From an archaeon (GTDB taxonomy: Archaea; Iainarchaeota; Iainarchaeia; Iainarchaeales; 1-14-0-10-31-34): a stretch of DNA of 64,000 nt. Within the stretch, counting starts at the first letter, position 1; each line of letters begins with the position of its first letter. Shown one piece after another: positions 1-64,000 of the stretch. The notes beneath the pieces were generated by a model. The model ran no database searches, was not told the DNA's origin, and saw nothing but the letters and a program-made list of their open reading frames with translations. The stretch spans positions 3,249-67,248 of the forward strand of contig JBDRIL010000029.1 of assembly GCA_043815885.1 (NCBI GenBank), given 5' to 3'. The position numbers and the translations under genes were made by a program.

Positions 1-774
1 CTGCTTGTTTTTGTATTTAGGATGAACAATTTTTTCAATTATTCCGATTGAATCTTCTGTATATTCTTTTTCTGAGGCCTTTGATTTAATTATCCAGTGG
101 CCTCCAAAAGGAATGAACTTGCAATTCAATTTATTGTTTATCTCTCTGGTGAGTTTGTTGGTGAGGATGCCTCCAACAATAATCAGGTTAGAGTTCTCTG
201 AAGCAATTGATTTAATTTCTGTATCAAGAAAAACAAAGGGAAAATCAATTTCACTGCACAGAGAGCCTAAAAAAGCAGAAAACTCTACTGCCAAGTGCGC
301 GTCCCTTGCCCTTGCCTTGAATTCCCCATGAGGATCAGGGCTTCCAACAACGATTTTTGCATTGAGTTTTCCATCCTTAATGAATGGCTCAAAGAATTCT
401 TCTAAACTGCCTTTCAATTCCTTTTTCTTGGTTTTGAAGGAAAAACCCTTTTTCCTGTAATTTTTTTCTTCAAAAGGAATAAGAGAAAGGGATTCAATTG
501 AAGGCCTATAGTATTTGGCTAAAGCGCCAAGCCTTTCCTCTGTCCTGTCCAATTCAATTAAGCCGGAAGATTTCAGTTTTTTAATGTAGTAATATACTTT
601 TTGTTCATGGAGATTCAATTCCTTTGCTATCTCTGCAGGGTAAGAGGGTTTTTTGGAGAGAAGCTGGAATATCTTCCATCCAGTCTCACTGAGCAAGGGT
701 TTGAGTGACCTTACCTCAGTGAATAATTTTGTTGGAATTTCATTTCCATTATCAGAGATAAATGCAGTCATATC
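1..774 (-). CDS. wHTH (ArsR-like) transcriptional regulator, 3'-partial (runs off window start)
   Basis: Read by hand on the reverse strand from ATG (complement of 772-774): MTAFISDNGNEIPTKLFTEVRSLKPLLSETGWKIFQLLSKKPSYPAEIAKELNLHEQKVYYYIKKLKSSGLIELDRTEERLGALAKYY..., open to position 1. Absent from the ORF track because it has no stop in the window. Winged-helix signature in the first ~90 aa. Confidence 0.6.
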
Positions 775-934
775 AACCAAGGCAATTTATTAAAATATCC
801 ATAACGGTATTAATATTATTTTAATAATGGTGCTAAATATTTATAAATAAATCGCTTCCTTCTATAATTTTCTTTTTAGTGGTCCAATAAAGGATTTAAC
901 GGGATTAATATATTAGTTAAAGAGTAATTATACT

Positions 935-2704
935 GTGTGCGGAATCATTGGTTTTGTTGGAAAACAGAGGGCAGACAGAATTATCTTTAATTCCCTGAAG
1001 AAGTTAGAGTACAGAGGATATGATTCTTGGGGGATGGCTTTTCCAGGAAAGGAAAGCATTGTTTCAGTGAAAAGAGTCGGAGCAATCTCTTCCCTCCCAA
1101 AAAAAACCAGTTTCAGCAATTCCTTCATTGGATTAGGGCATACGAGATGGGCAACACACGGAGGAGTGGAAGAAAAAAATGCTCACCCATTATTTTCCTG
1201 TGATAAAAGGATTGCCGTAGTGCATAACGGGATAATAGAGAATTTTTCTTCACTAAAAAAAGAATTAATCAAAAAAGGCCACAGGTTCAGGAGTGAAACT
1301 GATTCAGAGGTCATTGCACATTTAATTGAAGAGAGAGTTAAGAGAGGAGATGGACTGTTAAAGGCAGTTGCTTCCTCCTGCAGGAAACTGAATGGAAGTT
1401 ATGCTTTCCTGGTTTTTTCCCTGGATGAACCGGAGAAAATTATTGCAGTGAGGAATGAAAGTCCTTTGATTTTAGGGATCTCCAGAAAAGGAATCTTTGC
1501 TTCCTCTGATCAACTTCCAATTCTTTCCTTTACAAATAAATTTGTTTTTCTGGATGACGGAGAGATGGCTCTCCTTGAAAAAAATTCATTCAAGTGCTTT
1601 GCTCTTCCTTCCTTAAAACCAATAAAAAAACCAATTAATTCAATCACTTCAACCATCACTACCTCCGGAAAAAAGAAGTACAGTTACTTCATGATGAAGG
1701 AGATAATGGAACAACCCACAGTAATGAAGGATGTGCTGAGGCAGGAGAAAAAGAATTTTGATTCAATAAAGAAATTACTTGCAAAAAGAAGAATATTTTT
1801 TGTTGCAAACGGCACTTCATTCAATGCAGCAATGATTGGAAGAGATTACTTCAACAGAATTGCTGGAAAGAATTCAGAAGTAATCAATGCATCCGAATTC
1901 TGTTATGAGGCAGACTTCCTTCCAAAAAATTCAGTTTTAATTGCCATCTCCCAGAGCGGGGAAACAGCTGATGTGCTTGATGCAGTGAGGGAAGCAAAAA
2001 AGAAAAAACTTCCAGTTATTTCTGTTCTGAATATTTTTGGTTCAACCCTTGACAGAATGAGTGATAAAAGAATTTACCTGAATTGCGGGGAAGAAATTGG
2101 AGTAGCTTCAACCAAAGCCTTTACTTCTCAAGTGGCAATTCTTTATCTTTTGGCTAATGCATTGAATGGAAGATTCAATGAAGGATTGAAGGAATTAAGG
2201 GAGATTCCTAAAAAAATGAAGAAAACAATTCAATTGAATCATTCTAAAGTAATTAAATTAAGCAAGAAGATAAAGAACAAAAATGACGTTTACTTTATTG
2301 CCCGTTCAATTAATTTCCCTATTGCATTAGAGGGAGCATTAAAGTTAAAGGAAATCTCTTACCTTCATGCTGAAGCATTTTATGCAGGAGAACTGAAACA
2401 CGGGACACTTTCATTGATTGAATCAGCTACACCAGTAATAGCAATTGCTCCAAGCGATTCATGCATGAATGACACAATCAGAAACGCAATTGAAGCAAAG
2501 AGCAGAGGCGCAATGGTTGTTGGAGTGAGTGACAAAAAAAATAATTTATTTGATTTACAGCTATTGCTTCCAAAAACCTCTTCCCTTCTTTATCCATTGA
2601 TTGCAGTAGTTCCATTACAGTTGCTTTCCTATTACACTGCGATTTCTCTGAAGAGAAATCCGGATAAGCCAAGGAATCTGGCAAAGAGCGTGACAGTAAA
2701 ATGA
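935..2704 (+). CDS. glmS: glutamine--fructose-6-phosphate aminotransferase (isomerising)
   Basis: GTG start then Cys2 nucleophile (MCGIIGFVG), class-II amidotransferase N-terminus, two SIS domains, C-terminal KSVTVK typical of GlmS. Confidence 0.9.
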   Translation: MCGIIGFVGKQRADRIIFNSLKKLEYRGYDSWGMAFPGKESIVSVKRVGAISSLPKKTSFSNSFIGLGHTRWATHGGVEEKNAHPLFSCDKRIAVVHNGIIENFSSLKKELIKKGHRFRSETDSEVIAHLIEERVKRGDGLLKAVASSCRKLNGSYAFLVFSLDEPEKIIAVRNESPLILGISRKGIFASSDQLPILSFTNKFVFLDDGEMALLEKNSFKCFALPSLKPIKKPINSITSTITTSGKKKYSYFMMKEIMEQPTVMKDVLRQEKKNFDSIKKLLAKRRIFFVANGTSFNAAMIGRDYFNRIAGKNSEVINASEFCYEADFLPKNSVLIAISQSGETADVLDAVREAKKKKLPVISVLNIFGSTLDRMSDKRIYLNCGEEIGVASTKAFTSQVAILYLLANALNGRFNEGLKELREIPKKMKKTIQLNHSKVIKLSKKIKNKNDVYFIARSINFPIALEGALKLKEISYLHAEAFYAGELKHGTLSLIESATPVIAIAPSDSCMNDTIRNAIEAKSRGAMVVGVSDKKNNLFDLQLLLPKTSSLLYPLIAVVPLQLLSYYTAISLKRNPDKPRNLAKSVTVK

Positions 2705-3168
2705 TTTTAAGAAAAGCAAGAAAAAGCGATGCAAAAGGAATTGCAGAAGTAATGATTGAATTCTATAATATTTCTTCTATTAAGGAAGGAGTGAATGCAT
2801 TCAGGGAAGAAACATGTAGGGGGCATAATTTTATTGTAGCGATTGAAGGAAAAAAAGTGGTTGGATTTACTTCCTGGCTGGCGCATGGTTTGGCTAAACA
2901 CGGTCTGGCTGAATTGGACAGGATTGCTGTATTGGAGGAACTGAGAGGAAAAGGAACTGGAAAAAAACTATTCAATTTTCTGGAGAAGGAAGCAAAGGAA
3001 TACTACAAAAAAAGAAATTCAAGATTAAGAAAATTATTCATTTTAACGCATGCCTCAAATACAAAAGCTCAGGCATTTTATTCCTCGCTTGGATTAAAGC
3101 ATGAAACAACATTAAAGAATCATTATTATGCAGGGGAAGATGAATTCGTTTTCAGTAAATTTTTTTAA
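2701..3168 (+). CDS. GNAT-family N-acetyltransferase
   Basis: 155 aa; acetyl-CoA binding motif region RGKGTGKKLF; start overlaps glmS stop (ATGA). Confidence 0.7.
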   Translation: MILRKARKSDAKGIAEVMIEFYNISSIKEGVNAFREETCRGHNFIVAIEGKKVVGFTSWLAHGLAKHGLAELDRIAVLEELRGKGTGKKLFNFLEKEAKEYYKKRNSRLRKLFILTHASNTKAQAFYSSLGLKHETTLKNHYYAGEDEFVFSKFF

Positions 3169-3182
3169 TGAAGGTTTTTTGA

Positions 3183-4880
3183 ATGAAGATAAAGGCAGTT
3201 ATTTTTGATTTGGATGACACTCTTTTTGACTGCAGTGGAATGCTTGTAGAGAATGCAAGAAAACGCTCAGTAAAGGCAATGGTTAAAGCAGGACTGAATC
3301 TCGGCGAAAAGGAATTAATGCAGGAACAAAAAAAAGTATTGCAGGAAGATCCAAAATGTGATGTATTTGAATTAATTTTAAGGAACGCCAAGTTGAGTGA
3401 AAGAGAAAGAAAGAGGATTAAGAAGGCTGCACTGAAGGCATATAATTCAGATGTAGTTGAAAAAATAAAGCTCTTTCCAGATGTAATGCCTACTTTAAGG
3501 GAATTAAAGAAGAAAAAAATCAAGCTGGTAATAATTACCTCCGGCTTATACAGAAGACAGATGAAGAAAGTCAGGTTATTGAAGCTGAATAAATTAATGG
3601 ATTTAGTTTTAGTGCATGATATAGAGAAAGATCCCTCATTTTATCAGGAGCATTTTCTTGATGCACTAAAAAAATTCAATTTAAAGTCCTCTGAAGTGGC
3701 AGTGACTGGAGACAGGCTTTATGCAGAGATAAAGACTGCCAACAAGCTAGGAATGCATTCAATTCAGTTCATGCATGGAAGATTCAGGAAACTTAAACCA
3801 GAGAATGAATTAGAGAAGGCTGACTATAAAATCAGAAAGATTTCTGAAGTATTAAATATAATCAAAAAAATTGAGTCTCTTCCAACAAAAAAGGAATTTG
3901 AGGAACTGAAAGTAGTGGCAATTGGAGGAGGTACTGGACTGCCAAATGTATTGTTTGGATTAAAGAAATTTACTGCTAACCTTACTGCAATAGTTACTGT
4001 AACTGATTCAGGCAGAAGTTCGGGGAGACTGAGAAGAGAACTGAATGTATTGCCTCCAGGAGACATAAGGAATTGTTTGGTAGCGTTAAGTGATTCAGAA
4101 AAATTAATGAAGGACTTGTTCCAGTACAGGTTTTTTGGAGAGAATGAATTGAATGGCCACAGTTTTGGAAATTTATTTATTGCTGCTTTGGCTAAATTAA
4201 CTGGTTCTTTCGAAAAAGGAATTGAAAAGGCAAGCAATATCCTTGCAATAAAGGGAAGAGTGCTTCCTTCAACACTGGAAGACGTGTATCTTTGCGCTGA
4301 ATTAAAGAACGGAGAAATGATTGAAAGAGAGGAAGTAATCAGAAGCAAAGCCCTTCCAATAAAAAAGGTCTTCCTAAAACCATCAAATGCAAAACCACTG
4401 AATAAAGCAGTGAAAGCAATAATGGACGCAGATGCAATAGTTATTGGGCCGGGTTCATTGTTTACCTCCATTATCCCGAATCTCTTGGTTAATGGAATTC
4501 CTGAAGCAATAAAGAAATCCAAGGCAAAAAAGATTTATGTATCCAATATAGTTACCCAGCCAGACCAAACAAAAAACTTTACAGTCTCTGAACACGTAAA
4601 AACAATAGAAGAATATTTAGGAAAGAGAGTAATTGATTTTGTTATAATTAACAATATGCCCCCTCCAAAAAATTTATTGAAGAAATACAGGGAAGAAGAT
4701 TCAGGTTTAGTGAAGGCCAACAAAAAGGAATTAAAGAAAATCAATGCAAAAATAATTGAAGAAAACCTGATTGAAAAAATAAAGGAAGAAAAAAAACCCC
4801 TTCTATGGGAAAAAAAGTATTTATTAAGGCACGATCCATTCAAACTGGCTGAATGCATTCTGAGAACAGTGAAAGAATAG
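3183..4880 (+). CDS. HAD-superfamily hydrolase fused to YvcK/CofD-like (UPF0052, gluconeogenesis factor / 2-phospho-L-lactate transferase family) domain
   Basis: N-terminus has HAD motif I (VIFDLDDTLF). C-terminal half has VVAIGGGTGLPNVLFGLKKF...VTVTDSGRSSGRLRRELNVLPPGDIRNCLVAL, typical of the YvcK/CofD family. Confidence 0.7.
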   Translation: MKIKAVIFDLDDTLFDCSGMLVENARKRSVKAMVKAGLNLGEKELMQEQKKVLQEDPKCDVFELILRNAKLSERERKRIKKAALKAYNSDVVEKIKLFPDVMPTLRELKKKKIKLVIITSGLYRRQMKKVRLLKLNKLMDLVLVHDIEKDPSFYQEHFLDALKKFNLKSSEVAVTGDRLYAEIKTANKLGMHSIQFMHGRFRKLKPENELEKADYKIRKISEVLNIIKKIESLPTKKEFEELKVVAIGGGTGLPNVLFGLKKFTANLTAIVTVTDSGRSSGRLRRELNVLPPGDIRNCLVALSDSEKLMKDLFQYRFFGENELNGHSFGNLFIAALAKLTGSFEKGIEKASNILAIKGRVLPSTLEDVYLCAELKNGEMIEREEVIRSKALPIKKVFLKPSNAKPLNKAVKAIMDADAIVIGPGSLFTSIIPNLLVNGIPEAIKKSKAKKIYVSNIVTQPDQTKNFTVSEHVKTIEEYLGKRVIDFVIINNMPPPKNLLKKYREEDSGLVKANKKELKKINAKIIEENLIEKIKEEKKPLLWEKKYLLRHDPFKLAECILRTVKE

Positions 4881-4882
4881 AA

Positions 4883-6100
4883 TTATTTTTTTGGCTTCAT
4901 TACGATTAAAGTGTAGTTTTTTTCTTTCAGGAAGTTCTTTGCTGTTTCTTGTACTTGTTTTGAGGTAACGGAATGAATTCTTTTAAGGAAGTCTTTTGTG
5001 TACTTTACCTTGTTTCTCTTGTAATTAATCAGGTTTAAGGCTAAATCAAAATTGTTTTCTTCTGTGAGAAGCAGTTTTCCTTCAATGTATTGTTTTGCTT
5101 TATTCAATTCTTCTTTGGTTAGTTTTTTTTCTCTTAAGGCCTTTATTTCTTTTTCAATTAATTCCTTTACTAAAGGAATCTTTTCTTTTCTTGCCCCAAC
5201 ATACACGGCAAAGTAACCGAAGTAATTTCCTGCCTCTAAATGTGATTGTACTGCATAAGCAAGACCTCTCTTCTCCCTTATCTCCTGCATCAGCCTGCTA
5301 CTTAACCCACCCCCTAAATGAGCATTAATTACTTCCATTATATAGTGTTCTTTTTTAGTGGAAGGAGTGACCTGAAAACCATAAATTAAATGCGCCTGGC
5401 TTAATTCCCTTTTAATTAATTTGTTTCTTTCAGTTATTTTTTCTTTCCTGAATTCCTTTACATCTCTTGGTTTCTTTTTTTTCGTGGAAAATGATTCCTC
5501 AATTTTTTTCTTTACTTTCAATGGATTAATGTTTCCTACAACTGAAACAATTATGTTTGAAGGAGTGTAAAATTCATTAAAGTAATCAATGATGTTCTTT
5601 CTGCTGATTCCTTTCACTGTTTTCTTTGTTCCAATAATGCTCTTCATTTTATTGTCCTTAAAGCAGAGCTGCTGGAATAAATCAAAGAGGTAATTCGGAA
5701 CATTGTCCTTTATCTGGCTTATCTCTCTTAGAACAATCTTTTTCTCTAATTTAAGGTTTTTTTCCTTGAACAGGGAATTATTCAGGCAGTCCTGCAATAC
5801 GTCCAGTCCTTTACCAAAGTGCTTGTCCTGGACTTCAACAAAGAAACAAGTCATTTCATTGGAGGTGAATGCATTAATCTTTCCTCCAATTTTGTCAATC
5901 TCTTCAGCCAGTTCTTTCTTGTTTCTTTTCTTGGTTCCAGTGAAAGCCATGTGTTCAATTAAGTGAGCTATTCCTGAATGTTTTGTTTTCTCAAAAATTG
6001 AACCAAAATTAATTGAAATAAGGATTGCAACAGAATTACTGTCTTTTCTTTCCTTTACAAGCAGATTCAATCCATTACTCAAAACGAATTCTTTGATCAT
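4883..6100 (-). CDS. M16-family zinc metallopeptidase (insulinase-like)
   Basis: Inverted zinc-binding motif HLIEH (GIAHLIEHMAFTGT); two-domain M16 architecture; 405 aa. Confidence 0.8.
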   Translation of the reverse strand: MIKEFVLSNGLNLLVKERKDSNSVAILISINFGSIFEKTKHSGIAHLIEHMAFTGTKKRNKKELAEEIDKIGGKINAFTSNEMTCFFVEVQDKHFGKGLDVLQDCLNNSLFKEKNLKLEKKIVLREISQIKDNVPNYLFDLFQQLCFKDNKMKSIIGTKKTVKGISRKNIIDYFNEFYTPSNIIVSVVGNINPLKVKKKIEESFSTKKKKPRDVKEFRKEKITERNKLIKRELSQAHLIYGFQVTPSTKKEHYIMEVINAHLGGGLSSRLMQEIREKRGLAYAVQSHLEAGNYFGYFAVYVGARKEKIPLVKELIEKEIKALREKKLTKEELNKAKQYIEGKLLLTEENNFDLALNLINYKRNKVKYTKDFLKRIHSVTSKQVQETAKNFLKEKNYTLIVMKPKK

Positions 6101-6106
6101 AGAAAT

Positions 6107-9100
6107 TCACTGCACTACCTTGCCTGTAATTGCATCAATTCTCGCTTTTCTTTCCTTTCCATTTTCTTCCAGTGAAACGTAATAGAACGGCCTGTAAACC
6201 AGACTCACTTTTTTCACTATCACTGTCTTCCACATTTTCTGGAGAGACTTAATTACTTTTTCTTCAGAGAAATTAGCTTCGACTATTGAGACATTCTTTA
6301 ATTCAACCAAAGGCAATTCATTCAATGAATCAATCAATGAATGCCTTGAGTCAGGAGGAAGTTCTATCTCTCTGTTAAGGAAATAGGAGACCTTTCCCTC
6401 AGAACTAACTCTATCAACCAAACCCTTTTCAGTTAAATTGCCTAGAACTTTTTTTATTCTTGTTTCAGAGTAATTCTCTTCCTCCAGTTTTTCCTCCATT
6501 CCTTTCCTTTTAATTAAGCCAGCAAATACCTCTAACTGCTCTTCATCCAATTCCATTACCTTATTGAAGCCTCTTGATTCAATGAATTCATCATTCTTTA
6601 CGTGAATGAATTCCCCTGTAATGGCATTAATGAAACACGTAGTTGCAATGAATTCCTTGCTTTTGTTGAAGTCATTGAATGAAATCTTATAGACTGGCTC
6701 AAAAATAAGTTGAAGTTGCTTTACCTGCTCTTCCTTTCCAACCAACCCAAACCTTTTCCTTTTCCTTACCTTATTAACGATTTTCTTTGCTTCCTCTTCC
6801 TTTAATCTTAATGGAAATGAAAGAATGCTTTCCCTCTCTACCTTCTTTTCTTCCTGCTCTTTTATTCTTTCCTCTGCTTTTTCCTGTGCTTCCTTTATTA
6901 CTTCCTCTTTTTCCTTTAATTTTTCTGCAAGAACGACTCTGTCTGGTTCAATTACTGCCTTTCTTTCCTCCAATAAATCCAGTACAGAGGAAAGCATTGC
7001 CTTTGCCTTGTACTTGCTGTTCAATGAATTAATCAATTGATTGATTTTATCCATTCCTATTTCTCCATCCCTTCCTAATTCCCTGAACGCAATTTCCATT
7101 GCAAGGTTTTCCACCTGTTCCTTGCTCAGGCTTTTAACCAAAGAAATGGTTTCTGCATCCCTTCCCTCGTGCTGCGACATTCTTGGGCGGATACTCATCA
7201 CAAACGCTCTGCTTGTTTCCTCTCTCCTGTCACCAGTGAGAGCATAACCTATTGGAAGGCTTCTAATGAAATTGCTTTTCTTGTATTGGTGGGGAATGAT
7301 TGTAGGAATTCTCTTGTAAATAGCCTTTATGTCGTCATCAAAAACCAGTTTATGAGTCAAAAGAATATCCAATTGAGACAACACCCTTGTATCAATTGCT
7401 GATGGCTGCTGTGTAGCAAAAACTATACTGCAACCAGGCCTTCTTCCCTGCTTAACATACTCCACCAACGCATTTGTGGCAGGAGTATTTACATTTCCTG
7501 AAGGAATTAAGGTGTGGGCTTCATCAATAAACATCCAGGTAGGAGGAATATCTGTTTCAAGCAATGCATTCATTGAAGTAGCCTTCATTTTATTCGCTGA
7601 TTCTCTTCTAGTGGAAAGCTTTCTCGCTGAAAGAATTCTCCTTGCAAGAATTCCAATAACCAATGCAGTAACATTTGCTTCAAGAAAACTTGTATCCAAT
7701 ACAGTCAACTGGTTTTCTCTGGAGAGTTCCCCCAAAGGAGTTCCCTTTTCATCAAAGATCCCCCAGGACTTCGCTGCCTCAAACCTGCTGACTAACGCCC
7801 TAATGGAATCCTGTTTGTAGCCTCTTTCCCTGCTATTCAATTCTTCATCTGTCTCCAGACAGTTTATCATGCCATCCAGAGAAAAACCCTGCTTGTTTGC
7901 CTTAACGTATTTTCCTTCAATTGTCTTGTATCCATGCTCTACTTTTTTAATTACCTTATCCAAAAGCAAGCCGCTTGGACCAAATCTCTCCATTCCAAAA
8001 GTCAAACACCAGTCCTCTGAGGTAAGCAGTGAAGGCTGAATTGAAAAGGTTGCATCATAAGTGTTTTTTGGAGTTTCATTCTTCATTCCTGCTGGAATGA
8101 ATACCTTAAGGTTATCAAGGCCTTGAGGTTCTAACCCCCACTCAATCAATGCACTTAATTCCTTTTCTTCCTTGTTTGCATACTTCATGCTCCAGAACAC
8201 TCCAATAGGATCAATTACTACTATTCCAACATTGCTGTTTTTCAGTGCCAGTTCCTCTGCAATCACTCCAAGAACGTATGAATTATGAACAATTATATCG
8301 TTTGCAACAAAATTATAGTATTCTGGAACAGAAATATCATATACATCTTCTCCAGGAATTTCTTTTAACTCAGTTACCTCATCCCAAAAAATATCTGATT
8401 CTGCTATCATCTGTACTCCTTTATTCCCTTCAATCTGAGCCATTCTCAGTAACTTTTTTCTGGAAGGCGCGTAAGTTAAGGAACTATGGACGTAGTTTGG
8501 ATTATAACCCATTGCTCTCGAAGCAGCCTTACAATTTTTTGGTCTATAAATGCCCCAGATTTCTTTCGGAATAGTGTCTACATTTGGATTTCTTGAAACC
8601 TCAAGCATGTCTTTTATTGCATTTTCCTGTTTTAGTTCTTTTACCCCAAAAAAACCGATTTCCTGAATGAATCTGATTACACTTTCAGATGAAATAACTA
8701 ATTCAAAGGAATTGAATTTTTTCTCGTTACATTTGACTTTTTTGAACCTAAGCCTAGAGAGTATCCCAAATCTAATCAAAAGATTCTGCACTTGCCTTAT
8801 CATTTTATCTGAAGAACTAGAATAAGAAACCTGCCAATTATTTTTTCTTCTACTTATCGGATGAATACTGCCGTCACAACTGAAAAGCCTGTTCAGGAAT
8901 AATGCCAGCTGTTCTTTAGGAAGTTTTAATACTTCTTCTGGAATAACTTTCTCCTTTGTTAGCTTTCCATATAATCCAATGCTTTCAAACCATTTTGCCA
9001 GAGAACTCTTTTGCGCGACAATAAACCCTTTGCTTGTAAATTGCCCTTTTTTGTTTCTAACAACATTTGTTAAATCAATTGGTTTCTTTTTTTGTGCAAC

Positions 9101-10288
9101 TCTATAGCATCCGATTTTACTATGCACTTCTATTCTTAGGTTTTCATCAAATTCCTTTATGCTTTGGGAGAAATCTTCAAGAATTTTTTTGTCTTCGTTA
9201 CTGAATAAAACAAATGCATTTCTTAGATGCCCTTCCGCAATAAAGTAAGCCAATAACTTAATATCACACTCTCTCATCCTAGTGTTGCCAAATACATTAA
9301 GTGCCCTTGGCACTGCTATCCTGTCTTTTGCTTTTAGTTCTTGGGTTTGCATCCATCCATTAATTGTTAGGAGAGGATGTTCGGGAGTCAATTTTATTTC
9401 CCTTCCACTCCTTAACCGCAAATAAAGCAATTTGCTCACTTTTCTCTTATAAAATCCTTCTTTTTTCAATGGAACTACTTTTAGTTCATGGTTTAATCCA
9501 AGAACCCGTTTATCATTGTTTTCTAGTTCCTTTATAGGAATAACCGAGCCATCTTCCAAGGTTATCAATGAATCGCCAGTAAGGCATTTTCCACTCCCAC
9601 GAGCACCGCAAACAAACACTACATGAGGATTCAGTCCGTCAAGAAAAACCTTTTTTTTATTGTATCCCTCTTCCTCCAGCCTTCCAATCAATAATGCTGC
9701 ATCAGATCCATAATTAAGGAAAACTGATTTCTTTCTTCCAATGAATACAGATTCATTTTTCTCGTCCTCCAGAAATTGCAGAGGCATTGAATTTGCTGGA
9801 ACTTCTTCCACAAATTTTTCTTCTGGTTCAGGAGCGCCTTCCATTTCACTTATTGTTTCCCCGCGCTCTTCCTTTTCCTCTTCAACTTCTTCCTCTATTT
9901 CCTTTGTTGCAGACTTCAAAGCCTTTCTCAGAATGAGTTTCTTTAATTCATTTTTTGGAGGCAATTCCTTCTTCAATTCCTCCTCTGGTTCTTCAATGTT
10001 TTCCTCTTCTGCTTCCTCGTTTTCTTCCAATTCAATTTCCTTTTCAATTGACTTGTTTTCTTTTTTTTCCTTTGCGCCAATGCTTTTCTCAAAAGCTTCA
10101 GCTTTTGCGCCACTGCTTTTTTCAAAAGCGGTGTTTTCTTTTTCTGGCTTTATTGTCTTAATGATTTCCTCTACATGTTTTTCCTTTTTCCCGTCAAATA
10201 CCTCGTCAAATATATCCACGTCCTCCTTTACCCTGGATTTCTGTACTCTCTCTTCTGGAGAGAGTTCCCTTGGTTTTTCTTCATTCAT
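6107..10288 (-). CDS. HerA/FtsK-superfamily (DUF87-like) P-loop ATPase with an acidic low-complexity N-terminus and an intein inside Walker A
   Basis: Extein Walker A is GARGSGK|S (reconstituted across the intein). Walker B is MFIDEAH. HerA-like motif TQQPSAIDTRVLSQLDILLTHKL. The N-terminal ~220 aa are an E/K-rich linker. Confidence 0.75.
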   Translation of the reverse strand: MNEEKPRELSPEERVQKSRVKEDVDIFDEVFDGKKEKHVEEIIKTIKPEKENTAFEKSSGAKAEAFEKSIGAKEKKENKSIEKEIELEENEEAEEENIEEPEEELKKELPPKNELKKLILRKALKSATKEIEEEVEEEKEERGETISEMEGAPEPEEKFVEEVPANSMPLQFLEDEKNESVFIGRKKSVFLNYGSDAALLIGRLEEEGYNKKKVFLDGLNPHVVFVCGARGSGKCLTGDSLITLEDGSVIPIKELENNDKRVLGLNHELKVVPLKKEGFYKRKVSKLLYLRLRSGREIKLTPEHPLLTINGWMQTQELKAKDRIAVPRALNVFGNTRMRECDIKLLAYFIAEGHLRNAFVLFSNEDKKILEDFSQSIKEFDENLRIEVHSKIGCYRVAQKKKPIDLTNVVRNKKGQFTSKGFIVAQKSSLAKWFESIGLYGKLTKEKVIPEEVLKLPKEQLALFLNRLFSCDGSIHPISRRKNNWQVSYSSSSDKMIRQVQNLLIRFGILSRLRFKKVKCNEKKFNSFELVISSESVIRFIQEIGFFGVKELKQENAIKDMLEVSRNPNVDTIPKEIWGIYRPKNCKAASRAMGYNPNYVHSSLTYAPSRKKLLRMAQIEGNKGVQMIAESDIFWDEVTELKEIPGEDVYDISVPEYYNFVANDIIVHNSYVLGVIAEELALKNSNVGIVVIDPIGVFWSMKYANKEEKELSALIEWGLEPQGLDNLKVFIPAGMKNETPKNTYDATFSIQPSLLTSEDWCLTFGMERFGPSGLLLDKVIKKVEHGYKTIEGKYVKANKQGFSLDGMINCLETDEELNSRERGYKQDSIRALVSRFEAAKSWGIFDEKGTPLGELSRENQLTVLDTSFLEANVTALVIGILARRILSARKLSTRRESANKMKATSMNALLETDIPPTWMFIDEAHTLIPSGNVNTPATNALVEYVKQGRRPGCSIVFATQQPSAIDTRVLSQLDILLTHKLVFDDDIKAIYKRIPTIIPHQYKKSNFIRSLPIGYALTGDRREETSRAFVMSIRPRMSQHEGRDAETISLVKSLSKEQVENLAMEIAFRELGRDGEIGMDKINQLINSLNSKYKAKAMLSSVLDLLEERKAVIEPDRVVLAEKLKEKEEVIKEAQEKAEERIKEQEEKKVERESILSFPLRLKEEEAKKIVNKVRKRKRFGLVGKEEQVKQLQLIFEPVYKISFNDFNKSKEFIATTCFINAITGEFIHVKNDEFIESRGFNKVMELDEEQLEVFAGLIKRKGMEEKLEEENYSETRIKKVLGNLTEKGLVDRVSSEGKVSYFLNREIELPPDSRHSLIDSLNELPLVELKNVSIVEANFSEEKVIKSLQKMWKTVIVKKVSLVYRPFYYVSLEENGKERKARIDAITGKVVQ
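8282..9586 (-). mobile_element. intein (435 aa) with LAGLIDADG homing-endonuclease domain, inserted in the P-loop of the HerA-like ATPase
   Basis: Begins CLTGDSLITLEDG right after GARGSGK. LAGLIDADG blocks LLAYFIAEGH and LALFLNRLFSCDGS. Ends NDIIVHN, followed by Ser+1. Coordinates were derived by codon counting. Confidence 0.85.
10103..10138. repeat. 36-nt imperfect-hairpin repeat (TTTTGCGCCACTGCTTTTTTCAAAAGCGGTGTYTTC), in-frame within the HerA-like gene; a degenerate tandem copy lies at ~10071-10102
   Basis: Near-identical copies lie in the P0 gene at 27369-27404 and 27534-27570. On the coding (minus) strand it encodes TAFEKSSGAK. Confidence 0.8.
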
Positions 10289-10392
10289 TTAACCCACTAA
10301 AAAAGTATGTGCAAGGTAGTATTAAATTATTTCCTCTTCAGCAACCGAAATAAAGTAGTTTTATAAATCCTTAAAACATTTATTATTGTGAA

Positions 10393-10815
10393 ATGCGGCT
10401 CAGAAGGCTGATTCCAAGAAAAGATTATCCTACATGGAAACTAATTGCAGAAATCTGCCTAATCATAATTGTACTGATTACCCCGATAGAAATAGCCCAT
10501 TTGGTTTTTCACGTTGAAGTAGAAGAAAGGCTTCTGAGTTTTCTTGAAGTAATTGACTACCTTGCAATAATTGTTCTGTTGATTGACTTAGTGCACCATT
10601 ACCTCATAACGAAAAGAAAGGACAGATTCCTGAAAGAAAACCTGTTGCACATTCTTTCCTTTCTTCCATACATTCTATTCATCAAGGTAGCAGGAATATT
10701 CAAGATAGTAAAAGTAATCGCAACCGGCATGAGCAAAATAGTGAAAGTAAAATTCCACTCCAACGCACTAAAAGAAAGAGCCCACAAAATAATCAAAAAA
10801 GACAAGATTGAATAA
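10393..10815 (+). CDS. small integral membrane protein (hypothetical)
   Basis: 140 aa; hydrophobic helices (IAEICLIIIVLITPIEIAHLVF, LAIIVLLIDLVHHYLI). Confidence 0.45.
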   Translation: MRLRRLIPRKDYPTWKLIAEICLIIIVLITPIEIAHLVFHVEVEERLLSFLEVIDYLAIIVLLIDLVHHYLITKRKDRFLKENLLHILSFLPYILFIKVAGIFKIVKVIATGMSKIVKVKFHSNALKERAHKIIKKDKIE

Positions 10816-10862
10816 ACTGCGTTTTAAATTTAATTCTACTAAAATTATATTAATGGTTTTAT

Positions 10863-10936
10863 GGGCCGGTAGCACAACCTGGTAATGCGCTCGGTTCGCA
10901 TCCGAGAGAATTCGGGTTCAAATCCCGACCGGTCCA
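10863..10936 (+). tRNA. tRNA-Ala (anticodon CGC)
   Basis: Hand-folded cloverleaf: acceptor GGGCCGG/CCGGTCC with a G3:U70 pair (the Ala identity element); anticodon loop TTCGCAT; T-loop TTCAAAT; discriminator A. No intron. Confidence 0.85.
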
Positions 10937-10949
10937 TTTGGTGAAAAAA

Positions 10950-11780
10950 ATGAAATTAATTTATAATTCAGTTTTCCTTGAACACAATAGGGAAGGGCAT
11001 CCGGAGAATAGGGAGAGACTGCAGTATTTTTTTAATGAAAGGGAAACTGAAATTGGATCAGGGGAAAGATTTCTTGAATTAGTGCATTCAAGGGAATACA
11101 TTGAAAGAGTGAAGGACGCTTCTTCCAGGGAAGAATTTTTGGACGCGGATACTTATACATGCAGAAAGAGTTTTGAAGTTGCTTGTTTTGCTGTGGGAGC
11201 AGCAATAAAGGCTGCAGAGGAAAAAGCATTTGCTCTTGTAAGACCGCCAGGACATCATGCGAAAAGGAATTCAGCTGAGGGGTTTTGTTTGTTCAATAAC
11301 ATGGCAATTGCAGCAAAGCATCTCGCGGAAAAAGGAAAGAAAGTGCTTATAATTGATTTTGATCTGCATCACGGGAATGGAACGGAAGAATTAGTGAAAG
11401 GAGAGAAAAGGATTTTTTATTTTTCCACGCATCAGGCAGGAATTTATCCAGGAACAGGTTTCGGGGTGGAAGGAAATGTATTGAATGTATCTCTTCCGTA
11501 TAAAACTACTGATGCACAATACATTCAAATATTAAATGAAGAACTTATACATAACCTGGAATCTTTTTCTCCCGACATAATCGGATTGAGTGCTGGATTT
11601 GACTGTTATTACAAGGATTTAGATGCATTAGGAAAGGGAATGGGTTTTGAGCTCTCTACTAAAAGCTTTAAAAGAGTAAGGGAAATAATTAATGAATATG
11701 ATTCCTTTGCCTTGCTTGAAGGAGGATATAGGGCAGAAAGCATTCGTGATGGAGTTAATGTATTTATTGGAGAGGAGTGA
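10950..11780 (+). CDS. histone deacetylase / acetoin-utilisation (arginase-deacetylase superfamily) protein
   Basis: VRPPGHHA and IIDFDLHHGNGTEE motifs. An alternative TTG start at 10938 abuts the tRNA-Ala. Confidence 0.75.
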   Translation: MKLIYNSVFLEHNREGHPENRERLQYFFNERETEIGSGERFLELVHSREYIERVKDASSREEFLDADTYTCRKSFEVACFAVGAAIKAAEEKAFALVRPPGHHAKRNSAEGFCLFNNMAIAAKHLAEKGKKVLIIDFDLHHGNGTEELVKGEKRIFYFSTHQAGIYPGTGFGVEGNVLNVSLPYKTTDAQYIQILNEELIHNLESFSPDIIGLSAGFDCYYKDLDALGKGMGFELSTKSFKRVREIINEYDSFALLEGGYRAESIRDGVNVFIGEE

Positions 11781-12433
11781 ATAAAATGATTAAGATAGCG
11801 GCTTCAACCCTTGCAGCAGATTCCTCTAAACTGGAGGAAGAATTCAATAGAGTGGAGGAAGCAGGAGTGGATTTACTGCATCTGGATGTAATGGACGGAA
11901 AATTTGTTCCAAACAATGCATTGGGGTTTGAGGAAATTGAGGCAGTAAGGAAAAATACAGAACTTCCTTTTGATATTCATTTAATGATTGCTGAACCAGA
12001 GAAAAACATTGAGAGATATCTTGAATTCAGCCCCCATTACTTGAGTTTTCATTTAGAGGCTACAAGTAATGCAGAAGAATTAATTGAATTAATTAAGGGC
12101 AAGGAAGTAAAGGTTGGAGTGGCAGTAAATGCCCCAAGCAATATTGAGGAAGTATTTCCTTTTTTGGGCGAATTAGATTTTGTTTTGGTGATGAGCGTTA
12201 ATGCTGGGTTTTCAGGACAGAAATTTCTGGAAAATTCAGTGAAAAAAATAAGTGAATTAAGGAAAAAAATTGATGAAGAGAACCTGAAAGTGGAAATCGA
12301 GGTTGACGGAGGCATTAATGAAGAAAATGTTAAAAAAGTAATTGATGCAGGAGCAAACATTATAGTCAGTGGTTCCACTATTTTTAATTCCAAGGATTTA
12401 AAGGAAACAATAAATAAATTAAGAGGGAAATAA
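11777..12433 (+). CDS. rpe: ribulose-phosphate 3-epimerase
   Basis: LHLDVMDGKFVPN motif and C-terminal DGGIN...GANIIVSGS region. Confidence 0.85.
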   Translation: MNKMIKIAASTLAADSSKLEEEFNRVEEAGVDLLHLDVMDGKFVPNNALGFEEIEAVRKNTELPFDIHLMIAEPEKNIERYLEFSPHYLSFHLEATSNAEELIELIKGKEVKVGVAVNAPSNIEEVFPFLGELDFVLVMSVNAGFSGQKFLENSVKKISELRKKIDEENLKVEIEVDGGINEENVKKVIDAGANIIVSGSTIFNSKDLKETINKLRGK

Positions 12434-14083
12434 TTAGGCTTCTTCTGCAGCTTCTTCCACTGCATCCAGACAATCTTCTTTATAATTTTCATTCCTGATT
12501 TTATAACATGCGTCATCAATTAATGTCTCTACTGCAAAATTATAGTGACAGTAATCAGGGGTATTGTAAGGATAATCAAGAAAAACCCTCTCCCCTAAAT
12601 CGCATACAAGGTAATCCACAAGCTTTATTGCCAGTTCACTGAAGCATTGAATGTATGCTTCTGCTCCAAGCAAATCCCCGCAAAGAGAAGGATCTGAGAG
12701 ATTATAGGCAACGCCAACATAACAGTCAACCTTTGCTTCTGTTTCCCTTATCTTTAAGCAGACACTTGATTCATTGGTGTCTGCGGCTATTTTCACATAA
12801 CAGGCATCCCTCTTATTCACGTCAGCCGTAACTTTTTTGCAGTACTCCCAACTCAGTTCTGCTTCAGCTAAATCAAAGTAACAGTCATCAATCTTTTGCG
12901 GGTTAATTATGAGTTCACATATTTCTTTGCTTGGAGCTTCTTCGCCAAGCATTTCAAAGCATTCCTGCCGTACATTCTTGTCGCTTATTTCTTCGCATAC
13001 ATTAACTTCGAGTAAATTCTTGTCAACATCAAACAAACAATAATTCAATGCATTCAGGTCAGTTATATTCTTGCATATCTCTGTTTCAATTAAATTAACG
13101 GCTATCTGACGGAAGCAGTTGTTTGTCTGGGTTTTATCCATATAAAAAGAACAGATTGATTCTGTTTTAGTGGATGAAAGCAAATCATTCAGGCAATGGT
13201 CTTTCTTGAAGCCATTGGAATCCCTGGAGGTTGAAAGATAATCACATATCTCATAATTTTCCAGGCTTATTGCTACTTCCCAATAACATTGGTCCTTCTT
13301 TAAAGGGCTTGAAATCTGGCTGCACTCCATTACACTCTTCTGCGCTCCGGCAACTGCCTTAAAGCATAAATCCTTTTCACTTGAATCAATTAAATTCCTA
13401 CATATGTCTGCATTGCTTAAATCAAGGGCAATGGTCTTAAAGCATTCATCCCTCATATTTTGATTCCTTAAAGGAGAAACAAGTTTACAGTACTCTGATT
13501 CATTGGTTAGAATTGCAATCTCATTATAGCATTTATCTTTAGATAATTCCTTTATTAAACCGCACACAAATGCATCCTCGTTTTCTATTGCATACTCACC
13601 CAAACACAAATCCTTTCTAACCTGTGAGCCCTCTCCATCACACAGCCCGGCATAAGGAGTCATGTCCTGGTCGATTAAAACATTTCCGTCAACTGAATAC
13701 AATACAATAGCGCTTGCCTCAAGAGAATACTTACTCTCCCTCAAATCCTTTCCAACAGAAGTGACAACATAGTAATAAGTCAAACCCTCAATCAACCCTA
13801 AATCAATGAATTCCTTTTCAGTTAAAGGAGCAGAGGTAAGCTTAAGATAGTCTTTCCCGCTTAAAAGACTCCTGTAGACATTATAACCAATAACGTGTTC
13901 CTCGTTTTCCTTCATCCAGGAAAGCTTTATGGATTTAATCCCTGACTTAGCGACAACACTTGTAGGGGAGGCAATAGGCTGGGGAGTTCCATCTTCTCCA
14001 TCTACTCCATCCTCTTCAATACATCCACTAACCAGGATTAATCCTGTCAGGAAAATCAATAAAATTAAGGTCTTTAGATTCAT
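12434..14083 (-). CDS. secreted / lipid-anchored surface protein with an Fn3-like domain and ~10 tandem Cys-containing repeats
   Basis: N-terminal signal with lipobox-like LVSGC. An Fn3-like region (IKLSWMKENEEHVIGYNVYR). Repeating ~35-aa units, each with two Cys (KDxCYxxIA...C). Confidence 0.6.
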   Translation of the reverse strand: MNLKTLILLIFLTGLILVSGCIEEDGVDGEDGTPQPIASPTSVVAKSGIKSIKLSWMKENEEHVIGYNVYRSLLSGKDYLKLTSAPLTEKEFIDLGLIEGLTYYYVVTSVGKDLRESKYSLEASAIVLYSVDGNVLIDQDMTPYAGLCDGEGSQVRKDLCLGEYAIENEDAFVCGLIKELSKDKCYNEIAILTNESEYCKLVSPLRNQNMRDECFKTIALDLSNADICRNLIDSSEKDLCFKAVAGAQKSVMECSQISSPLKKDQCYWEVAISLENYEICDYLSTSRDSNGFKKDHCLNDLLSSTKTESICSFYMDKTQTNNCFRQIAVNLIETEICKNITDLNALNYCLFDVDKNLLEVNVCEEISDKNVRQECFEMLGEEAPSKEICELIINPQKIDDCYFDLAEAELSWEYCKKVTADVNKRDACYVKIAADTNESSVCLKIRETEAKVDCYVGVAYNLSDPSLCGDLLGAEAYIQCFSELAIKLVDYLVCDLGERVFLDYPYNTPDYCHYNFAVETLIDDACYKIRNENYKEDCLDAVEEAAEEA

Positions 14084-14326
14084 TCCATTAATAAAACTCT
14101 CTTCATATTAATAAATTTAACTCAAAAAAATATTCAATTTAGTTTAATTCGATTATGTAGCTTAACAAAAAACTATTTAAAACGATTACCACAACAATAG
14201 TTGTGGTATTGGGAGTTAAAGGAGGCAAGTCATACTGCTTTTGCGAAAGAATTCTTTTTCAACAGTCTTTAGATTAAAGACTGTGCAGTTCCCTGGCTTG
14301 CCTTCATCATAATTACTATTTCTTTA

Positions 14327-14379
14327 AAACTTTTAGGAAAAGTTTTATCAAAAAAATATTGTATACCTTCGGTATACAA
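14327..14379. repeat. bipartite hairpin element AAAACTTTTnnGAAAAGTTTTATCAAAAAA + nCCTTCGGn hairpin, copy 1
   Basis: Copy 2 is at 29198-29236, in the leader of the L1-P0-P1 operon; 28/30 nt identical in hairpin 1. Confidence 0.6.
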
Positions 14380-14525
14380 TAAAAAAAATTAGTTTTTATT
14401 TCTTTAATTTCCTTACTGCCCCCCTATTGACATCCACTTTTATAAATATTATCCCGTTGTAATAGGAGGGAGGATTCTATAACATTTTAATATCGTTTTC
14501 CCCTACAATAAATACTGCACTGAAA

Positions 14526-14720
14526 GCAGGGATGGCGGAGCGGTTTAACGCACCAGCCTTGAGCTGCCCCTTCTTTTCTTTTTCTAAAAGAAAAGAAGCG
14601 GTAAGTTGCCGGAAGAAAAGAAAAAATTAATTGCCCAAAAAGAAAGAAAGGATGGCTTCTTTAATTGCACAAGCGAGCTGGCGTCCGAAAGGACTCGGGA
14701 GTTCGAATCTCCCTCCCTGC
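14526..14720 (+). tRNA. tRNA-Ser (anticodon UGA), class II, with a 111-nt intron at canonical position 37/38 (14564-14674)
   Basis: Acceptor GCAGGGA/TCCCTGC, 3-bp D-stem GCG/CGC, anticodon stem CCAGC/GCTGG split by the intron, loop CTTGAG|A, long variable arm CGTCCGAAAGGACTC, T-arm GGGAG-TTCGAAT-CTCCC, discriminator G. Confidence 0.8.
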
Positions 14721-14846
14721 GTATCAGAACCTAGCGGTTCCGATACCTCCCTTACGGAAGGATATCTTTTCCTTTTCGCCAGCCTTTCAGAAAAAGGCTG
14801 TCAGATAGCTTCTTTAAAAAAGGCTTTGCATAAAAAAGTGATAGAA

Positions 14847-15302
14847 ATGAAGGAAAATGAATCGGATTTAATTGAAGAGGCAAGGGAAGCGTTAAAGAAT
14901 TCTTATTCGCCTTATTCCAAAACCAAAGTAGGAGCAGCAGTGCTTACCTCCAAAGGAAATATTTATCGAGGCTGTAATGTCGAGAGCAGCAGTTATTGGC
15001 CGAATCTATGTGCAGAGAGAGTAGCAATAGCGAATGCTGTATCCAATGGAGAGAAAAAAATCAAGACAATAGCAATTGCATCAAGCAGGGAAGGATATAT
15101 CACTCCTTGCGGTGGATGCAGGCAGGTAATATATGAATTCTCTGTGATTGCCGGCAGACCAATAAAAGTAATTCTTTCAAACAAGAAAGGTGACACAAAG
15201 GAATTATCAATAGAAGAATTGTTTCCATACCCATTCATTCCAAAGAAATTAAGCAAAAAAATGCTGGAGAAGAAAGAATTAAGTGAAATTGAATGGGTTT
15301 AA
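14847..15302 (+). CDS. cdd: cytidine deaminase
   Basis: Zinc ligand motifs CAERVA and PCGGCRQ. The track ORF 14631-15302 has an N-terminal extension that overlaps the tRNA exon; the real start is taken as the internal ATG at 14847 (MKENESD). Confidence 0.8.
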   Translation: MKENESDLIEEAREALKNSYSPYSKTKVGAAVLTSKGNIYRGCNVESSSYWPNLCAERVAIANAVSNGEKKIKTIAIASSREGYITPCGGCRQVIYEFSVIAGRPIKVILSNKKGDTKELSIEELFPYPFIPKKLSKKMLEKKELSEIEWV

Positions 15303-15832
15303 TTGAATTCTTTCACAAAGTAAAGAAGCTAAGGGAATTGAAGAGAAAGGGATGGAAGGATTTTGGAGTGGAAAATCCTGAGAGTGTTGCAGACCATTCC
15401 TTTAGAGTAGCTTTAATGACACTGATTTTTTCTGAAAAAATGAAACTGAATACTGAGAAGGCATTAAAGATGGCCTTGATTCACGATTTGTGTGAAGTGT
15501 ATTCAGGGGATTTAGCAGCAGAGGAAAAAATAAGCCGGGAAAAATATGAATCAGAGGAAAAAGGAATGAAAAAAATTGTTTCTGAATTGAATGAGCGAGA
15601 GGGAGAAGAATTAATGGATTTATGGAAGGAATTCATGGAAGGAAAAAGCAGGGAAGCAAGGATTGTGAGGGAAATTGACAGGCTTGAAATGGGTTTCAGC
15701 GCAGTGGAATACGAAAAAGAACAGAAGAAAGGAAAGGAATTCGTTAATACATTTATTCCTTTCGTGGAAAAAAGTTTAAAGGAAAAGGAATTAACTGAAT
15801 TATTCAATGAATTAAAGAAAGAATTAAAGTGA
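15293..15832 (+). CDS. HD-domain phosphohydrolase (YfbR-like 5'-deoxynucleotidase family)
   Basis: H...HD...D metal-binding motifs (HSFRVALMTLIF, IHDLCEVYSGD). Confidence 0.75.
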   Translation: MGLIEFFHKVKKLRELKRKGWKDFGVENPESVADHSFRVALMTLIFSEKMKLNTEKALKMALIHDLCEVYSGDLAAEEKISREKYESEEKGMKKIVSELNEREGEELMDLWKEFMEGKSREARIVREIDRLEMGFSAVEYEKEQKKGKEFVNTFIPFVEKSLKEKELTELFNELKKELK

Positions 15833-15839
15833 AATAAGA

Positions 15840-16334
15840 ATGAGAAAGAAAGTAATATTTGTTGCGGGCTCAGCAAAGAATATTTCAAAGAAAGTATATG
15901 AAATGGCAGAGGAAGTGGGAAGAGAGATTGCAAGAAATAACTGTATATTGATTTGTGGAGGTTTAAGCGGGGTAATGGAAGCAGTATCAAAAGGATGCAG
16001 GGAAGAAGGAGGATTGAGTATTGGAGTGATTCCTTCGGCAGAAAAAAGCGATGCCAATCATTTTGTGGATGTAGTGATTGCAACAGGAATCGGATTTGGA
16101 AGGAATTTTATTTTAGCACAATCAGCAGATGCAATGATTGTTGTAGCGGGGCAGATAGGGACACTCATAGAGAGTTCTGCAGGATATTACTGGAAAAAGC
16201 CAATAATTGCATTAAAGGGAAGCGGGGGAACAGCAGAAAGGATTGCAGGAACCTATCTGGATGAAAACAAGAGAATAAAGATTCTTTCAGCTAAAACGCC
16301 AAAAGAAGCAGTAAAACTGGCATTAAAAAAATAA
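15840..16334 (+). CDS. LOG-family / TIGR00725 Rossmann-fold nucleotide-binding protein
   Basis: ICGGLSGVMEAV and KGSGGTAERI (PGGxGTxxE-like) motifs. Confidence 0.65.
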   Translation: MRKKVIFVAGSAKNISKKVYEMAEEVGREIARNNCILICGGLSGVMEAVSKGCREEGGLSIGVIPSAEKSDANHFVDVVIATGIGFGRNFILAQSADAMIVVAGQIGTLIESSAGYYWKKPIIALKGSGGTAERIAGTYLDENKRIKILSAKTPKEAVKLALKK

Positions 16335-16375
16335 AAGAGTAACTATAAAAAATCTAATTAACCAAGATATTTCAG

Positions 16376-16516
16376 GCAGGGATGGCGGAGCGGTTTAACG
16401 CACCAGCTTGGAGCCGAACCCTTTTTTCTTTCCCGAAAGAAAAAGGGATAATTATTATTGTTTGACAAATAGCTGGCGTCCGAAAGGACTCGGGAGTTCG
16501 AATCTCCCTCCCTGCG
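16376..16516 (+). tRNA. tRNA-Ser (anticodon GGA), class II, with a 57-nt intron at 37/38 (16414-16470)
   Basis: 5' half and T/acceptor arms identical to the 14526 copy. The anticodon loop is TTGGAG|A instead of CTTGAG|A. Confidence 0.8.
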
Positions 16517-16640
16517 TATCAGAAAAACTACGTTTTTCCGATACCTTTTCCTTTTCGCCAGCCTTTTAGAAAAAGGCTGTCCGATACCCCCCTTACGGAG
16601 GATGCCTTCCTTAAAAAGCAGGCGCGCAAAAAAGTGAGAA
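16517..16640. repeat. duplicated tRNA-Ser 3' flank (hairpin CGCCAGCCTTTYAGAAAAAGGCTG, YCCGATACC, CCCTTACGGARGGAT modules), copy 2
   Basis: The same modules occur at 14721-14846 after the first tRNA-Ser, in rearranged order. Both copies end in AAAAAAGTGAnA(R)AAATGA and then a gene start. Confidence 0.7.
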
Positions 16641-17134
16641 AAATGAGTGAATTGAAGATTAATAGTTTGAAGATAGAGAACCCTGAAACAAACGAAATAA
16701 TTATCGGGCAAGGAAACTTTACAGTGAAAACAATTGAGGACTTTTATAATGCATTGGTTAGCGCTGCCCCGGAAATAGAGTTTGGAGTGGGAATGAATGA
16801 AGCAAAGCCAAAGCTGACAAGAGTGAATGGAAACAATAAAGAATTAATTCAGAGAGCAGGAGAAACCTGCAAGAAGATTGCAGCAGGGCATGTATTCGTT
16901 ATTTACTTCAAAAAAGCTTTTCCGATTCACGTATTGAATGCAGTTAAAGCACTTCCAACAGTTTGCTGCATTTACTGCGCTACATCCAATGAACTGGAAT
17001 TAATAATGGCAGAAACAGGGCTAGGGAAAAGTGTAATAGGGGTAGTTGATGGAACAGCAGCAGAAAAAATAGAGAACGAGGAAGAAAAAAAGCATAGAAT
17101 TGAATTATTGAAGAAGCTGGGTTTCAGGAAATGA
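16634..17134 (+). CDS. conserved hypothetical protein (possibly adenosine-specific-kinase-like family)
   Basis: 166 aa, no low complexity. The family assignment is from memory only. Confidence 0.3.
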   Translation: MRKMSELKINSLKIENPETNEIIIGQGNFTVKTIEDFYNALVSAAPEIEFGVGMNEAKPKLTRVNGNNKELIQRAGETCKKIAAGHVFVIYFKKAFPIHVLNAVKALPTVCCIYCATSNELELIMAETGLGKSVIGVVDGTAAEKIENEEEKKHRIELLKKLGFRK

Positions 17135-17141
17135 ATTCAAT

Positions 17142-17310
17142 GCGGCTATGGTCTAGTGGCAGGATTCAAGCTTCCCAACAACCGCAAATCGGTTGACGCT
17201 TAAAGCGTCAAGGGATTTCGCTTTGCTTCAATCCCTTATTAGGTTTTACATAAACTTTAAATGCGGTGGAGGAATAGCTTGCGACCCGGGTTCAAATCCC
17301 GGTAGCCGCA
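17142..17310 (+). tRNA. tRNA-Gly (anticodon CCC) with a 98-nt intron at 37/38 (17178-17275); an alternative Trp(CCA) reading is less likely
   Basis: Acceptor GCGGCTA/TAGCCGC (C2:G71, G3:C70), U8, D-arm GTCT-AGTGGCA-GGAT, anticodon stem CAAGC/GCTTG split by the intron, loop TTCCCA|A, T-arm CCGGG-TTCAAAT-CCCGG, discriminator A. The intron contains a 9-bp perfect hairpin TTGACGCTT/AAGCGTCAA. Confidence 0.65.
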
Positions 17311-17369
17311 TTAGATCAGGATACGTTTATATATTTTTGTATATATACATATTTATACAAGTGATTTAA

Positions 17370-17651
17370 ATGGTTTTGACTAAAACTTTGGAGAAAGGAG
17401 TTCTGCATTACCCCACTCTTAAAACAGTGTTAGCTGTTGAAGATGTTTTGAAAAATTCCAAAGGTCTTTTGAACAGAGAAGAGATTAAAGAAAGACTCCC
17501 TACAAAAATTCACCATCAGACTCTTAACCTTATTCTTGAATACTTAGAGGAAAGCGGTAAAATATTTATTGGAAAAAAAGGCATTCTCTGGACCTACAAT
17601 GAAAGCCCTAAATTCAAAAAGCTCTTGGAAAAAAGCATCCAAGTGAGATGA
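17370..17651 (+). CDS. small wHTH-like protein, putative antitoxin/regulator partner of the downstream RelE-like ORF
   Basis: 93 aa. Its 4-nt overlap (ATGA) with the next ORF suggests translational coupling. Confidence 0.4.
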   Translation: MVLTKTLEKGVLHYPTLKTVLAVEDVLKNSKGLLNREEIKERLPTKIHHQTLNLILEYLEESGKIFIGKKGILWTYNESPKFKKLLEKSIQVR

Positions 17652-18037
17652 TGGCAAAAGAAAAGTTGAGAAAGGAAATCAAAGTATCTTTTAGTCCAGA
17701 ATTTGATGAAGAATACAGAAAGTTGTTAAAAGAAGTTGTAGAGGACAGGGAAAGGGGCATTGAAAATTCATTTAACATTCAGTTGCTAAAAGCAATTGAC
17801 AGAACAATTAGTTTACTTAAAATACAGTCAGACTATGGAATCCACATTCCAAAAAACAGGATTCCAAGAGAATTTACTGAGAAATATGGAATCAACAACC
17901 TGTGGAAAGTAGACCTTCCAAGCTCTTGGAGGTTGTGCTATACATTGAAAACCAGTAGAATAGAAATACTAACCATTCTCTTAGAATTCATAAACCATAA
18001 GAGATACAATAAATTGTTTGGATACAAAAAGAAATAA
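17648..18037 (+). CDS. RelE/ParE-family toxin-like protein
   Basis: C-terminal NNLWKVDLPSSWRLCYTLKTSRIEILTILLEFINHKRY resembles the RelE/ParE core (WK/YRL-IY...ILRIGHRK pattern). N-terminal IKVSFSPEFDEEYRKL resembles RelE's first strand and helix. Confidence 0.5.
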   Translation: MMAKEKLRKEIKVSFSPEFDEEYRKLLKEVVEDRERGIENSFNIQLLKAIDRTISLLKIQSDYGIHIPKNRIPREFTEKYGINNLWKVDLPSSWRLCYTLKTSRIEILTILLEFINHKRYNKLFGYKKK

Positions 18038-18044
18038 GTCCGCG

Positions 18045-18061
18045 TCCCGGTAGCCGCATTA
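18045..18061. repeat. 17-bp direct repeat TCCCGGTAGCCGCATTA, duplicating the 3' end of tRNA-Gly (17297-17313)
   Basis: An exact 17-nt match lies 731 bp downstream of the tRNA, bracketing the two-gene cassette. This is an att-like arrangement. Confidence 0.8.
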
Positions 18062-18065
18062 AAAA

Positions 18066-19124
18066 TCACTGGCCATTGGCTTCCAATTCAATGATTTCGT
18101 TTATTTTTTGGAGAATGCATTTGTTTCCGGGATTTATTTCGGATTCCATTAATTTTTGCCTGTAGGATTCTTCTTTTTCAAAGAATTCTTCTAGGGAAGA
18201 AATGGAATGAGTTTCTTGCACTGAACCAAAACCGAGTTTTTGAATCATTGAGCCATTATAGTATCTTTCGGAGAAGGCCTTTGAACTGCACACGTAAAGA
18301 GGTTTTTTCAGGAAAACTGATTCTGCGAGAGTGCTTTGACCTCCATGGGTTAGAACTGCACTGCATTCCAGCAGGTCTTTTTCGAATTCTTTTTCACTCA
18401 TTCCCTTGAATACAAGATTGCCGGAATTAATTTCTTTTTCTGTCCCGTAAATAATGAATTTCTTTTCAGGGAATCTATTAAGGAGCGGGAGAAGGGCAGT
18501 TAATTCCTCTTCCATAAAATACACTACGTAATAGTCTTTTTTCTTTGGATTGTTTTTAAAGAAGTAATTTCTTACAATTGGATTAAAGAAGAAATCATTT
18601 TTATTGCAGGAGGAAGGATGAATAAAGGAAGTGATGAGGAAGTAATCTGATTCAATGAATGCATTAATAATCGGTTTATCGAGAATGTGGAAGGTTATCT
18701 TTTGATTGAAATTCATTGGAAATTTGATGTAATTCATTGAGTGCATTACTGAAAGGGTTACTACTGGCAGCCTGAATAATTTTCCTATGTAAACCCCGTT
18801 TACATCGAAATCAGAGACAATTAAATCAGGCTTGAATTTTCGGACTAATTTAATTAATTTCACCATATTGGAGGCAGCAATATAGGGGACTTTTGGAACA
18901 TTGTAGGCAAAGGTCCTGAACCGCTTAAGCCTTCCATTCCTGTAAACCAGATTAAACCAGTTAATTTTTTCATTGTAATGGAATTTCTTCTGGAGGTAAT
19001 CATGCGCTTCCCCGGAAGAAACAACAAATACCTTGTGTTCCTTTATTAATCCCTCTATTAATTGGCTGCTTCTTGTAGCATGACCTAAACCAACACCGCA
19101 TACAGTGAACAAAATTCTAGCCAT
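18066..19124 (-). CDS. GT1/GT28-family (MurG/UGT-like) glycosyltransferase
   Basis: N-terminal MARILFTVCGVGLGHATRS resembles the MurG/MGT G-loop; C-terminal THGGQSTLAESV donor-binding motif. Confidence 0.7.
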   Translation of the reverse strand: MARILFTVCGVGLGHATRSSQLIEGLIKEHKVFVVSSGEAHDYLQKKFHYNEKINWFNLVYRNGRLKRFRTFAYNVPKVPYIAASNMVKLIKLVRKFKPDLIVSDFDVNGVYIGKLFRLPVVTLSVMHSMNYIKFPMNFNQKITFHILDKPIINAFIESDYFLITSFIHPSSCNKNDFFFNPIVRNYFFKNNPKKKDYYVVYFMEEELTALLPLLNRFPEKKFIIYGTEKEINSGNLVFKGMSEKEFEKDLLECSAVLTHGGQSTLAESVFLKKPLYVCSSKAFSERYYNGSMIQKLGFGSVQETHSISSLEEFFEKEESYRQKLMESEINPGNKCILQKINEIIELEANGQ

Positions 19125-19131
19125 TTCTTTA

Positions 19132-19950
19132 TCACTTAATTAATTCATTCAATACATTAAATGGAGCAGTGAACTGGACTGAGGAAGGGTTAATCATTAC
19201 TTTTACATTGGAAAAATAAATGGTTAAAGGAGTGAAAGAAGTCTTTGATCTTTCTTCAATCAAATAAATTAATTTGTCTGCTGACTTAAACGGAAGAGAA
19301 AGGTTGTTGGCTTTTGGATTTAAATTGAATTCGCTTGCTGTCTTCTCCAGGAATTCTTTATCGCTTGATTCAAGCAGGAACTCCTCAATATTCATTTTTT
19401 CTGCAATCAATTTAATCTTTTTAAGGTTATCACTGTTAAACTCTAAGTTCAATGAATCATTGAAGCTAAGCTCCTTCAATGATTGGAGTTGCTCGGAAAA
19501 AACCTTATTCAGGTAATTCAAGTGCTTTATCCTCTTATCCAGTTTTGTCTTCAATAAATCAAGTTCAGAAAGAGAAAATTCAGCTGAATTTCTCGCCAGC
19601 TTCAGTAAATCATTGTCATTCTTTGACCTCTCAATCAGTATCTGCATTTTTTCCACTATTGAAGGGATTTCCTCCACGCTTGACTTGGATTGAATTAACT
19701 GATTCAATTTAATCACCAGCTTGTTCTTCATTTCACGGTTTATTTCTGAAGTGCCTTTATCAGTAATAAAAAAATTGTTTTCCCTTCTGTTCACTAAACC
19801 AAAAGAAGTTGCTTCCTTCAGGAACCTTGAAAGAGTGGCGCGGGCAGAATTAACTGAATTATACCCAGATGCAATCTTTCCAAGCAAGGCATTATAGGAG
19901 ATGCCCTGATTCTGCTTGATTATTAACAAAATTGAATTTTTAGTGGTCAC
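19132..19950 (-). CDS. hypothetical protein with an N-terminal wHTH-like domain and coiled-coil
   Basis: 272 aa; N-terminal LLIIKQNQGISYNALLGKIASGYNSVNSARATLSRFLKEATSFGLV resembles a winged helix. Confidence 0.35.
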   Translation of the reverse strand: MTTKNSILLIIKQNQGISYNALLGKIASGYNSVNSARATLSRFLKEATSFGLVNRRENNFFITDKGTSEINREMKNKLVIKLNQLIQSKSSVEEIPSIVEKMQILIERSKNDNDLLKLARNSAEFSLSELDLLKTKLDKRIKHLNYLNKVFSEQLQSLKELSFNDSLNLEFNSDNLKKIKLIAEKMNIEEFLLESSDKEFLEKTASEFNLNPKANNLSLPFKSADKLIYLIEERSKTSFTPLTIYFSNVKVMINPSSVQFTAPFNVLNELIK

Positions 19951-19989
19951 TGTTAATAAGGAAGTATTTAAATAATAAAAACCTTTCTT

Positions 19990-20565
19990 TTAGGGCAACC
20001 AAGAATTATTTTTCCTGTAAAAAATTATTAAAGAAACAGCCAATAATACAATCAACAAAGATAAATGATTTGCTTCAGGAAAGCCTGGAGTTCTCTTCAC
20101 TGCATTAGTCCAGATGGTTTTTCTTGAATTATCATACAAATGCTCTTCTGTTATGCCTTCTGATTCATCCAAGTAAGCTTCAGCTACAACGTAATAATTT
20201 TCGATTTCATCCAACTCAAAAGTCAATACAGTCTTATCAAATACATGAGTTTTTTCTAATGTTGCTCCTGCTCCAATAAGTTCTGCATCAAAAGATTCTT
20301 CAAATTCCTCCCCGCCAATAGGAAAACCTTTTTTATCAGCAATATAGAAATTCACGTCAACCAATCTTTCAACCGCATCGTAATTCCTTATATATGCAGT
20401 CGCAGACAGAGACGAATCTGGGCCTCTGACAGACGGATCAACTACAACCTTCTTCACTGCAATAACATTGCCTGCAGGCGCATCGCTATTGACGAAACCA
20501 ATAACTGCAAATAAAATTAAAAATAAAATTATTATTTTTTTCATTTCTTTTCCTGCCAAGCTCAA
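19990..20565 (-). CDS. secreted protein with signal peptide and a PGF-CTERM-like C-terminal anchor
   Basis: N-terminal hydrophobic signal (IIILFLILFAVIGFVNS). The C-terminus is TPGFPEANHLSLLIVLLAVSLIIFYRKNN, a PGF tripeptide then a TM helix then basic residues. Confidence 0.5.
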   Translation of the reverse strand: MSLAGKEMKKIIILFLILFAVIGFVNSDAPAGNVIAVKKVVVDPSVRGPDSSLSATAYIRNYDAVERLVDVNFYIADKKGFPIGGEEFEESFDAELIGAGATLEKTHVFDKTVLTFELDEIENYYVVAEAYLDESEGITEEHLYDNSRKTIWTNAVKRTPGFPEANHLSLLIVLLAVSLIIFYRKNNSWLP

Positions 20566-20706
20566 TTAATATTTCCCATTATAAAAAAGCCCGTTTTAGT
20601 TATTAATTCTTTCGATTTTATAATAATTTTTAAACACAAGGCAGTTTTTTGCGAAAGAAATAAAAACCTAAATTGCCTTTTAAGTACTAATAAAGGAAAT
20701 GATAGT

Positions 20707-21510
20707 ATGATTGCACCTTTGCTGAATTCAATTAAATTAATGGTTTCAAAGCCATTCTTTATAGTCATAGCCTTAATTGTTGCACTGATAAACAGCTTTG
20801 TATTGTTTTTTTTCCAGGAAACATTATTCGAGTTCATCCTTTCATTAATGGATGTGAATGCCTTTCCAACCAATAACCTGTTAATACTTCCATTCCAGCT
20901 TGTTTCAATTTACTTCAATGAATTACTGATACTGTTGCTTGTATTGTTTGTATCAGTATTATTGAATGTATTTCTTTTCTTTGCTTTCGCGGATTACGTT
21001 GGAGGAATCAAAAAAAAGAAGGCTTCTTTCGGGGCTTCACTTGGGTATGCAATCAAGAGCCTTTTTGAACAAATAAAGTTAGTGGTGTTTTTTGTTGTTC
21101 TTGTTGCCTTTGGTTTCCTTGTGCTTTGGATGTTTTTTTTACTCAGTGTCTACACTGTTTTTGGCGGGATACTGCTGATTATAGCAATGCTGTTATGCAT
21201 CTATCTGGTAATAAAATTCATTTTCACTCCGGCAATAATGGCAACAGAAAAAATAAAGTTAAAGGAATCATTGAAGAAAAGCTATGAGTTTTCAGGCAAG
21301 CATTTCTTTGAAATAATTCTCCTGCTAATCGTTTTATTCATAGTAAATGCATTAGTAGAAGTAGGAATAGGATACTACATAGTTTTAGCGCAACCGGAAG
21401 AAAACTTTTTTCTGGTAATAGACTTCATCATTACACTGCTGTTAACAGCCTACTTTACCCTTTTGTTCCCTGTCTACTATCAATTGAGAGAAAAGAATGC
21501 AGGCCTCTGA
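20707..21510 (+). CDS. polytopic integral membrane protein (hypothetical)
   Basis: 267 aa, about 7 predicted TM helices; ends 14 nt before the SMC-like gene. Confidence 0.5.
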   Translation: MIAPLLNSIKLMVSKPFFIVIALIVALINSFVLFFFQETLFEFILSLMDVNAFPTNNLLILPFQLVSIYFNELLILLLVLFVSVLLNVFLFFAFADYVGGIKKKKASFGASLGYAIKSLFEQIKLVVFFVVLVAFGFLVLWMFFLLSVYTVFGGILLIIAMLLCIYLVIKFIFTPAIMATEKIKLKESLKKSYEFSGKHFFEIILLLIVLFIVNALVEVGIGYYIVLAQPEENFFLVIDFIITLLLTAYFTLLFPVYYQLREKNAGL

Positions 21511-21524
21511 AAGAGTGAAAATAA

Positions 21525-24311
21525 ATGATTAAGATTTCAAAGCTGAGGTTAAAGAATTTCAAGTCATTTACTAAAGCAACAATCCCTTTTTCAAGGGGCT
21601 TTACAGCTATTGCCGGAAGCAATGGGTCAGGGAAATCCAATATCCTTGACGCATTAATGTTTGTATTGGGGATTACCTCCCTCAAAATGCTTCGGGCATC
21701 AAAACTCACTGATTTAGTCAATCATTACAGCAAGGACAGCTATGCATTAGTGGAAATGGATTTAGCTGGAGAAGACAAGAATTACGTTATCTCCAGGGAA
21801 GTGGACAGAGAGGGAAAGAGCGTATTCAGGATGGAGGGAAAGAGAAGCAGTCTGGGAGAAATCACTTCACTCTTGAAGGAATTAGGAATTAAGGCAGACG
21901 GATACAATATCGTGGTCCAGGGAGACGTTACAAGAATCATTGAAATGAATGCCGTTCAGAGAAGGGAAATCATTGATGAATTAGCTGGAATAAGGGAATT
22001 CGATGAAAAAAAAGAGGAAGCAATAAAGGAATTAGACAAAGTGGACAGAAAGATAAGAGAGGTAATGATTGTATTAAAGGAAAGAGAAACCTACCTGAAT
22101 GAATTGCAGAGGGAAAGGGAAGCAGCATTAGAGTACCAGAACCTGAGCGGAGAGTTAAAGAAAACCAAAGCAACAATCGTGGAAAAAGAAATCGGGAAAA
22201 TAAAAAAAGAAATAAATGAATTCAACCAAAAAAAAGAGAAACTGAATGCTGAAAGGAATTCCATTGAAAAAAAATTATCCGAAATGAAATCAAGGGAAGA
22301 GGAAACCAGGAAAAAAGTAGAGGAACTGAATGAAAAGATTCTTTCAGCAAACCAGAAAACCTATGCAGGAATAGGGATTGATTTAGAGGAAGTTAAATCA
22401 GACAAGAGACTGGCAGAAGAGAAGATTAATTCAAAGAAAGAGCACATCAACGTAATGAGCAACAGGATAAATTCACTGAATGAAAAGAAAGAAGTAATCA
22501 GGGAAAAAGAAAAAGAATCAAAGAAGAGACTGCAGGAATTAAGGGAAGAAAAAAAGGAAGCAGAGAAATCACTTGAAGAAACAGAGAAGTCCGCCGGAAT
22601 AAAAGCAAATTTCACTGAATTAAGGGCATCCCTAAACAGGGCAGAAAAGGGGCTGGATGAATGCCTGAATGAATTAAATGAAGGAAAGGAATCCTTCTAC
22701 CAGAGGAAATCTGAAATAGGCTCCTTGGCAAAAGAAATCGGGAATGCAGAAAAAATCCTGGAAGAATTAAAGGAAAACAAGGCAGCAAAGGAATTAAAGG
22801 AAAAAAGCGAAAAAATAAAGAAAGCAATAAAGAAAATGAATGAAGTCGAAGAAGAAATAAAAAAACTGAATAAAAAAATCAATTCAAAGGAACTGAATGA
22901 AAGAATCAAGGAATTAAGGCAGGCAAGGGAAAGAATACTGAAAGAAATGAGCGAAGTAATTGATCTGGCAAGAGAGGCCGGAGGAATGAGAAAAGAGGAA
23001 ACAGTGGAGGCAGAGAAAAAGAAAAGCCAAAAGGAATTAAAGAAATCAGAAGAAGCAAGGGAAGCATTGAACAATACGATTAAGAAACTAGAGAAAGAAA
23101 AAGGGAAACTGGAAGAAGAAACAAAGAAATTAAGGAATGTATTGATGGAGGAAAACGAGGCAATAGAGGGACTGAATGAATTAAGGAACAAATTAAAGGA
23201 AATTTCCTTGAATGAGGATTCAATTGAGAATTCATTGAAAGATAAAAAGAATTCAGTAAGTGAAATAGAGAAAGAAATAGAGGAATCAATGAAGGAAGTT
23301 GATTCACTGGAAGAAGGAATAAAGAAGGAAGAAAAAAGAACTGAGGAATTAAACAAAAGAATAAGGGAACTGAATATTGAACTGGAAAAACAAAGCCAGG
23401 AAAGCAAGCATTTTTATGAAGACAAGGAAAGAGAACAAAAGAGCCTTGAATCAATAAATGAAAGAATAACAATATATGAAGAAAAAATAGGTAAACTGGG
23501 AAAGGAAGAAAATGTGCTGGAAATAGAGAACTCAAAGAACGAAGTAAGGATAACTGACTTGGAAGAAGAGAAAAAGGAGTTTGAAGGAATTGAATTATTG
23601 GAAGGAGTTGAATTAGCTGAATTAAAGCAATCCCTTCCTGAAATAGAGAAAAACATAACCAAGCTTGGAGCAATAAACATGAAGGCAATTGATTCCTTTA
23701 ATGTGTTTGCCGAAGAATTACTTGAAATAAAGAATAAGGCAGAGAAATTAGAGCAGGAAAGGATTGCAGTGCTTGAAATGATTGACAAGATTGAAGTAAA
23801 AAGAATCAATGTCTTTAATGAATGCTTTAATCAAATAAATTCAAACTTCAATAAAATGTATTTCTCCCTGGCTGAAGGAGAGGGAAAGCTGAAGTTAAGT
23901 GATGAAAATAATCCATTGGATTCAGGATTGCTTATTGAAGCAAGGCATGTAGCAGAAAAAGTGAAGGGAATTGATTCCATGAGCGGGGGAGAAAAAAGTT
24001 TAACTGCATTAGCCTTTTTGTTTGCAATCCAGCTCTACCAGCCTGCCCCGTTTTATTTCTTTGATGAATCCGATGCAGCACTGGATAAACCGAATTCAAT
24101 AAAGATGGCCAGAATGATTAAAGAAATATGCAGGAAAAACCAGTTTATCGCCATTACTCACAATGACACACTCATAAAGGAATCCGACCAAATAATTGGT
24201 GTAGCCTTAAACGAACAAAAAAGCTCGGTAATAGGATTAAAGCTAAAGGAAGAAATAGAAAAAGAATTAAAAGAAACAAAAACAGAAGAAATAAAGGAAA
24301 CAATAAATTAA
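21525..24311 (+). CDS. SMC-family ABC-type ATPase with long coiled-coil, apparently lacking a hinge domain
   Basis: N-terminal Walker A (AGSNGSGKSNILDALMFVLG). SMC-typical VVQGDVTRIIEMNAVQRREIIDELAGI. C-terminal signature MSGGEKSLTALAFLFAI and Walker B FYFFDESDAALD. 928 aa. The middle is continuous K/E heptad coiled-coil with no Gly-rich hinge and no CxxC zinc hook. Confidence 0.75.
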   Translation: MIKISKLRLKNFKSFTKATIPFSRGFTAIAGSNGSGKSNILDALMFVLGITSLKMLRASKLTDLVNHYSKDSYALVEMDLAGEDKNYVISREVDREGKSVFRMEGKRSSLGEITSLLKELGIKADGYNIVVQGDVTRIIEMNAVQRREIIDELAGIREFDEKKEEAIKELDKVDRKIREVMIVLKERETYLNELQREREAALEYQNLSGELKKTKATIVEKEIGKIKKEINEFNQKKEKLNAERNSIEKKLSEMKSREEETRKKVEELNEKILSANQKTYAGIGIDLEEVKSDKRLAEEKINSKKEHINVMSNRINSLNEKKEVIREKEKESKKRLQELREEKKEAEKSLEETEKSAGIKANFTELRASLNRAEKGLDECLNELNEGKESFYQRKSEIGSLAKEIGNAEKILEELKENKAAKELKEKSEKIKKAIKKMNEVEEEIKKLNKKINSKELNERIKELRQARERILKEMSEVIDLAREAGGMRKEETVEAEKKKSQKELKKSEEAREALNNTIKKLEKEKGKLEEETKKLRNVLMEENEAIEGLNELRNKLKEISLNEDSIENSLKDKKNSVSEIEKEIEESMKEVDSLEEGIKKEEKRTEELNKRIRELNIELEKQSQESKHFYEDKEREQKSLESINERITIYEEKIGKLGKEENVLEIENSKNEVRITDLEEEKKEFEGIELLEGVELAELKQSLPEIEKNITKLGAINMKAIDSFNVFAEELLEIKNKAEKLEQERIAVLEMIDKIEVKRINVFNECFNQINSNFNKMYFSLAEGEGKLKLSDENNPLDSGLLIEARHVAEKVKGIDSMSGGEKSLTALAFLFAIQLYQPAPFYFFDESDAALDKPNSIKMARMIKEICRKNQFIAITHNDTLIKESDQIIGVALNEQKSSVIGLKLKEEIEKELKETKTEEIKETIN

Positions 24312-24312
24312 T

Positions 24313-26694
24313 TTATTTCTTTTTGCTTGGTTTTTTCTTTTTTACTTTTTCTATTTGTTTTTCTTCCTTGATTAGACTGATTATTTCGTCTGCTGAAGGG
24401 ATTTTTTCGTCTTTTAATTCCTTTTCCGCCTGTTCGGCCCGCTTCTTTAGCTTGAATTCATCTAATTTGTATTTATCCAGTGCCTTTTTGTAGTCTTCTC
24501 CTGTAATCAACTTTTTTTCCTTCAGTATTTTTAGGTCTCTCAGTGATTTTTCCCTTGCTGAAAATTCCACTCTCAATCTATCGATTTCAATTGCATGCTT
24601 GGACCTGAAACTTATTTCTTTATTCAGTACATCCATTTGTTTCTTGTATCTTGCCATGAGTTCATCGTGCTTTTCTTCGCTTATCTTTCCATCTGAAAAA
24701 GCAGTATCAATCCTTCTCTGCAATGACATCAATCTGTGCAGTTGCCCTTCCAGGGAATACTTCTTCTTTGAATAAACTCTTGTAAGAATGACTGCTTCCA
24801 TCATTACAATGAATAAAAGGATAACGAACAGGGAAATGACTCTTGCAAACGCCTGCTGGTCAAAGGCTTCAGTGAACTGGTATTTCTTTTCTAATTGAGG
24901 AAGGCCTCCCTCAGTAACATAGTCTTCCGGAGAGAATTGCTCATAATAAATGTAAATCTCTTTAGAGACACTGAAAAGGTTTTCTGCCAAGAGAACGAGA
25001 TTAAAACCGCTCTTGGCTTGTTCTATTGCCTTGCTTCCATAGCCTTCATTGTAATAGAATTCAGAGGAATTATAGTAGTATTTTGCATGGTCCAAATAAA
25101 GCCTGCCCCAGACAAACTTTCTTATTCCCTTTTTTTCTTTCTCCATTTCCCCTTCCAGATAATCAATTTTTTCCTTTAGCATTGAATGTATTTCACTGAA
25201 GTCCTTGTCCTTTAATTTAATATAGGAATCAATTAAAGCAAAGGAAGAAGCTGAATCAAATGCAGTGGCTAAATACCATCCCATTTCCTGTTCTTTTTTT
25301 GCTGCATTAAGCCTTCTCTCTGCATCCCCTAATTCGTCTCCTTCAGCTATACTTAACCCGTTTTCAGAATTAACAATGTAATTGCTTGAGAAGTCCTTGA
25401 ATGCGTCATCCTTCCTTACCTTTGCATTACTTTCAGTGGTTCTTGCATGGAATTCCCTTGATGCCTCAAACCATGCAACAGCAAATTCATATTCCTGAAT
25501 TTTTTTTATTGTTTCAGCTTCACTTATTTCTCCAGTGGTTACATCAACAACTAAAGTCTTTTCTCCGGTTATTTCATCTATGTTATTCATTGCCCATGCA
25601 AGCCTCTGCTGGGCCGCGATATGCCATTCAATTAAATCAATTGGAACAGTCATGTCAAGATTGGTTTTAAGGCCCTGGATATTCTTTCTCAAGTCATTTA
25701 CTTTCAGCTTGAATACCTCTGAATCAGATTGAAGCAATGAAGGATTATCTGCAATATCCTTTACCATTGAAGCATAAACCTTTGCAATAAATGCATTGTT
25801 TGCTGCAGAATACAGGTAATTGTTTTCAAACATTGCCTCTGTTTCCTGAAGGCTTTGTTCTGCCAGATTAAGTGTTGAAAGAAGGAATGAGATTTCAGCC
25901 TGGTCTTCTATTGCAGTGGTTTCCATTGACTTTCTTGCTTGCTCTATTTTTACCTTGGTTTCCTCTATAATGTTCGCAGTTATTTCATGCATTGGCCTTA
26001 GCTCTTCCACAAAGGCTGTTGGTTCCGGAGAGAATTGTTTTTCTGGAACTGCCCCTTTATTAATGTCAATCTCCTCCCAATCAGAAAACGCGATTTCCAG
26101 TACCTCATCAATTGAATCAACTTCAACCACCTTTATCCCCCATTCCTCAAAAGCGTGGTCAATCAGGTTAATGTTTTTCACTGAACCTTCTTCCCTGATG
26201 ATTTGCTTTGCCTCCCCTTTTGGAATCATGAATAAGGTTATTCCTTCCTCTGAAGCCTTTCTTGTTTTCTGGAAGACGCCTCCAACACTTCCCACTCTGG
26301 CGGCCTCTGTAACAGTTCCAGTAATGGATACCTCGCCGCTTAAAGGCAAGTCCTTGAGCATTGAAATCGTAAGCAATGCCATTGCTGCTCCAGCACTGGG
26401 GCCTTCAACAGCAGAAGCACTTGAATCAATATCAAATAAGTAATCATATTTATCCACTCCATCAAAGTAATTCTTTGAAACCCTTACTGCAGTCTTTTCA
26501 GCACTCTGGGTAGTGGTTCCAACCAATGGAGTTAAATTACTCCAAATCTCTCCAGTGCCGGGAATAATATTCAAATACAAATCAGCTACAACAGGATTTC
26601 CATCAGAGGTAATTGCAAAAATCTTCATATGCCCTTTAGGAAGAACCGCGAAAGCATTCACTGAAAACAGTAAAAGCAAAAACCAGTAAAACAA
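24313..26694 (-). CDS. secreted, membrane-anchored S16 (Lon-type) peptidase-domain protein with a cytoplasmic SHOCT-like coiled-coil tail
   Basis: Signal peptide (MFYWFLLLLFSVNAFA). Lon proteolytic domain motifs (EGPSAGAAMALLTISML...GGVFQKTRKA) with no AAA+ Walker motifs. One TM helix (FARVISLFVILLFIVMMEAVILT). C-terminal GKISEEKHDELMARY and LITGEDYKKALDKY SHOCT-like motifs. Confidence 0.65.
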   Translation of the reverse strand: MFYWFLLLLFSVNAFAVLPKGHMKIFAITSDGNPVVADLYLNIIPGTGEIWSNLTPLVGTTTQSAEKTAVRVSKNYFDGVDKYDYLFDIDSSASAVEGPSAGAAMALLTISMLKDLPLSGEVSITGTVTEAARVGSVGGVFQKTRKASEEGITLFMIPKGEAKQIIREEGSVKNINLIDHAFEEWGIKVVEVDSIDEVLEIAFSDWEEIDINKGAVPEKQFSPEPTAFVEELRPMHEITANIIEETKVKIEQARKSMETTAIEDQAEISFLLSTLNLAEQSLQETEAMFENNYLYSAANNAFIAKVYASMVKDIADNPSLLQSDSEVFKLKVNDLRKNIQGLKTNLDMTVPIDLIEWHIAAQQRLAWAMNNIDEITGEKTLVVDVTTGEISEAETIKKIQEYEFAVAWFEASREFHARTTESNAKVRKDDAFKDFSSNYIVNSENGLSIAEGDELGDAERRLNAAKKEQEMGWYLATAFDSASSFALIDSYIKLKDKDFSEIHSMLKEKIDYLEGEMEKEKKGIRKFVWGRLYLDHAKYYYNSSEFYYNEGYGSKAIEQAKSGFNLVLLAENLFSVSKEIYIYYEQFSPEDYVTEGGLPQLEKKYQFTEAFDQQAFARVISLFVILLFIVMMEAVILTRVYSKKKYSLEGQLHRLMSLQRRIDTAFSDGKISEEKHDELMARYKKQMDVLNKEISFRSKHAIEIDRLRVEFSAREKSLRDLKILKEKKLITGEDYKKALDKYKLDEFKLKKRAEQAEKELKDEKIPSADEIISLIKEEKQIEKVKKKKPSKKK

Positions 26695-26883
26695 ATAATT
26701 TCTTCAAAACACTACACCATTCAACAAACAATCCAATTACTATTAATAAATAAAAAGGAATTTAAATAGTTAATGGATTCCAAGTCCCCTGTTTTCGAGT
26801 TAAATTTATTAATTAGAAAAAGCCCTTAACATTCATTCAGTGGAAGCTAAAACAAAAAAGAAAGAAAAAGAAAAAGAGGGCTT

Positions 26884-27186
26884 TTAGCCGAATAATGCGC
26901 CTAGTCCTGCTGCAGCTTCTTCTTCGGTTTTCTTTTCTTCTTCTTCGGATTTTTCTTCTTTCTTTGCTTCCCCGCCTGCAGTTTGGGCCGGAGCTGCTGC
27001 AACTGGGGCAACTGAAGCTGACTTGATTGCTTCCTCGATGTTTACATCCTTCAAAGAAGCAACTAAAGCCTTCACCCTGCCTGAATCAGGCTTGATTCCA
27101 GCGGCCTCCATTACAGAAGTAACTGACTTCTCGTCAATAGGCTTTTTTGCTGCATGCAAGAGCATTGCCGAATACACGTACTCCAT
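26884..27186 (-). CDS. rpl12: ribosomal stalk protein aP1 (L12e)
   Basis: MEYVYSAMLLHAAKK N-terminus, Ala/Glu-rich hinge, canonical C-terminal GLGALFG. Confidence 0.9.
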   Translation of the reverse strand: MEYVYSAMLLHAAKKPIDEKSVTSVMEAAGIKPDSGRVKALVASLKDVNIEEAIKSASVAPVAAAPAQTAGGEAKKEEKSEEEEKKTEEEAAAGLGALFG

Positions 27187-27218
27187 GAGTCATTCCTCCT
27201 TTTCAATTAAAATAAAAA

Positions 27219-28502
27219 TTATTTCTTCTCCTTTTTTTTGGTTTCTTTCTTTTCTACTGGTTTCTCTTCTTTCTTGGGTTTCTTTTTTGCTTCTTCTTTT
27301 TTTCCAGTCTTTTTTTCTTCCATCTTTGGTTTCTCTTCTTTCTCTTTTTCTTCCTTTGGTTCCTCTTCTTTTGCGCCACTGCTTTTTCTAAAAGCGGTGT
27401 CTTCTTTCTTTGGTTTTTCCTTTGCTTCTTTTTCTTCAACTTTAGGTTTTTCTTTTATTTCTTTTTTCTCCTCGCCTTTCTTCTCTTCTGGCTTCTCCTC
27501 TTTTTTTGGGTCTTCCTCGGGTTTCTTTTCTTCTTTTGCGCCACTGCTTTTTTCAAAAGCGGTGTCTTCCTTTTTCTCTTCTTTAGAGTCTTCTTTCTTT
27601 TCTTCAGCTTTCTCTTCTTTGGCTTCCTTTTTTTCCTCTTTAGATTCTTTTGTTGCTTCGGGTTCCTTCACCATTGATTTCAGTGAATCTGCCTGAAGGT
27701 TTGCCTTTCCGAGAAGATTGCTGATTGTTTCCTTGTTGAAGATTTCTGCATCCAATGCAACACTAAGGGAATCCCTGTATGCCTTGGACAAAAACAGCTT
27801 TATTGTGTCTTCATTAGTGTAATAAATATTTAAAGCCAGATTGAGTGAATTCCTGTAGGCTTGCTGGAAGTCACTGAACAGCTCGTCTATATCAATGTCC
27901 ATTACTTCTGCCTTGAATATCTCTCCCTTTTCATATACTGCAATTACATTTAATCCAACCTTTATTGGCTTAATATTCAGTTTCTGGAGAGTGCCTGAAA
28001 CAACCTTTGAGATTTCTTCTCCTTTCCTGCATACAGTCTTGTCTTCTGAAATAAAGATTGAGCTTCCCTGAATCCTTACCTTTAATCCTGCTCCCTTTAA
28101 GTCACTTAGTGCAGGGCCTGGAGGCAAACCAGTATCTCCTGCAGGAACAAGGATATCATCAGGGGCAATTATTCCGGGTTTTGCTGAAACCCTTCCTTTA
28201 TTCTTTTTAATTAAAGCATAGAGTTCAAATGGATTCATTTGAGTGAAGATTATTGCAACTGAGCCTTTAACTTCTTCAAGCAATTTGCTTTCCTTTAGCT
28301 TTGATTCCTTTAATGCATTTAGTATTACTCTGGTTTTGGAAACCTTTATTACTGCTTTATCATGCAATAACTTCCTTATGTCCTGGAAGAGGTTGGCTGG
28401 AAATCCAGTAATATCAGCTACAGCAATAACCGGATAACTCTCAATTAACTGTTTTAATTCAGTTACTTCCTTTTTCTTCCATTCAGTTGTATGACGGGTC
28501 AT
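27219..28502 (-). CDS. rplP0: ribosomal stalk protein aP0 (uL10) with an expanded K/E-rich C-terminal tail
   Basis: uL10 N-domain (VIAVADITGFPANLFQDIRKLL). The tail of ~150 aa is K/E repeats carrying two copies of EDTAF(E/R)KSSGAKEE and ends KKEKK rather than GLGALFG. Confidence 0.85.
   Translation of the reverse strand: MTRHTTEWKKKEVTELKQLIESYPVIAVADITGFPANLFQDIRKLLHDKAVIKVSKTRVILNALKESKLKESKLLEEVKGSVAIIFTQMNPFELYALIKKNKGRVSAKPGIIAPDDILVPAGDTGLPPGPALSDLKGAGLKVRIQGSSIFISEDKTVCRKGEEISKVVSGTLQKLNIKPIKVGLNVIAVYEKGEIFKAEVMDIDIDELFSDFQQAYRNSLNLALNIYYTNEDTIKLFLSKAYRDSLSVALDAEIFNKETISNLLGKANLQADSLKSMVKEPEATKESKEEKKEAKEEKAEEKKEDSKEEKKEDTAFEKSSGAKEEKKPEEDPKKEEKPEEKKGEEKKEIKEKPKVEEKEAKEKPKKEDTAFRKSSGAKEEEPKEEKEKEEKPKMEEKKTGKKEEAKKKPKKEEKPVEKKETKKKEKK
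27369..27404. repeat. 36-nt hairpin repeat copy in the P0 tail (encodes DTAFRKSSGAK)
   Basis: TTTTGCGCCACTGCTTTTTCTAAAAGCGGTGTCTTC; 35/36 identical to 27534-27570 and 10103-10138. Confidence 0.8.
27534..27570. repeat. 36-nt hairpin repeat copy in the P0 tail (encodes DTAFEKSSGAK)
   Basis: TTTTGCGCCACTGCTTTTTTCAAAAGCGGTGTCTTCC. Confidence 0.8.
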
Positions 28503-29179
28503 TTCTTTTCCACCACTAGAGGATAAATTTTAATCGGAGGGCCCATTGTAAGCTTAACGAAAACACTCTTCACGTTATTCTTTTTTCCCTCCAACTTTGA
28601 TTCAATTGCCTCATAGACAGTTAAAATGTTTTCAGTTAATTGTTCGTCAGGCATTTTTTCCTTTCCAACAGACAAATGCACTACAGGCATAAACTTTCCC
28701 TTTTTATTGGAGATTCTGGTTGAAGTAGCAGCAGATTCAACTAAAGATTTAACTGCATTAACGTTTGCCGGTACAGGCTTAGGCATTTTTCCTTTTGGAG
28801 CAAGAGCCTGCCCCAAAAACTTTCCAACAGTAATCATTGCAGGGCCTTCTGCGAGCAATACATCAAAAGAAGCAATTAATTCCTGCAACTTTTTCTTGTT
28901 CTTGCTTAAAGCTTCAATCTGTTCTTCCAGTATTACTTCTGCACCGATTTCCTTCAATTGAGTAGCAAACGGCTTGTCCTTTACAAACACCACAAAAGAA
29001 CTCTTTCCCTTTGCACCAGTACTGTGAGGCAATTTAACTTCCACATCCAGCCTGTTCTCTGCCTTCTTGAAGTCAAGCCCCTTAAAGTTAATAGTTAAAT
29101 CCACTGACTGCTCAAACTTTCTGCTCTTTGACTGGTCCCGAGCCTTCTGCAATGCAGCCAATACTTCTTTTTTATTCAC
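28499..29179 (-). CDS. rpl1: ribosomal protein uL1
   Basis: LDVEVKLPHSTGK and conserved L1 core; overlaps the P0 start (operon). Confidence 0.9.
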   Translation of the reverse strand: MNKKEVLAALQKARDQSKSRKFEQSVDLTINFKGLDFKKAENRLDVEVKLPHSTGAKGKSSFVVFVKDKPFATQLKEIGAEVILEEQIEALSKNKKKLQELIASFDVLLAEGPAMITVGKFLGQALAPKGKMPKPVPANVNAVKSLVESAATSTRISNKKGKFMPVVHLSVGKEKMPDEQLTENILTVYEAIESKLEGKKNNVKSVFVKLTMGPPIKIYPLVVEKK

Positions 29180-29306
29180 TCTAAAAAAACCTCCTGCAAA
29201 ACTTTTCCGAAAAGTTTTATCAAAAAACCCTTCGGGATGGCAGTAATAACGGATTAAAATTAAGATTTAATAATAAATAAGTGAAAAAAAGGGTTTAAAA
29301 AGGGTG

Positions 29307-29663
29307 CTATTTAATGCCGTGCCTTCTCTTCAACAACTCAATCCGCGCTTTCTGAGCATCACTTAATTGAAATGGTTTTTTAGGCTCCAGACGAATTCTT
29401 CTCTCTCTTTCTCTTGATCTTCTCTTAGCATCTTCATAAATCATATCCTTATAAAGGTTTTTTGCCTCTCCCTGAATCCTTTCTATTGTTGCAGGAGGAA
29501 GCCCGTCAAGCAATGCTGAAATCGTTTCTTGCATTTGTAGTTTGAATCTTCCTACTATTATCTTAGTTCTGGCTTTCCTTCCAAGTTTAAGCAATTCAAG
29601 TTTTAGTCTAAAAATTTGTTCAGCTTTTTCTAGTAATTCCGGAGGCAGAGGTTCTTTTTCCAT
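29307..29663 (-). CDS. hypothetical basic coiled-coil protein
   Basis: 118 aa, Arg/Lys-rich C-terminus; no family recognised. Confidence 0.3.
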   Translation of the reverse strand: MEKEPLPPELLEKAEQIFRLKLELLKLGRKARTKIIVGRFKLQMQETISALLDGLPPATIERIQGEAKNLYKDMIYEDAKRRSRERERRIRLEPKKPFQLSDAQKARIELLKRRHGIK

Positions 29664-29689
29664 TCAAATAAATTAAGAAGGAAGGTAAT

Positions 29690-30937
29690 TTATTTAGTTT
29701 TTGTTTGGGGAAGCTTTTTCTCTATTTTTACGCGGAGGATTTTTGGGGTTTTTACTTTTACTGCAGTGAATTTGTGGTTTCCGACCATTACGCTTTCGCT
29801 TTCCTTTGGAAGCCTGTCCAGTTTTTCTATAATAAAGCCGCTGACTGTATCAAAGTCAATGGAAGAGAACTTGGTTTTAAGTATTGAATTGACTTCCTTT
29901 AATGGGATGTTTCCATTTACTTCAATCGTGTTTTCATTGATTTTGTTTATTTCAGGGACAATGTCTGTTTCATCCACTATCTCTCCAACTATTTCCTCCA
30001 GTAAATCCTCTAAAGTAACCACTCCAAGAACTGTTCCGTGTTCGTCTACAACTACTGCAATGTGAATGTGTTTTTTCTGGAATTCGGAAAGCAATTTATC
30101 TATTTTTTTAGTGCGCGGAACAAACATTACCTCCCGCATTATATCCCTTAATCTAGTGTCGGTTTTTCCTTCAGCCAGATAAGTCCAGGCATCCTTTACA
30201 TAAAATATTCCGATAATCTGTTCAGTGTTTTTTTCGTAAACAGGAATTCTGGAGAAAGGAGTTTCAGCCAAAAAATCCTTTACCTCTGCAATGGTCTGGC
30301 TTGCTTCAAGGCCCTTCATTTCACTTCTGGGAGTCATTACCTCCGAAACCTGTAAATCATTGAATTTGAATATCTTGTAAATCATTTTCTTTTCCTCTTC
30401 CTCTATTGCTCCTTGTTCTGCACCCATTGTAACCATCATTCTGACGTCTTCTTCTGTCATGGGTTCTTCTCTGGCTCCAATTACCCTGGTAATGAGTCTG
30501 GTGATGCCCTGCAATACCCATATAAGCGGAGTTAGAAGAATGGAGAGAAAATGAATTATTCTGATTGAAAACAAGGCAATTACTTCAGAGTTCTGTACAG
30601 CAATGCTCTTTGGGGTTATTTCCCCAAATACAAGAATAAGAAAAGTCATTATTCCCACAGCAATGCTTACTCCATAGCTCTGGAATATATTTAATGCAAT
30701 AGAGGTAGTGATTGCAGCAGCAGCAACATTCACTACATTATTTCCAACAAGAATAGTGATTAAAATCTTGTGAGGGTTCTGCTTGAATTCATTCAATAGT
30801 TCAGCGCTTCTGGAACCCTTCTTAAGCAATCGCTTAACCCTCACCCTGCTCAGAGAAATGAGTGCGGTCTCAACAGAGGAAAAAAATCCGCTCAGGATTA
30901 AGAGGACTGCAAGAATAATTAAATTTGTTTCAAGCAT
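29690..30937 (-). CDS. CNNM/CorC-HlyC family transporter (DUF21 TM domain, CBS pair, CorC_HlyC)
   Basis: N-terminal DUF21 helices (LILSGFFSSVETALISLS), a tandem CBS region, and a C-terminal transporter-associated domain. Confidence 0.8.
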   Translation of the reverse strand: MLETNLIILAVLLILSGFFSSVETALISLSRVRVKRLLKKGSRSAELLNEFKQNPHKILITILVGNNVVNVAAAAITTSIALNIFQSYGVSIAVGIMTFLILVFGEITPKSIAVQNSEVIALFSIRIIHFLSILLTPLIWVLQGITRLITRVIGAREEPMTEEDVRMMVTMGAEQGAIEEEEKKMIYKIFKFNDLQVSEVMTPRSEMKGLEASQTIAEVKDFLAETPFSRIPVYEKNTEQIIGIFYVKDAWTYLAEGKTDTRLRDIMREVMFVPRTKKIDKLLSEFQKKHIHIAVVVDEHGTVLGVVTLEDLLEEIVGEIVDETDIVPEINKINENTIEVNGNIPLKEVNSILKTKFSSIDFDTVSGFIIEKLDRLPKESESVMVGNHKFTAVKVKTPKILRVKIEKKLPQTKTK

Positions 30938-31122
30938 TTCTAATTCACTTGAAATAATAAAGCGTTAATTCTTTATAAATTATGCTCTTTTATGTAAAAA
31001 AAAGCTTGTCCCTAATGGATTGCAGGTTAGGATTTCTGCGTCTGGGAAAGGGAAAAATAGGGAAAAATCGTTAAAAAATCGAACCAAATGTTTAAATATA
31101 AGGTGAGGCAATAATATAAAGG

Positions 31123-31140
31123 CACACAATATATAGTGTG
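31123..31140. promoter_or_regulatory. NrdR-box-like palindrome CACACAATATATAGTGTG in the nrdD promoter
   Basis: Matches the bacterial NrdR box consensus acaCwAtATaTwGtgt. It lies 64 nt upstream of the ATG, beside AT-rich TATA-like sequences. Confidence 0.55.
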
Positions 31141-31203
31141 TTTTTGGTGGAGTAGGCTCAATATACGGGGTTTTTCTGGTATTAATGTTATATAGGTGAG
31201 AGA

Positions 31204-34200
31204 ATGAAGTGTCCTTATTGCGGGAGTGAAGAAAGCAAGGTTGTGGATAAGAGGGAAACAGATGATTTGGTTAGCAATAGAAGGAGGAGAGAGTGCCTTA
31301 AGTGCAGTAAAAGGTTCACTACATATGAAAGAATTGAAAGGATTGAATTGAATGTAGTGAAAAAGGATGGAAGAAGGGAAGCATTCAATAGGGAGAAACT
31401 GATTACTGGGATAACTAAAGCATGCGAGAAAAGGCCTGTTGGAAGGGAAAAAATTGAAGCAATAGTGAATGAAATTGAATCAGAACTGCTTCAAAGAAAG
31501 GAGACAGAAATTCCTTCAAGAGAGATTGGAGAACTGGTAATGCAGAGACTGAAGAAACTGGATGAGGTTGCATTCATTAGGTTTGCTTCAGTGTACAAGA
31601 CTTTTACTGATGTAGCTGAATTTGAGAGAGAGCTGAAAAATTTAAAGGTTGTAGAGGAAAAGTCCTCAGGAGATTCTACAGATATATTGCTGCAAGTGGC
31701 TACTCATGCAGCTGGATCCACAATTGGGTGGAGAAGGAGCAGGATAACTGAAGCATTAATGAAGGAAGCTGATTTAAGCAAGGACAATGCAGAAGAAATC
31801 GCCCAGTCAGTTGAAAAAAAGGTTTTTGCTTCAGGAATAAAGACTATTTCTGTTTCACTGATAAGGGAATTAGTGGATAATGAATTGTTTGTTAGGGGAT
31901 ATGAGAAGAAGCTGGAGAAACAGGGATTAATTGGAATGCCTTCCTATAATTTGAATCAATTAATCTATAACATGAGTCTGGAGAACAGCAATGTTCGTTC
32001 AAACAGCCCTGAAGCAATTAATTTAGCGATTGCAGAGAATGCATTAAAGCAGTATGCTTTAAGAGAGATATTTTCGAAAGAAGTATCCAATGCTCACTTA
32101 AAGGGAGCACTGCATTTGCATGACTTGGGTTATCCTATCCGCGTGTATTGTTCAGCGCATTCGCTTGAATTCATTAAAAAATATGGTTTAAGGCTGATCA
32201 ATCTTTCAACTGCATCTACCCCGGCAAAACACGCCCATACTTTAACTGGGCACTTGAATACATTTCTTGCCTCAATGCAGGCATACTATGCTGGAGCATT
32301 AGGAATAAGTTTTGTGAACGTATTCTATGCCCCTTACTTTGTCGGAGCCGACTACAAGGAAATGAGACAGCAAGCACAATACCTTATTTTTTCGTGTTCA
32401 CAGAATGCATTCTCTAGAGGCGGACAATCACTTGTTCCTGAGGAAACAATCTGGGTAAAGGAAGGAGAGAAATTAAAGCAAGCAGGGATAGGGGAATTGG
32501 TTGATGAATTTATTGAATTGGATGAGAGAAAGGAAGAATTAATTGACGGGACAGAGATAAGCAGGAACAACTTCAAGGGAATTGAAGCAATTTCCTTTGA
32601 CGAGGAAGGAAAGATTAGCTGCAAGAAGATAAGTGCTTTTGCAAGGATTCCATTCAAGGGAAAAATCTATTCAATTACCACGAATAAAGGAGAAGTGAAG
32701 GGAGTTACTGGAAGCCATTCAGTGTTTGTATGGAATGGAAGGAAATTTGAAGCAAAAAAGGCAGAAGAGTTGAGGAGAAATGATTACATTGTAACTGCTT
32801 TAAAGGCAAAAGGATTAGTGGGAGAAAGGAATGAACTGGATTTAATTGAATTTTATTTGAACAGGAAGGAAGCAGAAAACGAGGTAAGGGTCTATGATAC
32901 AGAGGAAAGATTCAAGAAGGCATTAATGGAGAGATACGGAAGAAGTTTCTATAAGGAATTTGAAAAAGATACTGGAGTTAAAGCTGAATGCGTTAGGAGC
33001 AATTGGTTGAGATACAAAAAAATTCCGTTAAAGTATTACTTTGAGTTTGTTGGAAACCCCGAAGAAGAAAAACTGATTTACAAGGGAGACAGCCAGACAG
33101 TGTTTCCAGCAAGAAGCAAGGTAACTAAAAGTCTAGTGAAATTGCTTGGATATTATGTGAGTGAAGGACACAATAGTCTGAGAAGCAGAAGCTTTATTGC
33201 AGTAAGCAATAAGGAAGAAAAATTCATTGAGAGCGTGAAGGAATGCCTGAATGAATTGAGTTATCATTACATAGTGAATGAAAATAAAAGGAATGGAGTG
33301 AAAACAGTTGTAATTCAAGGCATTCTTGCAAAAATCATTAGTGATTTAGGGGAAGAGGAAAATGGAGTGAAGAAGATTCCATTCATTATTTATAATGCAT
33401 CAAAGGAATTGCAGAAAGAATTCCTGAATGCATTCCATGAAGGAGATGGATTAAAGAGAAGGAACAGTTATGCAATAGCAAATACCTCTGAAAATGTAGT
33501 GAATGGAATCTCGCTTCTTATGGCAATGAATGAAAAAGACTTCCATTTATTCAAGAGAACTTATGCGAATGAAAAATGGAAGCCTTGCTATGAATTAAGG
33601 GAATCATTAATGGATAACAGGGTAATAGACCACAAAATAAGCAGGGAATTAATTGGAAGAAAAGGGTTTAGAAAGGAATTAAAGAATTTGAGTGCTGACA
33701 TTGAAAGCAAAGGAGGAACAAAAACTCAACAAATTCAGTTGCTTCAAATGTTAATGGAAGCAGAGGTTGGGTTTGCAAGAATAAAGGAAATCAATACCTG
33801 TGATTATGAGGGATTTGTTTATGATGTAAGTGTTCCGGGAAATGAATCATTTTTAGGAGGCACTGGATTAATCTTCTTCCATAACACTCTATTTATCGAT
33901 TTTAATATTCATTTAGGGATTCCTGAATTTTTGAAAAAGGTTCCGGCAATCGGTCCAGGAGGAAAGTATACTGGAAAGACTTATGAAGAGTATGAAAAGG
34001 AAGCTCAATTGTTTGCTAAGGCTTTAATGGATGTATGGAGAGAAGGAGACGGAGATGGAAAGCCTTTTCCTTTCCCTAAACTGGATCTGCACGTTAATCA
34101 GGAAAGCTTTGACGATCCAAGACAGTTTGAGTTATTGAAGTATGCTTGCTTGATTTCTTCAGAGAATGGAGCTCCTTACTTTGCATTTGACAGGGATGCA

Positions 34201-35085
34201 GTGAATTTATCCATGTGCTGCAGGTTAAGGACAAAGTTAACTGATACTTATGTTTTAGAGCATCCTGAAAGCATTAGGTATTGTGGTTTTCAGAATGTTA
34301 CAATTAATTTGCCTCAGGCTGCTTACAGGGGAGGAAAAGGAAATATAGAGAAGTGCATTGAGGAAGTAAGGAATACAATGGATTTGGCAATGAAGGCTCA
34401 TTTAGAGAAAAAGGAATTCATTTCCACTTTAATGAAGGAAAACGGTCCTTTATGGCAGGTGGGAAAAGTCTCTCCTGATGGAATTCCTTACCTGGACTTA
34501 GATAAAGCTACTTATATTATTGGATTGATTGGATTGAATGAATGCGTTAAGCACTTAATTGGAAAGGAACTGCATGAATCAGATGAAGCATTCAAGCTGG
34601 GATTAAAGATAATTTCTGCAATGAATTTAAAGACAAAGGAACTGGAAAAAGAGACAGGGCTTAGAGTTGCATTAGAGGAAAGTCCGGCTGAATCAGCTTC
34701 ATTGAGGCTGGCGAGAGTTGATTTAAAGGAGTTTCCTGAAAGCAAGGAATATGTGAGAGGAAACAAAGAAACAAGGGAAGTGTATTACACTAATTCAATC
34801 CATCTCACTCCTGATGCTCCAGTGAGCATTAGTGAGAGAATTGAAAAGCAGGGAAAGTTTAATCCATTAATTGAGTCAGGAGCAATAACCCATGTATTCT
34901 TAGGAGAACAAAGGCCAGAACCAGAGGCAATACTTAATTTAGTGAAAAAGACATGGGAGAACACTCAAAGCGACCAAATAGTTATCTCTCCTGAATTCAC
35001 TGTGTGTGATGACTGCAACAGAGTAAGCCCTGGCTATAAAAGAAAGAATTTAGGAGGTAATCGAAATGAAAGAAAAAGAAGTTGA
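31204..35085 (+). CDS. nrdD: NrdR-like repressor (Zn-ribbon + ATP-cone) fused to class III anaerobic ribonucleoside-triphosphate reductase NrdD, interrupted by an intein
   Basis: Residues 1-~148 look like full-length NrdR (MKCPYCGS...[46 protein letters not shown]), continuous with the NrdD body. The main frame ends [11 protein letters not shown]... with no glycyl-radical motif. Confidence 0.8.
32428..33885 (+). mobile_element. intein (486 aa) with LAGLIDADG homing endonuclease, in NrdD after ...FSRGGQ
   Basis: Block A is [13 protein letters not shown] (Ser1). Block B is [17 protein letters not shown] blocks [10 protein letters not shown] and [10 protein letters not shown]. Blocks F/G are [24 protein letters not shown], followed by Thr+1. 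Confidence 0.85.
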
Positions 35086-35224
35086 AGCTGTCTGCCCTCA
35101 CTGCGGAAGCAAGAATGTATACGGAATAAGCAGGGTAGTGGGATATTATTCAGTAATAAATAACTGGAATAAAAGCAAACAGGCAGAATTTTCTGACAGA
35201 CAGAAAGGAGACTATTCATTGTGA
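35066..35224 (+). CDS. small ORF (52 aa) encoding the NrdD C-terminal Zn-ribbon half and glycyl-radical motif (RVVGYYS)
   Basis: Read by hand: [52 protein letters not shown]. It is preceded by a GGAGGT Shine-Dalgarno 8 nt upstream, is in the +1 frame, and overlaps the nrdD stop by 20 nt. It is below the ORF-track size cut-off. Confidence 0.65.
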
Positions 35225-35229
35225 GTTGA

Positions 35230-35481
35230 ATGAATGCAAAAATTTTCTGGAAAGAAGGCTGTCCAAATTGCCCGGCAGCAAAAGAGTTAGGAAAGAAACT
35301 GGAAGAAAAAATTAAAGTAGAGTATCTGAATATAGAGGAAGTGGATGGATTGGCTGAAGCTTCTTTTCACGGAGTAATGAGCACTCCAACACTGATTGTA
35401 CTGGATGAAAATGAAAAAGTATTAAAGCAATGGAACGGAGAAGTTCCAAAAGAAGAAGAAATAAAAGAACTGATTAAATGA
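35230..35481 (+). CDS. thioredoxin/glutaredoxin-like redoxin (CPNC active site; NrdH-like)
   Basis: WKEGCPNCPAAK active site and thioredoxin-fold motif MSTPTLIV. Confidence 0.75.
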   Translation: MNAKIFWKEGCPNCPAAKELGKKLEEKIKVEYLNIEEVDGLAEASFHGVMSTPTLIVLDENEKVLKQWNGEVPKEEEIKELIK

Positions 35482-36206
35482 ATGGAATCGAGATTGTTGG
35501 AATCCAGAAGAATTCCTTGATTGATTATCCTGGAAAAATTGTTTCAACTGTTTTCCTGAATAAATGCACGTTTAGATGCCCTTTCTGCCACAATCCGGAA
35601 TTAGTATTGAATACTGATTCCAACAGAATTAAGGCAGAGGAATTAATTGAATTTTTAGAGAAAGAGAAAAAATGGATTGACGGAATCTGTCTTACTGGTG
35701 GAGAGCCAACACTGCATGAAGCTTTACCTGAATTCATTTCCAGAGTAAAGGAAAAAGGTTTTTTGGTTAAGCTTGACACGAATGGAACCAATCCAGTAAT
35801 GCTGAAAGAATTAATTGAAGGAAAGAAGCTAGATTACATTGCAATGGACATTAAAGGCCCTTTAGAGAGATATGAAGAAATTGTGAAAAGCAAGGTGAAT
35901 GAAAAAGCAATTCAAGAGAGTATTGAATTAATCAGGAATTCAGGAATTGAGTATGAGTTCAGGACAACAGTTGTTCCGGAAATATTCTTGGATGGAGATG
36001 AAGAAAGAATTGGAGAATGGCTGAAAGGAAGCAAAAAATATGTATTGCAGCAATTCAATAATGAACACAAATTATTGGATCATTCATTCCAGCACCTGCA
36101 AGCTTTTTCTCCGCAAAAAATGCAGGAAATAAAAGAAAAAATGAATCCCTATTTCGAGAAAGTGGAATTAAGAGGGGTTCCAACTGCATTGAAGAAGGAA
36201 AATTAA
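35478..36206 (+). CDS. nrdG: anaerobic ribonucleotide reductase activating protein (radical SAM)
   Basis: CTFRCPFCHN (CxxxCxxC) radical SAM cluster motif; gene context. Confidence 0.8.
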   Translation: MNGIEIVGIQKNSLIDYPGKIVSTVFLNKCTFRCPFCHNPELVLNTDSNRIKAEELIEFLEKEKKWIDGICLTGGEPTLHEALPEFISRVKEKGFLVKLDTNGTNPVMLKELIEGKKLDYIAMDIKGPLERYEEIVKSKVNEKAIQESIELIRNSGIEYEFRTTVVPEIFLDGDEERIGEWLKGSKKYVLQQFNNEHKLLDHSFQHLQAFSPQKMQEIKEKMNPYFEKVELRGVPTALKKEN

Positions 36207-36685
36207 TTAGATTTCTCTTTGAGCATTTCGTCGTACATTCCGGCGTCAACTTCTTTGATTACTTTGTTGGGTTTCTTGTTTTCGACTGTTACTCCAAGAG
36301 AATAAGCTGTTCCAAGGACTTCTTTTAAAGCGCTTTTAATTTTGTAGGATTTCATGTTTGAAATCTTCATTTCTGCTATCTTTATTGCCTGCTGAATGGA
36401 GAGGTTTCCTGCAACCTCTTCCTTTGGGTTGGCGGAAGCTTTCTGTAAATTTAATTCCTTTTTAATTAAAGCACTTACTGGAGGGCTTCCAACCTCTATC
36501 TCGAAGTTTCTGCGTGAATCAACTTTAACTGTTACTGGAACCTTCATTCCAGCAAAAGCCTTGGTTTTAGCATTAATCTCTTCCACTATTTTTCCGATAT
36601 TCACTCCTAAAGGGCCTAGAGCAGGGCCTAAAGGTGTGGCAGCAGTTGCCTTTCCTCCTTCAATCATTGCTTTAATTTCAGGCAT
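36203..36685 (-). CDS. rpl11: ribosomal protein uL11
   Basis: PLGPALGPLGVNIGKIVEEINAKT and the conserved L11 N- and C-domains. Confidence 0.9.
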   Translation of the reverse strand: MPEIKAMIEGGKATAATPLGPALGPLGVNIGKIVEEINAKTKAFAGMKVPVTVKVDSRRNFEIEVGSPPVSALIKKELNLQKASANPKEEVAGNLSIQQAIKIAEMKISNMKSYKIKSALKEVLGTAYSLGVTVENKKPNKVIKEVDAGMYDEMLKEKSN

Positions 36686-36698
36686 AAGAAAATCACTT

Positions 36699-37139
36699 TT
36701 ATTCCTTTATAATTCTAATATGTTCTGCTCTGATAGTAATTGGAATCTTTACTGCTGCTTCAAGCAATTCAACTGTAACCTCTTCCTTTGTATCATTCAC
36801 TCTAAGGACACGGGCTTTTTCTCCCTTGAAAGGGCCAGTAATTAGCTCTACCCGCATTCCTTCCTTAATGGACTTCATTAAAGGTTTTGCTTCAAGCAGT
36901 GAACTCAACTCATCAATCTTTATCTCTCCTCCAATTATTCCTTTTCCCTTAATGTGAGGAGTATTGGTTATTGCCCTTCTTACAGTTAACTCTGAATCCG
37001 CTTCAATCAATACATATCCTTTCAGGCCAGGGATAACGCTTAAAGAATAAATCCCCAATGCCTCTTCCTTTACCTTATTGGAAAGGATATCCACAACTAG
37101 GGATTCCTGTCCTGCAGTTGTTCTAATGGTAAAAATCAT
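36699..37139 (-). CDS. spt5: transcription elongation factor Spt5 (NusG)
   Basis: NGN domain (MIFTIRTTAGQE) and KOW motif (GMRVELITGPFKGEKARV). Confidence 0.85.
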   Translation of the reverse strand: MIFTIRTTAGQESLVVDILSNKVKEEALGIYSLSVIPGLKGYVLIEADSELTVRRAITNTPHIKGKGIIGGEIKIDELSSLLEAKPLMKSIKEGMRVELITGPFKGEKARVLRVNDTKEEVTVELLEAAVKIPITIRAEHIRIIKE

Positions 37140-37173
37140 TTTTCTTCAAACCTTTTTATTTGATTTAAATTTA

Positions 37174-37263
37174 TATCAAAAGACATTAGATATGAAACTT
37201 TTTTAATGTCTTTTGATAGCTATCAAAGGACAAATTTTTTATCTATATTTTTGTCCTTTGATA
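37174..37263. promoter_or_regulatory. two tandem perfect 15-bp inverted repeats sharing the half-site TATCAAARGACA, in the secE-spt5 intergenic region
   Basis: First repeat: TATCAAAAGACATTA, 15-nt spacer, TAATGTCTTTTGATA. Second repeat: TATCAAAGGACAAA, 15-nt spacer, TTTGTCCTTTGATA. Followed by AAAACCC-atcga-GGGTTTTT. Confidence 0.55.
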
Positions 37264-37368
37264 TTAATTTTGGAATAATTTAAAAACCCATCGAGGGTTT
37301 TTAAAGCTTTAAAAAATCTTTGATTTTTTAAATAAACTTATTAAAATATGTTTTGAAAGAAAAAAAAA

Positions 37369-37542
37369 TTATTTTATTCCAAGCATAATGAAAGTCAACA
37401 TTATGACAAAACCAATTACTCCGATTAAGATTATCCCTAATCCAGTTACCTTTGACATTACCTTGAATTCATCCATATCCGGTTTTTTAGATACAGTTAG
37501 AATTCTTCTAGTGCTTTCCCAGAATTTTCTGAAGTTAAACAT
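37369..37542 (-). CDS. secE: protein translocase subunit SecE / Sec61-gamma
   Basis: Read by hand (below the track cut-off): MFNFRKFWESTRRILTVSKKPDMDEFKVMSKVTGLGIILIGVIGFVIMLTFIMLGIK. Single C-terminal TM helix; conserved position between ftsZ and spt5. Confidence 0.7.
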   Translation of the reverse strand: MFNFRKFWESTRRILTVSKKPDMDEFKVMSKVTGLGIILIGVIGFVIMLTFIMLGIK

Positions 37543-37548
37543 ATTTCA

Positions 37549-38679
37549 TCAACCAGTAAATTCAATTCCTAAATCAACCATTCCTGTTTCATCAGTTAAC
37601 TGCTTTATGTCGCCGAGATAAGGGAATTTTCCTCCGGCAACAACAACCATTGCCTGAATCTGTTTTTTTGGAAGGTCTTCTTCAATCATTGCACCCCAGA
37701 TGATGTGAGCATTTGGAGAGATTTTAGATGAAACTGCTTCAACAATCATTTCTGCTTCCCTTAAAGTCATGTCTGTCCCGCCAACAACATTAATCAATGC
37801 CTTTCCAGCATCCATTATATCTATATCAAGTAAAGGAGAAGTTAAAGCATTCTCTACTGCTTCCAATGCACGGGAATCAATTGTTTTTTCAGAACGGCTT
37901 TCCCCTAAACCAATCATTGCTGCACCCCCTCTTTCCAGAATTGTCCTCAAATCAGCGAAATCTAAATTAATTAATCCTGGCTTGGTGACCATTTCAGTTA
38001 TTCCTTTTACTGCATTGGTTAAGACTTCATCTGCAACCTTGAATGCAGCATTTACAGGCAGATCAGGAGCTATCTCAAGGATTTTATCGTTTGGAATGAC
38101 AATTATTGTGTCTGCCTCTTTCTTTAATTTAGTTAACCCATCCAATGCATTCTCCATTCTCTTTCTTCCTTCGACTGTAAAAGGAAGAGTGACTACAGCA
38201 ATAGTTAAAGCCTTTGAATTCTTTGCAATTTTTGATACAAGAGGGCTGGCGCCTGTACCAGTTCCCCCACCTAAACCACAGGTAATAAAAACCAAATCTG
38301 AATCTCCAATCAATTCAATTAATTCTGCTTCAGATTCTTCTGCAGCAGCTTCTCCAACAGAGGGATTGCTTCCAGAACCTAACCCCCTGGTTAGCTTTCT
38401 TCCAATCAAGACTTTCTTGTCTGCAGTTACTGCAAGTAAGTCTTGGGCATCAGTATTAACTACAATTGTTTCCGCGCCGTGAATTCCAACTTCACTCATT
38501 CTGTCAACAGTATTGCTTCCTCCACCACCGACTCCAACTACCCTTATCTTTGCCTTGCTTGCTTCAAGAATCTTAATTAATTCTTCGTCTTCTTCGCCTC
38601 TAACCATTCTCTTTCCTTTTGGGCCGAGCCTTGTTTCGGCTACAGCTCTCCTCACGGCTTTCTCCACAACACTCTTCAC
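37549..38679 (-). CDS. ftsZ: cell division GTPase FtsZ
   Basis: Tubulin signature GGGTGTG (LGGGTGTGASP) and N-terminal VVGVGGGGSNTV. Confidence 0.9.
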   Translation of the reverse strand: MKSVVEKAVRRAVAETRLGPKGKRMVRGEEDEELIKILEASKAKIRVVGVGGGGSNTVDRMSEVGIHGAETIVVNTDAQDLLAVTADKKVLIGRKLTRGLGSGSNPSVGEAAAEESEAELIELIGDSDLVFITCGLGGGTGTGASPLVSKIAKNSKALTIAVVTLPFTVEGRKRMENALDGLTKLKKEADTIIVIPNDKILEIAPDLPVNAAFKVADEVLTNAVKGITEMVTKPGLINLDFADLRTILERGGAAMIGLGESRSEKTIDSRALEAVENALTSPLLDIDIMDAGKALINVVGGTDMTLREAEMIVEAVSSKISPNAHIIWGAMIEEDLPKKQIQAMVVVAGGKFPYLGDIKQLTDETGMVDLGIEFTG

Positions 38680-38886
38680 ATTAAATCCCCCTCACAATTC
38701 CACAAAGTTTTTAGGCTCAATAATTTTCGTATAAATATAATTTGCTCCAAGATGATTTAAAAAACTTATTGATTGCACTTTTATTCACTTTCAAAGGAAA
38801 ACAAAAGTAATAATTTCATGCAAGGAAAAAAATTAAAAGCAATAAGAACAATAAAAAAGAGGACTCCCGTCTATAAGTATACATAA

Positions 38887-40355
<1,469 letters not shown>

Positions 40356-40428
40356 ATTCCAAAAAAAACGGAAACAATAAAAAAGCTCTCATCTTTTTTT
40401 ATAAAGGAAACAGAATTAAAGTGATTAA

Positions 40429-41019
40429 ATGCAAGTAAAAAAAGTGTATTTATTGGTGCATCCAATGTATATACTAGATGTTACTGGAGAAAAAAGTAAG
40501 TTAAGCAAAGAAGAAATAACGAAATATTTGGAATTAACAGAAAAGAATATCAAAAAATGGATGAAAATTGCAAAAAAATGTAAAAAAACACCGAATGAAA
40601 TAATGATAATTATTGGCACAGACTATTTGGTTAACGGAAAGCACCCAGAATCCAAAACAAAAAAAAGGATTAATTCTTTTGACCCAAGAACAAAGAATAT
40701 CCTGCTTAAAGCAAAAAAAGAATTAAAGAATAGGCTAATTTATCTGCCTGCAGATTTTAAGGGAGAATTGGATAAGTTACTTGAAAAAAGGGGCATGAAA
40801 ATAAACAACAAAACAGCGCTTGAATACTTCGGAGAATATGGATCGCAATGCGGGGAATACCTTGCGAATATGCTAAAAGAAAAATTTAGTCTTGAGAAAA
40901 TTTACTACCGCAGAGAAGCGAGCATACATTCTTCAGAAGATTTACGTGCAGAAGAACATCTAAAGAAAAGACGCTTAAGGTCCTGGTTAAAAAAAGTCAG
41001 TTTTAAGAGGCGGTTTTGA
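40429..41019 (+). CDS. hypothetical basic protein embedded in the pyr operon
   Basis: 196 aa, no recognised family; same strand, between pyrI and pyrD. Confidence 0.35.
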   Translation: MQVKKVYLLVHPMYILDVTGEKSKLSKEEITKYLELTEKNIKKWMKIAKKCKKTPNEIMIIIGTDYLVNGKHPESKTKKRINSFDPRTKNILLKAKKELKNRLIYLPADFKGELDKLLEKRGMKINNKTALEYFGEYGSQCGEYLANMLKEKFSLEKIYYRREASIHSSEDLRAEEHLKKRRLRSWLKKVSFKRRF

Positions 41020-41022
41020 AAA

Positions 41023-41934
41023 ATGCTTGAAACAGAATTAATCGGAAGAAGGCTGAAGAATCCGACAATACTGGCTTCAGGCATTCTTGGAATGAGCAGT
41101 TCTTCTTTAATAAATGTAATAAATAACGGTGCCGGAGCTGTAACTACAAAGAGTTTTTCTTTAAAGGAAAGAAAAGGACATAAGAATCCAATCTTATGCG
41201 AATTTGATGGAGGATTCATTAATGCAGTTGGATTAAGCAATCCAGGAATAGAGGAAATGAAAAAAGAGATTAATGAATTCAAGAAGAAATGCAATGCTCC
41301 GCTAATTGCAAGTGTTTTTGCTGAAAGAATGAATGAGTTTGGAGAGATTGTGGAGAAAACCTCTGAATTAAAGCCTGATTTCATTGAATTGAATATCTCC
41401 TGCCCAAACGTGGATGAAGAAATGGGAAAGCCATTTGCATGCAATAAAGAGAGTGCAATGCAGGTAACAGAAATCGCGAGAGAGAGAACAAAAATTCCCT
41501 TAATTGTAAAGCTCTCTCCAAATGTAGATGATATTACAGTAATTGCAAAGGCAGCGGAAGAAGCAGGAGCAAATGCAATAAATGCAATTAATACTCTTGG
41601 GCCGGGAATGGTAATTGATGTTAAGACAGGAAAACCAATTCTTGCAAATAAATTCGGTGGAGTGAGCGGAAAAGCAGTTAAGCCGATTACTGTGGCAAGT
41701 GTTTACAAGATTTATGAAAAAGTGAATATTCCAATAATTGGAACTGGAGGGGTTGCTAAAGGAGAGGATGCAGTGGAATTATTAATGGCAGGGGCTTCTG
41801 CTGTAGGCATAGGAACAGGAGTTTATTACCGAGGAATAGATGTATTCAAGAAAGTGTGCGAGGAAATGAAGAAATTCATGAAAGAAAACGGATACAGGAA
41901 TATAAAGGAATTAGTGGGGAAAGCGCATGAATGA
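41023..41934 (+). CDS. pyrD: dihydroorotate dehydrogenase catalytic subunit (class 1B)
   Basis: LKNPTILASG, NISCPN and GTGGV motifs. Confidence 0.85.
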   Translation: MLETELIGRRLKNPTILASGILGMSSSSLINVINNGAGAVTTKSFSLKERKGHKNPILCEFDGGFINAVGLSNPGIEEMKKEINEFKKKCNAPLIASVFAERMNEFGEIVEKTSELKPDFIELNISCPNVDEEMGKPFACNKESAMQVTEIARERTKIPLIVKLSPNVDDITVIAKAAEEAGANAINAINTLGPGMVIDVKTGKPILANKFGGVSGKAVKPITVASVYKIYEKVNIPIIGTGGVAKGEDAVELLMAGASAVGIGTGVYYRGIDVFKKVCEEMKKFMKENGYRNIKELVGKAHE

Positions 41935-42721
41935 ATTACAGAAACCAGAAGTAATTCCAATAAAGAAAGTAATAGAAGAAGCTGAGGACTTAAAGACATT
42001 TGTTTTTGAGAAAGAATTGAATGCAGTTCCAGGACAGATTGTAATGGTTTGGATTCCTGAAGTCGGAGAGAAACCTTTTGGGGTTTCAATGCAGGGGAAA
42101 AAGGAATTCGGGATTACAGTGAAAAAAAGAGGTTCTTTCACTGAGAGAATGCATGAATTAAAGGAAGGAGATTTGGTCGGGATAAGAGGCCCTTATGGAA
42201 ATGGATTTGAATTAAAAGGAAAAATAATTTTTTGTATTGCCGGAGGTTATGGAGCGGCTCCACTGCTTTTCTTGGCTACAGAGGCAAGAAAGAAGAAAAT
42301 GAAGGTAACTTTTTTGCAGGGGGCAAGGACAAAAAAATTCCTGCTTTATGAAAATAAATTAAAGAAAGAAGGAATTGATGCAAGGGTTTGTACGGATGAC
42401 GGAAGCAAGGGAAGGAAAGGAAATGTATGTGATGGGTTGGAGGAAATTGGTTTAAAGAAATTTGATTGCGTTTACTGTGTTGGGCCGGAAAAAATGATGA
42501 ATGAAGTCGTGGAGTTATGTGAAAAGGCCAAGGTTGAAGTTCAGGTGAGTCTTGAAAGGCACTGGAAGTGCGGTTATGGTTTGTGCGGGAACTGCTGTGT
42601 TGACGGAACTGGAGAGAGAACGTGTGTTGAAGGCCCTGTTTTCAGCGGAAAGAAATTAAAGAAAATAACTGAATTCGGGAAGCATCATAGAAGCAGTTCA
42701 GGAAAGAAGGAAGAAATATGA
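41927..42721 (+). CDS. pyrK: dihydroorotate dehydrogenase electron-transfer subunit
   Basis: FAD/NAD-binding fold and C-terminal Fe-S motif CGYGLCGNCC. Confidence 0.8.
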   Translation: MNELQKPEVIPIKKVIEEAEDLKTFVFEKELNAVPGQIVMVWIPEVGEKPFGVSMQGKKEFGITVKKRGSFTERMHELKEGDLVGIRGPYGNGFELKGKIIFCIAGGYGAAPLLFLATEARKKKMKVTFLQGARTKKFLLYENKLKKEGIDARVCTDDGSKGRKGNVCDGLEEIGLKKFDCVYCVGPEKMMNEVVELCEKAKVEVQVSLERHWKCGYGLCGNCCVDGTGERTCVEGPVFSGKKLKKITEFGKHHRSSSGKKEEI

Positions 42722-44043
42722 GTCTGCTAATAAAAAATGGAAGAATCTTTTTTCAGGGAAGACTGATTGATGAGGATATTTTAATTGAAGGAGATAAGAT
42801 AGAAGAGATTGGTTCAATTGAGGAAGCAGATGAAGTTATTGATGCAGGGGGAAAGATTGTATTGCCTGGGGCAATTGACTGTCATGTGCATTTCCGTGAA
42901 CCAGGAATGGAATGGAAAGGAGACTGGAATTCAGAGAGCAAAGCTGCAGCAAAGGGAGGAGTTACCACTGTACTTGAAATGCCTAATACCAAACCCCCAA
43001 CTGCAACTGTAAAGGATTTGGAGGAAAAGAGAAAGATTGCTTCAAGGAAGAGTGTAGTGAATTATGGATTGTTTTTTGGGGCGACAAATAATAATTTCAG
43101 GGAAATTGAAAAAGCAGAGGGGATTGCCGGAATTAAAGTTTATATGGGTTCAACCACAGGAGACTTATTGGTTACAGAAGACACTGCTTTAAGGCAGGTA
43201 TTTCAAAAGGGGAAAAAAAAGGAAAAGGTTGTGGCAGTTCATGCAGAGGAAGAAGAAGAATTAAAGAATGATTTAAAGGAAGCAAAGCGGTTTGGATGGA
43301 ATAAGGCTGAATTTCACGACGGAATAAGGAGCAAAATGGCTGCAGTAAAGGCAGTGAAAAAGGCATTGGAGTTACAGAAAGAGGTTGGGAATAAGCTTCA
43401 CTTCTGTCATGTAACCACCTCAGAGGAATTCAGGGAAATCGAGAGATGCAAGGCAATAAGAAAAAACATTACCTGTGAGGTTACGCCTCATCACTTGTTT
43501 TTAACTCATAAGATTGCAAAGGAGAGAGGAAATTACTCTAAAGTTAATCCTCCTTTGAGGCTGAGAACAGACCAGATAGCGTTAATGAGAGGGATAAATT
43601 TTGGAGTAATTGATTTAATTGCAACAGACCATGCCCCGCATACAAAAGAAGAAAAGGAAAAAGGTTATTGGGAGGCGCCAGCAGGAATGCCTGGGGTAGA
43701 GACAATGATGCCATTAATGCTTAATGCAGTGAATGAAGGAAAAATAACCCTGGAAAAATTAATTGAATTGGTTTCTATCAATCCCTGCAGGGTTTATGGA
43801 ATAAAGAATAAGGGAATGATAGAGGAAGGAAGGGATGCAGACTTAATTGTGGTTGACTTAAATAAAGAACAAAAAATAAAGGAAGAAGAATTATTCACTA
43901 AATGCAAGTGGAGCCTTTTTGATGGAATGAAACTAAAAGGAGCAGTGGAAAAAACAATAGTGAATGGGAAAATTATTTATAGTGATGGCAGTATAATTAA
44001 TGAAAGCAAAGGAAGAGAAGTGGAATTTGAGGGAGAGGATTAA
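42718..44043 (+). CDS. pyrC: dihydroorotase
   Basis: Metal-binding AIDCHVHFREPG and amidohydrolase fold. Confidence 0.85.
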   Translation: MSLLIKNGRIFFQGRLIDEDILIEGDKIEEIGSIEEADEVIDAGGKIVLPGAIDCHVHFREPGMEWKGDWNSESKAAAKGGVTTVLEMPNTKPPTATVKDLEEKRKIASRKSVVNYGLFFGATNNNFREIEKAEGIAGIKVYMGSTTGDLLVTEDTALRQVFQKGKKKEKVVAVHAEEEEELKNDLKEAKRFGWNKAEFHDGIRSKMAAVKAVKKALELQKEVGNKLHFCHVTTSEEFREIERCKAIRKNITCEVTPHHLFLTHKIAKERGNYSKVNPPLRLRTDQIALMRGINFGVIDLIATDHAPHTKEEKEKGYWEAPAGMPGVETMMPLMLNAVNEGKITLEKLIELVSINPCRVYGIKNKGMIEEGRDADLIVVDLNKEQKIKEEELFTKCKWSLFDGMKLKGAVEKTIVNGKIIYSDGSIINESKGREVEFEGED

Positions 44044-44724
44044 ATGGAGAAGTATAAAGAGGACTTCATTAAGTTCCTGATTGAAAGCAAGGCACTGGCT
44101 TTTGGAGAATTCACCTTAAAGAGCGGAAGAAAGAGCCCTTACTTCATTAACACCGGAATGTTTGATTCAGGGGAAAAAATAGCAAAACTTGGATTCTATT
44201 ATGCGAATAAGATTACAAAGGAATTCAGTAAAAAAGATTACGATATAATTTACGGTCCTGCCTATAAAGGAATTCCCCTTGCATTAACTACTGCAATTTC
44301 TCTGGCAAAGGATTTTGGAATAGATAAAGGATATTCTTTTAACAGAAAGGAAGAAAAAGAACACGGAGATAAAGGCGCAGTAGTCGGGGCAAAAATAAAG
44401 GAAGGAGCAAAAATAATAATACTGGATGATGTATTCACTACAGGAGAAACAAAAGAGGAAACAATAGAGTTACTGAATTCAATAGGAAAAATAGAATATG
44501 TCTGTGTATTAATTGCAGTTGACAGAAAGGAAGTAGGAGTGGAAGGAAGTTCAGCAATAAAGGAATTCGAGAAAAAGCACGGGATTCCAGTGAAATCAGT
44601 AGTGAATATAAGGGAAATAATTGAATTCCTGCACAATAAAGAGATTAATGGAAAAGTTTATGTAAATGATGAAGTAAAGAAGGAAATGGAAGCATATCTT
44701 GAAAAATATGGAGTGAAGGAATGA
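44044..44724 (+). CDS. pyrE: orotate phosphoribosyltransferase
   Basis: PRPP-binding motif IIILDDVFTTGET. Confidence 0.85.
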   Translation: MEKYKEDFIKFLIESKALAFGEFTLKSGRKSPYFINTGMFDSGEKIAKLGFYYANKITKEFSKKDYDIIYGPAYKGIPLALTTAISLAKDFGIDKGYSFNRKEEKEHGDKGAVVGAKIKEGAKIIILDDVFTTGETKEETIELLNSIGKIEYVCVLIAVDRKEVGVEGSSAIKEFEKKHGIPVKSVVNIREIIEFLHNKEINGKVYVNDEVKKEMEAYLEKYGVKE

Positions 44725-45587
44725 AAATAGAATGGAATGAATTCTTGAAAAAATCAGCAGAGGAAAACAGGAATATTGTCTGCATGGGGATTGACCCGGT
44801 AATAGAAAAAATAGAGAAAGTAGCAAAAGGAAAAAATATTGAGGAAAGGTTATTCAATTTTTATTCTGAAATAATTGAGGAAGCAAAGAAAGAAGGAGTT
44901 TTGCCTGCAACAGTTAAACCCAATTATGCTTTTTTCGCGCAATACGGTTTTGAGGGAATGAAGGCATTAAAGAAATTAATAGAAAAATTTAAGGAAGAAG
45001 GAGTTCCAGTTATTTTTGACGGAAAGAGGGCAGACATTGGAAAGAGTTCTGCTGCTTACGCGAGAGAATTATTTGATTTCTGGGAGGCTGACTCCATTAC
45101 AGTCAATCCATTCATGGGCTCGGATTCAGTTGAACCATTCATTAAGTATTGTGAGGAAAAAGGGAAAGGAGTGCATCTATTAAACAGAACCTCCAATCCA
45201 GGAGCAAAGGATTTCCAGAATTTAATGGTTGAAGGAAAACCATTGTATCTGAAGGTATCAGAGAAAGTAATTGAATGGAGTGAAAACGCAAAAGGAAATT
45301 TGGGAGTGGTGATAGGAGCAACATCTCTGGATGAATTAAAGGAGATTGCCAAATTTTTTGTTGATTCAGGAAAAGAGATTCCATTGCTTATTCCCGGTGT
45401 TGGAGCACAAGGCGGAAGCGCAAGAGAAGTTACAGAGGCACTGAAAAAAAACAATTATGATTTGAGTTTAGTGAGGATTAATTCTTCAAGCGGAATAAAT
45501 TATGCTTTTGAGAAAAAGGATTCCAAAGATTTCAGCGGAGAGGCAGTGAAGGCATTAAAGGAATTAATTAAGGAAATAAATTACTGA
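44721..45587 (+). CDS. pyrF: orotidine-5'-phosphate decarboxylase (type 2)
   Basis: VCMGIDP and FDGKRADIGKS motifs. Confidence 0.8.
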   Translation: MKIEWNEFLKKSAEENRNIVCMGIDPVIEKIEKVAKGKNIEERLFNFYSEIIEEAKKEGVLPATVKPNYAFFAQYGFEGMKALKKLIEKFKEEGVPVIFDGKRADIGKSSAAYARELFDFWEADSITVNPFMGSDSVEPFIKYCEEKGKGVHLLNRTSNPGAKDFQNLMVEGKPLYLKVSEKVIEWSENAKGNLGVVIGATSLDELKEIAKFFVDSGKEIPLLIPGVGAQGGSAREVTEALKKNNYDLSLVRINSSSGINYAFEKKDSKDFSGEAVKALKELIKEINY

Positions 45588-45591
45588 TTTT

Positions 45592-47214
45592 GTGGGGGCA
45601 GGGAAAATGAAGGAGGAAAAAGGGACTGGTTCTGCATTAACGCTTAGAGCTCTCTTATTTGGAGCATTTCTTTCAATCATTGTTGCAAGCTATTCTGCCT
45701 ATGCAGGATTAAAGATTGGGGGGGTTTACTGGCCGATAGTCACTACCTCCCTTATTTCAATGGTTTTCTTTCTCTTTCTTGGAAAAACAAATGTAAATGA
45801 AATTAATGTTGCCCAGACAGCTGGAAGCGCTGGAGGACTGCTTGCAGCAGGAATCATCTTCACTATCCCGGCAATATGGATGTTGGGATTGGAGATAACT
45901 TTATTGGAAATATTCCTGATTTCATTGATTGGAGGAATTACCGGAATAATTTTTTCTATCCCTCTCAGAAAAAAAATGATTGAGGAAGACAAGCTTCCTT
46001 ATGCTGACGGAACCGCGGCAGCAGCACTGATTAAAGCAGGGGATGAGGGAGGAAAGAAAGCAAGAATTTTATTCTATGCATTTGGAATAGGGGCAGTTTT
46101 TTCTTTTATCAGGGATTTCCTGCAATGGATTCCTGCAGCAATTAATCTGGATATGATGAAAGCAGGAATAGCAAAAATATTTTCTTTTGGTTCAAGTGTT
46201 TCACTGATTCCTTTTGCAGGGGGATTCTTGATTGGGCCAAGGTTCACTGCTGCATGGTTTCTTGGAGCGATAATAACTTACTTCGTAATAATTCCTTATT
46301 ATGTTTCCACTGGATTGATTGCAGAAAAGTTTGCAGTACTGGCTGAAATTGCAAGGCCTTTGGGGGTGGGAATAGTTATTGGTTCAGCAATAATGTATTT
46401 CATTATCAAGGGAATTCCTTCCCTGAAGAAGCTGTTTTCAAGCTGGAAAGACGCAAAAACAGGAAAGCTTTCAGGAATTGCATTGATTTTCGCGGTTGGG
46501 ATCCTTACAATAATCACTAACATGAATCTTCCATTGGCGATTATTGCAATTGTCGGCGCATTCCTGATGGCCTTTGTTGGAGCTAGAGTAACTGGAGAAA
46601 TGAATGTCGATCCAATGGAGATATTTGCAATGATTGTACTGCTTATTGCAAAGATATTCTTTGGATTCAATGCAATCTATCTGGTAATGGTTGCAGCAGT
46701 GGTATGCATTGCAGCAGGAGTAGCAGGAGACCTGATGCAGGACCTAAAGACAGGATTCATTCTTAAAACAAAACCAGAACACCAGGTTATCGCACAACTT
46801 GTAGGAATAATTACTGCTTCCTGCGTAATCGGAATAGTTTTATTCGCAATAAAACCCTACGGTTTTGGAGGATTGGAATTTCCCGCGCCACAGGCAATAG
46901 CAGTAAGCGAAGTTTTGGGCCCTGCTTTCTTAAGCTTTCCTTTATTGGTTGGAGTGTTGTTGGGGATAATTGCTACACTCATTACTTCTTTGATTCTGAA
47001 AATGGGAATTATTCCAATTGCTTTTGGAATCGGATTGTATGTACCGATTGAATTGTCTCTTCCTTTATTCATTGGAGGAATGATTAGGCTGGTTGCTGAC
47101 AGGAAAAAAATAACTGAAAAGGCAAGGTTAGTTGCAGCAGGAGTGATTAGCGGAGAAGCATTAATCGGGGTAATAATTGCGATTGCCGGGCTTGTTGGGG
47201 GAATGCTTGCGTGA
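45592..47214 (+). CDS. OPT-family oligopeptide transporter
   Basis: 540 aa, about 16 TM helices, OPT-like N-terminus (GSALTLRALLFGAFLSIIVASYSAYAGLKIGG). Confidence 0.65.
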   Translation: MGAGKMKEEKGTGSALTLRALLFGAFLSIIVASYSAYAGLKIGGVYWPIVTTSLISMVFFLFLGKTNVNEINVAQTAGSAGGLLAAGIIFTIPAIWMLGLEITLLEIFLISLIGGITGIIFSIPLRKKMIEEDKLPYADGTAAAALIKAGDEGGKKARILFYAFGIGAVFSFIRDFLQWIPAAINLDMMKAGIAKIFSFGSSVSLIPFAGGFLIGPRFTAAWFLGAIITYFVIIPYYVSTGLIAEKFAVLAEIARPLGVGIVIGSAIMYFIIKGIPSLKKLFSSWKDAKTGKLSGIALIFAVGILTIITNMNLPLAIIAIVGAFLMAFVGARVTGEMNVDPMEIFAMIVLLIAKIFFGFNAIYLVMVAAVVCIAAGVAGDLMQDLKTGFILKTKPEHQVIAQLVGIITASCVIGIVLFAIKPYGFGGLEFPAPQAIAVSEVLGPAFLSFPLLVGVLLGIIATLITSLILKMGIIPIAFGIGLYVPIELSLPLFIGGMIRLVADRKKITEKARLVAAGVISGEALIGVIIAIAGLVGGMLA

Positions 47215-48017
47215 TTGGAATAGATTTCGGGGCTTCCTATATTGATTTAGTGCAATTTAAAGGAAAAAAATTAATCAGTAAGGTTTCCTTCAAAACAGAA
47301 AAGAATTCCTTCAATAAATTAAAGAAACTACTCAGAAGAAAGGAATTTGAAGGAGAAGAGGTATTTATTACCGGAGGGAAGGCGGGAGATAAACGAATTC
47401 TAAAATTGCTTAAAGGATTTAAAGTAGAAAGAGTGGATGAAATAAATGCAATTGGAGAGGGAGCAAGATTTCTCTCAAAAAAGAAGAATTTCCTTACAGT
47501 GAATATTGGAACTGGAACGCCTTTTGTTTTTGTTAAGGGAAAAAAAATAATTCATTTAGGCGGGACAGGCTTAGGCGGAGGAAGTTTAGAAGGATTAGGC
47601 AAGATTTTATTGAACAAGAGAGTGGAAGAATTGGAGGAAGTAGGAAGAAAAGGAAAACTGGAATTGGATTTAAAGGTAAAAGATATTATTGGAAAGGGAA
47701 TTGGAATAATTCCTGCTGATGCGACTGCAAGCAATTTCGGGAAAGCAATGAAAATAAAAGTAAAAAGAGAAGAAATTGCCTTGTGTTTGCTTAATTTAAT
47801 GGCAGAAGGAATTGGAGTAATGAGTGTGTTTGCTGCAAGAAGCAGTGGATGCAGTGAAATTGTTTTCACTGGGAGGGTTACCGCAAAAAACAAGTTCATC
47901 CGGGAAAGAATAAAAAAAGTAATGAAGCTGTTTAACAACAAAGGAGTCTTTCCTTCAAATGCTGAATATGCTACAGCAATTGGAGCTATTGTATCAAATA
48001 TGAAGAATTTATCTTAA
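47211..48017 (+). CDS. ASKHA-superfamily kinase/ATPase (pantothenate kinase / BadF-BcrA-like)
   Basis: MIGIDFGASYIDLV phosphate-1 motif and GGTGLGGGSL glycine loop. Confidence 0.5.
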   Translation: MIGIDFGASYIDLVQFKGKKLISKVSFKTEKNSFNKLKKLLRRKEFEGEEVFITGGKAGDKRILKLLKGFKVERVDEINAIGEGARFLSKKKNFLTVNIGTGTPFVFVKGKKIIHLGGTGLGGGSLEGLGKILLNKRVEELEEVGRKGKLELDLKVKDIIGKGIGIIPADATASNFGKAMKIKVKREEIALCLLNLMAEGIGVMSVFAARSSGCSEIVFTGRVTAKNKFIRERIKKVMKLFNNKGVFPSNAEYATAIGAIVSNMKNLS

Positions 48018-48138
48018 TTAAACAGAATTTTTATTCCGTTATTTTTTTCCTCGAATATATCCGTCTTTTTTTATTTTATCCATGGTTTTTTTTGGCAAAT
48101 CCTTTAGATGGTCTGGCGCTTTAGCCTTAGATTGAGTT

Positions 48139-48414
48139 CTATTTCCTCTTGCGTTTGGTCCTTTTGCCTTTTTCGTACAAACTTGCGGAATTGCCCACAG
48201 CCAACACACTTCCTGTAGAAACTTCTTCAGGTTTAGGCCACTCTCCTTTAAGCTTACGGCGGTCTATTCCTCTAACTTCAACTTTTTGGCCTCCAATATT
48301 CATAGTTGCCTCAAATTGAACAACTTTTTTTCTATTAGGACCTTTAACTACACGCAATGTATAGTTTCTTCTTTGGTTTCTTCTACCCTTAGGCCCAGGT
48401 CTTTTTGCCGGCAT
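48139..48414 (-). CDS. small basic protein (hypothetical; possibly RNA-binding)
   Basis: 91 aa, pI very high, KRKRK tail; no confident family. Confidence 0.35.
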   Translation of the reverse strand: MPAKRPGPKGRRNQRRNYTLRVVKGPNRKKVVQFEATMNIGGQKVEVRGIDRRKLKGEWPKPEEVSTGSVLAVGNSASLYEKGKRTKRKRK

Positions 48415-48523
48415 TCATTTATCACCTCTACTTAAAAGTAAAGGCTTTTCTAATATAAAAAAGGATTAGTCAGAAATAGCTTTTTAAATTAGAATAACGT
48501 ATTCTTTTTCAGAGGAGAGGAAA

Positions 48524-50044
48524 ATGGAGAAGTACGCTCAAAAGATGAAGGCAAAGCTGTTTGATATCAAGGCAGGAAAGTATATTTCCATAATCCATGA
48601 GATTGATGCAAAGGAATTAGGGATCTTTAAGCTTGACAGGATTGAAATATTTAACCCAAGGACAAGGAAAAGGATTGTAACTGTAGCGGATTTAACTGAT
48701 TCAGAGGTAAAAGAGAATGAGATTGGATTGTTTGATGATGTGAGAAGGGAATTGGGCGCAAGAGCAAAAGAGAAACTGATTATCAAGGCTGTTTGCCGCC
48801 CTAAAAGCGTTGAATTCATTAAAAAGAAGGTTGACGGAAATGCATTGAGCGAGGAAGAAATAATTGCGGTAGTGAATGACATCAATGACAATAAACTGAG
48901 TGAAATCGAAGCCTCAGCATTTCTTTCAGCCGTATTTATTCATGGATTTACCTTGAATGAAACTGTTGCAATGACTAAAGCAATAATAAAGAATGGAAGC
49001 AGGCTTTCCCTGGGAAAAAAACATGTTGTGGACAAGCACTGCATTGGAGGAATAAACGGAAGAAGCACAATGATTATTGTTCCAATAGTAGCTTCATGCG
49101 GATGCTTTATTCCAAAGACTTCTTCCCGTTCAATTACTTCTTCTGCCGGAACCGCAGATACAATGGAAGTGCTTGCCCCTGTCTCACTTTCAATTAAAAA
49201 AATAAAGAAAATAACCTCCAGGCTTGGAGGGGTTATTGCATGGGGCGGGGCAATTGATTTGGCTCCAGTGGATGACAAAATAATTCAGTTGGAACATCCA
49301 TTAATGCTTAATCCTCCGGAACAAATCATTGCATCAGTAATGGCAAAGAAGGCTTCAGTCGGGGCAAAGTATGTTGTAGTGGATATCCCTATCGGAAGAG
49401 AGGTAAAGATAAAGACAGTTGAAGAAGGGGAAGAAATGGCAAGGAAATTCATTGAAGTAGGAAAAAAATTTGGGATAAAAGTGGAAGTAATTTTAACCAA
49501 TGGAGAGAATCCAAGCGGAAGGGCTTTTGGGCCTGCACTGGAAGCAAAATACGTAATGGAGATACTGGAAGGAAAGTTTTTTGATGAGTTGGCTGAAAAG
49601 AGCTGCAGGCTGGCAGGAAGTCTATTGGAGTTAGCAGGAAAGGAAAAGAAAGGAAAGGGAATGAATAAGGCAAAAAAGACACTTCTTTCAGGAAAGGCTT
49701 TAAATAAGATGAGGGAAATCATTAAGGCGCAGGGAGGAAAGATTTTTTCCTCTGAACAGGTAAAGCTGAGCCCGCTAAAAGAAAAAGTTTATTCAAAGAG
49801 CGAGGGAGAAATAAAAAACATTAATGTAAAGACATTGAATGACATTGCAAAGATTGCTGGAGCGCCAGCACACAAGAAGGCAGGGGTAATGCTTTTTGTG
49901 GATGAAGGACAAATGATAAGAAAGGGAGACATATTGTTTGAGGTGTATGCAGAAAACAAGAGAAAACTGGAATTAGCGGTAAAAGCAGCAAAGGAAACAA
50001 AAGCAATTGAAATGGATGACACAATAATAGAGAAAATATGTTGA
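48524..50044 (+). CDS. AMP phosphorylase / thymidine phosphorylase family (DeoA-like)
   Basis: About 500 aa, archaeal AMPpase size; nucleoside phosphorylase family motifs HCIGGINGRST and SSRSITSSAGTADT. Confidence 0.75.
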   Translation: MEKYAQKMKAKLFDIKAGKYISIIHEIDAKELGIFKLDRIEIFNPRTRKRIVTVADLTDSEVKENEIGLFDDVRRELGARAKEKLIIKAVCRPKSVEFIKKKVDGNALSEEEIIAVVNDINDNKLSEIEASAFLSAVFIHGFTLNETVAMTKAIIKNGSRLSLGKKHVVDKHCIGGINGRSTMIIVPIVASCGCFIPKTSSRSITSSAGTADTMEVLAPVSLSIKKIKKITSRLGGVIAWGGAIDLAPVDDKIIQLEHPLMLNPPEQIIASVMAKKASVGAKYVVVDIPIGREVKIKTVEEGEEMARKFIEVGKKFGIKVEVILTNGENPSGRAFGPALEAKYVMEILEGKFFDELAEKSCRLAGSLLELAGKEKKGKGMNKAKKTLLSGKALNKMREIIKAQGGKIFSSEQVKLSPLKEKVYSKSEGEIKNINVKTLNDIAKIAGAPAHKKAGVMLFVDEGQMIRKGDILFEVYAENKRKLELAVKAAKETKAIEMDDTIIEKIC

Positions 50045-50045
50045 G

Positions 50046-50861
50046 TCATTCAATTAATTCATTGAATATTTCCACTAATTGCTTTGTTTCAAGCAAATAA
50101 ACCTTTTCTTCGCTTAATTCCAATCCATCTGATTTTTTTTCATTCAAATTCATTCTTTCTTTCAGGAACGGAAGGGAATTCCTTAATGCAGCAGAGAGAT
50201 TTTTTTTCTTGTAACGAAAAATGGTTTTAATGAATTCAGTAAAGAGTTGGTCGTCAATTGCTTCACCAAACCTTTTATTCCAATTCAATTTAATTATGGA
50301 GGAAGAAGTCGGAGGACAAGGATAAAAAGAGGAAGGAGAAATTCCCTCAATAAAAGACGTTTCACAGAAGTAATCATTCAGTACAGACAAGGCAATGTAT
50401 TCCCTGAAGCCGGGTTCGGCTGAAAGCTTTCCAGCGAATTCCCTCTGAAACAACATTACAGCTGAATCAAATTTGAGTTCATAGAGCTTAAACATTATAT
50501 CCGAAGAAATGTGGTACGGAGGAGAGGAAACAACCTTATTGAAGGAAGGAATTTCTTCTTTCAAGAAATCACCTTCAATTAAATTAATCCTGTCAGATTT
50601 TATCTCGTTTTTTAGTACTTCAGCTAATGTCTCGTCTCTTTCCACTGCAATTACTTTACAGCCTTTTTCAAGAATCTTTTTAGTCAAAAAACCTGTTCCA
50701 GCACCAATCTCTAAAACAATATCTTTCTCGTTTAGGCTTGCCTGTTCTACCATTTCATTCAATACATTTTCATTGATTAAGAAGTTCTGAGAGAGTTTCT
50801 TTTTGGATTTGAAATGATATTTTACTGAAAGATTGTTTAATTCATTCAATAAATCAGTCAT
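50046..50861 (-). CDS. ksgA: 16S rRNA (adenine1518/1519-N6)-dimethyltransferase
   Basis: SAM motif VLEIGAGTGFLT and NFLINEN; sits next to DUF655. Confidence 0.85.
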   Translation of the reverse strand: MTDLLNELNNLSVKYHFKSKKKLSQNFLINENVLNEMVEQASLNEKDIVLEIGAGTGFLTKKILEKGCKVIAVERDETLAEVLKNEIKSDRINLIEGDFLKEEIPSFNKVVSSPPYHISSDIMFKLYELKFDSAVMLFQREFAGKLSAEPGFREYIALSVLNDYFCETSFIEGISPSSFYPCPPTSSSIIKLNWNKRFGEAIDDQLFTEFIKTIFRYKKKNLSAALRNSLPFLKERMNLNEKKSDGLELSEEKVYLLETKQLVEIFNELIE

Positions 50862-50869
50862 AAAAAGAA

Positions 50870-51439
50870 TTAACGTCCCTTCCTGAATTCATCCTGCTTT
50901 GAGGGAGGCCTAACAAAAAGATAATGCTTTAGTGAAGGTTCCCCTAACTCAAGCATTATTCTCTTCACTAAGAGATTCACTGGATTAGGCATTAAATTCA
51001 CTCTCTTAGCCAATCCCTCAAAGGACTCAAATGGCTTCTTTTCTCTTTCCTTCAATATATTGAACATGTGCTTTTTCCCCAAACCAGGGAGAAGCTCTAA
51101 TTGATGCATTCTAATGGTTATCGGTCTAGCGTTATTAAAGAAATCAATGAATCTCTTTGGTTCAGAGAGAATGATTTTCTCTATTGCCTTCTCTATTTCA
51201 GCCATAGAATTATTGGTTAAGTCATCAAAGAAAATCCTTTTCTTAATGTACTGTACCTTGTCCCTTTCCTCTTTTCCAACATAAACTTCTTCTATTGTTT
51301 TTAAGGGAGACTTTGGGATTATTTCAAGTAAAGTAAAGAATTCCTTCCCAATAACCTGAGCAATTGGATCACTCTTAAAAGAACTGCTCTTTCCGCTAGG
51401 CAGGTAATCCAATACCACTGCTGTTTCTTCATTAGGCAT
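50870..51439 (-). CDS. DUF655-family HhH protein (conserved archaeal neighbour of ksgA)
   Basis: LPGLGKKHMFNILKEREKKPFESFEGL helix-hairpin-helix region; conserved gene order rpoF-L21e-DUF655-ksgA. Confidence 0.7.
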   Translation of the reverse strand: MPNEETAVVLDYLPSGKSSSFKSDPIAQVIGKEFFTLLEIIPKSPLKTIEEVYVGKEERDKVQYIKKRIFFDDLTNNSMAEIEKAIEKIILSEPKRFIDFFNNARPITIRMHQLELLPGLGKKHMFNILKEREKKPFESFEGLAKRVNLMPNPVNLLVKRIMLELGEPSLKHYLFVRPPSKQDEFRKGR

Positions 51440-51472
51440 AATGAATCAATTCCCCCCCTCTCTCCCATTAAT

Positions 51473-51847
51473 TTATTTCTTCTTTTTCTTTTTTATTTTT
51501 ACTACCTGGCTTCTATCATAATCTTTTTTAATCAATTTAATTATTTCATCGTGTTTTTCAACAGGAAGCTTTGAGCCTTTTGGAAGCATTAAAAGAAGCA
51601 ATTCCTTAGTATCAGGAAGAATATCAACTAACTTTATTGCTATCTCGTCATTTACTCCCTCTATTTTTTTTAGTTCCTGCAATAATTTTTCTGCCTTTGC
51701 CTTGGTTAAGTGAGAAAACTTTTCAGCATGCTTTAAGGTTAAACCTTGCTCATAGGAAAGCTCTCCTTCCTTTGCTCTCTCTCTCAATAATTCCTTTACT
51801 TCAACCAATGGAATGATTTTTTTGTCCAAAACCTTTTCTTCCATCAT
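51473..51847 (-). CDS. rpoF: DNA-directed RNA polymerase subunit Rpo4/F
   Basis: Rpb4-like helical protein (ELSYEQGLTLKHAEKF; IAIKLVDILP). Confidence 0.7.
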   Translation of the reverse strand: MMEEKVLDKKIIPLVEVKELLRERAKEGELSYEQGLTLKHAEKFSHLTKAKAEKLLQELKKIEGVNDEIAIKLVDILPDTKELLLLMLPKGSKLPVEKHDEIIKLIKKDYDRSQVVKIKKKKKK

Positions 51848-51862
51848 TTATTGCCACTTCCT

Positions 51863-52162
51863 TTAATTCGCTTCCTTTATAACCAATTTCTTTAAATGCA
51901 CTGGATGCACAATAACCCTCTTTCTCATGTTTCCGTCTTTAAGGGAAACAATATAACAGCTTCCTCTCCTTCGCTCAACCCTTCCAGTCTTTCCCTGAAA
52001 CCTGTGATGGGGCAAACCAGAATGAATAGCGCTATTGATGCTTATCTGGACTATATCCTCTTCATCAAATTCTTCCAGTAATTTATTCACTGTGGGCTTT
52101 CCTTTTCCTTTCATCTTATCTCTCTGCTTTGCTCTCTTTCCTTTTGCTTTTTTATTAGGCAT
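51863..52162 (-). CDS. rpl21e: ribosomal protein eL21
   Basis: GLPHHRFQGKTGRV and IVHPVHLKK resemble the L21e core. Confidence 0.8.
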   Translation of the reverse strand: MPNKKAKGKRAKQRDKMKGKGKPTVNKLLEEFDEEDIVQISINSAIHSGLPHHRFQGKTGRVERRRGSCYIVSLKDGNMRKRVIVHPVHLKKLVIKEAN

Positions 52163-52272
52163 AAAAATCCACCACCTATATCTAACTAAATCTAATCAAA
52201 CTAATAATCTACTACCCAGAAAAATGTTTAATAATGTATTCCTTAGAAGCCTAAGTATAAATTAGAGTGATT

Positions 52273-53562
52273 TTATTCGTATCTTAACGCTTCAACTGGT
52301 TTTAGTTTTGCTGCGGCTCTTGCAGGCATTACTCCTGAAACCATTCCGATTGCAGTGGATAAAACTATGGCAATTATGATTAGTTGAGGAGATACAAATG
52401 TATTTAATCCGCCCCTCATCATTGGCATTGCCATGATTCCAATCAATGATATTCCAACTGATACAAGTGTACCAAGTAATACTCCGATTAATCCCCCCAC
52501 CAAACCAAACAACCCTGACTCTATTATGAATAGCCTCAATATTTCGTTGTTTGTAGAACCCAATGCCTTCAGTATGCCTATCTCTCTTGTTTTTTCCAGT
52601 ACTGAAGTAAACATACTGTTTGCTACGCCTATTGCCCCAACAAGTAATGAAATTGCTGCAATTGCCCCCAGAAATAGTGTAAGTGTTCCTGTGATGGAAC
52701 TTACCTGTTCTTGAATTGCCTGAGTGGATGAAACAGTAAAATCCTGGGTTTGTTCGGTTACCCTTCTTGAAAGCATCAGTGATTCAGTGATTTCCTGAGT
52801 TACTTCTTCAGCCATTTCTGCATCAATTACCTTTACCTGAATTGAAGAAAAAGTGTCTTTATTTAAGTCTGTTACAGTCCAGGCACTATTCAGTGACATG
52901 TAAACTGTTGAATCAGAGTTACTGAAACTAAACCCTCCCCCACCGGTTCCTTCCAGGATTCCAACCACAGTAAAAGGCTTGTCTTCTATTGTTATTCTTC
53001 TCCCCAATGTAATTGGTTGCTTAAACATTTCATTGGCTATCCTGTCACCAATCACTACTGCCGTTAAATCGCTTGCAGTTAAGTATCTTCCTGAAGCAAG
53101 CTCCAGATTAGAGGTTTCCTTCCATGTATTTGGATTTACTCCCTGAATGCTGACAGAAGACTTTTCTGCCAGAAATACTAGTTCTCCTCTTCCAGAAACA
53201 ATTTCAGTTACATACAAAATATTTGGATTTCCACTGATTGTTACTGCATCCCTTTTTGTCAGTGTTGGATCTTCGGTTGAGGAGGAAGTAGTTTGAGCGT
53301 TATCCCTGCCTCCTGAAGACATGCCCCCCCGAAAAGCCCCTCCAAAAGCTCCTGCCTGGCTATATCCTGGGGTGACTGTTATCATGTCCGCCCCTAACCC
53401 AGAAAGACTTTCAGTTACACTTGCCTGGGCGCCCTCTCCAATTGAAATAATTGAAACAACTGCCGCAACACCAATAACGATTCCCAAAAGAGTCAACCAG
53501 GAACGAAGCCTTCTGTGGAGTATGCTGTTGAATGATAATTTGAAGGAGTTAGTTATATTCAA
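52273..53562 (-). CDS. ABC transporter permease, FtsX/MacB family
   Basis: N-terminal TM, large extracytoplasmic domain, three C-terminal TM helices with the FtsX signature (LKALGSTN). Confidence 0.8.
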   Translation of the reverse strand: MNITNSFKLSFNSILHRRLRSWLTLLGIVIGVAAVVSIISIGEGAQASVTESLSGLGADMITVTPGYSQAGAFGGAFRGGMSSGGRDNAQTTSSSTEDPTLTKRDAVTISGNPNILYVTEIVSGRGELVFLAEKSSVSIQGVNPNTWKETSNLELASGRYLTASDLTAVVIGDRIANEMFKQPITLGRRITIEDKPFTVVGILEGTGGGGFSFSNSDSTVYMSLNSAWTVTDLNKDTFSSIQVKVIDAEMAEEVTQEITESLMLSRRVTEQTQDFTVSSTQAIQEQVSSITGTLTLFLGAIAAISLLVGAIGVANSMFTSVLEKTREIGILKALGSTNNEILRLFIIESGLFGLVGGLIGVLLGTLVSVGISLIGIMAMPMMRGGLNTFVSPQLIIIAIVLSTAIGMVSGVMPARAAAKLKPVEALRYE

Positions 53563-53568
53563 TTTCAG

Positions 53569-55011
53569 TCACTTCTTTGGTTTTTTGAGGGAACTCATTC
53601 CTCCCCTAAAAAGTGAAGTGACTTGGCTTTTGTAAAAGAACCAAGCCAGCAAAAACAGTGAAACTACGCTTACAGCCAGTACTGCTATGAGGTCTGAACC
53701 CAGCAAAAATATCACTGCAAGGAATAAAATTGCTATTACTGCAAGTATTTTGGATAATTTTTTCCATTCCTTGTTTCCTGCCTTGAACTTATTAAAGGCA
53801 ATTGCACCGCCAACAATTAACACAAGCAAAATCCATGAAGCAAATGCAAATTCATTTGCAGAGGTTTTTTTAAGGCCACTCAACTGTGTATCGGAAGAAG
53901 CTGGAGTTAGCTGTACCTGTTTCTGAATGCTTTGCCTTTCTCCGGTTGTATCAGTATAATCTATCCCCAAAAGCAGAGTTCTTGCTTCTCTAATTCCTTC
54001 AAATGCATTGCTGTCTTGTGGGTTTTGCTGCATTCCTTGTCTGCCTCCAAACCCGCTTGTGTCTCCCTGCAATGAAGTGGTTCGCATCTGGAAATTCGCT
54101 AAAGTAAAGTCTCCTTTATTCAGGTTACCGAGTATTGCTGTATTGCTTCCGCTGATAGTTATTCCTTCCTGTTTCGGGATTCTTACAACCACTGCTCCTG
54201 CATTGTTTGAGCCAATGTTTGCAATACTGATTGAAAGCTGCCCAGTATTCATTATTTCTGCACTTACTTCAAAATCAGTTGCCCCTCCAATTATTAATCC
54301 TACCTGGGATTTTTGAGTTCTTATCCCACTGACATCAGTGAAAGCCATATTTATATCCAATGGATAGATTCCTGTTGTAATATTGGGGTCTGCAGCAACA
54401 ATGTATGAAACCTTTGCTTCTTGGTTTGGCTGTAAAACTGAAACATATCTCTTGTTGTCCGAACCTAAAGGAAGAACTAAATCATTTTTTTCTTTCCATG
54501 AAAAAGAAATATTTGATACTGCTGTACCGCCAATGTTTTTAATAGTGAAAAATAATTCTGTCTGGTTGCCTGGATTTATTACCTTGGGTTCAAGCCTTAC
54601 ATCAAGGTTCTTCTCTGTCTCTGAAACCGGAACCAGAATGCTTTGCGATTGTGTTATTGATTCTTCTACATCCCCTCTTTGATAATTCATTGTCAGAAAC
54701 AAAGGATAATAGCCGGGAAGAGTGTCCTCTTTTACCCTGAACTTGAAGATAAGGGTTTTAGTTGAACCTGCTTTCACCGAATCCACACTGTCATTTAAGT
54801 CTATTGGTTCAATTTGGTCGCTGACATCAAGAAAAGCTTCCAGGTTAACAATCGGGGTAACGGTTCCCTTGTTTTCAATGTCCACTACAAGACTTACAAC
54901 GTCTCCAGCATGAATTGTTGAAGGCAAAAAGCTTGTTCCACTGACTTCAATCAAGAAAGCCAAGTCAGCGTGGGCTGACTGAAATCCAATCAATCCAATC
55001 AAAAAAACCAA
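53569..55011 (-). CDS. large extracellular protein with signal peptide and C-terminal TM anchor, in the ABC operon
   Basis: 480 aa; beta-rich, T/S/N-rich repeats; two TM helices near the C-terminus. Confidence 0.5.
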   Translation of the reverse strand: MVFLIGLIGFQSAHADLAFLIEVSGTSFLPSTIHAGDVVSLVVDIENKGTVTPIVNLEAFLDVSDQIEPIDLNDSVDSVKAGSTKTLIFKFRVKEDTLPGYYPLFLTMNYQRGDVEESITQSQSILVPVSETEKNLDVRLEPKVINPGNQTELFFTIKNIGGTAVSNISFSWKEKNDLVLPLGSDNKRYVSVLQPNQEAKVSYIVAADPNITTGIYPLDINMAFTDVSGIRTQKSQVGLIIGGATDFEVSAEIMNTGQLSISIANIGSNNAGAVVVRIPKQEGITISGSNTAILGNLNKGDFTLANFQMRTTSLQGDTSGFGGRQGMQQNPQDSNAFEGIREARTLLLGIDYTDTTGERQSIQKQVQLTPASSDTQLSGLKKTSANEFAFASWILLVLIVGGAIAFNKFKAGNKEWKKLSKILAVIAILFLAVIFLLGSDLIAVLAVSVVSLFLLAWFFYKSQVTSLFRGGMSSLKKPKK

Positions 55012-55045
55012 CAGAATTGAACTAATTTCCTTTTTTTTTCATTTT

Positions 55046-55759
55046 TTAATTCCTCCTTCGATGATTTTTTCCATCATAAATGATTTTTCCATCCCTTAAT
55101 TCAATGACCCTTTCAGCATACTTCGCAATGTCTGATTCATGGGTTACAACTACAACTGTTTTTCCCTCTTTTTTGTGCAAATCTTCAAATAATTTCATTA
55201 TTTCATAGCTTGTTTTTGTGTCCAGGTTTCCTGTTGGCTCGTCTGCAAGAACCATTGAAGGCTCAGCAGACAGGGCTCTTGCAATCGCTACCCTCTGTCT
55301 TTCTCCTCCTGAAAGCTGTGCAGGCAAATGTCTTTCCCTGTGCTCCAGTCCAATGAGTTTAATTAATTCCTTGACTTTTTTCTTTATTTTTTCTTCACTG
55401 AATTCATGGATCTTCATTGGCAAGGCAATGTTTTCAAAAACATTCAATGTAGGGTATAAATTAAAAACCTGAAAAACAAAGCCAATTTCTTTTCCCCTGA
55501 TTCTGGCAATCCTTGATTCAGGAAGCTGTGTTATTTCTGTTCCACTCAAAAAAACCAATCCCTTTGTTGGAATATCCAGAGCGCCAATCATATTAAGTGC
55601 AGTGGATTTCCCTGAACCTGAAGCACCAACTACAGCCACAAACTCTCCTTCCTTAACGTGCATGCTGATGCCTCTAAGTGCAGGCACTTCAACTGAATCC
55701 ATTTGATATATTTTCCAGACATCCTTCAATTCTAAAACAGTATTTACCATTTCTCTCAC
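55046..55759 (-). CDS. ABC transporter ATP-binding protein (MacB/LolD-like)
   Basis: Walker A GASGSGKST, signature LSGGERQRVAIARAL, Walker B LADEPTGNLD. Confidence 0.9.
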   Translation of the reverse strand: MREMVNTVLELKDVWKIYQMDSVEVPALRGISMHVKEGEFVAVVGASGSGKSTALNMIGALDIPTKGLVFLSGTEITQLPESRIARIRGKEIGFVFQVFNLYPTLNVFENIALPMKIHEFSEEKIKKKVKELIKLIGLEHRERHLPAQLSGGERQRVAIARALSAEPSMVLADEPTGNLDTKTSYEIMKLFEDLHKKEGKTVVVVTHESDIAKYAERVIELRDGKIIYDGKNHRRRN

Positions 55760-55790
55760 TTAAATAAAGATTATATGCCTTTAAAAGAAA

Positions 55791-55809
55791 GATGGACTTT
55801 AAGTCCATC
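55791..55809. promoter_or_regulatory. perfect 19-bp palindrome GATGGACTTTAAGTCCATC upstream of the ABC operon
   Basis: 9-bp arms around a central T; lies between a GGGCC-n10-GGCCC hairpin and the ABC ATPase start. Confidence 0.4.
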
Positions 55810-55896
55810 CTGAATCTGGATTATTTAGAATAAATAAAAGTGAGGGCCTATTTCCAAAGGCCCCCTTAACTTTCTTGGAGGTTTTAAGAATGGATT

Positions 55897-56379
55897 TCAG
55901 AAGGGGGGTTTCCATTTATTCATTGAATGAAATCCTCTGCCAAAACCTCTCATGGGCATTTGATTAAGGCCAAGCTCTTCTGCAAGAGCATTAGCTGTTT
56001 CATGGTCACCGCTCTTTCTTGCATTATGGAGTTCCACAAATGAATCAAAGTTTTCCTCTGTAATTAAATCAGTTATTTTTGGCCTGCTTTCAATTGCTTC
56101 AACCCATGCATCATAATCTCCGTCTTCCAGGGCCTGTTCAACAGAAGCCCTTGCCCTGTATTGTTCAGTCAGTTGATGGAAGTTTTCCTCTGTCATTCTT
56201 TCAGCAATGTTTCCGCATTTCCCTGTTTCAGGCAATGCCTGAATGAACGCATCATAGTCCTCGTTCTCCAATGCATTCTTTGCTGCTTCATTCCCCTGAA
56301 AGCCTCCGAATGCATACACTCCTGATGCTGTTACAACACAAACTGCAAGAGTAAACAACATCAAAAAAGATTTTCTCAT
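55897..56379 (-). CDS. secreted protein with two internal repeats
   Basis: Signal peptide. Two ~45-aa repeats: ALENEDYDAFIQALPE...TEENFHQLTEQYRARAS and ALEDGDYDAWVEAIESR...TEENFDSFVELHNARKS. Confidence 0.5.
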   Translation of the reverse strand: MRKSFLMLFTLAVCVVTASGVYAFGGFQGNEAAKNALENEDYDAFIQALPETGKCGNIAERMTEENFHQLTEQYRARASVEQALEDGDYDAWVEAIESRPKITDLITEENFDSFVELHNARKSGDHETANALAEELGLNQMPMRGFGRGFHSMNKWKPPF

Positions 56380-56519
56380 TCAATACCACCTCTTTTTTTT
56401 ATTGCGGCTTTCTGCCACACAGTAAGAATGCTGGTTTTCTCATTTATAAGGAAGAAGGACAGAAAATGTGCACTTAACGTCCATATGTTTTTTATATTGC
56501 CTTTCCCACAAAATAATAA

Positions 56520-57236
56520 ATGCCTCCGTATTTTGCAGGACCATTTGCAGGACCAATTTTGGAATTGCTCATCATAGAGCTTGCTTATTTTATTGTAGTT
56601 GTAGGAATCTGTCTTACCATATATTTCAGGACTAAAGAGCTTTACAATATCTCCCAACATAAAGGAATCTTTTACTTCAGGAACATCTTCCTTTATTTTG
56701 CTTTTGCATACTTTTTCAGGCTGATTAATGCTTTATACATGCTCTCAAATGAAGCCCTTGACTTGGGATTCAGAAGAGGTTTTTTCCAGTTTGACCTCTT
56801 ATTTGTAAGTTATTTCAGCACAATGGCTATCCTATCGCTTTTAATGGCTGTAATGACTAGAAGCATTAAAAAAAATGTACAGACAGCCGATTACATACTT
56901 CATGGAATTGCATTGATTTCCTCTCTTTTTGTTTTTGTGACCAGATCATTTCCCCTGCTGTTTCTTGTACAGACAATTGTTTTAATAGGAGCAGTCATAA
57001 CTGTATTCATTACTCCCCAGAAAAAGAAACCCAAAAGACTCCTTTCACAAAACACTGTTACTTATGCTTTATTGGCTGTCTTCTGGGTTATTAACCTGCT
57101 TTCATTCAACAATAGATTCATCCCGCCTGATTTAAAGATTATTTTTTACCTTCTTTCAATTGCTGTTTTTGTCTCCATCTTTTTAAGGGTGCAAAAGAGG
57201 TTGCCTTCAAATGCAAAAAAAGAGAAACAGGCTTGA
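56520..57236 (+). CDS. polytopic membrane protein (hypothetical)
   Basis: 238 aa, six or more TM helices. Confidence 0.5.
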   Translation: MPPYFAGPFAGPILELLIIELAYFIVVVGICLTIYFRTKELYNISQHKGIFYFRNIFLYFAFAYFFRLINALYMLSNEALDLGFRRGFFQFDLLFVSYFSTMAILSLLMAVMTRSIKKNVQTADYILHGIALISSLFVFVTRSFPLLFLVQTIVLIGAVITVFITPQKKKPKRLLSQNTVTYALLAVFWVINLLSFNNRFIPPDLKIIFYLLSIAVFVSIFLRVQKRLPSNAKKEKQA

Positions 57237-57486
57237 CATAATATACTCAATACTAGGAATCATCCGGGAACACTATAATTCAATAAAGCCCACTCCCTTA
57301 CTGAGATACACCAATATTTCCTCCCAAAGCTTTTCCGAATACTACAAAGAACTAAAAGAAAAAGAATTCATAAGAGAAGAAACAGACAAAAAAGGAAGAA
57401 AATACATTTCCCTAACAGACAAAGGATTCAAATTCCTTGAAAAATACAGAAACCTCAAAGGATTCATAGAAGAATTCGATTTATGA
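57211..57486 (+). CDS. winged-helix transcriptional regulator (small archaeal wHTH)
   Basis: LDIIYSILGII...KPTPLLRYTNISSQSFSEYYKELKEKEFIRE...GRKYISLTDKGFKFLE. Confidence 0.6.
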   Translation: MQKKRNRLDIIYSILGIIREHYNSIKPTPLLRYTNISSQSFSEYYKELKEKEFIREETDKKGRKYISLTDKGFKFLEKYRNLKGFIEEFDL

Positions 57487-57592
57487 AGCCCTACTTTTGT
57501 TTACGTCAGTTCAACACTTTCATGTGCCTTACTTTGTCATTGGAAGAAAGCTTTAAATAGTTCCCAGTTCTTTATTTTATTGGTGAAGTATT

Positions 57593-58042
57593 GTGGGTGC
57601 AAGACGTGCAGCAAAAAGAACAGGTCCAAGCGGTTCACTTGCTGCAAGAAAAGGAAGAGGAGGACCGATATCGACTGCTGCGCCCCAGAAAGGAAGGCAT
57701 CGAAAGAAAAAACACGTTTCAGGAAGTGGCCAAGCAGGACCGCAACAATCTGCTCCCAGAAAGAAGGGAGGAAAGCGTCAAGAAGCAAAAATGACACATG
57801 GAAAAGCACTTAAACTGCAATATAAAACGGAAGGAGCAAGTGGAAGCGTGGTCTCAGGAGGAGGCAAAAGCAAATTCGCTCAAAAGCAAAGTACTGACCT
57901 AAAGTTCAGAATCCGTGAAGGGGATATTAGAAGGTTGATGCAACAGAGAAACGTTTCCCGTAAAGAAGCTGAGAAAATTTTAAGGAATGAAGAATTTTTA
58001 AGGCAAAAGGAGAGAGAAAAGAGCAGTTTTGGTAGATACTAA
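57593..58042 (+). CDS. highly basic G/R/S/Q-rich hypothetical protein in a compositionally atypical segment
   Basis: The longest of three overlapping frames; this segment is noticeably more GC- and purine-rich than its flanks; the coding status is uncertain. Confidence 0.3.
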   Translation: MGARRAAKRTGPSGSLAARKGRGGPISTAAPQKGRHRKKKHVSGSGQAGPQQSAPRKKGGKRQEAKMTHGKALKLQYKTEGASGSVVSGGGKSKFAQKQSTDLKFRIREGDIRRLMQQRNVSRKEAEKILRNEEFLRQKEREKSSFGRY

Positions 58043-58093
58043 TTTAGTATTCTAATTATTCCTAAACTTCGAAAAAAACCTAATATTATAGAT

Positions 58094-58807
58094 TTATGTC
58101 CTGCTTTTCTTAAGAATATAAACAGCAAAATGAGGGTATTTTGTTTCGGAATACCATTTGAAAGGTTCTTTTCCTGTAGCCAAAGGCTTATGTAATTCCA
58201 GTATTTCAAAACCTGCTTCAGAAAATATCTCCCTGTAATCTTTTTCTGTCCAATAGTAGTCATAAAAAATTATGTCTGTTCCCCTAAACCCAATTTTAAC
58301 CTGCATCCCGCTTTTTATATCTTTATTTTCAAGATAACTGTAAATAAATGAAGCACAGTCATGCCTATACATATTCTCTGCATCAGTCACTATTATGATT
58401 ATTCCTTCTTTCTTCAGAACCCTGTTTAACTCAAAAAATATTTCTTTCATCTTTTCTTTGGATGGAATTTCCATTAACACCAAAGAAACCAATATTAAGT
58501 CAAGTGAAGAATCAGTGCTGGGAATTCTATTATTTTTAATAAGATGATATTCTCCTTCAAGATCAAACTTTTTAGCTTCGGTTATCATATCCTGGCTTGC
58601 ATCAATGCCGATTGTCTCCAAACCCAGTTTTTTTAAGAATCTGGTGGAACGCCCGCCTCCACAGCCAAAATCAAGAGCCTTTCTACCTTTAACATATTTT
58701 TCAATGAATCCAGGGATATCACGATACGCTAAATAAAATGTGTCCTTAATATCTAGCTTGGAATATTCCTTTGCAAACCTTTGATATTCATGCGATGCCA
58801 TAATCAT
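58094..58807 (-). CDS. class I SAM-dependent methyltransferase
   Basis: LDFGCGGGRSTRFL motif I; DASQDMI motif. Confidence 0.8.
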   Translation of the reverse strand: MIMASHEYQRFAKEYSKLDIKDTFYLAYRDIPGFIEKYVKGRKALDFGCGGGRSTRFLKKLGLETIGIDASQDMITEAKKFDLEGEYHLIKNNRIPSTDSSLDLILVSLVLMEIPSKEKMKEIFFELNRVLKKEGIIIIVTDAENMYRHDCASFIYSYLENKDIKSGMQVKIGFRGTDIIFYDYYWTEKDYREIFSEAGFEILELHKPLATGKEPFKWYSETKYPHFAVYILKKSRT

Positions 58808-58876
58808 TTATTGTCCTTTTTTTCATTTAAACCTTTTCTTTAAGGCACACTAAAACTGACTGATCCACGACAATAT

Positions 58877-59042
58877 CCAAAAATGGGCTAACGGACACAG
58901 GCTTTACCATAACTTCATTAAAGAAAATTCAACAATCGGAATGACGCCTTCAGAGAAAGCAGGAATTGAATTAAACTTAAACAGAAATAAGTGGTTGAGT
59001 TTATTAGAACAAAGCTTAAACTCCACACATAAACAAGAATAA
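58877..59042 (+). pseudogene. fragment of IS6-like transposase (C-terminal ~50 codons), remnant second copy
   Basis: Translates as ANGHRLYHNFIKENSTIGMTPSEKAGIELNLNRNKWLSLLEQSLN. It is ~90% nt identical to the reverse complement of 60852-61010 and in the opposite orientation to the intact copy. Confidence 0.75.
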
Positions 59043-59084
59043 TCAGTTTTTGACCGTATTATTTTTTATATTTGAAAGACTTTC

Positions 59085-59588
59085 TTGTTAATGGAAGGTG
59101 ATAAATTAATGCCGGGAGGAAAAAGAACTGTAAAACGAAGCTCAGGATTATATAAACCCACTACCGTCAGAGGTGTAAAAGTAGGTAAACCAGAGAGCGG
59201 GACTCTTCATACATTCAGACCAAAGGAAATTTTGGAAAGAAAGAAATTTAACTATTTAGCGGATTTTCGTAAGCTTAAGGATTTTATTGTTCTTGGTAAA
59301 CGTCAACTGCCTCTTAAGACAGGTGAATTCGCATTCATAAACACTAATACAGGAAATTTTGTTGGAAAGGGAAGGAAAAATAAGTTTGAATTCTTGGCTA
59401 CCCATAAAGTTGGAAGGAAATGGGAAAGCTATGAAAAAATGCCAGAACCAAAAATAATTCCTATTTCCGAAATTAAAAGTGGATACTCTATTGCAATAGC
59501 AGGACGCAAAGAAAAACGAAAAACAACAACAAAAAGGGAAAAGAAATCGATAGAGCCAGAGCATGGTGGCGGAATGAGAAACTTTTAA
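59085..59588 (+). CDS. hypothetical basic protein (accessory region)
   Basis: 167 aa, K/R-rich, no family recognised. Confidence 0.35.
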   Translation: MLMEGDKLMPGGKRTVKRSSGLYKPTTVRGVKVGKPESGTLHTFRPKEILERKKFNYLADFRKLKDFIVLGKRQLPLKTGEFAFINTNTGNFVGKGRKNKFEFLATHKVGRKWESYEKMPEPKIIPISEIKSGYSIAIAGRKEKRKTTTKREKKSIEPEHGGGMRNF

Positions 59589-59635
59589 TTTTTTCACCTC
59601 CTTTCGATTTTTTTCTTTTAAAACTGACGAATACG

Positions 59636-59800
59636 ACAGGGTTTTTTGCCTGACGAATTTTCGACAGAGCCCTGAAAGCGGCATTGTCGTAAAGGGGGTT
59701 GATTTGATTGGAAAAAAGTAAAGTGTCGAATTCGGTTGGTATTGAAAGGAAAGGGGGTGAAAAAAACGAAAAAATTAATAAGGAGCTTTCCCTTTTAGAT
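59636..59800. repeat. conserved ~165-nt leader module (GAATACGACAGRGCCCTGAAAGCGGCATTGTCGTARRGGGGTTGATTT...GTCGAATTCGGTTGGTA.TGAAAG...CGAAAAAATTAATAAGGA), copy 1
   Basis: Copy 2 is at 63335-63490. Each copy precedes a divergent small TM peptide and may encode a shared N-terminal peptide SNSVG(I/N)ERKGGE(K)NEKINKE. Confidence 0.7.
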
Positions 59801-59968
59801 AAGGTTTTGGGGTTTGAGCTTATGAAAAAGGGAGCAGTTAATTTAATTGTAGTTTTTGTGCTACTTTATGTTTTCTTTGTGTATGTCATGAAGATAAACT
59901 TAGTTATTTCATATGTTGTGGCAATAGCAATCGCATTAATTTTAGCTTACTCGAATGATTGGCTATGA
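59708..59968 (+). CDS. small membrane protein (conserved leader region + divergent TM core), paralogue of 63384-63653
   Basis: TTG start in the track ORF; an alternative internal ATG gives a 48-aa TM peptide MKKGAVNLIVVFVLLYVFFVYVM... Confidence 0.45.
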   Translation: MEKSKVSNSVGIERKGGEKNEKINKELSLLDKVLGFELMKKGAVNLIVVFVLLYVFFVYVMKINLVISYVVAIAIALILAYSNDWL

Positions 59969-60231
59969 CTATTAAAGAATTAGAAAAAAAAGTTGCAGAG
60001 CTGGAAATCAAGGTAGGTTTTGATAACCGATTGAAAGGGATAGAAAATAAACTTTTAGATTTGGACAAAAAATTTAGTGAACATAAAAAAAGTTGGATGG
60101 AAAAAGTCACATTAAAAAGTTTAGTAGATTGGACTTCAAAAAATGTAAGGGATTTATCAATCCAAATAATAATAACAATAATAATAGCAATAATAGTTTT
60201 CTTGATATCTATTTCTTCAATAAAAATTTGA
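59959..60231 (+). CDS. small coiled-coil protein with C-terminal TM helix
   Basis: 90 aa; overlaps the previous ORF's stop. Confidence 0.4.
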   Translation: MAMTIKELEKKVAELEIKVGFDNRLKGIENKLLDLDKKFSEHKKSWMEKVTLKSLVDWTSKNVRDLSIQIIITIIIAIIVFLISISSIKI

Positions 60232-60244
60232 AAAAAAACTGATT

Positions 60245-60832
60245 TTATTTTACTGATTGTTCCAACAAGTATTCAAGTAAACCTATCTTCTTGAATATCT
60301 CATGAATCACATCAACGTATTCGTGTCGCACTTGTTTCTGGATTTCCACTTGTTTGTTAAATCTTTCTCCTTTCATAAAAGGGTTTTTCATTAATTTATG
60401 CTCATTATAAGTTGTATAACTTGCAATAATGTCAGCAAGTTTTTTTCCGTTTTCTTCTATTTTCCTAATTTCCCCGATAATTAATCTCTTTTTTTCAAAA
60501 TTATTTTTTCCTTTAATGCCTCTTAAAAAATAAGGTATTTGCTGTTTGTCTTTCAGTGCCTTAATGGTGCTTAAATCCTTTAAAACTTTATTAGGTTTAG
60601 ATAAATGTCCCCACACAAATTCAATCATTATTCTGTATCCTTCTTTGTTTAAGAATATTGGATTTTTTTTATCGTGGTATTTGATTGAAAGCCCTCTGTA
60701 TTTTCTTTCAAAACTTCTGCAAGTTTTAATATTTTTTGGAAGCATGAATTGTTTTTGTAGAAGGGCTTTTTTGTGTTTCTGAAAGCTTTGATATGAACGT
60801 AATCTTTTCAATCTTTGTTTTAATTTTTTCAT
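60245..60832 (-). CDS. hypothetical basic protein
   Basis: 195 aa; abuts the transposase gene. Confidence 0.35.
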   Translation of the reverse strand: MKKLKQRLKRLRSYQSFQKHKKALLQKQFMLPKNIKTCRSFERKYRGLSIKYHDKKNPIFLNKEGYRIMIEFVWGHLSKPNKVLKDLSTIKALKDKQQIPYFLRGIKGKNNFEKKRLIIGEIRKIEENGKKLADIIASYTTYNEHKLMKNPFMKGERFNKQVEIQKQVRHEYVDVIHEIFKKIGLLEYLLEQSVK

Positions 60833-60851
60833 TTAATTAATTATTGTTGTT

Positions 60852-61973
60852 TTATTGATTTAAGCTTTTCTCTAATAGGCTTAACCACTTATTTCTTTCA
60901 AGCTTTAAATCAATCCCTGCTTTCTCTGAAGGCGTCATTCCGATTGTTGAATTTCTTTTAATGAAGTTATGGTATAATCTGTGTCCGTTAGCCCATTCTT
61001 GTGTTGTCTTGTTTGACTTGAATCCTCTTCGCACTTTATCGAATTCCCTGAATTCATTATGATACCTTTCTACAAGATTGTTGTTTATTAAGTGCCTTCT
61101 TCCAACAATACTGATATGCTTTGTTCTCTTTGACTTGGTTCTGAATTCTCTCTTGATTGCTTTTGGATAGCTTCCAAGAGAATCAGTAATAATGAATTTA
61201 GGTTCTTCTGCTTTAGGATTGTTTTCTTTTACTTCAATGAAATGCTCTTGAGCATCCTTAATTTTTCTTCCTTCTGTGATTGTTGAAGCTAAGACAAATC
61301 TTGTTTTATGGTCTATTGAATTCCAAGCATAAACCCATTTTCCTTTGGATTTAACTAATTGTTCATCAGTATGAATTTGTCCGCTTAATTCAGGAGTGAA
61401 TTTCTTAGTGTATTCATCCATTTTTGCAGTGAACTTATTAATCCATCTTCGGATTGTATCAAAATGAATTCTGATGTTATAGAATTGGTAAACAGTATCA
61501 GAAATATCTCTCAATGATAAGCCTTTGAAGTATAAATCCATTGTTAAAGTAATGATTTTTGGGTTTGCTTTAACTCTTTTCAATGGCTCTAAAACAAATA
61601 GTTTTTTACAGGCTCTGCATTGCCATCTTTGTTTTATTCCTGCACTTGTCTTTCTTTTCCCGTATTTAACTATTAGGTCTGAATAACAGTGAGGGCATTC
61701 CTGTTTATTTGCATTGAATTCTTCCTCTATATTGAAGTCATCTAATTCTGCCTTGTTTTTCATTTTTAAGTAAAATTTGATTGAGTGAATGTGTTTGCAT
61801 TCAGTTTTCCTGTATTTGAAGTCAGGGCATTCACAACTCCATAGGTTAGCGTTCTGCACTTTATATTTTCCATTTCCAGATTGAGAAGGAATAATCCATT
61901 CATTCTCATTAACCATTAAAGGAGTATCGCCTTTAGACAAAATCGCTAAACCCCTAATTTCTCTTTCATTCAT
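60852..61973 (-). CDS. IS6-family-like DDE transposase with N-terminal SWIM-type zinc finger
   Basis: CECPDFKYRKTECKHIHS (CxCxnCxH) zinc finger. DDE region resembles IS6/IS26 (WVYAWNSIDHKTRF..., FIITDSLGSYPKAI, RRHLINNNLVERYHNEFRE, NGHRLYHNFIKRNSTIG). Confidence 0.75.
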   Translation of the reverse strand: MNEREIRGLAILSKGDTPLMVNENEWIIPSQSGNGKYKVQNANLWSCECPDFKYRKTECKHIHSIKFYLKMKNKAELDDFNIEEEFNANKQECPHCYSDLIVKYGKRKTSAGIKQRWQCRACKKLFVLEPLKRVKANPKIITLTMDLYFKGLSLRDISDTVYQFYNIRIHFDTIRRWINKFTAKMDEYTKKFTPELSGQIHTDEQLVKSKGKWVYAWNSIDHKTRFVLASTITEGRKIKDAQEHFIEVKENNPKAEEPKFIITDSLGSYPKAIKREFRTKSKRTKHISIVGRRHLINNNLVERYHNEFREFDKVRRGFKSNKTTQEWANGHRLYHNFIKRNSTIGMTPSEKAGIDLKLERNKWLSLLEKSLNQ

Positions 61974-62034
61974 AATAAATCACCTTATACCAATTTCGGT
62001 ATATACAATATAGGGCATAACCTTTTTAAAGGTT

Positions 62035-62053
62035 TCGGTATATTGGTATATTT
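62035..62053. repeat. 19-nt direct repeat TTTCGGTATATTGGTATAT (second exact copy 62199-62217; partial copy 61996-62006)
   Basis: Brackets the RHH ORF, immediately upstream of the transposase start. Confidence 0.7.
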
Positions 62054-62054
62054 T

Positions 62055-62189
62055 ATGTCTGAAAAAGCTAAAACAAGTTTGACATTAGATAAAGACTTAT
62101 GGAAGAAATTCAAAGTAAAGTGTGTTCAAGGGGAAAAGTCATATACTGCTGTAATCGAAGGACTTATCAAAGAGTGGCTTAAAAAATAG
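62055..62189 (+). CDS. 44-aa ribbon-helix-helix (CopG/Arc-like) protein
   Basis: Read by hand: MSEKAKTSLTLDKDLWKKFKVKCVQGEKSYTAVIEGLIKEWLKK. Matches the RHH pattern (beta strand SLTLDKDLWKKF, then two helices). Flanked by 19-nt direct repeats. Confidence 0.5.
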   Translation: MSEKAKTSLTLDKDLWKKFKVKCVQGEKSYTAVIEGLIKEWLKK

Positions 62190-62249
62190 CTAAATTTCGG
62201 TATATTGGTATATGTTTATTTATAAAGGTTTTTATCAATAGATTATGTT

Positions 62250-62519
62250 ATGGCAAAAGAAATTATTTTTGATGAATTAAAAAAAGAAGAAGCAATTCTA
62301 CTTCTCAAGGCATTTGATTATAAATTGGATAAAGAAGGACATATTTTAAGACCTTCTGGAAGCAAAATACCTTCAGAATTACACCCTAATAAATATCTTA
62401 CTTTAAAGGATTCAGCGTTGGTTCCTGCTGGTTCAATGGACGTTATTGATGCTAATCCAATATCTATTTCAAAATTTATTAGAGAACGGACGGTAGAAAA
62501 AGATGTCTGTTCCCGTTGA
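62250..62519 (+). CDS. hypothetical protein
   Basis: 89 aa; overlaps the next ORF. Confidence 0.35.
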   Translation: MAKEIIFDELKKEEAILLLKAFDYKLDKEGHILRPSGSKIPSELHPNKYLTLKDSALVPAGSMDVIDANPISISKFIRERTVEKDVCSR

Positions 62520-63267
62520 GGAGCTAATAAAACAAGTTTCAAGTTTGCCTTTGAAAGAGGCACTAGCCTTATTAGTAGTAAATAAGGTTTTGGAGTTTTC
62601 TGGGAAAGGGTATTCTGCTTTAAAGCAAATCATAATTGATAAATATAATGAAGGAAAATATGCGTTTGTTCCAAATAAAGAAGAAGCACAGAAATTAACG
62701 GAATTTGAGACAAGTTCTACTTACAAACAAATAAAGATTCTTGTTCCATCTTATCGCTATATTGATATTATTAGAACAGGCTTGTTAATTGACTTTTACC
62801 ATTGCAGAAATTTAAATGGAGATAAAGAAAGAGTTTTTAAAATTAAACAAAGTATAGCAAACACGCCAAATGGCAAAACCTTATTAAAAATTACGAACCT
62901 TCCTTCAACCCCTTTTTTTAGTATCATTCTTAAGTATTTATATGATTTAAAAATTAATAATAATTATTCAGAGAAACAACTTGAAGAAACATTTGATGAA
63001 ACCATTTTACAATGGAAAGAATCCTCAAAATTCGTTGAAAATAAACATTCTGTGCAATCTATTATTAATTTTTGCACAAAGCAAATAGAATCAGATAAAT
63101 CACCAATATTTCTTCTGGCAATGCGACAAGCTGTAACAAAGTTGAACAAAGCTATTGAGACATTAGAAAGAAAAAACTTTTTTAAAGCCAACAATTATAT
63201 AAAAAGAATTATAATTTTAGAAGAAGGGAATCATCCAAGAGTAGAGGTTATGCTGATTAAAGAGTAA
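62503..63267 (+). CDS. hypothetical protein
   Basis: 254 aa; no family recognised. Confidence 0.4.
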   Translation: MSVPVEELIKQVSSLPLKEALALLVVNKVLEFSGKGYSALKQIIIDKYNEGKYAFVPNKEEAQKLTEFETSSTYKQIKILVPSYRYIDIIRTGLLIDFYHCRNLNGDKERVFKIKQSIANTPNGKTLLKITNLPSTPFFSIILKYLYDLKINNNYSEKQLEETFDETILQWKESSKFVENKHSVQSIINFCTKQIESDKSPIFLLAMRQAVTKLNKAIETLERKNFFKANNYIKRIIILEEGNHPRVEVMLIKE

Positions 63268-63334
63268 CAAACAGCCCCCGAAGTAAGCGTGAATAACATA
63301 TGCTAAAATCAACCGCATCCGACTTAATTTTCAT

Positions 63335-63490
63335 CAACCGAGAATACGACAAAGCCCTGAAAGCGGCATTGTCGTAGGAGGGGTTGATTTTGAGTGAAAT
63401 TAATGGTTTGTCGAATTCGGTTGGTAATGAAAGAAAAGGAGGTGAAAACGAAAAAATTAATAAGGAAAACGCCCTTATTAATCGTGTTAG
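63335..63490. repeat. conserved leader module, copy 2
   Basis: Matches 59636-59800 at ~85% identity. Confidence 0.7.
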
Positions 63491-63653
63491 GGAGTTTAAT
63501 ATGGGCTGGTTTAATGTCCCCAAAAGTAAGTGGAGAACCATTGGAGTAGTTTTTTTTGTTATTGGAGCTTTTCTAATATTTTTTACTGATTACAGACAAT
63601 ACGGAGTAATAATAGCTATTTTAGGGGCAATCATTAATTTAGTTAATGGATGA
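63384..63653 (+). CDS. small membrane protein, paralogue of 59708-59968
   Basis: Shares the N-terminal LSNSVGNERKGGENEKINKE; a divergent TM core begins at the internal ATG (MGWFNVPKSKWRTIGVVFFVIGAFLIFF...). Confidence 0.45.
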   Translation: MILSEINGLSNSVGNERKGGENEKINKENALINRVREFNMGWFNVPKSKWRTIGVVFFVIGAFLIFFTDYRQYGVIIAILGAIINLVNG

Positions 63654-63967
63654 TTGATATGACTGAACAGCTACCACAACAAATGTTTGAAGCTGGTAAG
63701 TTAAAACACAAAAGACTTATTTCAACAATGCAATTATTTATTGGTTTTTTAACTGCAATAGAAATTGGGGTGTTAACTTTGTTTCTACAAAAAGAGGAAT
63801 TATTTTTATCAAAAGCAAATTTATTTTATTTAATATATTCGATTTTTTTAGCAATACTGCTTAGTTTTATAGGTCTTAGCTCGATTTTAGTAAATTTAGA
63901 AAAAACACTTGGGTGGAAACCAGAATTGGAAGAAAAAACTAAGAAAAAGAAATGGACTTGGTTCTAA
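63650..63967 (+). CDS. small membrane protein (two TM helices)
   Basis: 105 aa; overlaps the previous ORF's stop. Confidence 0.4.
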   Translation: MIDMTEQLPQQMFEAGKLKHKRLISTMQLFIGFLTAIEIGVLTLFLQKEELFLSKANLFYLIYSIFLAILLSFIGLSSILVNLEKTLGWKPELEEKTKKKKWTWF

Positions 63968-64000
63968 TTTTTTGACTTCGTAGTTAAAGTTTATTACTCA

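What the first reader, a model, noticed from the sequence alone, without database searches (positions are those of the whole stretch)
935..4880. glmS - GNAT - HAD::YvcK(CofD-like) cluster, pairing an archaeal GlmS with a fused GlmR-like partner
The gene after glmS and a GNAT acetyltransferase encodes a HAD hydrolase/phosphomutase-type domain fused to a UPF0052 YvcK/CofD-family domain. In Firmicutes the YvcK homologue GlmR binds UDP-GlcNAc and stimulates GlmS. Finding a YvcK-family domain immediately downstream of glmS in an archaeon, fused to a HAD domain and with a GNAT in between, suggests a compact amino-sugar module. It hints at a eukaryote-like GlcN6P N-acetyltransferase route (GNA1-like) rather than GlmU.
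Basis: inference. Interest (0 to 1): 0.6.

Follow-up and report, generated by a model that had tools for sequence, protein, structure and literature searches.

The report
Archaeal amino-sugar operon with HAD-YvcK fusion
A small archaeon carries a three-gene operon (GlmS, a lineage-specific acetyltransferase, and a phosphatase fused to a variant YvcK/GlmR domain) that most likely makes and controls the sugar building block UDP-GlcNAc by an unusual, partly eukaryote-like route, and it offers a natural test of what YvcK/GlmR proteins do.

Summary
Window 935-4880 holds three tightly packed co-directional genes: glmS, a 155-aa GNAT, and a 565-aa HAD::YvcK fusion.

- **The fusion is conserved.** More than 120 protein clusters share the architecture, in DPANN archaea and Planctomycetota.
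- **The fusion marks a distinct YvcK subtype.** All about 45 fused or split copies read D-[S/T/E]-G-R-S-S-G. About 75 standalone YvcK copies read D-D-G-G-S-S-G. None of the fused loci has the canonical yvcJ/whiA neighbours.
- **The HAD domain is phosphatase-like** (PH1655/NANP), not beta-phosphoglucomutase-like.
- **The same HAD subfamily has other pathway partners.** Elsewhere it is fused or adjacent to GlmM-like mutases and GlmU-N-like nucleotidyltransferases.
- **The window's GNAT is not a GNA1 homologue** by sequence or fold. It is coupled to glmS in several DPANN lineages. In three related loci a true GNA1 homologue occupies the identical slot between glmS and the fusion.

Best reading: this is a UDP-GlcNAc module in which the GNAT is a functional analogue of GNA1. 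HAD::YvcK acts at the nucleotide-sugar end, as an accessory uridylyltransferase or UDP-GlcNAc sensor plus a phosphatase. Biochemistry and genome-wide GlmM/GlmU content remain untested. I rate it a new variant of a known kind, of moderate to high interest.

The parts
905..916 (+). A/T-rich TATA-like box (ATTAATATATTA) about 20-30 nt upstream of the glmS GTG; possible promoter of a leaderless transcript
   Evidence: Read directly from the sequence. This is inference only. The sigma-70 scan is not applicable to archaea.
935..2704 (+). glmS, glutamine--fructose-6-phosphate aminotransferase (589 aa), with an N-terminal Cys2 nucleophile
   Evidence: TIGR01135 671 bits (cutoff 418); GATase_6/7 plus 2 SIS domains. 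No glmS ribozyme or other Rfam hit lies upstream.
2701..3168 (+). 155-aa GNAT of a DPANN-specific family with acetyl-CoA motif R82-G-K-G-T-G87; proposed glucosamine-phosphate N-acetyltransferase (analogue of GNA1)
   Evidence: The Pfam GNAT models match. The family has 94 clusters at 39-88% identity, all about 155 aa, named from Woesearchaeota, Nanoarchaeota and Micrarchaeota. Its start overlaps the glmS stop. It lies directly after glmS in every locus examined, although in L090 only a 65-aa glmS remnant remains.
3183..4880 (+). HAD::YvcK fusion protein (565 aa)
   Evidence: The AF2 model has pLDDT 93.1 and pTM 0.81.
3183..3872 (+). HAD-IA (C1-cap) phosphatase-type domain, aa 1-230. Catalytic motifs are intact: D9/D11 (I), T119 (II), K149 (III), G176-D177...E182 (IV)
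   Evidence: The best family is TIGR02253/CTE7 at 113 bits (below its cutoff of 170); beta-PGM scores only 30 bits. The closest structures are PH1655 (2hoq) and NANP/HDHD4. Motifs were read from alignments A1 and A4.
3207..3221 (+). HAD motif I, D9-L-D11-D-T13, within the family signature FDLDDTL[FY]DC
   Evidence: Invariant in 119 fused proteins. The signature is shared with HAD::GlmM-like, HAD::NTP_transferase and split HADs.
3912..4865 (+). YvcK/GlmR-type (CofD-fold) domain, aa 244-561
   Evidence: TIGR01826 374 bits (cutoff 196); the CofD equivalog TIGR01819 scores only 41 bits. Foldseek against BH3568 (2o2z): TM 0.95, rmsd 1.4-1.6 A. Y502 aligns with B. halodurans Y264, which corresponds to B. 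subtilis Y265, a UDP-GlcNAc-site residue (PMC7525490).
4002..4025 (+). Subtype-defining loop T274-D275-S276-G277-R278-S-S-G281, in place of A-D-D-G-G-S-S-G of standalone YvcK
   Evidence: Motif census: all about 45 fused or split copies have D-[S/T/E]-G-R, and about 75 standalone copies have D-D-G-G. The DD pair is the one mutated to abolish uridyltransferase activity in L. monocytogenes and B. subtilis GlmR (PMC10128056, PMC13046274).

Best explanation
The three genes form one operon of a DPANN (Micrarchaeota-labelled) archaeon that feeds, and probably controls, UDP-GlcNAc synthesis.

Step 1 (shown by homology): GlmS makes GlcN-6-P.

Step 2 (inferred from gene context): the 155-aa GNAT N-acetylates the glucosamine phosphate. 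It is translationally coupled to glmS. It acts as a functional analogue, not a homologue, of eukaryotic GNA1. It supplies the acetyltransferase activity that the truncated GlmU-like nucleotidyltransferases of these lineages lack.

Step 3 (inferred): a GlmM-like mutase and a GlmU-N-like nucleotidyltransferase, encoded elsewhere in the genome, carry the flux on to GlcNAc-1-P and UDP-GlcNAc.

Step 4 (inferred, least certain): the HAD::YvcK protein works at this nucleotide-sugar end. Its YvcK/GlmR-type domain is a distinct D-S-G-R subtype that keeps the UDP-GlcNAc-site tyrosine. It binds UDP-GlcNAc and acts as an accessory GlcNAc-1-P uridylyltransferase and/or a sensor that feeds back on GlmS. The fused, catalytically intact HAD phosphatase removes a phosphorylated by-product or intermediate. 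Pyrophosphate is the most parsimonious candidate.
For: - **Operon structure.** There is a 4-nt overlap and a 14-nt gap between the genes, and a convergent gene follows the unit.
- **The triad recurs.** It is found in the window, L081, L085/86, L091, L122, L172 and L173. L090 keeps the GNAT and the fusion plus a 65-aa glmS remnant. Locus GC ranges from 29 to 52%.
- **The glmS-GNAT pair stands alone in Woesearchaeota** (L169-L171), without the fusion.
- **In-slot displacement.** L085, L172 and L173 carry a GNA1 homologue at the same position. Its PDB hits are 3fb3, 3t90, 2vez, 1i12 and 2huz, at E 1e-18 to 5e-10.
- **A GNA1-order route exists in a prokaryote.** L174 has a GlmM-like gene, then an NTP_transferase without an LbH domain, then a GNA1-like GNAT.
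- **The HAD subfamily is tied to this pathway.** It is fused to an Arch_GlmM-like mutase (P0281) and to an Arch_glmU N-half (P0323, the gene in L149). It sits in operons YvcK-HAD-PGM (L007), HAD-PGM-NT (L119) and HAD::YvcK-NT (L003). It also lies beside glmM-glmU in a bacterium (L110, L118, L127).
- **Domain competence.** All HAD motifs are intact, and the fold is phosphatase-like. The YvcK domain is above the curated cutoff, matches BH3568 at TM 0.95, and keeps Y502 (B. subtilis Y265), N433 (L. monocytogenes N198) and D275.
- **Published background.** GlmR binds UDP-GlcNAc and stimulates GlmS (PMC7525490, PMC6171935). It has uridyltransferase activity in vitro, and that activity is needed in vivo in L. 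monocytogenes and B. subtilis (PMC10128056, PMC13046274).
Against: - The window's GNAT is closest to Nat/RimI/polyamine GNATs. It shows no specific GNA1 signal. It could be a protein acetyltransferase; B. subtilis GlmR is itself acetylated.
- The second Asp of the catalytic DD pair is Ser in this subtype. Uridylyltransferase activity may therefore be altered or lost.
- S. aureus data question GlmR uridyltransferase activity in cells.
- YvcK co-occurs with conventional nucleotidyltransferases (L003, L110). It is therefore not needed as the only uridylyltransferase.
- Four of 11 non-redundant archaeal relatives of the window's type, and all Planctomycetota and Woesearchaeota fusion loci, lack glmS next to the fusion.
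- The HAD substrate is unknown. Its matches to pyrophosphatase PpaX are weak (49 bits).
- Nothing could be checked outside the 64-kb window for this genome.
Confidence: 0.45

Rival explanations
1. Purely regulatory module. The YvcK domain is a UDP-GlcNAc sensor with no catalysis. When the nucleotide sugar is scarce, it activates the co-encoded GlmS, as B. subtilis GlmR does. It may also gate the fused HAD phosphatase, which drains excess GlcN-6-P or GlcNAc-6-P as an overflow valve.
For: - The UDP-GlcNAc-site residue Y502 is invariant and R549 is nearly invariant (PMC7525490).
- The second catalytic Asp is lost.
- The domain is adjacent to glmS in 7 loci.
- It co-occurs with ordinary nucleotidyltransferases.
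- The same HAD subfamily is also fused to signalling domains: GAF-SpoIIE (P0278) and a receiver domain (P0270).
- There is in vivo doubt about the uridyltransferase activity.
Against: - The putative catalytic pocket residues D275, G277, R278, G281 and N433 are invariant in 119 sequences. This suggests a working ligand or catalytic site rather than a relic.
- Most fusion loci have no glmS nearby.
- L. monocytogenes GlmR does not interact with its GlmS.
Confidence: 0.27
2. Mutase bypass. HAD::YvcK converts GlcNAc-6-P to GlcNAc-1-P in two steps. The CofD-fold domain performs an anomeric phosphotransfer, giving a 1,6-bisphosphate. The HAD domain then removes the 6-phosphate. The logic matches HldE/GmhB in heptose activation. 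This would make the operon GlmM-independent.
For: - The CofD family catalyses phospho-group transfer, and PDB 2q7x is annotated 'putative phospho transferase'.
- The HAD's second-best family is a sugar bisphosphate phosphatase that leaves a sugar 1-phosphate (NF053830, 69 bits).
- No mutase gene lies in the window.
Against: - The HAD/YvcK module sits next to, or is fused with, ordinary GlmM-like mutases (L007, L110, L119, P0281), which would make it redundant.
- No kinase activity has been reported for any YvcK.
Confidence: 0.07
3. CofD-like transferase plus phosphatase. The YvcK domain uses UDP-GlcNAc, or another NDP-linked compound, as a donor. It transfers the phospho-sugar to an acceptor and releases UMP. 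The HAD domain then dephosphorylates the product or hydrolyses UMP. This would resemble synthase/phosphatase pairs such as Neu5Ac-9-P synthase with NANP.
For: - The CofD fold is present.
- The HAD domain resembles NANP and YjjG-type pyrimidine nucleotidases.
- The altered D-S-G-R loop suggests a changed substrate.
Against: - No acceptor or product can be named.
- The neighbourhood is dominated by enzymes that make UDP-GlcNAc, not by consumers of it.
- The CofD equivalog model scores far below its cutoff.
Confidence: 0.08
4. The GNAT is unrelated to sugars. It would be a Nat/RimI-like protein N-acetyltransferase, possibly modifying GlmS or YvcK, that happens to be syntenic with glmS.
For: - The best PDB and NCBIfam matches are archaeal Ard1/SSO0209, RimI and polyamine acetyltransferases.
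- B. subtilis GlmR is regulated by lysine acetylation.
Against: - The matches are weak: 26 bits to SSO0209, and rimI at 54 bits is below its cutoff of 86.
- glmS-GNAT coupling holds across Micrarchaeota-, Diapherotrites- and Woesearchaeota-labelled contigs with different downstream genes.
- A bona fide GNA1 homologue replaces it in the same slot in three loci.
Confidence: 0.12

Closest known systems
GlmR/YvcK of Firmicutes and Actinobacteria (TIGR01826; structures 2o2z/2hzb BH3568 and 2ppv)
   Same: The domain scores above the curated cutoff (374 bits) and has the same fold (TM 0.95). The glycine-rich N-terminal loop, the first Asp, the Asn equivalent to L. monocytogenes N198 and the Tyr equivalent to B. 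subtilis Y265 are conserved. It shares the thematic link to GlmS and UDP-GlcNAc.
   Different: It has an N-terminal HAD phosphatase fusion. Its loop reads D-S-G-R instead of D-D-G-G. It has no yvcJ (rapZ-like) or whiA neighbours: 0 of 50 fused loci against 33 and 17 of 73 standalone loci. The host is an archaeon, whereas PMC7525490 states that the archaeal homologues are CofD.
Eukaryotic GNA1 (glucosamine-6-phosphate N-acetyltransferase, EC 2.3.1.4) and its prokaryotic homologues found here (P0215-P0250)
   Same: The window's GNAT has the GNAT fold. It has the same genomic slot, after glmS and before HAD::YvcK, as true GNA1 homologues in L085, L172 and L173. It has the same proposed reaction.
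   Different: The window's GNAT belongs to a separate DPANN-only family, about 27% identical to the L085 GNA1-like protein. The family profile gives no GNA1 hit at E<=1e-3, and none appears in the Foldseek top 50. A precedent for independent origin exists: the Apicomplexa-specific GNA1 family (PMC5838249, title and abstract seen).
PH1655 / TIGR02253 (CTE7) HAD hydrolases and NANP (N-acylneuraminate-9-phosphatase, HDHD4)
   Same: It shares the C1-cap HAD-IA fold and all four catalytic motifs. These are the best sequence and structure matches: 2hoq at E 2e-23, plus 2w4m and 4knw.
   Different: It scores below the TIGR02253 cutoff (113 against 170 bits). It has its own signature (FDLDDTL[FY]DC, HG[RK] and a conserved C-terminal extension of about 30 aa). 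It has a unique set of fusion partners: YvcK, GlmM-like and GlmU-N-like. Its substrate is unknown.
Archaeal/bacterial GlmS-GlmM-GlmU pathway (TIGR03990 Arch_GlmM, TIGR03992 Arch_glmU)
   Same: It has the same end product and the same first enzyme. Relatives place GlmM-like and GlmU-like genes next to the HAD/YvcK module.
   Different: In DPANN relatives the GlmU-like gene is only the nucleotidyltransferase half (L003, L174, P0323). A GNAT next to glmS is the candidate acetyltransferase. This implies acetylation before the mutase step, which is the eukaryotic order.

Membership tests
GlmS (TIGR01135) | Equivalog HMM score above the curated cutoff; class-II glutamine amidotransferase domain plus two SIS domains | tested here: met
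   671.4 bits against a cutoff of 418; GATase_6/7 and 2 SIS stretches.
GlmS (TIGR01135) | N-terminal catalytic cysteine directly after the initiator Met | tested here: met
   The translation starts M-C-G-I-I-G.
GNA1 (GlcN-6-P N-acetyltransferase) | GNAT fold with acetyl-CoA motif R/Q-x-x-G-x-G/A | tested here: met
   R82-G-K-G-T-G87. The AF2 model has pLDDT 95.9 and a GNAT topology.
GNA1 (GlcN-6-P N-acetyltransferase) | Specific sequence or profile similarity to GNA1 over other GNAT families | tested here: not met
   phmmer and the family profile against PDB give Nat/SSO0209 and diamine/spermidine NATs first, with no GNA1 at E<=1e-3. Foldseek's top 50 contains no GNA1. By contrast, the L085 slot-mate hits GNA1 at 1e-18 to 5e-10.
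GNA1 (GlcN-6-P N-acetyltransferase) | Acetylates GlcN-6-P | not testable with these tools
   Only gene context speaks for it.
YvcK/GlmR (TIGR01826) | Subfamily HMM above cutoff and the BH3568-type fold | tested here: met
   374.5 bits against a cutoff of 196; TM 0.95-0.96 to 2o2z/2hzb.
YvcK/GlmR (TIGR01826) | UDP-GlcNAc-binding residues (B. subtilis Y265 and R301) | tested here: inconclusive
   Y502 aligns with B. halodurans Y264, equivalent to B. subtilis Y265, and is invariant. R549 in the conserved LLRHD motif is the likely R301 equivalent, but it was not aligned to a B. subtilis sequence here.
YvcK/GlmR (TIGR01826) | Catalytic triad mutated in L. monocytogenes GlmR3 (D40, D41, N198; B. subtilis D38, D39) | tested here: not met
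   D275 and N433 are conserved, but the second Asp is Ser276. The next-but-one Gly is Arg278. This holds in every fused copy.
YvcK/GlmR (TIGR01826) | yvcJ(rapZ-like)-yvcK-whiA gene neighbourhood | tested here: not met
   0 of 50 fused loci, the window included, against 33 (YvcJ) and 17 (WhiA) of 73 standalone loci.
CofD (F420 2-phospho-L-lactate transferase, TIGR01819) | Equivalog HMM above cutoff | tested here: not met
   40.9 bits against a cutoff of 257. The Foldseek match to 3c3d is only TM 0.71 at 17% identity.
HAD-IA phosphatases, TIGR02253 (CTE7) group | Four HAD motifs and a C1 cap | tested here: met
   D9/D11, T119, K149 and G176-D177/E182, with a helical cap at 20-87 in the model.
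HAD-IA phosphatases, TIGR02253 (CTE7) group | Subfamily HMM above the curated cutoff | tested here: not met
   113.5 bits against a cutoff of 169.75. It is the best-scoring HAD-domain family model but falls below threshold.
beta-phosphoglucomutase (TIGR01990) | Equivalog HMM above cutoff, or beta-PGM as the nearest structure | tested here: not met
   30 bits against a cutoff of 189. The nearest structures are phosphatases (PH1655, NANP, PGPase).

The most novel reading that the evidence does not exclude
HAD::YvcK may be the catalytic end of a UDP-GlcNAc pathway that is independent of GlmU, and possibly of GlmM, in DPANN archaea and some Planctomycetota. In this reading the D-S-G-R YvcK subtype is the principal GlcNAc-1-P uridylyltransferase, or a phosphotransferase that bypasses the mutase together with the HAD 6-phosphatase. 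The DPANN-specific GNAT would be an independently evolved GlcN-6-P N-acetyltransferase. Together they would give a four-activity, three-gene pathway assembled from non-orthologous parts.
Probability: 0.15. Interest if true: 0.8.

Novelty: new variant of a known kind. Interest (0 to 1): 0.6.

Why it matters
The function of YvcK/GlmR is actively disputed. One view makes it a GlmS activator and UDP-GlcNAc sensor. Another makes it an accessory uridylyltransferase. Recent S. aureus work doubts that it has this activity in cells.

A large, previously undescribed clade bears on this dispute in three ways:
- The domain is welded to a competent phosphatase.
- The domain carries a fixed change in the disputed catalytic loop.
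- The module sits beside glmS/GNA1 in some lineages and beside glmM/glmU-type genes in others.

This gives a natural experiment and clear constructs to test.

The finding also points to a prokaryotic, eukaryote-order hexosamine route: acetylation by a GNAT, then a mutase, then a truncated GlmU. At least two unrelated GNAT families would fill the acetylation step. This matters for metabolic reconstruction of DPANN archaea and of Planctomycetota. These organisms depend on UDP-GlcNAc for S-layer glycans or peptidoglycan.

Tried and rejected
- **Beta-PGM-type mutase for the HAD domain.** Rejected on HMM scores, nearest structures and the adjacency of true phosphohexomutases.
- **CofD/F420 role.** Rejected: TIGR01819 is far below its cutoff.
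- **GNA1 homology of the window's GNAT.** Tested three ways and rejected. Profile A3 gave weak GNA1 hits only because it contained the L085 sequence; the clean profile A5 did not.
- **'YvcK simply replaces the nucleotidyltransferase'.** I considered this after finding HAD::NTP_transferase fusions. I weakened it when L003 and L110 showed both together.
- **glmS riboswitch or other RNA element.** None was found; Rfam reported only a tRNA.
- **General glmS linkage for standalone YvcK.** Only 2 of 73 loci had glmS within 10 kb.
- **Look-up of the window's own contig.** This failed because it is not on record.
- **afdb50 fold library.** It was unavailable.
- **Literature searches.** I searched for HAD-YvcK fusions, prokaryotic or DPANN GNA1 routes, and Micrarchaeota UDP-GlcNAc synthesis. 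Nothing relevant turned up.
- **Genome-wide glmM/glmU absence.** This could not be tested. No such gene is in the window.

Full report
**1. What is in the window**

Window 935-4880 contains three co-directional ORFs with no room for anything else.
- glmS lies at 935-2704 and encodes 589 aa. It starts with GTG and reads M-C-G-I.
- A 155-aa GNAT lies at 2701-3168. Its ATG overlaps the glmS stop as ATGA.
- A 565-aa ORF lies at 3183-4880, 14 nt further on.

HMM searches give the following.
- GlmS scores 671 bits on TIGR01135 (cutoff 418).
- The GNAT matches only generic GNAT models. Its best NCBIfam hit is rimI at 54 bits, below the cutoff of 86.
- The third protein has a HAD domain at residues 1-230. 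The best match is TIGR02253/CTE7 at 113 bits (cutoff 170). Beta-PGM scores only 30 bits.
- The third protein also has a CofD-fold domain at residues 244-561. It scores 374 bits on the YvcK subfamily model TIGR01826 (cutoff 196) and only 41 bits on true CofD.

The next gene, an M16 peptidase, is convergent. Rfam finds no riboswitch, only a tRNA at 10863-10936. An A/T-rich TATA-like box lies about 20-30 nt before the GTG.

The host is an archaeon, since L1, L10P, L11, Spt5 and FtsZ are in the window. Identical proteins are deposited as 'archaeon' and 'Candidatus Micrarchaeota archaeon'.

**2. The fusion is a large, conserved family**

The 120 best hits in a 5.8-billion-protein search all share the HAD+CofD architecture. 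They are 48-57% identical over about 99% of the length (one truncated hit covers 85%). Their names come from Diapherotrites/Iainarchaeum, unclassified archaea and Planctomycetota/Brocadiia. Genome and metagenome scans added Woesearchaeota, Brocadiaceae and Loosdrechtia loci.

In 119 aligned members, all HAD catalytic positions are conserved: D9, D11, T13, G121 and G176-D177 are invariant, K149 sits in an EKDPSF motif like that of NANP, and E182 is invariant. A set of YvcK positions is also invariant: G248-G250, D275, G277, R278, G281, N433 and Y502.

An AlphaFold2 model is confident (pLDDT 93.1, pTM 0.81). By Foldseek, the C-terminal domain superposes on B. halodurans YvcK (2o2z) with TM 0.95. 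The N-terminal domain is closest to PH1655 (2hoq), human NANP/HDHD4 and phosphoglycolate phosphatases, not to beta-phosphoglucomutase.

**3. The fused YvcK is a distinct subtype**

I ran a motif census over all fetched loci.
- Every fused copy (about 45) reads D-[S/T/E]-G-R-S-S-G. So does the one split copy, L007.
- About 75 standalone YvcK copies read D-D-G-G-S-S-G.

The DD pair, together with an Asn that equals N433 here, is what was mutated to abolish uridyltransferase activity in L. monocytogenes GlmR (PMC10128056) and B. subtilis GlmR (PMC13046274). The tyrosine needed for UDP-GlcNAc binding in B. subtilis (Y265; PMC7525490) aligns with the invariant Y502. The partner arginine is probably R549.

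The canonical yvcJ and whiA neighbours were detected in 33 and 17 of 73 standalone loci. They were found in none of 50 fused loci. PMC7525490 states that the archaeal homologues of glmR are CofD. This clade is therefore an unreported archaeal YvcK.

**4. Neighbourhood of the fusion**

The glmS-GNAT-fusion triad recurs in the window, L081, L085/86 (Diapherotrites GCA_002688035.1), L091, L122, L172 and L173. L090 keeps the GNAT and the fusion behind a 65-aa glmS remnant. GC content across these loci ranges from 29 to 52%.

Four of the 11 non-redundant loci of the window's type (those with the DUF87 neighbour, counting the window itself) lack glmS there. So do all Woesearchaeota and Planctomycetota fusion loci. 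Standalone YvcK is rarely near glmS (2 of 73 loci). One of those two, L016, reads yvcK-glmM-glmS.

**5. The GNAT**

The window's GNAT belongs to a compact family of 94 clusters, nearly all about 155 aa and 39-88% identical, named from Woesearchaeota, Nanoarchaeota and Micrarchaeota. In three Woesearchaeota contigs it again follows glmS directly, overlapping its stop in two of them, with unrelated genes downstream. The glmS-GNAT pair is therefore the most stable association.

The family is not GNA1.
- The single sequence and a clean family profile hit archaeal Ard1/SSO0209 and polyamine acetyltransferases in PDB. No GNA1 appears at E<=1e-3.
- A confident model (pLDDT 95.9) has only generic GNATs among its top 50 structural matches.

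However, in L085/86, L172 and L173 the slot between glmS and the fusion holds a different GNAT. It is 27% identical to the window's. This one is a clear GNA1 homologue: its PDB hits are T. brucei, Arabidopsis, Aspergillus, yeast and human GNA1 at E 1e-18 to 5e-10. JGI annotates members of that family as glucosamine-phosphate N-acetyltransferase.

Two unrelated GNATs in one slot is the signature of non-orthologous displacement. It is the strongest argument that the window's GNAT acetylates a glucosamine phosphate. An independently evolved GNA1 family is already known in Apicomplexa (PMC5838249, seen).

**6. The rest of the pathway in relatives**

- L174/L175 carry a GlmM-like mutase, a 239-aa nucleotidyltransferase that matches only the N-terminal half of archaeal GlmU, and a GNA1-like GNAT in a row. 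That is a eukaryote-order route in a prokaryote.
- In Woesearchaeota L003 the fusion is followed, with a 4-nt overlap, by a 235-aa nucleotidyltransferase without an LbH domain.
- In L007 the module is split and permuted: YvcK (D-T-G-R type), then HAD, then a phosphohexomutase, with overlapping genes.
- L119 reads HAD-mutase-nucleotidyltransferase.
- In a bacterial lineage (L110, L118, L127) the fusion and a second HAD paralogue lie beside convergent glmM and full-length glmU.

**7. Fusion partners of the HAD subfamily**

A profile of the HAD domain alone finds 165 clusters at E<=1e-30 among 1.84 billion representatives. They are a mix of fused and standalone forms. Members with the same signature are fused to several partners.
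- An Arch_GlmM-like mutase: P0281, 687 aa.
- A GlmU-N-like nucleotidyltransferase: P0323, 487 aa, labelled 'archaeon', the gene in L149.
- Less often, signalling domains.

The HAD subfamily is thus a regular companion of the sugar-1-phosphate and nucleotide-sugar steps. YvcK is one of several partners.

**8. Interpretation**

What is shown:
- The operon is real.
- The fusion is conserved.
- The fused YvcK subtype is distinct.
- The HAD domain is phosphatase-like.
- The genetic association with UDP-GlcNAc pathway genes recurs.

What is inferred:
- The GNAT is a GNA1 analogue that compensates for truncated GlmU.
- HAD::YvcK acts at the UDP-GlcNAc end.

Because YvcK co-occurs with ordinary nucleotidyltransferases, it is more likely an accessory enzyme and/or sensor than the sole uridylyltransferase. 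Firmicutes likewise have both GlmU and GlmR.

For the HAD domain, pyrophosphate removal best fits its partnership with two different PPi-releasing enzyme types. Amino-sugar phosphates, a sugar bisphosphate or UMP remain possible. The family matches to PpaX, RuBP 5-phosphatase, YjjG and NANP are all weak. The S. aureus preprint doubts GlmR catalysis in vivo. Together with the loss of the second Asp, this keeps a purely regulatory reading alive.

**9. Limits**

- The genome outside the 64-kb window could not be examined. No PGM_PMM, NTP_transferase or Hexapep gene occurs among the 49 window ORFs scanned.
- Neighbourhood counts come from a few dozen loci, some of them related.
- No paper in the searchable library describes the fusion or a DPANN GNA1-type route.

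**10. Verdict**

Novelty: a new variant of a known kind, namely a HAD-fused, loop-variant YvcK/GlmR clade set in an archaeal glmS-GNAT operon. Interest: 0.6.

Noticed in passing
window 6107-10288 (-): A 1393-aa DUF87/HerA-like ATPase is interrupted by an intein (about residues 236-660, with LAGLIDADG in relatives). An orthologue lies convergently just downstream of the HAD::YvcK gene in almost every archaeal locus of this type (L081-L086, L089-L092, L094, L172, L173), whether or not glmS is present. In the window an M16 peptidase (4883-6100) is inserted between them. This may be functional coupling or just old synteny.
   Followed up: partly
L090 7263-7460: A 65-aa ORF matches only the first 35 residues of GlmS. 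It sits directly upstream of the GNAT and the fusion on a 533-kb contig. It appears to be a decayed glmS, which suggests that the triad is ancestral and was eroded in this lineage.
   Followed up: partly
window 31204-35085 (+): A 1293-aa anaerobic ribonucleotide reductase NrdD carries an N-terminal NrdR-like zinc ribbon, two ATP-cones and an intein with a LAGLIDADG domain. It is the second intein-bearing gene in the window.
   Followed up: no
window 38929-45587 (+): A near-complete de novo pyrimidine operon is present: pyrB, pyrI, an unknown 196-aa ORF, pyrD, pyrK-like, pyrC, pyrE and pyrF. An OPT-family transporter and a Fumble/pantothenate-kinase-like gene follow. This is notable for a DPANN genome and is relevant to UTP supply.
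   Followed up: no
window 18066-19124 (-): A Glyco_trans_1_3 (MurG-like GT) gene is a possible UDP-sugar consumer. Two neighbouring ORFs (19132-19950 and 19990-20565) have no Pfam match.
   Followed up: no
window 27219-28502 (-): The ribosomal protein L10/P0 ORF is 427 aa, but the Pfam domains cover only the first ~177 residues. The C-terminal extension is unusually long.
   Followed up: no
window 60852-61973 (-): An IS240-type DDE transposase lies near the end of the window, flanked by several ORFs without family matches.
   Followed up: no
L001, L095, L102, L110, L114, L118, L127 (just after the fusion gene): Bacterial fusion loci (L001 is labelled Planctomycetota) carry a second, standalone paralogue of the same HAD subfamily immediately downstream of HAD::YvcK. 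In L110, L118 and L127 it lies next to convergent glmU and glmM.
   Followed up: partly
P0278 and P0270: The same HAD subfamily is also fused to GAF+SpoIIE (a PP2C phosphatase, RsbU-like) and, with CofD, to an N-terminal response-regulator receiver. This hints at a signalling role in some lineages.
   Followed up: no

Follow-up and report, generated by a model that had tools for sequence, protein, structure and literature searches.

The minus strand of the window (the whole stretch of DNA that was analysed, 64,000 nucleotides) very probably encodes the precursor of a HerA-superfamily ring ATPase whose P-loop is interrupted by an intein, and splicing would release the active ATPase and an endonuclease. 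The intein is real but unsurprising and ordinary for its kind; the less understood part is the host protein. In its mature form this host is a HerA-fold motor without a full HAS barrel and without a NurA partner.

Intein within the Walker A motif

An earlier note had placed an intein at positions 8282-9586, and these boundaries hold to the base on the minus strand: the element, CLTGDS...IIVHN, corresponds exactly to residues 235-669 of the precursor (Table 1). The splice junctions are VVFVCGARGSGK/CLTGDS and ANDIIVHN/SYVLGV (slashes mark the junctions). The Walker A motif GxxGxGK[ST] is cut between Lys234 and Ser235 (GARGSGK/S), as had been claimed; the junction can be read in the open reading frame, and the GARGSGKS loop is intact in orthologues without the intein. 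The LAGLIDADG blocks named in the note were likewise recovered by profile search. Pfam Intein_splicing (PF14890) matched with E = 3.4e-26 (92.3 bits, cutoff 35.8), LAGLIDADG_3 (PF14528) matched two stretches (E = 2.4e-22), TIGR01445 and TIGR01443 each scored over their cutoffs, and the top NCBIfam match was the DnaB-intein model PRK07773 (1e-79). All splicing residues are present, namely Cys1, the block B Thr and His (TxxH), the terminal His-Asn and the +1 Ser, as are the acidic residues of both LAGLIDADG motifs. The GC content is 34.6% in the intein versus 39-41% in the extein. The frame of 1393 codons is uninterrupted, and a protein of 864 aa from a public collection (P0248) is identical to the precursor over its whole length. 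As judged from its sequence, the intein call is far beyond chance; the region is confirmed as a class-1 intein with a LAGLIDADG homing endonuclease, for which splicing and homing are predicted.

Table 1. Features of the intein-containing precursor, in window positions
Feature	Position	Strand	Evidence or remark
Precursor ORF, 1393 aa (N-extein, intein, C-extein), including stop codon	6107..10288	minus	
Disordered acidic N-terminus, aa 1-165, 30% Glu, net charge -23	9794..10288	minus	pLDDT, composition
Small beta-rich subdomain, then beta strand and Walker A N-terminal part; end of N-extein	9587..9793	minus	pLDDT
Walker A N-terminal part, GARGSGK	9587..9607	minus	
Intein, 435 aa	8282..9586	minus	PF14890, PF14528, TIGR01445, TIGR01443, PRK07773; missing from syntenic L001 allele
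Intein block A, CLTGDS	9548..9586	minus	
Intein block B, LTPEHPLL	9368..9391	minus	
LAGLIDADG motif 1, LLAYFIAEGH	9227..9256	minus	
LAGLIDADG motif 2, LFLNRLFSCDGS	8867..8902	minus	
Intein blocks F/G, VYDISV...NFVANDIIVHN	8282..8344	minus	
+1 Ser codon, both splice nucleophile and Walker A Ser (GK-S)	8279..8281	minus	S235 invariant in family
Remaining HerA-like ATPase core, extein aa 235-610	7154..8281	minus	DUF87/HerA_C/AAA, 8xau alignment, pLDDT ~90, Foldseek
Walker B, WMFIDEAH	7514..7537	minus	
ATQQPS	7400..7417	minus	
Invariant RPRMSQHEGR motif	7148..7189	minus	
First winged-helix-like domain, extein aa 621-685	6929..7123	minus	
Acidic E/K-rich linker, helical/disordered, extein aa 686-719	6827..6928	minus	pLDDT <50 for 691-717
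PepSY-like alpha/beta module 1, extein aa 720-805	6569..6826	minus	One helix and 4-strand sheet
Second winged helix-turn-helix, TrmB/Lrs14-like, extein aa 806-870	6374..6568	minus	
PepSY-like alpha/beta module 2, extein aa 886-958, C-terminus	6110..6328	minus	Pfam PepSY, internal repeat

Occupied and empty insertion sites

The empty site is seen in the syntenic contig L001 (about 85% DNA identity), which aligns to window positions 10811-9586 and 8284-4881 and leaves a clean gap of exactly the 1305 nt of the intein. An intein-less orthologue of 958 aa (P0001) shows 90% protein identity and has the same neighbours. The intein is sporadic, occurring in one of 80 species representatives (the best 80 of the 241 genomes with a relative). 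Inteins with 60-62% identity to this one occupy the same site in L088, P0241 and P0247, larger and unrelated inteins occupy it in P0253 and P0261, and mini-inteins in P0109, P0217 and P0235 indicate the usual cycle of gain, degeneration and loss. Related inteins (46-54% identity) also interrupt the GK/S site of a short (~500 aa) DPANN HerA-like paralogue (for example P0217, P0121; K06915/COG0433). The closest inteins are those of the host's own family and of this paralogue, versus 32-37% identity for bacterial DnaB P-loop inteins at the analogous site.

P-loops are a known hot spot for inteins at GK/S or GK/T (PMC4760082), although neither HerA nor COG0433 appears in the main text of that paper. 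The P-loop inteins of DnaB (site b/DnaBi1), MCM (site a) and RFC-S (site a) are likewise class-1 LAGLIDADG inteins within Walker A, and the DnaB inteins P0192 and P0196 cut their hosts (MGK/C...HN/T) after the Lys and before the +1 Ser/Thr nucleophile, as here. Unlike in those three cases, the host here is a HerA-superfamily ATPase.

HerA-like core of the host protein

The description of the host as HerA-like and about 960 aa without its intein is supported by both sequence and fold. In the 958-aa extein, DUF87 (PF01935; 50.9 bits, cutoff 23.2) and HerA_C (23.6 bits, cutoff 22) are matched over their cutoffs and an AAA match falls in the core as well, whereas FtsK_SpoIIIE stays under its threshold (20.9 versus 24). 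The NCBIfam HerA equivalogs, which have a cutoff of 800 bits, score only about 28, and the Pfam profile search returned no match to the HAS-barrel model. Sequence matches in the PDB are to HerA proteins only. Fold comparison was based on the intein-less orthologue P0001, by way of its AlphaFold model (core pLDDT ~90); the best Foldseek matches were the HerA proteins of T. kodakarensis (9x1m, 5e-19) and S. solfataricus (4d2i, 1e-17), and solved anti-phage HerA structures were also among them. Neither Walker A nor Walker B varies across 46 family members, and the same is true of many Arg residues; the invariant positions include G228, R230, G231, G233, K234 and S235, and C227, eight residues upstream of Cys1, is nearly invariant. 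The extein keeps every invariant residue that was inspected. Since ATQQPS takes the place of the TQRPS of HerA and FtsK in this family, details of the motor may differ.

With archaeal HerA, which acts in HerA-NurA-Mre11-Rad50 end resection, the host shares the core fold, DUF87, HerA_C and Walker A/B, and its GRRPG...TQQPS region aligns to GRKYG...SQRPS. Identity to archaeal HerA is just 13-18%, however; the P-loop of the host is preceded only by a beta subdomain of ~55 aa, and nurA, mre11 and rad50 are missing nearby. The host also extends the HerA plan at both ends, by an acidic disordered stretch (~165 aa) and by the winged-helix and PepSY-like domains (~345 aa). The short DPANN paralogue has the same ATPase core (Walker A GKRGSGKS) and is a stand-alone gene in housekeeping contexts like the host, but it has no acidic N-terminus and ends just past RPRFTWHGG, without the entire C-terminal array.

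N- and C-terminal domains

The earlier note had described an E/K-rich N-terminus of ~220 aa and a C-terminal extension of ~300 aa. Both are present, but acidic disorder covers only the first ~165 aa, the next ~55 aa being the folded beta subdomain, and the C-terminal extension is longer (~345 aa). In the model of P0001, pLDDT is below 50 across most of residues 1-165, with one helix around residues 112-135. A short conserved motif, DIFDEVF (residues 25-31), in which F27 is conserved in at least 90% of the 46 family members, is a putative docking-type motif.

In the C-terminal extension winged helices alternate with PepSY-like modules: a first winged helix precedes module 1, and a second, TrmB-like one precedes module 2. 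In the structure prediction, which the note had called for, module 1 is one helix and a 4-strand sheet, and pLDDT falls below 50 in the linker before it (Table 1). Matches listed for the winged helices are of the TrmB, Lrs14, ArsR and MarR types and do not include FtsK gamma. The Pfam PepSY match to module 2, its best stretch, is borderline (23.4 bits, cutoff 24; E = 7.6e-5). Modules 1 and 2 are homologous (hhalign probability 95%, E = 2.6e-8). PepSY matches occur in 13 of 18 family members and were not mapped to module 1, so its PepSY-like label rests on its homology to module 2.

Family and genomic context

Of 1343 matches to the host protein, the best 120 span nearly the full query. Relatives are encoded in 241 species-representative genomes, including the complete genome CP010424.1, and the best 80 of these are almost all Iainarchaeota (Diapherotrites, DPANN). 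By sequence comparison, the long terminal extensions are conserved in this large family, whose members are mainly from Iainarchaeota. P0289, which is a distant relative, has an S8 subtilase fused to the same ATPase and winged-helix architecture; this fusion is known from a single cluster.

An M16 peptidase gene lies directly downstream of the host gene on the same strand, as reported before, with a gap of 6 nt (6101..6106) rather than 7. The same arrangement occurs in L001 and L002, but in none of the best 80 of 241 species representatives nor in five other contexts, and the neighbour is specific to this close lineage. Together with the PepSY-like modules and the P0289 fusion, it hints at a protein-directed role. 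Chromosomal synteny with GlmS, GlmM, HAD-CofD and SMC is kept, and ribosomal proteins are also found in the surroundings. Neither NurA, Mre11 nor Rad50 is encoded near the gene here or in the contexts of six relatives, which agrees, as do the equivalog and HAS-barrel results, with the earlier view that the standard HerA-NurA module is not what is seen here. In none of the seven contexts does a Sir2, DUF4297, nuclease or T4SS partner adjoin the gene, and the neighbourhoods compared showed no conserved operon partner to anchor a pathway.

Discussion

The precursor would presumably be unable to bind or hydrolyse ATP. Splicing would begin with an N-S acyl shift at Cys1 and continue with transesterification to Ser+1; cyclisation of the Asn and an O-N shift would then complete it, yielding the active ATPase of 958 aa together with the free endonuclease. 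In alleles that lack the intein, the endonuclease would cut across the P-loop codons, which are highly conserved. The intein would thereby spread through homing, and the invariant P-loop would guard against its imprecise loss. An intein that is splicing-dead in a gene that is a mere relic is hardly credible: the frame is unbroken, the catalytic residues are all there, and the extein shares 90% identity with an orthologue that lacks the intein and retains the inspected invariant residues. It is also unlikely, though less so, that the intein serves as a post-translational switch, conditional on redox state or stress for example, that keeps the ATPase off until splicing. Conditional splicing is described for the homologous mycobacterial DnaB P-loop intein (PMC6195587) and the Pyrococcus RadA intein (PMC4513877), and the similarity to DnaB inteins at an analogous site and the nearly invariant C227 would fit such a switch. 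However, the intein is rare and missing from a 90%-identical orthologue, and therefore the host clearly functions without it; moreover, the intact endonuclease motifs fit a mobile selfish element, and the mini-inteins fit the usual cycle.

As for the host, a role on proteins, as a protease-linked unfoldase or translocase whose PepSY-like modules bind or inhibit a peptidase, is about as improbable as the switch. T7SS EccC and VirB4/VirD4 are precedents inside the FtsK-HerA superfamily, and the two PepSY-like modules, the M16 neighbour and the S8 fusion point the same way; yet that adjacency is confined to the close lineage, the fusion to one cluster and the PepSY score is borderline, whereas two winged-helix domains and HerA as nearest fold point to nucleic acid. 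Less probable still is membership in a mobile element or anti-phage system (Sir2-HerA, DUF4297-HerA, mad8-type or conjugative VirB4-like), in which case the intein would be no more than a sign of the mobile life of its host gene. The ATPase core does match PADLOC models, with 3e-18 for mad8 and 8e-18 to 3e-7 for several HerA models, and the host has the HerA-fold core in common with Sir2-HerA, DUF4297-HerA, TdpAB and E. coli YjgR/DUF853, with sequence and fold matches at levels similar to those of archaeal HerA. These matches are at domain level only; unlike those systems, the host has no effector partner gene, has other terminal domains and keeps housekeeping synteny in Iainarchaeota, with a relative in 241 species genomes.

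FtsK combines a low-complexity linker and a RecA-like pump with a winged helix at the C-terminus, by which DNA could be read. The host belongs to the same superfamily and follows a similar logic, but no membrane anchor is visible; a functional analogy to FtsK/SpoIIIE is speculative. Only the HerA fold and the presence of winged helices lead us to infer DNA as the substrate; these helices would hold or recognise DNA like the gamma domain of FtsK. The host is an uncharacterised HerA-superfamily variant whose function is probably DNA translocation; more tentatively, it may be a hexameric dsDNA translocase or remodeller acting in chromosome maintenance rather than in defence or conjugation.

An intein within the Walker A motif of a HerA-like ATPase

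The host gene is a single long frame of 1393 aa, open throughout. Its Walker A motif, GARGSGK-S, is split between Lys and Ser by an insert of 435 residues, the removal of which leaves an extein of 958 aa. The junctions read VVFVCGARGSGK/CLTGDS upstream and ANDIIVHN/SYVLGV downstream (the slash marks the insertion point, here and below). An earlier note had placed an intein at window 8282-9586; these coordinates match exactly, and both junction sequences bear out its claim that the motif is cut between Lys and Ser. The intein and LAGLIDADG blocks it had named were recovered as well: Intein_splicing (PF14890) matches both ends of the insert (E 3.4e-26, 92.3 bits, cutoff 35.8), LAGLIDADG_3 (PF14528) matches two stretches in its middle (E 2.4e-22, 79.4 bits, cutoff 22.5), TIGR01445 and TIGR01443 score above their cutoffs, and the single motifs could be located. 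The top NCBIfam match of the insert is the intein within the DnaB model PRK07773 (1e-79). Judged by sequence, the insert has all canonical elements of a class 1 intein (HINT fold) with a LAGLIDADG homing endonuclease, and all splicing and endonuclease residues are intact in the precursor. The intein is AT-richer than its host gene (GC content of 34.6% versus 39-41%).

A second intein was observed in the window, in a class III ribonucleotide reductase NrdD composed of an NrdR-type Zn ribbon, two ATP-cones and an NRDD domain. This intein carries a LAGLIDADG domain and a Ser1 nucleophile (RGGQ/SLVPEE...FFHN/TLF), and only faint similarity was found between it and the intein of the HerA-like ATPase.

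Positions of the host ATPase, its intein and other features of the window (aa, amino acid)
Feature	Position	Strand	Remarks
Precursor ORF of host ATPase	window 6107..10288	-	1393 aa
Intein, CLTGDS...IIVHN	window 8282..9586; ORF aa 235-669	-	435 aa
Block A	Cys1 in CLTGDS	-	N-terminal nucleophile; TIGR01445 (intein_Nterm) 58.7 bits, cutoff 24.5
Block B, LTPEH	intein aa 66-70	-	agrees with TxxH
LAGLIDADG motif 1, LLAYFIAEGH	intein aa 111-120	-	acidic residue retained
LAGLIDADG motif 2, LFLNRLFSCDGS	intein aa 229-240	-	acidic residue retained
Blocks F/G, VYDISV...NFVANDIIVHN		-	His-Asn end; TIGR01443 (intein_Cterm) 27.8 bits, cutoff 15.6
+1 nucleophile	Ser after IIVHN	-	C-extein start
DIFDEVF motif	window 10196..10216; ORF aa 25-31	-	
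ATQQPS motif	window 7400..7417; extein aa 523-528	-	
Disordered, acidic	extein aa 1-165		model of P0001
Small beta subdomain	extein aa ~170-222		model of P0001
ATPase core	extein up to aa ~610		model of P0001
Winged helix	extein aa 621-685		model of P0001
Disordered acidic linker	extein aa 691-717		model of P0001
Alpha/beta module 1	extein aa 720-805		model of P0001
Winged HTH	extein aa 806-870		model of P0001
Alpha/beta module 2	extein aa 886-958		model of P0001
HAD-phosphatase/CofD fusion	window 3183..4880	+	2-phospho-L-lactate transferase-like, 565 aa; recurs convergently in several Iainarchaeota
tRNA-Ala(CGC)	window 10862..10937	+	
Histone-deacetylase-family ORF	window 10938..11780	+	called from TTG at 10938
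Cys-rich protein	window 12434..14083	-	549 aa
SMC homologue	window 21525..24311	+	928 aa
NrdD	window 31204..35085	+	1293 aa
NrdD intein	about window 32428..33885; aa 409-894		bounded by eye

Empty site and occupancy

A protein search with the extein retrieved P0001, a relative of 958 aa that is 90% identical and has an intact GARGSGKSYV loop. Its contig, L001, shows 84-86% DNA identity to the window over window 10811-9586 and 8284-4881, and the window differs by a clean 1305-nt insertion. Removal of the insert restores the conserved host motif, P0001 and L001 being short by exactly 1305 nt. In the 72 nt around the site, nine positions differ between the window and L001 (eight synonymous plus a two-base Leu/Ile codon difference). 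Intein-less orthologues of the host ATPase evidently function without the insert. L001 shares the neighbours of the window: a gene for a small membrane protein lies upstream, and an M16 peptidase gene follows after 6 nt on the downstream side, with a HAD-CofD gene farther on. The M16 peptidase and HAD-CofD genes lie tail to tail, 2 nt apart, in the window (4881/4882), whereas in L001 they are ~365 bp farther apart, and this additional stretch (4627..4991) holds a gene of 107 aa.

Relatives are encoded in 241 species-representative genomes. Among the best 80 of these, an intein is present in one (locus L088, 62% identical, same site) and the other 79 are without it. Full-size relatives at the same site were also found in metagenome family members (P0241 and P0247 with 60-61% identity, P0260 with 57%), while P0109 carries a 162-aa mini-intein without endonuclease. 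In two Diapherotrites proteins, P0253 (1374 aa) and P0261 (1373 aa), the identical GK/S site holds another kind of intein, which is larger (584-619 aa), with CLLPTE or CLKPDE at its N-terminal end and SHN or CHN at its C-terminal end. At least two intein lineages have therefore entered the GK/S site.

Related inteins also occupy other ATPases. Many were found in a short HerA-like paralogue of DPANN archaea (~500 aa), with 46-54% identity and again at GK/S (GKRGSGK/C...HN/SYTMG); some of these have shrunk to mini-inteins of 200-214 aa. More remote are bacterial DnaB P-loop inteins, with 32-37% identity (MGK/C...HN/T). The intein appears to move occasionally between ATPases with a common P-loop sequence. 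PMC4760082, whose main text mentions neither HerA nor COG0433, documents the P-loop as a hot spot of intein insertion in DnaB, MCM, RFC and "many other ATPases". No description of a HerA-like P-loop intein was found in the literature searched.

The host ATPase

The earlier note had described the extein as HerA-like and its gene as something other than a standard HerA-NurA module, and both statements held when profile models were applied. DUF87/PF01935 (50.9 bits, cutoff 23.2) and HerA_C (23.6 bits, cutoff 22) match above cutoff. The HerA equivalogs of NCBIfam (NF040937 with 28.2 bits, NF042943 with 28.8 bits) remain far under their cutoffs of 800, FtsK_SpoIIIE (PF01580) stays below its cutoff of 24 (20.9 bits) and is confined to the P-loop region, and no HAS-barrel model occurs among the Pfam matches at E ≤ 0.1. 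Sequence matches in the PDB are weak and are all HerA proteins (best 8xau, 2e-6), except for a marginal kinesin (E 0.32). In place of the (S/T)QRPS of HerA and FtsK, the family invariably has ATQQPS, the Arg of this motif being Gln in 46/46 aligned members.

An AlphaFold model of P0001, based on an alignment of 46 members, reached a mean pLDDT of 77 (about 90 in the core). Foldseek ranked the HerA of T. kodakarensis (9x1m, 5e-19) closest to the core, followed by that of S. solfataricus (4d2i, 1e-17) and by bacterial defence HerAs, all with 13-18% identity. Ahead of the P-loop, about 55 residues of the model form just four short strands, preceded by disorder, which points to absence of the HAS barrel.

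The N-terminus contains 30% Glu, has a net charge of -23 and shows no visible hydrophobic segment in sequence or model. Within this otherwise disordered acidic region, one short motif is conserved (consensus D-[ILF]-F-[DS]-E-[VMI]-[FL], with F27 kept in at least 90% of members) and may be a partner-docking peptide. By hhalign, the two C-terminal alpha/beta modules are homologues of one another (probability 95%, E 2.6e-8). PepSY (PF03413) matches 13/18 family members (best 1e-7); with 23.4 bits (E 7.6e-5), the window protein lies just under the gathering cutoff of 24. TrmB matches were obtained in 14/18 members. The PDB fold matches were dominated by winged helices and included no PepSY structures, and Foldseek with the C-terminal model returned nothing significant. 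A profile search with the C-terminal alignment gave a single match and is uninformative, its word step probably being swamped by E/K-rich low-complexity words.

The host thus shares the RecA-like core and DUF87/HerA fold with canonical archaeal HerA and belongs to the HerA/FtsK superfamily, but differs from canonical HerA in HAS barrel, equivalog score and linkage to nurA, mre11 or rad50. Its motor stays under the FtsK_SpoIIIE threshold, and its winged helices match TrmB, Lrs14, ArsR and MarR types. Unlike the anti-phage systems Sir2-HerA, DUF4297-HerA and mad8, it has no adjacent effector or partner gene, and its PADLOC matches are confined to the core domain. The architecture is unlike that of any studied HerA, FtsK or defence ATPase.

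This architecture is kept almost throughout the best 120 of 1343 matches. Almost all of the best 80 of the 241 genomes are labelled Candidatus Iainarchaeum or Diapherotrites, including Ca. Iainarchaeum andersonii and the complete genome of archaeon GW2011_AR10. P0264 of Hadarchaeales (810 aa) aligns across the core and the C-terminal array. Asgard archaea have just the core, in short forms, and Thermoplasmatota have it fused to DUF835. A distant member, P0289 (1257 aa, on a 124-kb contig of a JGI metagenome), combines an N-terminal S8 subtilase, the ATPase core of the family and, at the C-terminal end, a region with winged-helix character. Family proteins are already public under generic names ("ATP-binding protein", "DUF87 domain-containing protein", "intein/homing endonuclease"); no description of the family or its terminal-domain architecture was found in the literature searched.

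Gene neighbourhood

In seven contexts, the host gene is monocistronic or paired in a lineage-specific way and lies in housekeeping synteny with convergent HAD-CofD, GlmS, GlmM/GlmU-like or GNAT genes and an S_layer_C protein, with SMC within about 6-12 kb. In the window, its neighbours are the M16 peptidase, HAD-CofD, GlmS, a membrane protein and a tRNA. As the earlier note had stated, no nurA is found nearby, and mre11 and rad50 are likewise lacking among the neighbours in the window and in six relatives' loci. Sir2, DUF4297 and secretion genes are not adjacent in any of these loci, and the short paralogue has no conserved partner in its context.

Several candidates were rejected as conserved partners. 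The M16 peptidase, which follows the host gene solely in the window's close lineage, was found within the 2-kb flanks in 0/80 loci (best 80 of 241) and is absent in five other contexts. The divergent membrane protein upstream is kept in close relatives only. HAD-CofD, GlmS and GlmM recur, HAD-CofD adjoining the host gene in 14/80 loci (best 80 of 241), but are transcribed convergently and are therefore read as lineage synteny, not as an operon. The SMC_N protein, considered as a Rad50 next to Mre11, has the score of an SMC (557 bits), and its upstream ORF encodes a membrane protein. This SMC homologue is short, and its SMC_prok_A match falls into three stretches, the best covering model positions 2-318; the match to SMC_prok_B picks up again at position 690 of the model. 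Because of this gap, the hinge and middle coiled coil may be missing. SMC versions near the same ATPase gene in relatives measure 988 and 1002 aa.

Rfam and tRNA scans detected only the tRNA-Ala beside the host gene and nothing else relevant. This tRNA directly adjoins the histone-deacetylase-family ORF, the true start of which is probably farther downstream. The Cys-rich protein, hydrophobic in a segment at its N-terminus, repeats C-x-x-[IL] motifs and has no Pfam match.

Discussion

The occupancy series, the empty allele, the sporadic spread and the AT-richness, taken together, fit a mobile homing element that cycles through invasion, degeneration and loss. The precursor would be ATPase-dead until standard class-1 splicing joins Lys234 to Ser235, and the freed LAGLIDADG enzyme would aim at the invariant P-loop codons of empty alleles. 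The main rival is a conditional switch, as has reportedly been described for the DnaB P-loop intein DnaBi1; the sporadic occurrence of the intein argues against it. For the mature host protein, fold, domain content and housekeeping context lead us to favour, tentatively, a ring-shaped dsDNA translocase or remodeller. In it, contact with DNA would fall to the winged helices, and recruitment of partners to the PepSY-like modules and the N-terminal motif. A protein-directed, peptidase-linked role is the main alternative suggested for the host: the PepSY-like modules, the local M16 peptidase and the one S8-subtilase fusion together give a weak hint of a peptidase connection.

A more specific form of the DNA translocase, which we consider improbable, is an FtsK-like chromosome pump of Iainarchaeota, that is, a HerA-fold hexameric DNA translocase for chromosome segregation or resolution. 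The HAS barrel and NurA partnership would have been traded for winged helices that would read DNA sequence or structure, PepSY-like modules for protein interaction and an acidic tail bearing a docking motif. Such a role fits the conserved position near SMC. The intein could then double as a conditional on-switch, a likeness to the DnaB P-loop intein.

Both the class to which the intein belongs, as a new member, and the type of site that it occupies are already known, and current understanding is not overturned on either the intein or the archaeal side. For intein biology, it adds one more host family and a natural series at one P-loop site, which is empty in one allele and elsewhere holds a full intein with its endonuclease, a mini-intein or a larger intein of unrelated kind. 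Occupation of a paralogous ATPase and of bacterial DnaB supports the view that unrelated ATPases offer, between GK and S/T of Walker A, a common and transferable landing site. For archaeal biology, a highly conserved uncharacterised motor of the HerA superfamily is flagged in 241 species-representative genomes, mostly of Iainarchaeota, which have small genomes and limited DNA-maintenance repertoires.

Follow-up and report, generated by a model that had tools for sequence, protein, structure and literature searches.

REPs are short imperfect palindromes of 20-40 nt with a strand-specific mismatch and a short conserved tail by the stem, and occur in many copies, without coding capacity of their own. 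They are extragenic by definition, GC-rich and marked by a GTAG-type head, and in-frame copies within genes are no feature of REPs. RPEs are palindromic repeats dispersed in a small genome, which often lie in frame in unrelated and often essential genes, add a conserved peptide to the products, and are also found outside genes; they are about 150 bp long, bacterial, and fall into ten families (PMC10969869). SPRITE, a small mobile repeat of pneumococci, resembles a rho-independent terminator with its hairpin and T-run and clusters with other small repeats (PMC10969869). PARCEL repeats are tandem and intragenic; their DNA has dyad symmetry, their copy number varies, and they show signs of having moved both horizontally and within genomes (PMC2996958). 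In Caldiarchaeum, tRNA fragments have been scattered by a recombinase-bearing element (PMC3293823).

Here we describe a repeat in a DPANN archaeon, based on a window of 64,000 nucleotides (the whole stretch of DNA that was analysed) and on matching loci elsewhere, all data being metagenome assemblies. Like RPEs, the element is a hairpin-forming palindrome dispersed in a small genome, which lies in frame at seven coding sites in six genes, adds a conserved peptide to each product and also occurs outside genes. However, it is archaeal, measures only 31-33 nt, is limited to segments that are K/E-rich or degenerate, occurs in tandem arrays of 33-nt units and is joined to tRNA 3' fragments in another lineage; with a 33-nt unit against the about 100-150 bp of RPEs, it is likened to them by features and not by sequence. 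With REP/BIME elements, which RAYT (Y1 HUH) transposases mobilise, and with the hairpin ends of IS200/IS605 it shares the size class, the imperfect palindrome, the strand-specific mismatch, the tail, the copy number and the lack of coding capacity of its own, and the short palindrome with its conserved head was recovered in at least 12 head copies; unlike the extragenic REPs, its copies from the lineage of the window lie mostly inside ORFs. As in SPRITE, a small terminator-like hairpin with a T-run is accompanied by other small repeats, but SPRITE is bacterial, larger and intergenic, whereas the terminator-like strand of the present element is antisense to its host genes. PARCEL has dyad symmetry, tandem intragenic units, variable copy number and signs of movement in common with the element, yet it is an amphipathic domain of 25 residues found in functionally uncharacterised proteins of bacteria and eukaryotic microbes, with no non-coding copies described (PMC2996958), while the element is an insert of 10-11 residues in housekeeping proteins and has such copies.

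The repeat unit and its host genes in the window

On the coding strand the core reads CACCGCTTTT-NNN-AAAAGCAGTGGCGCAAAA. The conserved core is 31 nt and the unit 33 nt, so that the multiple-of-three, in-frame unit proposed in the initial annotation stands while its size of 36 nt does not; the boundaries are uncertain by a few bases because the ends dissolve into A-runs. The window holds three core copies and one degenerate tandem unit, where none is expected by chance. A pattern search with the annotated 36-mer recovered it at 10103-10138 and 27534-27569 with 0 mismatches and at 27369-27404 with 2 mismatches, both within the 3-nt hairpin loop, in agreement with the annotated positions apart from one end (27570) that was off by one, and gave 0 matches in 100 dinucleotide-preserving shuffles. 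The exact repeats of at least 24 nt in the window are only the hairpin element, the exons of two tRNA-Ser genes and IS fragments. Together, the shuffles and this census rule out chance or low complexity as the origin of the element, and by the census the window is not full of K/E matches of equal length, a possibility that had been named against the repeat.

All four units are on the minus strand and in frame, two in the ORF 6107..10288 and two in the ORF 27219..28502, with spacings within the ORFs of 33 and 165 nt. The former ORF (minus strand) encodes a HerA-like ATPase with DUF87 and HerA_C domains, interrupted by a LAGLIDADG intein, and carries the element in its K/E-rich N-terminal extension at residues about 52-73. 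Its head unit (10103..10135, minus strand; stem-loop 10111-10133) reads AAC ACC GCT TTT GAA AAA AGC AGT GGC GCA AAA and encodes NTAFEKSSGAK. The degenerate tandem copy annotated beside it is indeed present as a 'body' unit (10070..10102, minus strand), GCT GAA GCT TTT GAG AAA AGC ATT GGC GCA AAG or AEAFEKSIGAK, with a GCTGAAGC- junction common to body units at other loci. The latter ORF (minus strand) encodes ribosomal protein P0/uL10, with Ribosomal_L10 and RL10P_insert domains and a K/E-rich tail of ~150 aa. In this C-terminal tail lie copy a (27534..27566, minus strand, DTAFEKSSGAK; hairpin 27542-27564) and copy b (27369..27401, minus strand, DTAFRKSSGAK, with AGA instead of GAA in the loop; hairpin 27377-27399). 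The four unit peptides are thus TAFEKSSGAK, EAFEKSIGAK, TAFEKSSGAK and TAFRKSSGAK. Exact-protein look-ups of P0 and two HerA neighbours gave no match.

The predicted fold comprises a 10-bp stem with one T.G/C.A position, a 3-nt loop and a conserved 8-nt tail GCGCAAAA, so that a single hairpin of 23 nt and the tail together make up the entire element. The imperfect 10-bp stem-loop was annotated correctly, but the strand antisense to the genes folds more stably than the mRNA strand: the predicted fold has -11 to -12.4 kcal/mol (z -2.2 to -4.5) on the plus strand, where T.G becomes a G.U wobble, against -7.7 to -9 kcal/mol (z -0.4 to -1.4) on the mRNA strand with its C.A mismatch. All three core copies in the window are flagged on the plus strand as terminator-like, with a GC-containing stem followed by a T-run, which is a consensus match only and antisense to the host genes.

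Concerning an enzyme that could move the element, the only transposase found by Pfam in nine selected window ORFs is a DDE enzyme of the IS6 family without hairpin specificity, and no transposase or recombinase among these ORFs could be linked to the element. A link to the IS6 transposase at 60855-61973 was rejected, as its repeated fragments are without sequence relation to the element. Neither the window (Pfam on the nine ORFs, the rest read) nor the matching loci yielded a RAYT or TnpA gene.

Copies beyond the window

The in-frame insertion in the HerA-like ATPase and in P0 was described properly in the initial annotation, whereas its limitation to these two genes and to coding DNA does not hold. 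At least seven coding sites were found in six unrelated genes, encoding HerA, P0, eL32, uL24, an Asn-synthase-like enzyme and a small membrane protein, three of them ribosomal proteins; the motif is often multimerised at these sites. Five of the six reading frames of the element are open, yet at the seven coding sites it is always in the same frame and orientation, which could also reflect selection on the peptide. The copies recovered from the lineage of the window are mostly inside ORFs, and two intergenic copies (L010, L011) lie exactly between convergent genes. Flanks are purine-rich almost everywhere, and the HerA copy has ~20 nt of 5' flank in common with that of L013; the Asn-synthase copy has flanks without K/E-like character (GGCTTAATCCAAGGC before and AAAAACTCAAGC after it).

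In another archaeal lineage, which apart from the core has no nucleotide similarity to the window, the core lies within non-coding 93-nt units (L001, L002, L006, L007). These units have a stop codon in the motif frame and are fused to 3' fragments of tRNA-Gln or tRNA-Arg starting at T54, and the copies adjoin the T-loop and GC-rich hairpins. At L002, L006 and L007 the tRNA 3' part of each unit (T54 to discriminator) is downstream of an intact tRNA gene, and only the adjoining 20-22 nt are tRNA 3' fragments. Here the element is on the tRNA-sense strand, which gives a perfect stem with G.U. An intact tRNA gene followed by a tRNA 3' part is what site-specific integration restoring the tRNA would leave, as with archaeal tRNA-integrating elements, but the units are 93 nt long and gene-free, a Gln-type fragment is also present at a tRNA-Arg locus, and no recombinase or integrase was recognisable by eye in the ORF translations near the arrays of L001 and L002.

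The recovered copies differ almost only in the 3-nt loop, given a retrieval pattern that fixed most stem positions; the loop triplets GAA, AGA, GGA and AAA make the loop codon E, R, G or K. Stem conservation among the scan matches is partly forced because of this pattern, while the stem positions that were searched freely (CACC; G of AGTG) are invariant in the 12 head copies. In L015 the conserved tail has a synonymous GGC-to-GGA change. Bacterial matches to the degenerate pattern (L003-L005, L008, L016) are without the CACC arm or the context and were taken as chance, and a viral origin was set aside since scans of viral contigs gave one chance match only, in a GC-rich virus.

Empty sites and differences in copy number

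Variation between strains, which the initial annotation had suggested examining, was found both in presence and in array length. In the P0 gene of the close relative L017 both copies are absent, and the P0 tail of the window minus 33 nt at each site is collinear with this ortholog; the motif is likewise absent from 19/19 other P0 homologs examined. The sister strain L022 lacks copy b and has L017-like sequence in its place, followed by ~185 nt with ~99% identity to the window. The contigs L021 and L022 both begin ~25 nt from P0 copy a. L009 and L018 are otherwise identical and differ by exactly one 33-nt unit of the tandem array. For the HerA copy no empty site was found, the sequences recovered being either identical in their N-termini (P0122, L023) or very distant homologs. 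Comparison of filled with empty sites gave no clean or consistent target-site duplication. The P0 copies a and b have ~9 nt and ~6 nt of flank in common (AARGAAGAC...GAAGAR), a pattern that suggests local gene conversion or duplication more than independent transposition.

Other hairpins

A second hairpin family occurs in the same genome, with conserved stems and variable loops. One copy is inserted at 29198-29240, where L017 has none, and three strains carry a copy between P1 and the Lon-like gene, a site that is empty in the window; this module is unrelated to the element and enters non-homologous intergenic sites. Moreover, a hairpin built much like the element, TTTTCGCC-AGCCTTT-CAG-AAAAAGGCT-GTC (14773..14802, plus strand), lies just downstream of tRNA-Ser(TGA), and a second copy (16552..16581, plus strand) is downstream of tRNA-Ser(GGA), near which a match to the 3' half of the element with 2 mismatches is found at 16612-16635. 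These trailer hairpins are possible relatives of the element, the homology being judged by eye.

Discussion

Several known classes were rejected. A classical MITE has terminal inverted repeats, target-site duplications and 50-500 bp, while the element is one hairpin plus a tail with no consistent duplication. A CRISPR array has unique spacers, while here the intervals between copies are identical (57 nt at L002 and L007) or coding. The archaeal bulge-helix-bulge intron needs two 3-nt bulges with a 4-bp helix between them, and the fold is uninterrupted or has a single mismatch, with no bulges. Neither ARAGORN nor Rfam (gathering and E-value modes) reported a tRNA, tRNA half or known RNA family on the element, and tRNA mimicry was rejected too: the loop could by eye resemble the anticodon loop of a tRNA (UUC or GAA), but it lies 6-7 nt too close to the T-loop for a tRNA.

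The feature is a DNA-level repeat and not a convergent peptide, and its copies share nucleotide-level descent. The nine non-loop codons are identical between copies, including the rare GGC (0.11), AGT (0.15) and ACC (0.20), and the chance of nine non-loop residues being encoded identically and independently is about 10^-4.8 under the codon usage of the window, which bears out the earlier view that such nucleotide identity is not expected from convergent protein evolution. Of the two origins offered with that view, a small in-frame mobile repeat or gene-conversion tract gains support from the unrelated genes, the non-coding copies, the empty sites and the 33-nt array difference, while a docking peptide under nucleotide-level constraint is not supported. 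In a related explanation, TAFxKSSGAK would be a short linear motif, for docking or modification, selected in disordered tails and especially in ribosomal proteins, with nucleotide identity left by recent duplication. The constant frame and orientation at 7/7 coding sites, the three ribosomal hosts and the frequent multimerisation fit such a motif, but the identical core stands in untranslatable contexts, the most variable residue (E, R, G, K) changes charge, and close orthologs as well as one strain lack the motif, with synonymous sites identical between copies. In addition, phmmer against 1.84 billion representative proteins gave no other significant match for a 30-residue query, which is blind to single 10-residue copies, and a 40-aa motif query against 5.8 billion proteins gave nothing at E <= 10. 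We regard the peptide explanation as very improbable.

Our preferred explanation, which we consider probable, is a miniature, non-autonomous, hairpin-forming repeat akin to REPs and RPEs that spreads at the DNA level, with the peptide as a by-product. New copies would arise by a trans-acting enzyme recognising the single-stranded hairpin in REP/RAYT or IS200/IS605 style, or alternatively by microhomology-driven template switching into A-rich tracts. Genic copies would persist only in tracts that code for a disordered K/E linker, and insertion in frame would be tolerated because the unit is 11 codons long and has one hydrophilic, open frame on the sense strand (xTAFxKSSGAK). Once a copy is inserted, slippage of replication between its internal AAAAGC...AAAAGC repeats may produce tandem arrays, and local duplication or gene conversion may add a second copy within one gene, as for P0 a and b with their common flanks. 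Without dedicated mobility, the same repeat could be a minisatellite of single origin, whose spread is due solely to ectopic gene conversion or unequal recombination among A-rich K/E-coding tracts that resemble one another. That would account for the constant frame and orientation and agrees with the nearly ubiquitous purine-rich flanks, the shared flanks of P0 a/b and of HerA/L013, and the one-unit difference (33 nt) between otherwise identical sequences; we nevertheless find it unlikely, since the Asn-synthase flanks are not K/E-like, the tRNA-linked copies abut the T-loop and GC-rich hairpins, the core is also present in a lineage otherwise without nucleotide similarity to the window, and the unrelated second hairpin module likewise enters non-homologous intergenic sites.

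The hairpin might instead be a selected nucleic-acid signal whose presence in genes is functional, such as a convergent or antisense terminator, a REP-like 3' stabiliser on the T-rich strand, or a palindromic protein-binding site. The plus-strand hairpin with T-run in 3/3 window copies, the position of L010 and L011 between convergent genes, the perfect G.U stem on the tRNA-sense strand of tRNA trailers in the other lineage and the similar hairpins after both tRNA-Ser genes are consistent with a signal, as is the conserved stem with its free loop, although the search pattern fixed most stem positions. Weighing against it, archaeal termination requires only oligo-T, the copies are dispensable (absent in L017 and L022) and vary in tandem number, the L015 tail carries its synonymous change, and no Rfam family matches the element. 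We rate this explanation as quite doubtful; moreover, a signal function would be compatible with mobility and is no true alternative, because function alone fails to explain the spread.

A bolder proposal, to which we attach only a small probability, extends the mobile-repeat explanation: the 31-nt hairpin would be the business end of a new class of ultra-small archaeal mobile elements, which moves among tRNA T-loop junctions, intergenic terminator positions and coding A-tracts by tRNA-linked or hairpin-specific recombination, crosses DPANN lineages, and repeatedly supplies ribosomal and other core proteins of reduced genomes with new peptide segments.

To our knowledge, translated selfish DNA that survives inside essential genes is textbook matter only for the RPEs of Rickettsia. 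The element would be an unusually small archaeal case of selfish DNA inside genes, residing in flexible K/E-rich protein tails and in non-coding DNA, and would bring an RPE-like strategy to a DPANN archaeon at roughly one fifth of the RPE size, in a single 10-bp hairpin and 11 codons. It is usable as a practical strain marker and probably accounts for contig breaks in these MAGs. If the mobile-repeat explanation is true, annotation pipelines would mistake the inserts for lineage-specific motifs, repeats below 40 nt would be able to pass between non-coding niches (tRNA trailers and terminators) and coding ones, and the K/E low-complexity extensions of archaeal ribosomal proteins would be landing pads for mobile DNA.

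Copies in the window and descent of the element

The 36-nt sequence that the initial annotation had noticed in two unrelated genes was recovered at 10103-10138 and 27534-27569, and its third copy at 27369-27404 with 2 differences, both in the loop triplet; the degenerate unit adjoining the first copy is likewise present at 10070-10102, and no match to the 36-mer is expected in shuffled sequence. The - strand carries all four units of the window, each of them in frame. Two lie in the K/E-rich N-terminal extension of a HerA-like ATPase (6107..10288, - strand), whose DUF87/HerA_C domains are split by a LAGLIDADG intein, and the other two, copy a (27534..27566) and copy b (27369..27401), in the K/E-rich C-terminal tail of ribosomal protein P0 (27219..28502, - strand; Ribosomal_L10 and RL10P_insert domains). 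A six-frame peptide scan gave no further site of the motif TAFxKSSGAK in the window. The census of exact repeats of at least 24 nt in the window returned only the element, two tRNA-Ser genes and IS fragments, so the objection that equally long K/E-codon matches might be abundant does not hold here.

Under the codon usage of 25 window genes, the chance of independently encoding the nine non-loop residues identically is about 10^-4.8, and the rare codons of the element (GGC, AGT and ACC) are all shared by the three copies. Judged from codon choice, the copies are related by descent at the nucleotide level and not by convergence, and their common descent is established.

The intein of the HerA-like ATPase (6107-10288, - strand) is a full one with a LAGLIDADG homing-endonuclease domain (residues about 242-669), inserted directly after the Walker A motif, between GARGSGK and the following C; the more distant homologs P0131, P0132 and P0134 are without it. 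The long K/E-rich tail of P0 (27219-27700), ending in KKEKK, is without the conserved stalk C-terminal peptide, as in most DPANN relatives examined among the homologs P0002-P0036, and the neighbouring P1 (26884-27186) has the typical GLGALFG end.

Structure of the element

In the conserved core, C ACC GCT TTT NNN AAA AGC AGT GGC GCA AAA, a 10-bp stem encloses a 3-nt loop and is followed by an 8-nt tail. The loop triplet is GAA, AGA, GGA or AAA, namely E, R, G or K, while the stem positions left free by the search are invariant in 12 head copies; even with mismatches allowed in the search, the cores of the three head copies in the window differ only in the loop. In arrays, one head unit is followed by 33-nt body units, every one of which starts with GCTGAAGC. 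The tail is not absolutely constrained: in L015, a contig nearly identical to the window, GGC has changed synonymously to GGA in copy a. Of the six reading frames, five are open and one, in sense, has a stop; the antisense ones encode hydrophobic or Cys-rich peptides, and the hydrophilic frame is used at 7/7 coding sites.

The sequence folds into the stem-loop proposed earlier. On the + strand, which is antisense to the two host genes, the predicted energy is -11 to -12.4 kcal/mol (z down to -4.5) and the odd position is a G.U pair, whereas on the mRNA strand it is -7.7 to -9 kcal/mol (z -0.4 to -1.4) with a C.A mismatch; the predicted hairpin is clearly better on the + strand.

Copies beyond the window

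Public collections were scanned with a pattern leaving the loop and one stem base free, which matched an uncultured archaeon MAG (L001, L002) in the species-representative genome set and eleven contigs in JGI metagenomes. Five of all the matches (L003-5, L008, L016) have no CACC arm and were treated as chance. The in-frame copies in the HerA-like ATPase and P0 are part of a wider picture than the initial annotation had drawn, which includes other genes and non-coding DNA.

A first group of contigs comes from metagenome Ga0180007 with GC content like that of the window. L015 is 99.5% identical to the window; the other contigs share no gene with it and are assigned to the same lineage by sample and composition. 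The element is in frame in P0, in an N-terminal extension of eL32, in a C-terminal extension of uL24, as four units inside the degenerate GATase half of an Asn-synthase-like enzyme and as four units in the tail of a small membrane protein. Copies also lie between convergent genes in L011 (Ga0180007) and in L010 from a different metagenome (Ga0315289), where the motif-frame ORF spans only 32-38 codons stop to stop. Neither the product of the Asn-synthase-like gene (L009/L018), which starts MSSIIG, nor its relative P0123 (39% identity) has the N-terminal catalytic Cys, and the GATase half therefore seems degenerate in the lineage; P0123 has IAFSYSNESKA at the position of the last element unit (TAFSESSGAK), a faint resemblance.

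The second group (L001, L002, L006, L007) belongs to a lower-GC archaeal lineage with no other nucleotide similarity to the window. Here the identical 31-nt core lies outside coding sequence, following intact tRNA-Gln(TTG) or tRNA-Arg(TCT) genes, at L002 1-260, L006 860-1040 and L007 2417-2595. Each unit comprises the 3' part of a tRNA, precisely from T54 to the discriminator, about 40 nt of small hairpins, and the element ending in GCGGTG. The tRNA-Gln unit is 93 nt and tandemly repeated, and the Arg locus also holds a Gln-type fragment. A stop codon interrupts the motif frame in every unit, hence the same sequence exists where no peptide is possible. The element has spread to a second lineage and to sites that are unrelated to one another, coding as well as non-coding. 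Among the neighbouring ORFs no recombinase was recognisable by eye. The small hairpin ATGTCC-NNN-GGACAT of this unit varies only in the loop (ATA vs AGA). Several of these contigs, including the MAG contigs L001 and L002, terminate in the element.

Presence, absence and copy number

Variation between strains and relatives, suggested earlier as a check, is found both in the presence of copies (L017, L022) and in array number (L009/L018). All P0 homologs from related MAGs labelled Diapherotrites or Micrarchaeota carry K/E tails, and the motif is absent from the 19 others examined (20 sequences fetched). The closest relative, P0002 on L017 (83% DNA identity), is without a clean 33-nt block at copy a, and its P0 tail is collinear with that of the window once 33 nt are removed at each site. 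In the sister strain L022, whose P0 tail shares about 99% identity with the window across its final ~185 nt, L017-like sequence stands in place of copy b, which is present in two other strains (L020, L021). The differing tract takes in flanking sequence (about 9 nt and 6 nt) that copy b has in common with copy a, so copy b probably arose from copy a by local duplication or conversion. The Asn-synthase arrays of L009 and L018 differ by exactly one 33-nt unit and are otherwise identical, and the HerA copy is identical in one other strain (L023). The element displays insertion polymorphism and minisatellite behaviour. In two independent assemblies (L021, NCBI GCA_018818325.1; L022, ENA ERZ27247128) the contig breaks about 25 nt downstream of copy a (window about 27505), and the element probably fragments assemblies.

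Other small hairpin modules

The element is one member of a class of small hairpins. Two intron-containing tRNA-Ser genes, at 14526-14721 (+) and 16376-16516 (+), are densely surrounded by hairpins with 10-13-bp stems and 3-5-nt loops; the two genes have identical exons, long introns after position 37 and, by eye, anticodons TGA and GGA. Both genes were missed by ARAGORN and by Rfam at the gathering threshold, and Rfam in E-value mode recovered only the second (43 bits). Intergenic clusters with perfect or near-perfect 10-16-bp stems and 3-5-nt loops lie at 14185-14802, 16420-16581 and 37207-37332; they are densest around the tRNA-Ser genes, downstream of which the module order is shuffled. 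A hairpin with element-like leader-plus-stem architecture (TTTTCGCC-AGCCTTT...) follows both genes. Their introns contain a long hairpin and then CGGTAAGTTGCC, which is similar to GCCGTAAGTTCC, the sequence that follows the tRNA-Arg fragment in L001/L006. The cluster after tRNA-Ser(GGA) closes with AAAAAGCAGGCGCGCAAAAAAG at 16612-16635 (+), which matches the 3' half of the element with 2 mismatches. Its strand is opposite to that of the genic copies, and it could be a decayed half-copy.

A second module of mobile appearance, a double hairpin at 14326-14383, consists of AAAACTTTT-NNN-AAAAGTTTT, a linker and a stem closed by a UUCG loop. Its second copy (29198-29240) is absent at the orthologous site of L017, and a 58-nt copy between a Lon-like gene and P1 occurs in three strains (L015 about 1420-1477; L021; L022) and not in the window; stems are conserved and loops differ (AGG, ATT, CCG). 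Small hairpin modules are therefore demonstrably gained or lost in the population.

Discussion

The evidence best supports a miniature mobile hairpin repeat of a REP/RPE-like kind. Of the origins proposed initially, a mobile repeat accords with the dispersal and insertion polymorphism, but gene conversion alone leaves sites unexplained: pure conversion among K/E tracts would explain the constant frame and the P0 pair of copies a and b, yet neither the Asn-synthase site nor the tRNA-linked sites nor the cross-lineage copies, and we consider it rather unlikely. A selected terminator or stabiliser hairpin, which would be compatible with mobility and not opposed to it, fits the intergenic and tRNA-trailer copies as well as the predicted + strand hairpin plus T-run; the genic copies, however, are dispensable. 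We regard this account as quite improbable. The docking peptide proposed initially is contradicted by the non-coding copies, a loop residue that switches charge and the empty orthologs, and the motif segment, as a 30-residue query that would miss single 10-residue copies, has no other significant match among 1.84 billion representative proteins; we hold it to be very improbable.

For the mobile repeat, insertion might proceed by a hairpin-specific enzyme or by template switching into A-tracts. Selection would then spare only copies in disordered K/E segments read in the hydrophilic frame, and arrays could arise by slippage between internal AAAAGC repeats. With 9 selected window ORFs profiled against Pfam, the only transposase found in the window is of IS6 type. 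This transposase (60855-61973, - strand; IS6 family, DDE_Tnp_IS240) has SWIM and zinc-ribbon parts at its N-terminus; at a distance of 2 kb, about 80 nt (58882-58963) match the 3' part of its gene. The region lies between direct repeats of 117 nt that are 78% identical (59662-59778 / 63347-63463) and could represent a composite or integrated element.

REPs are alike in size and shape, but they are extragenic and tied to RAYT genes, none of which was seen in the window or in the further loci examined. Single features are shared with SPRITE-type terminator-like repeats and with PARCEL coding palindromes. The tRNA-linked form has its nearest precedent in the tRNA fragments that integrating elements leave behind in archaeal genomes (PMC3293823). 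Among known systems the Rickettsia palindromic element comes closest; it is likewise a palindromic repeat in frame in many unrelated genes, about 150 bp long and bacterial (PMC10969869). We place the element with the in-frame selfish palindromic repeats, outside every named family.
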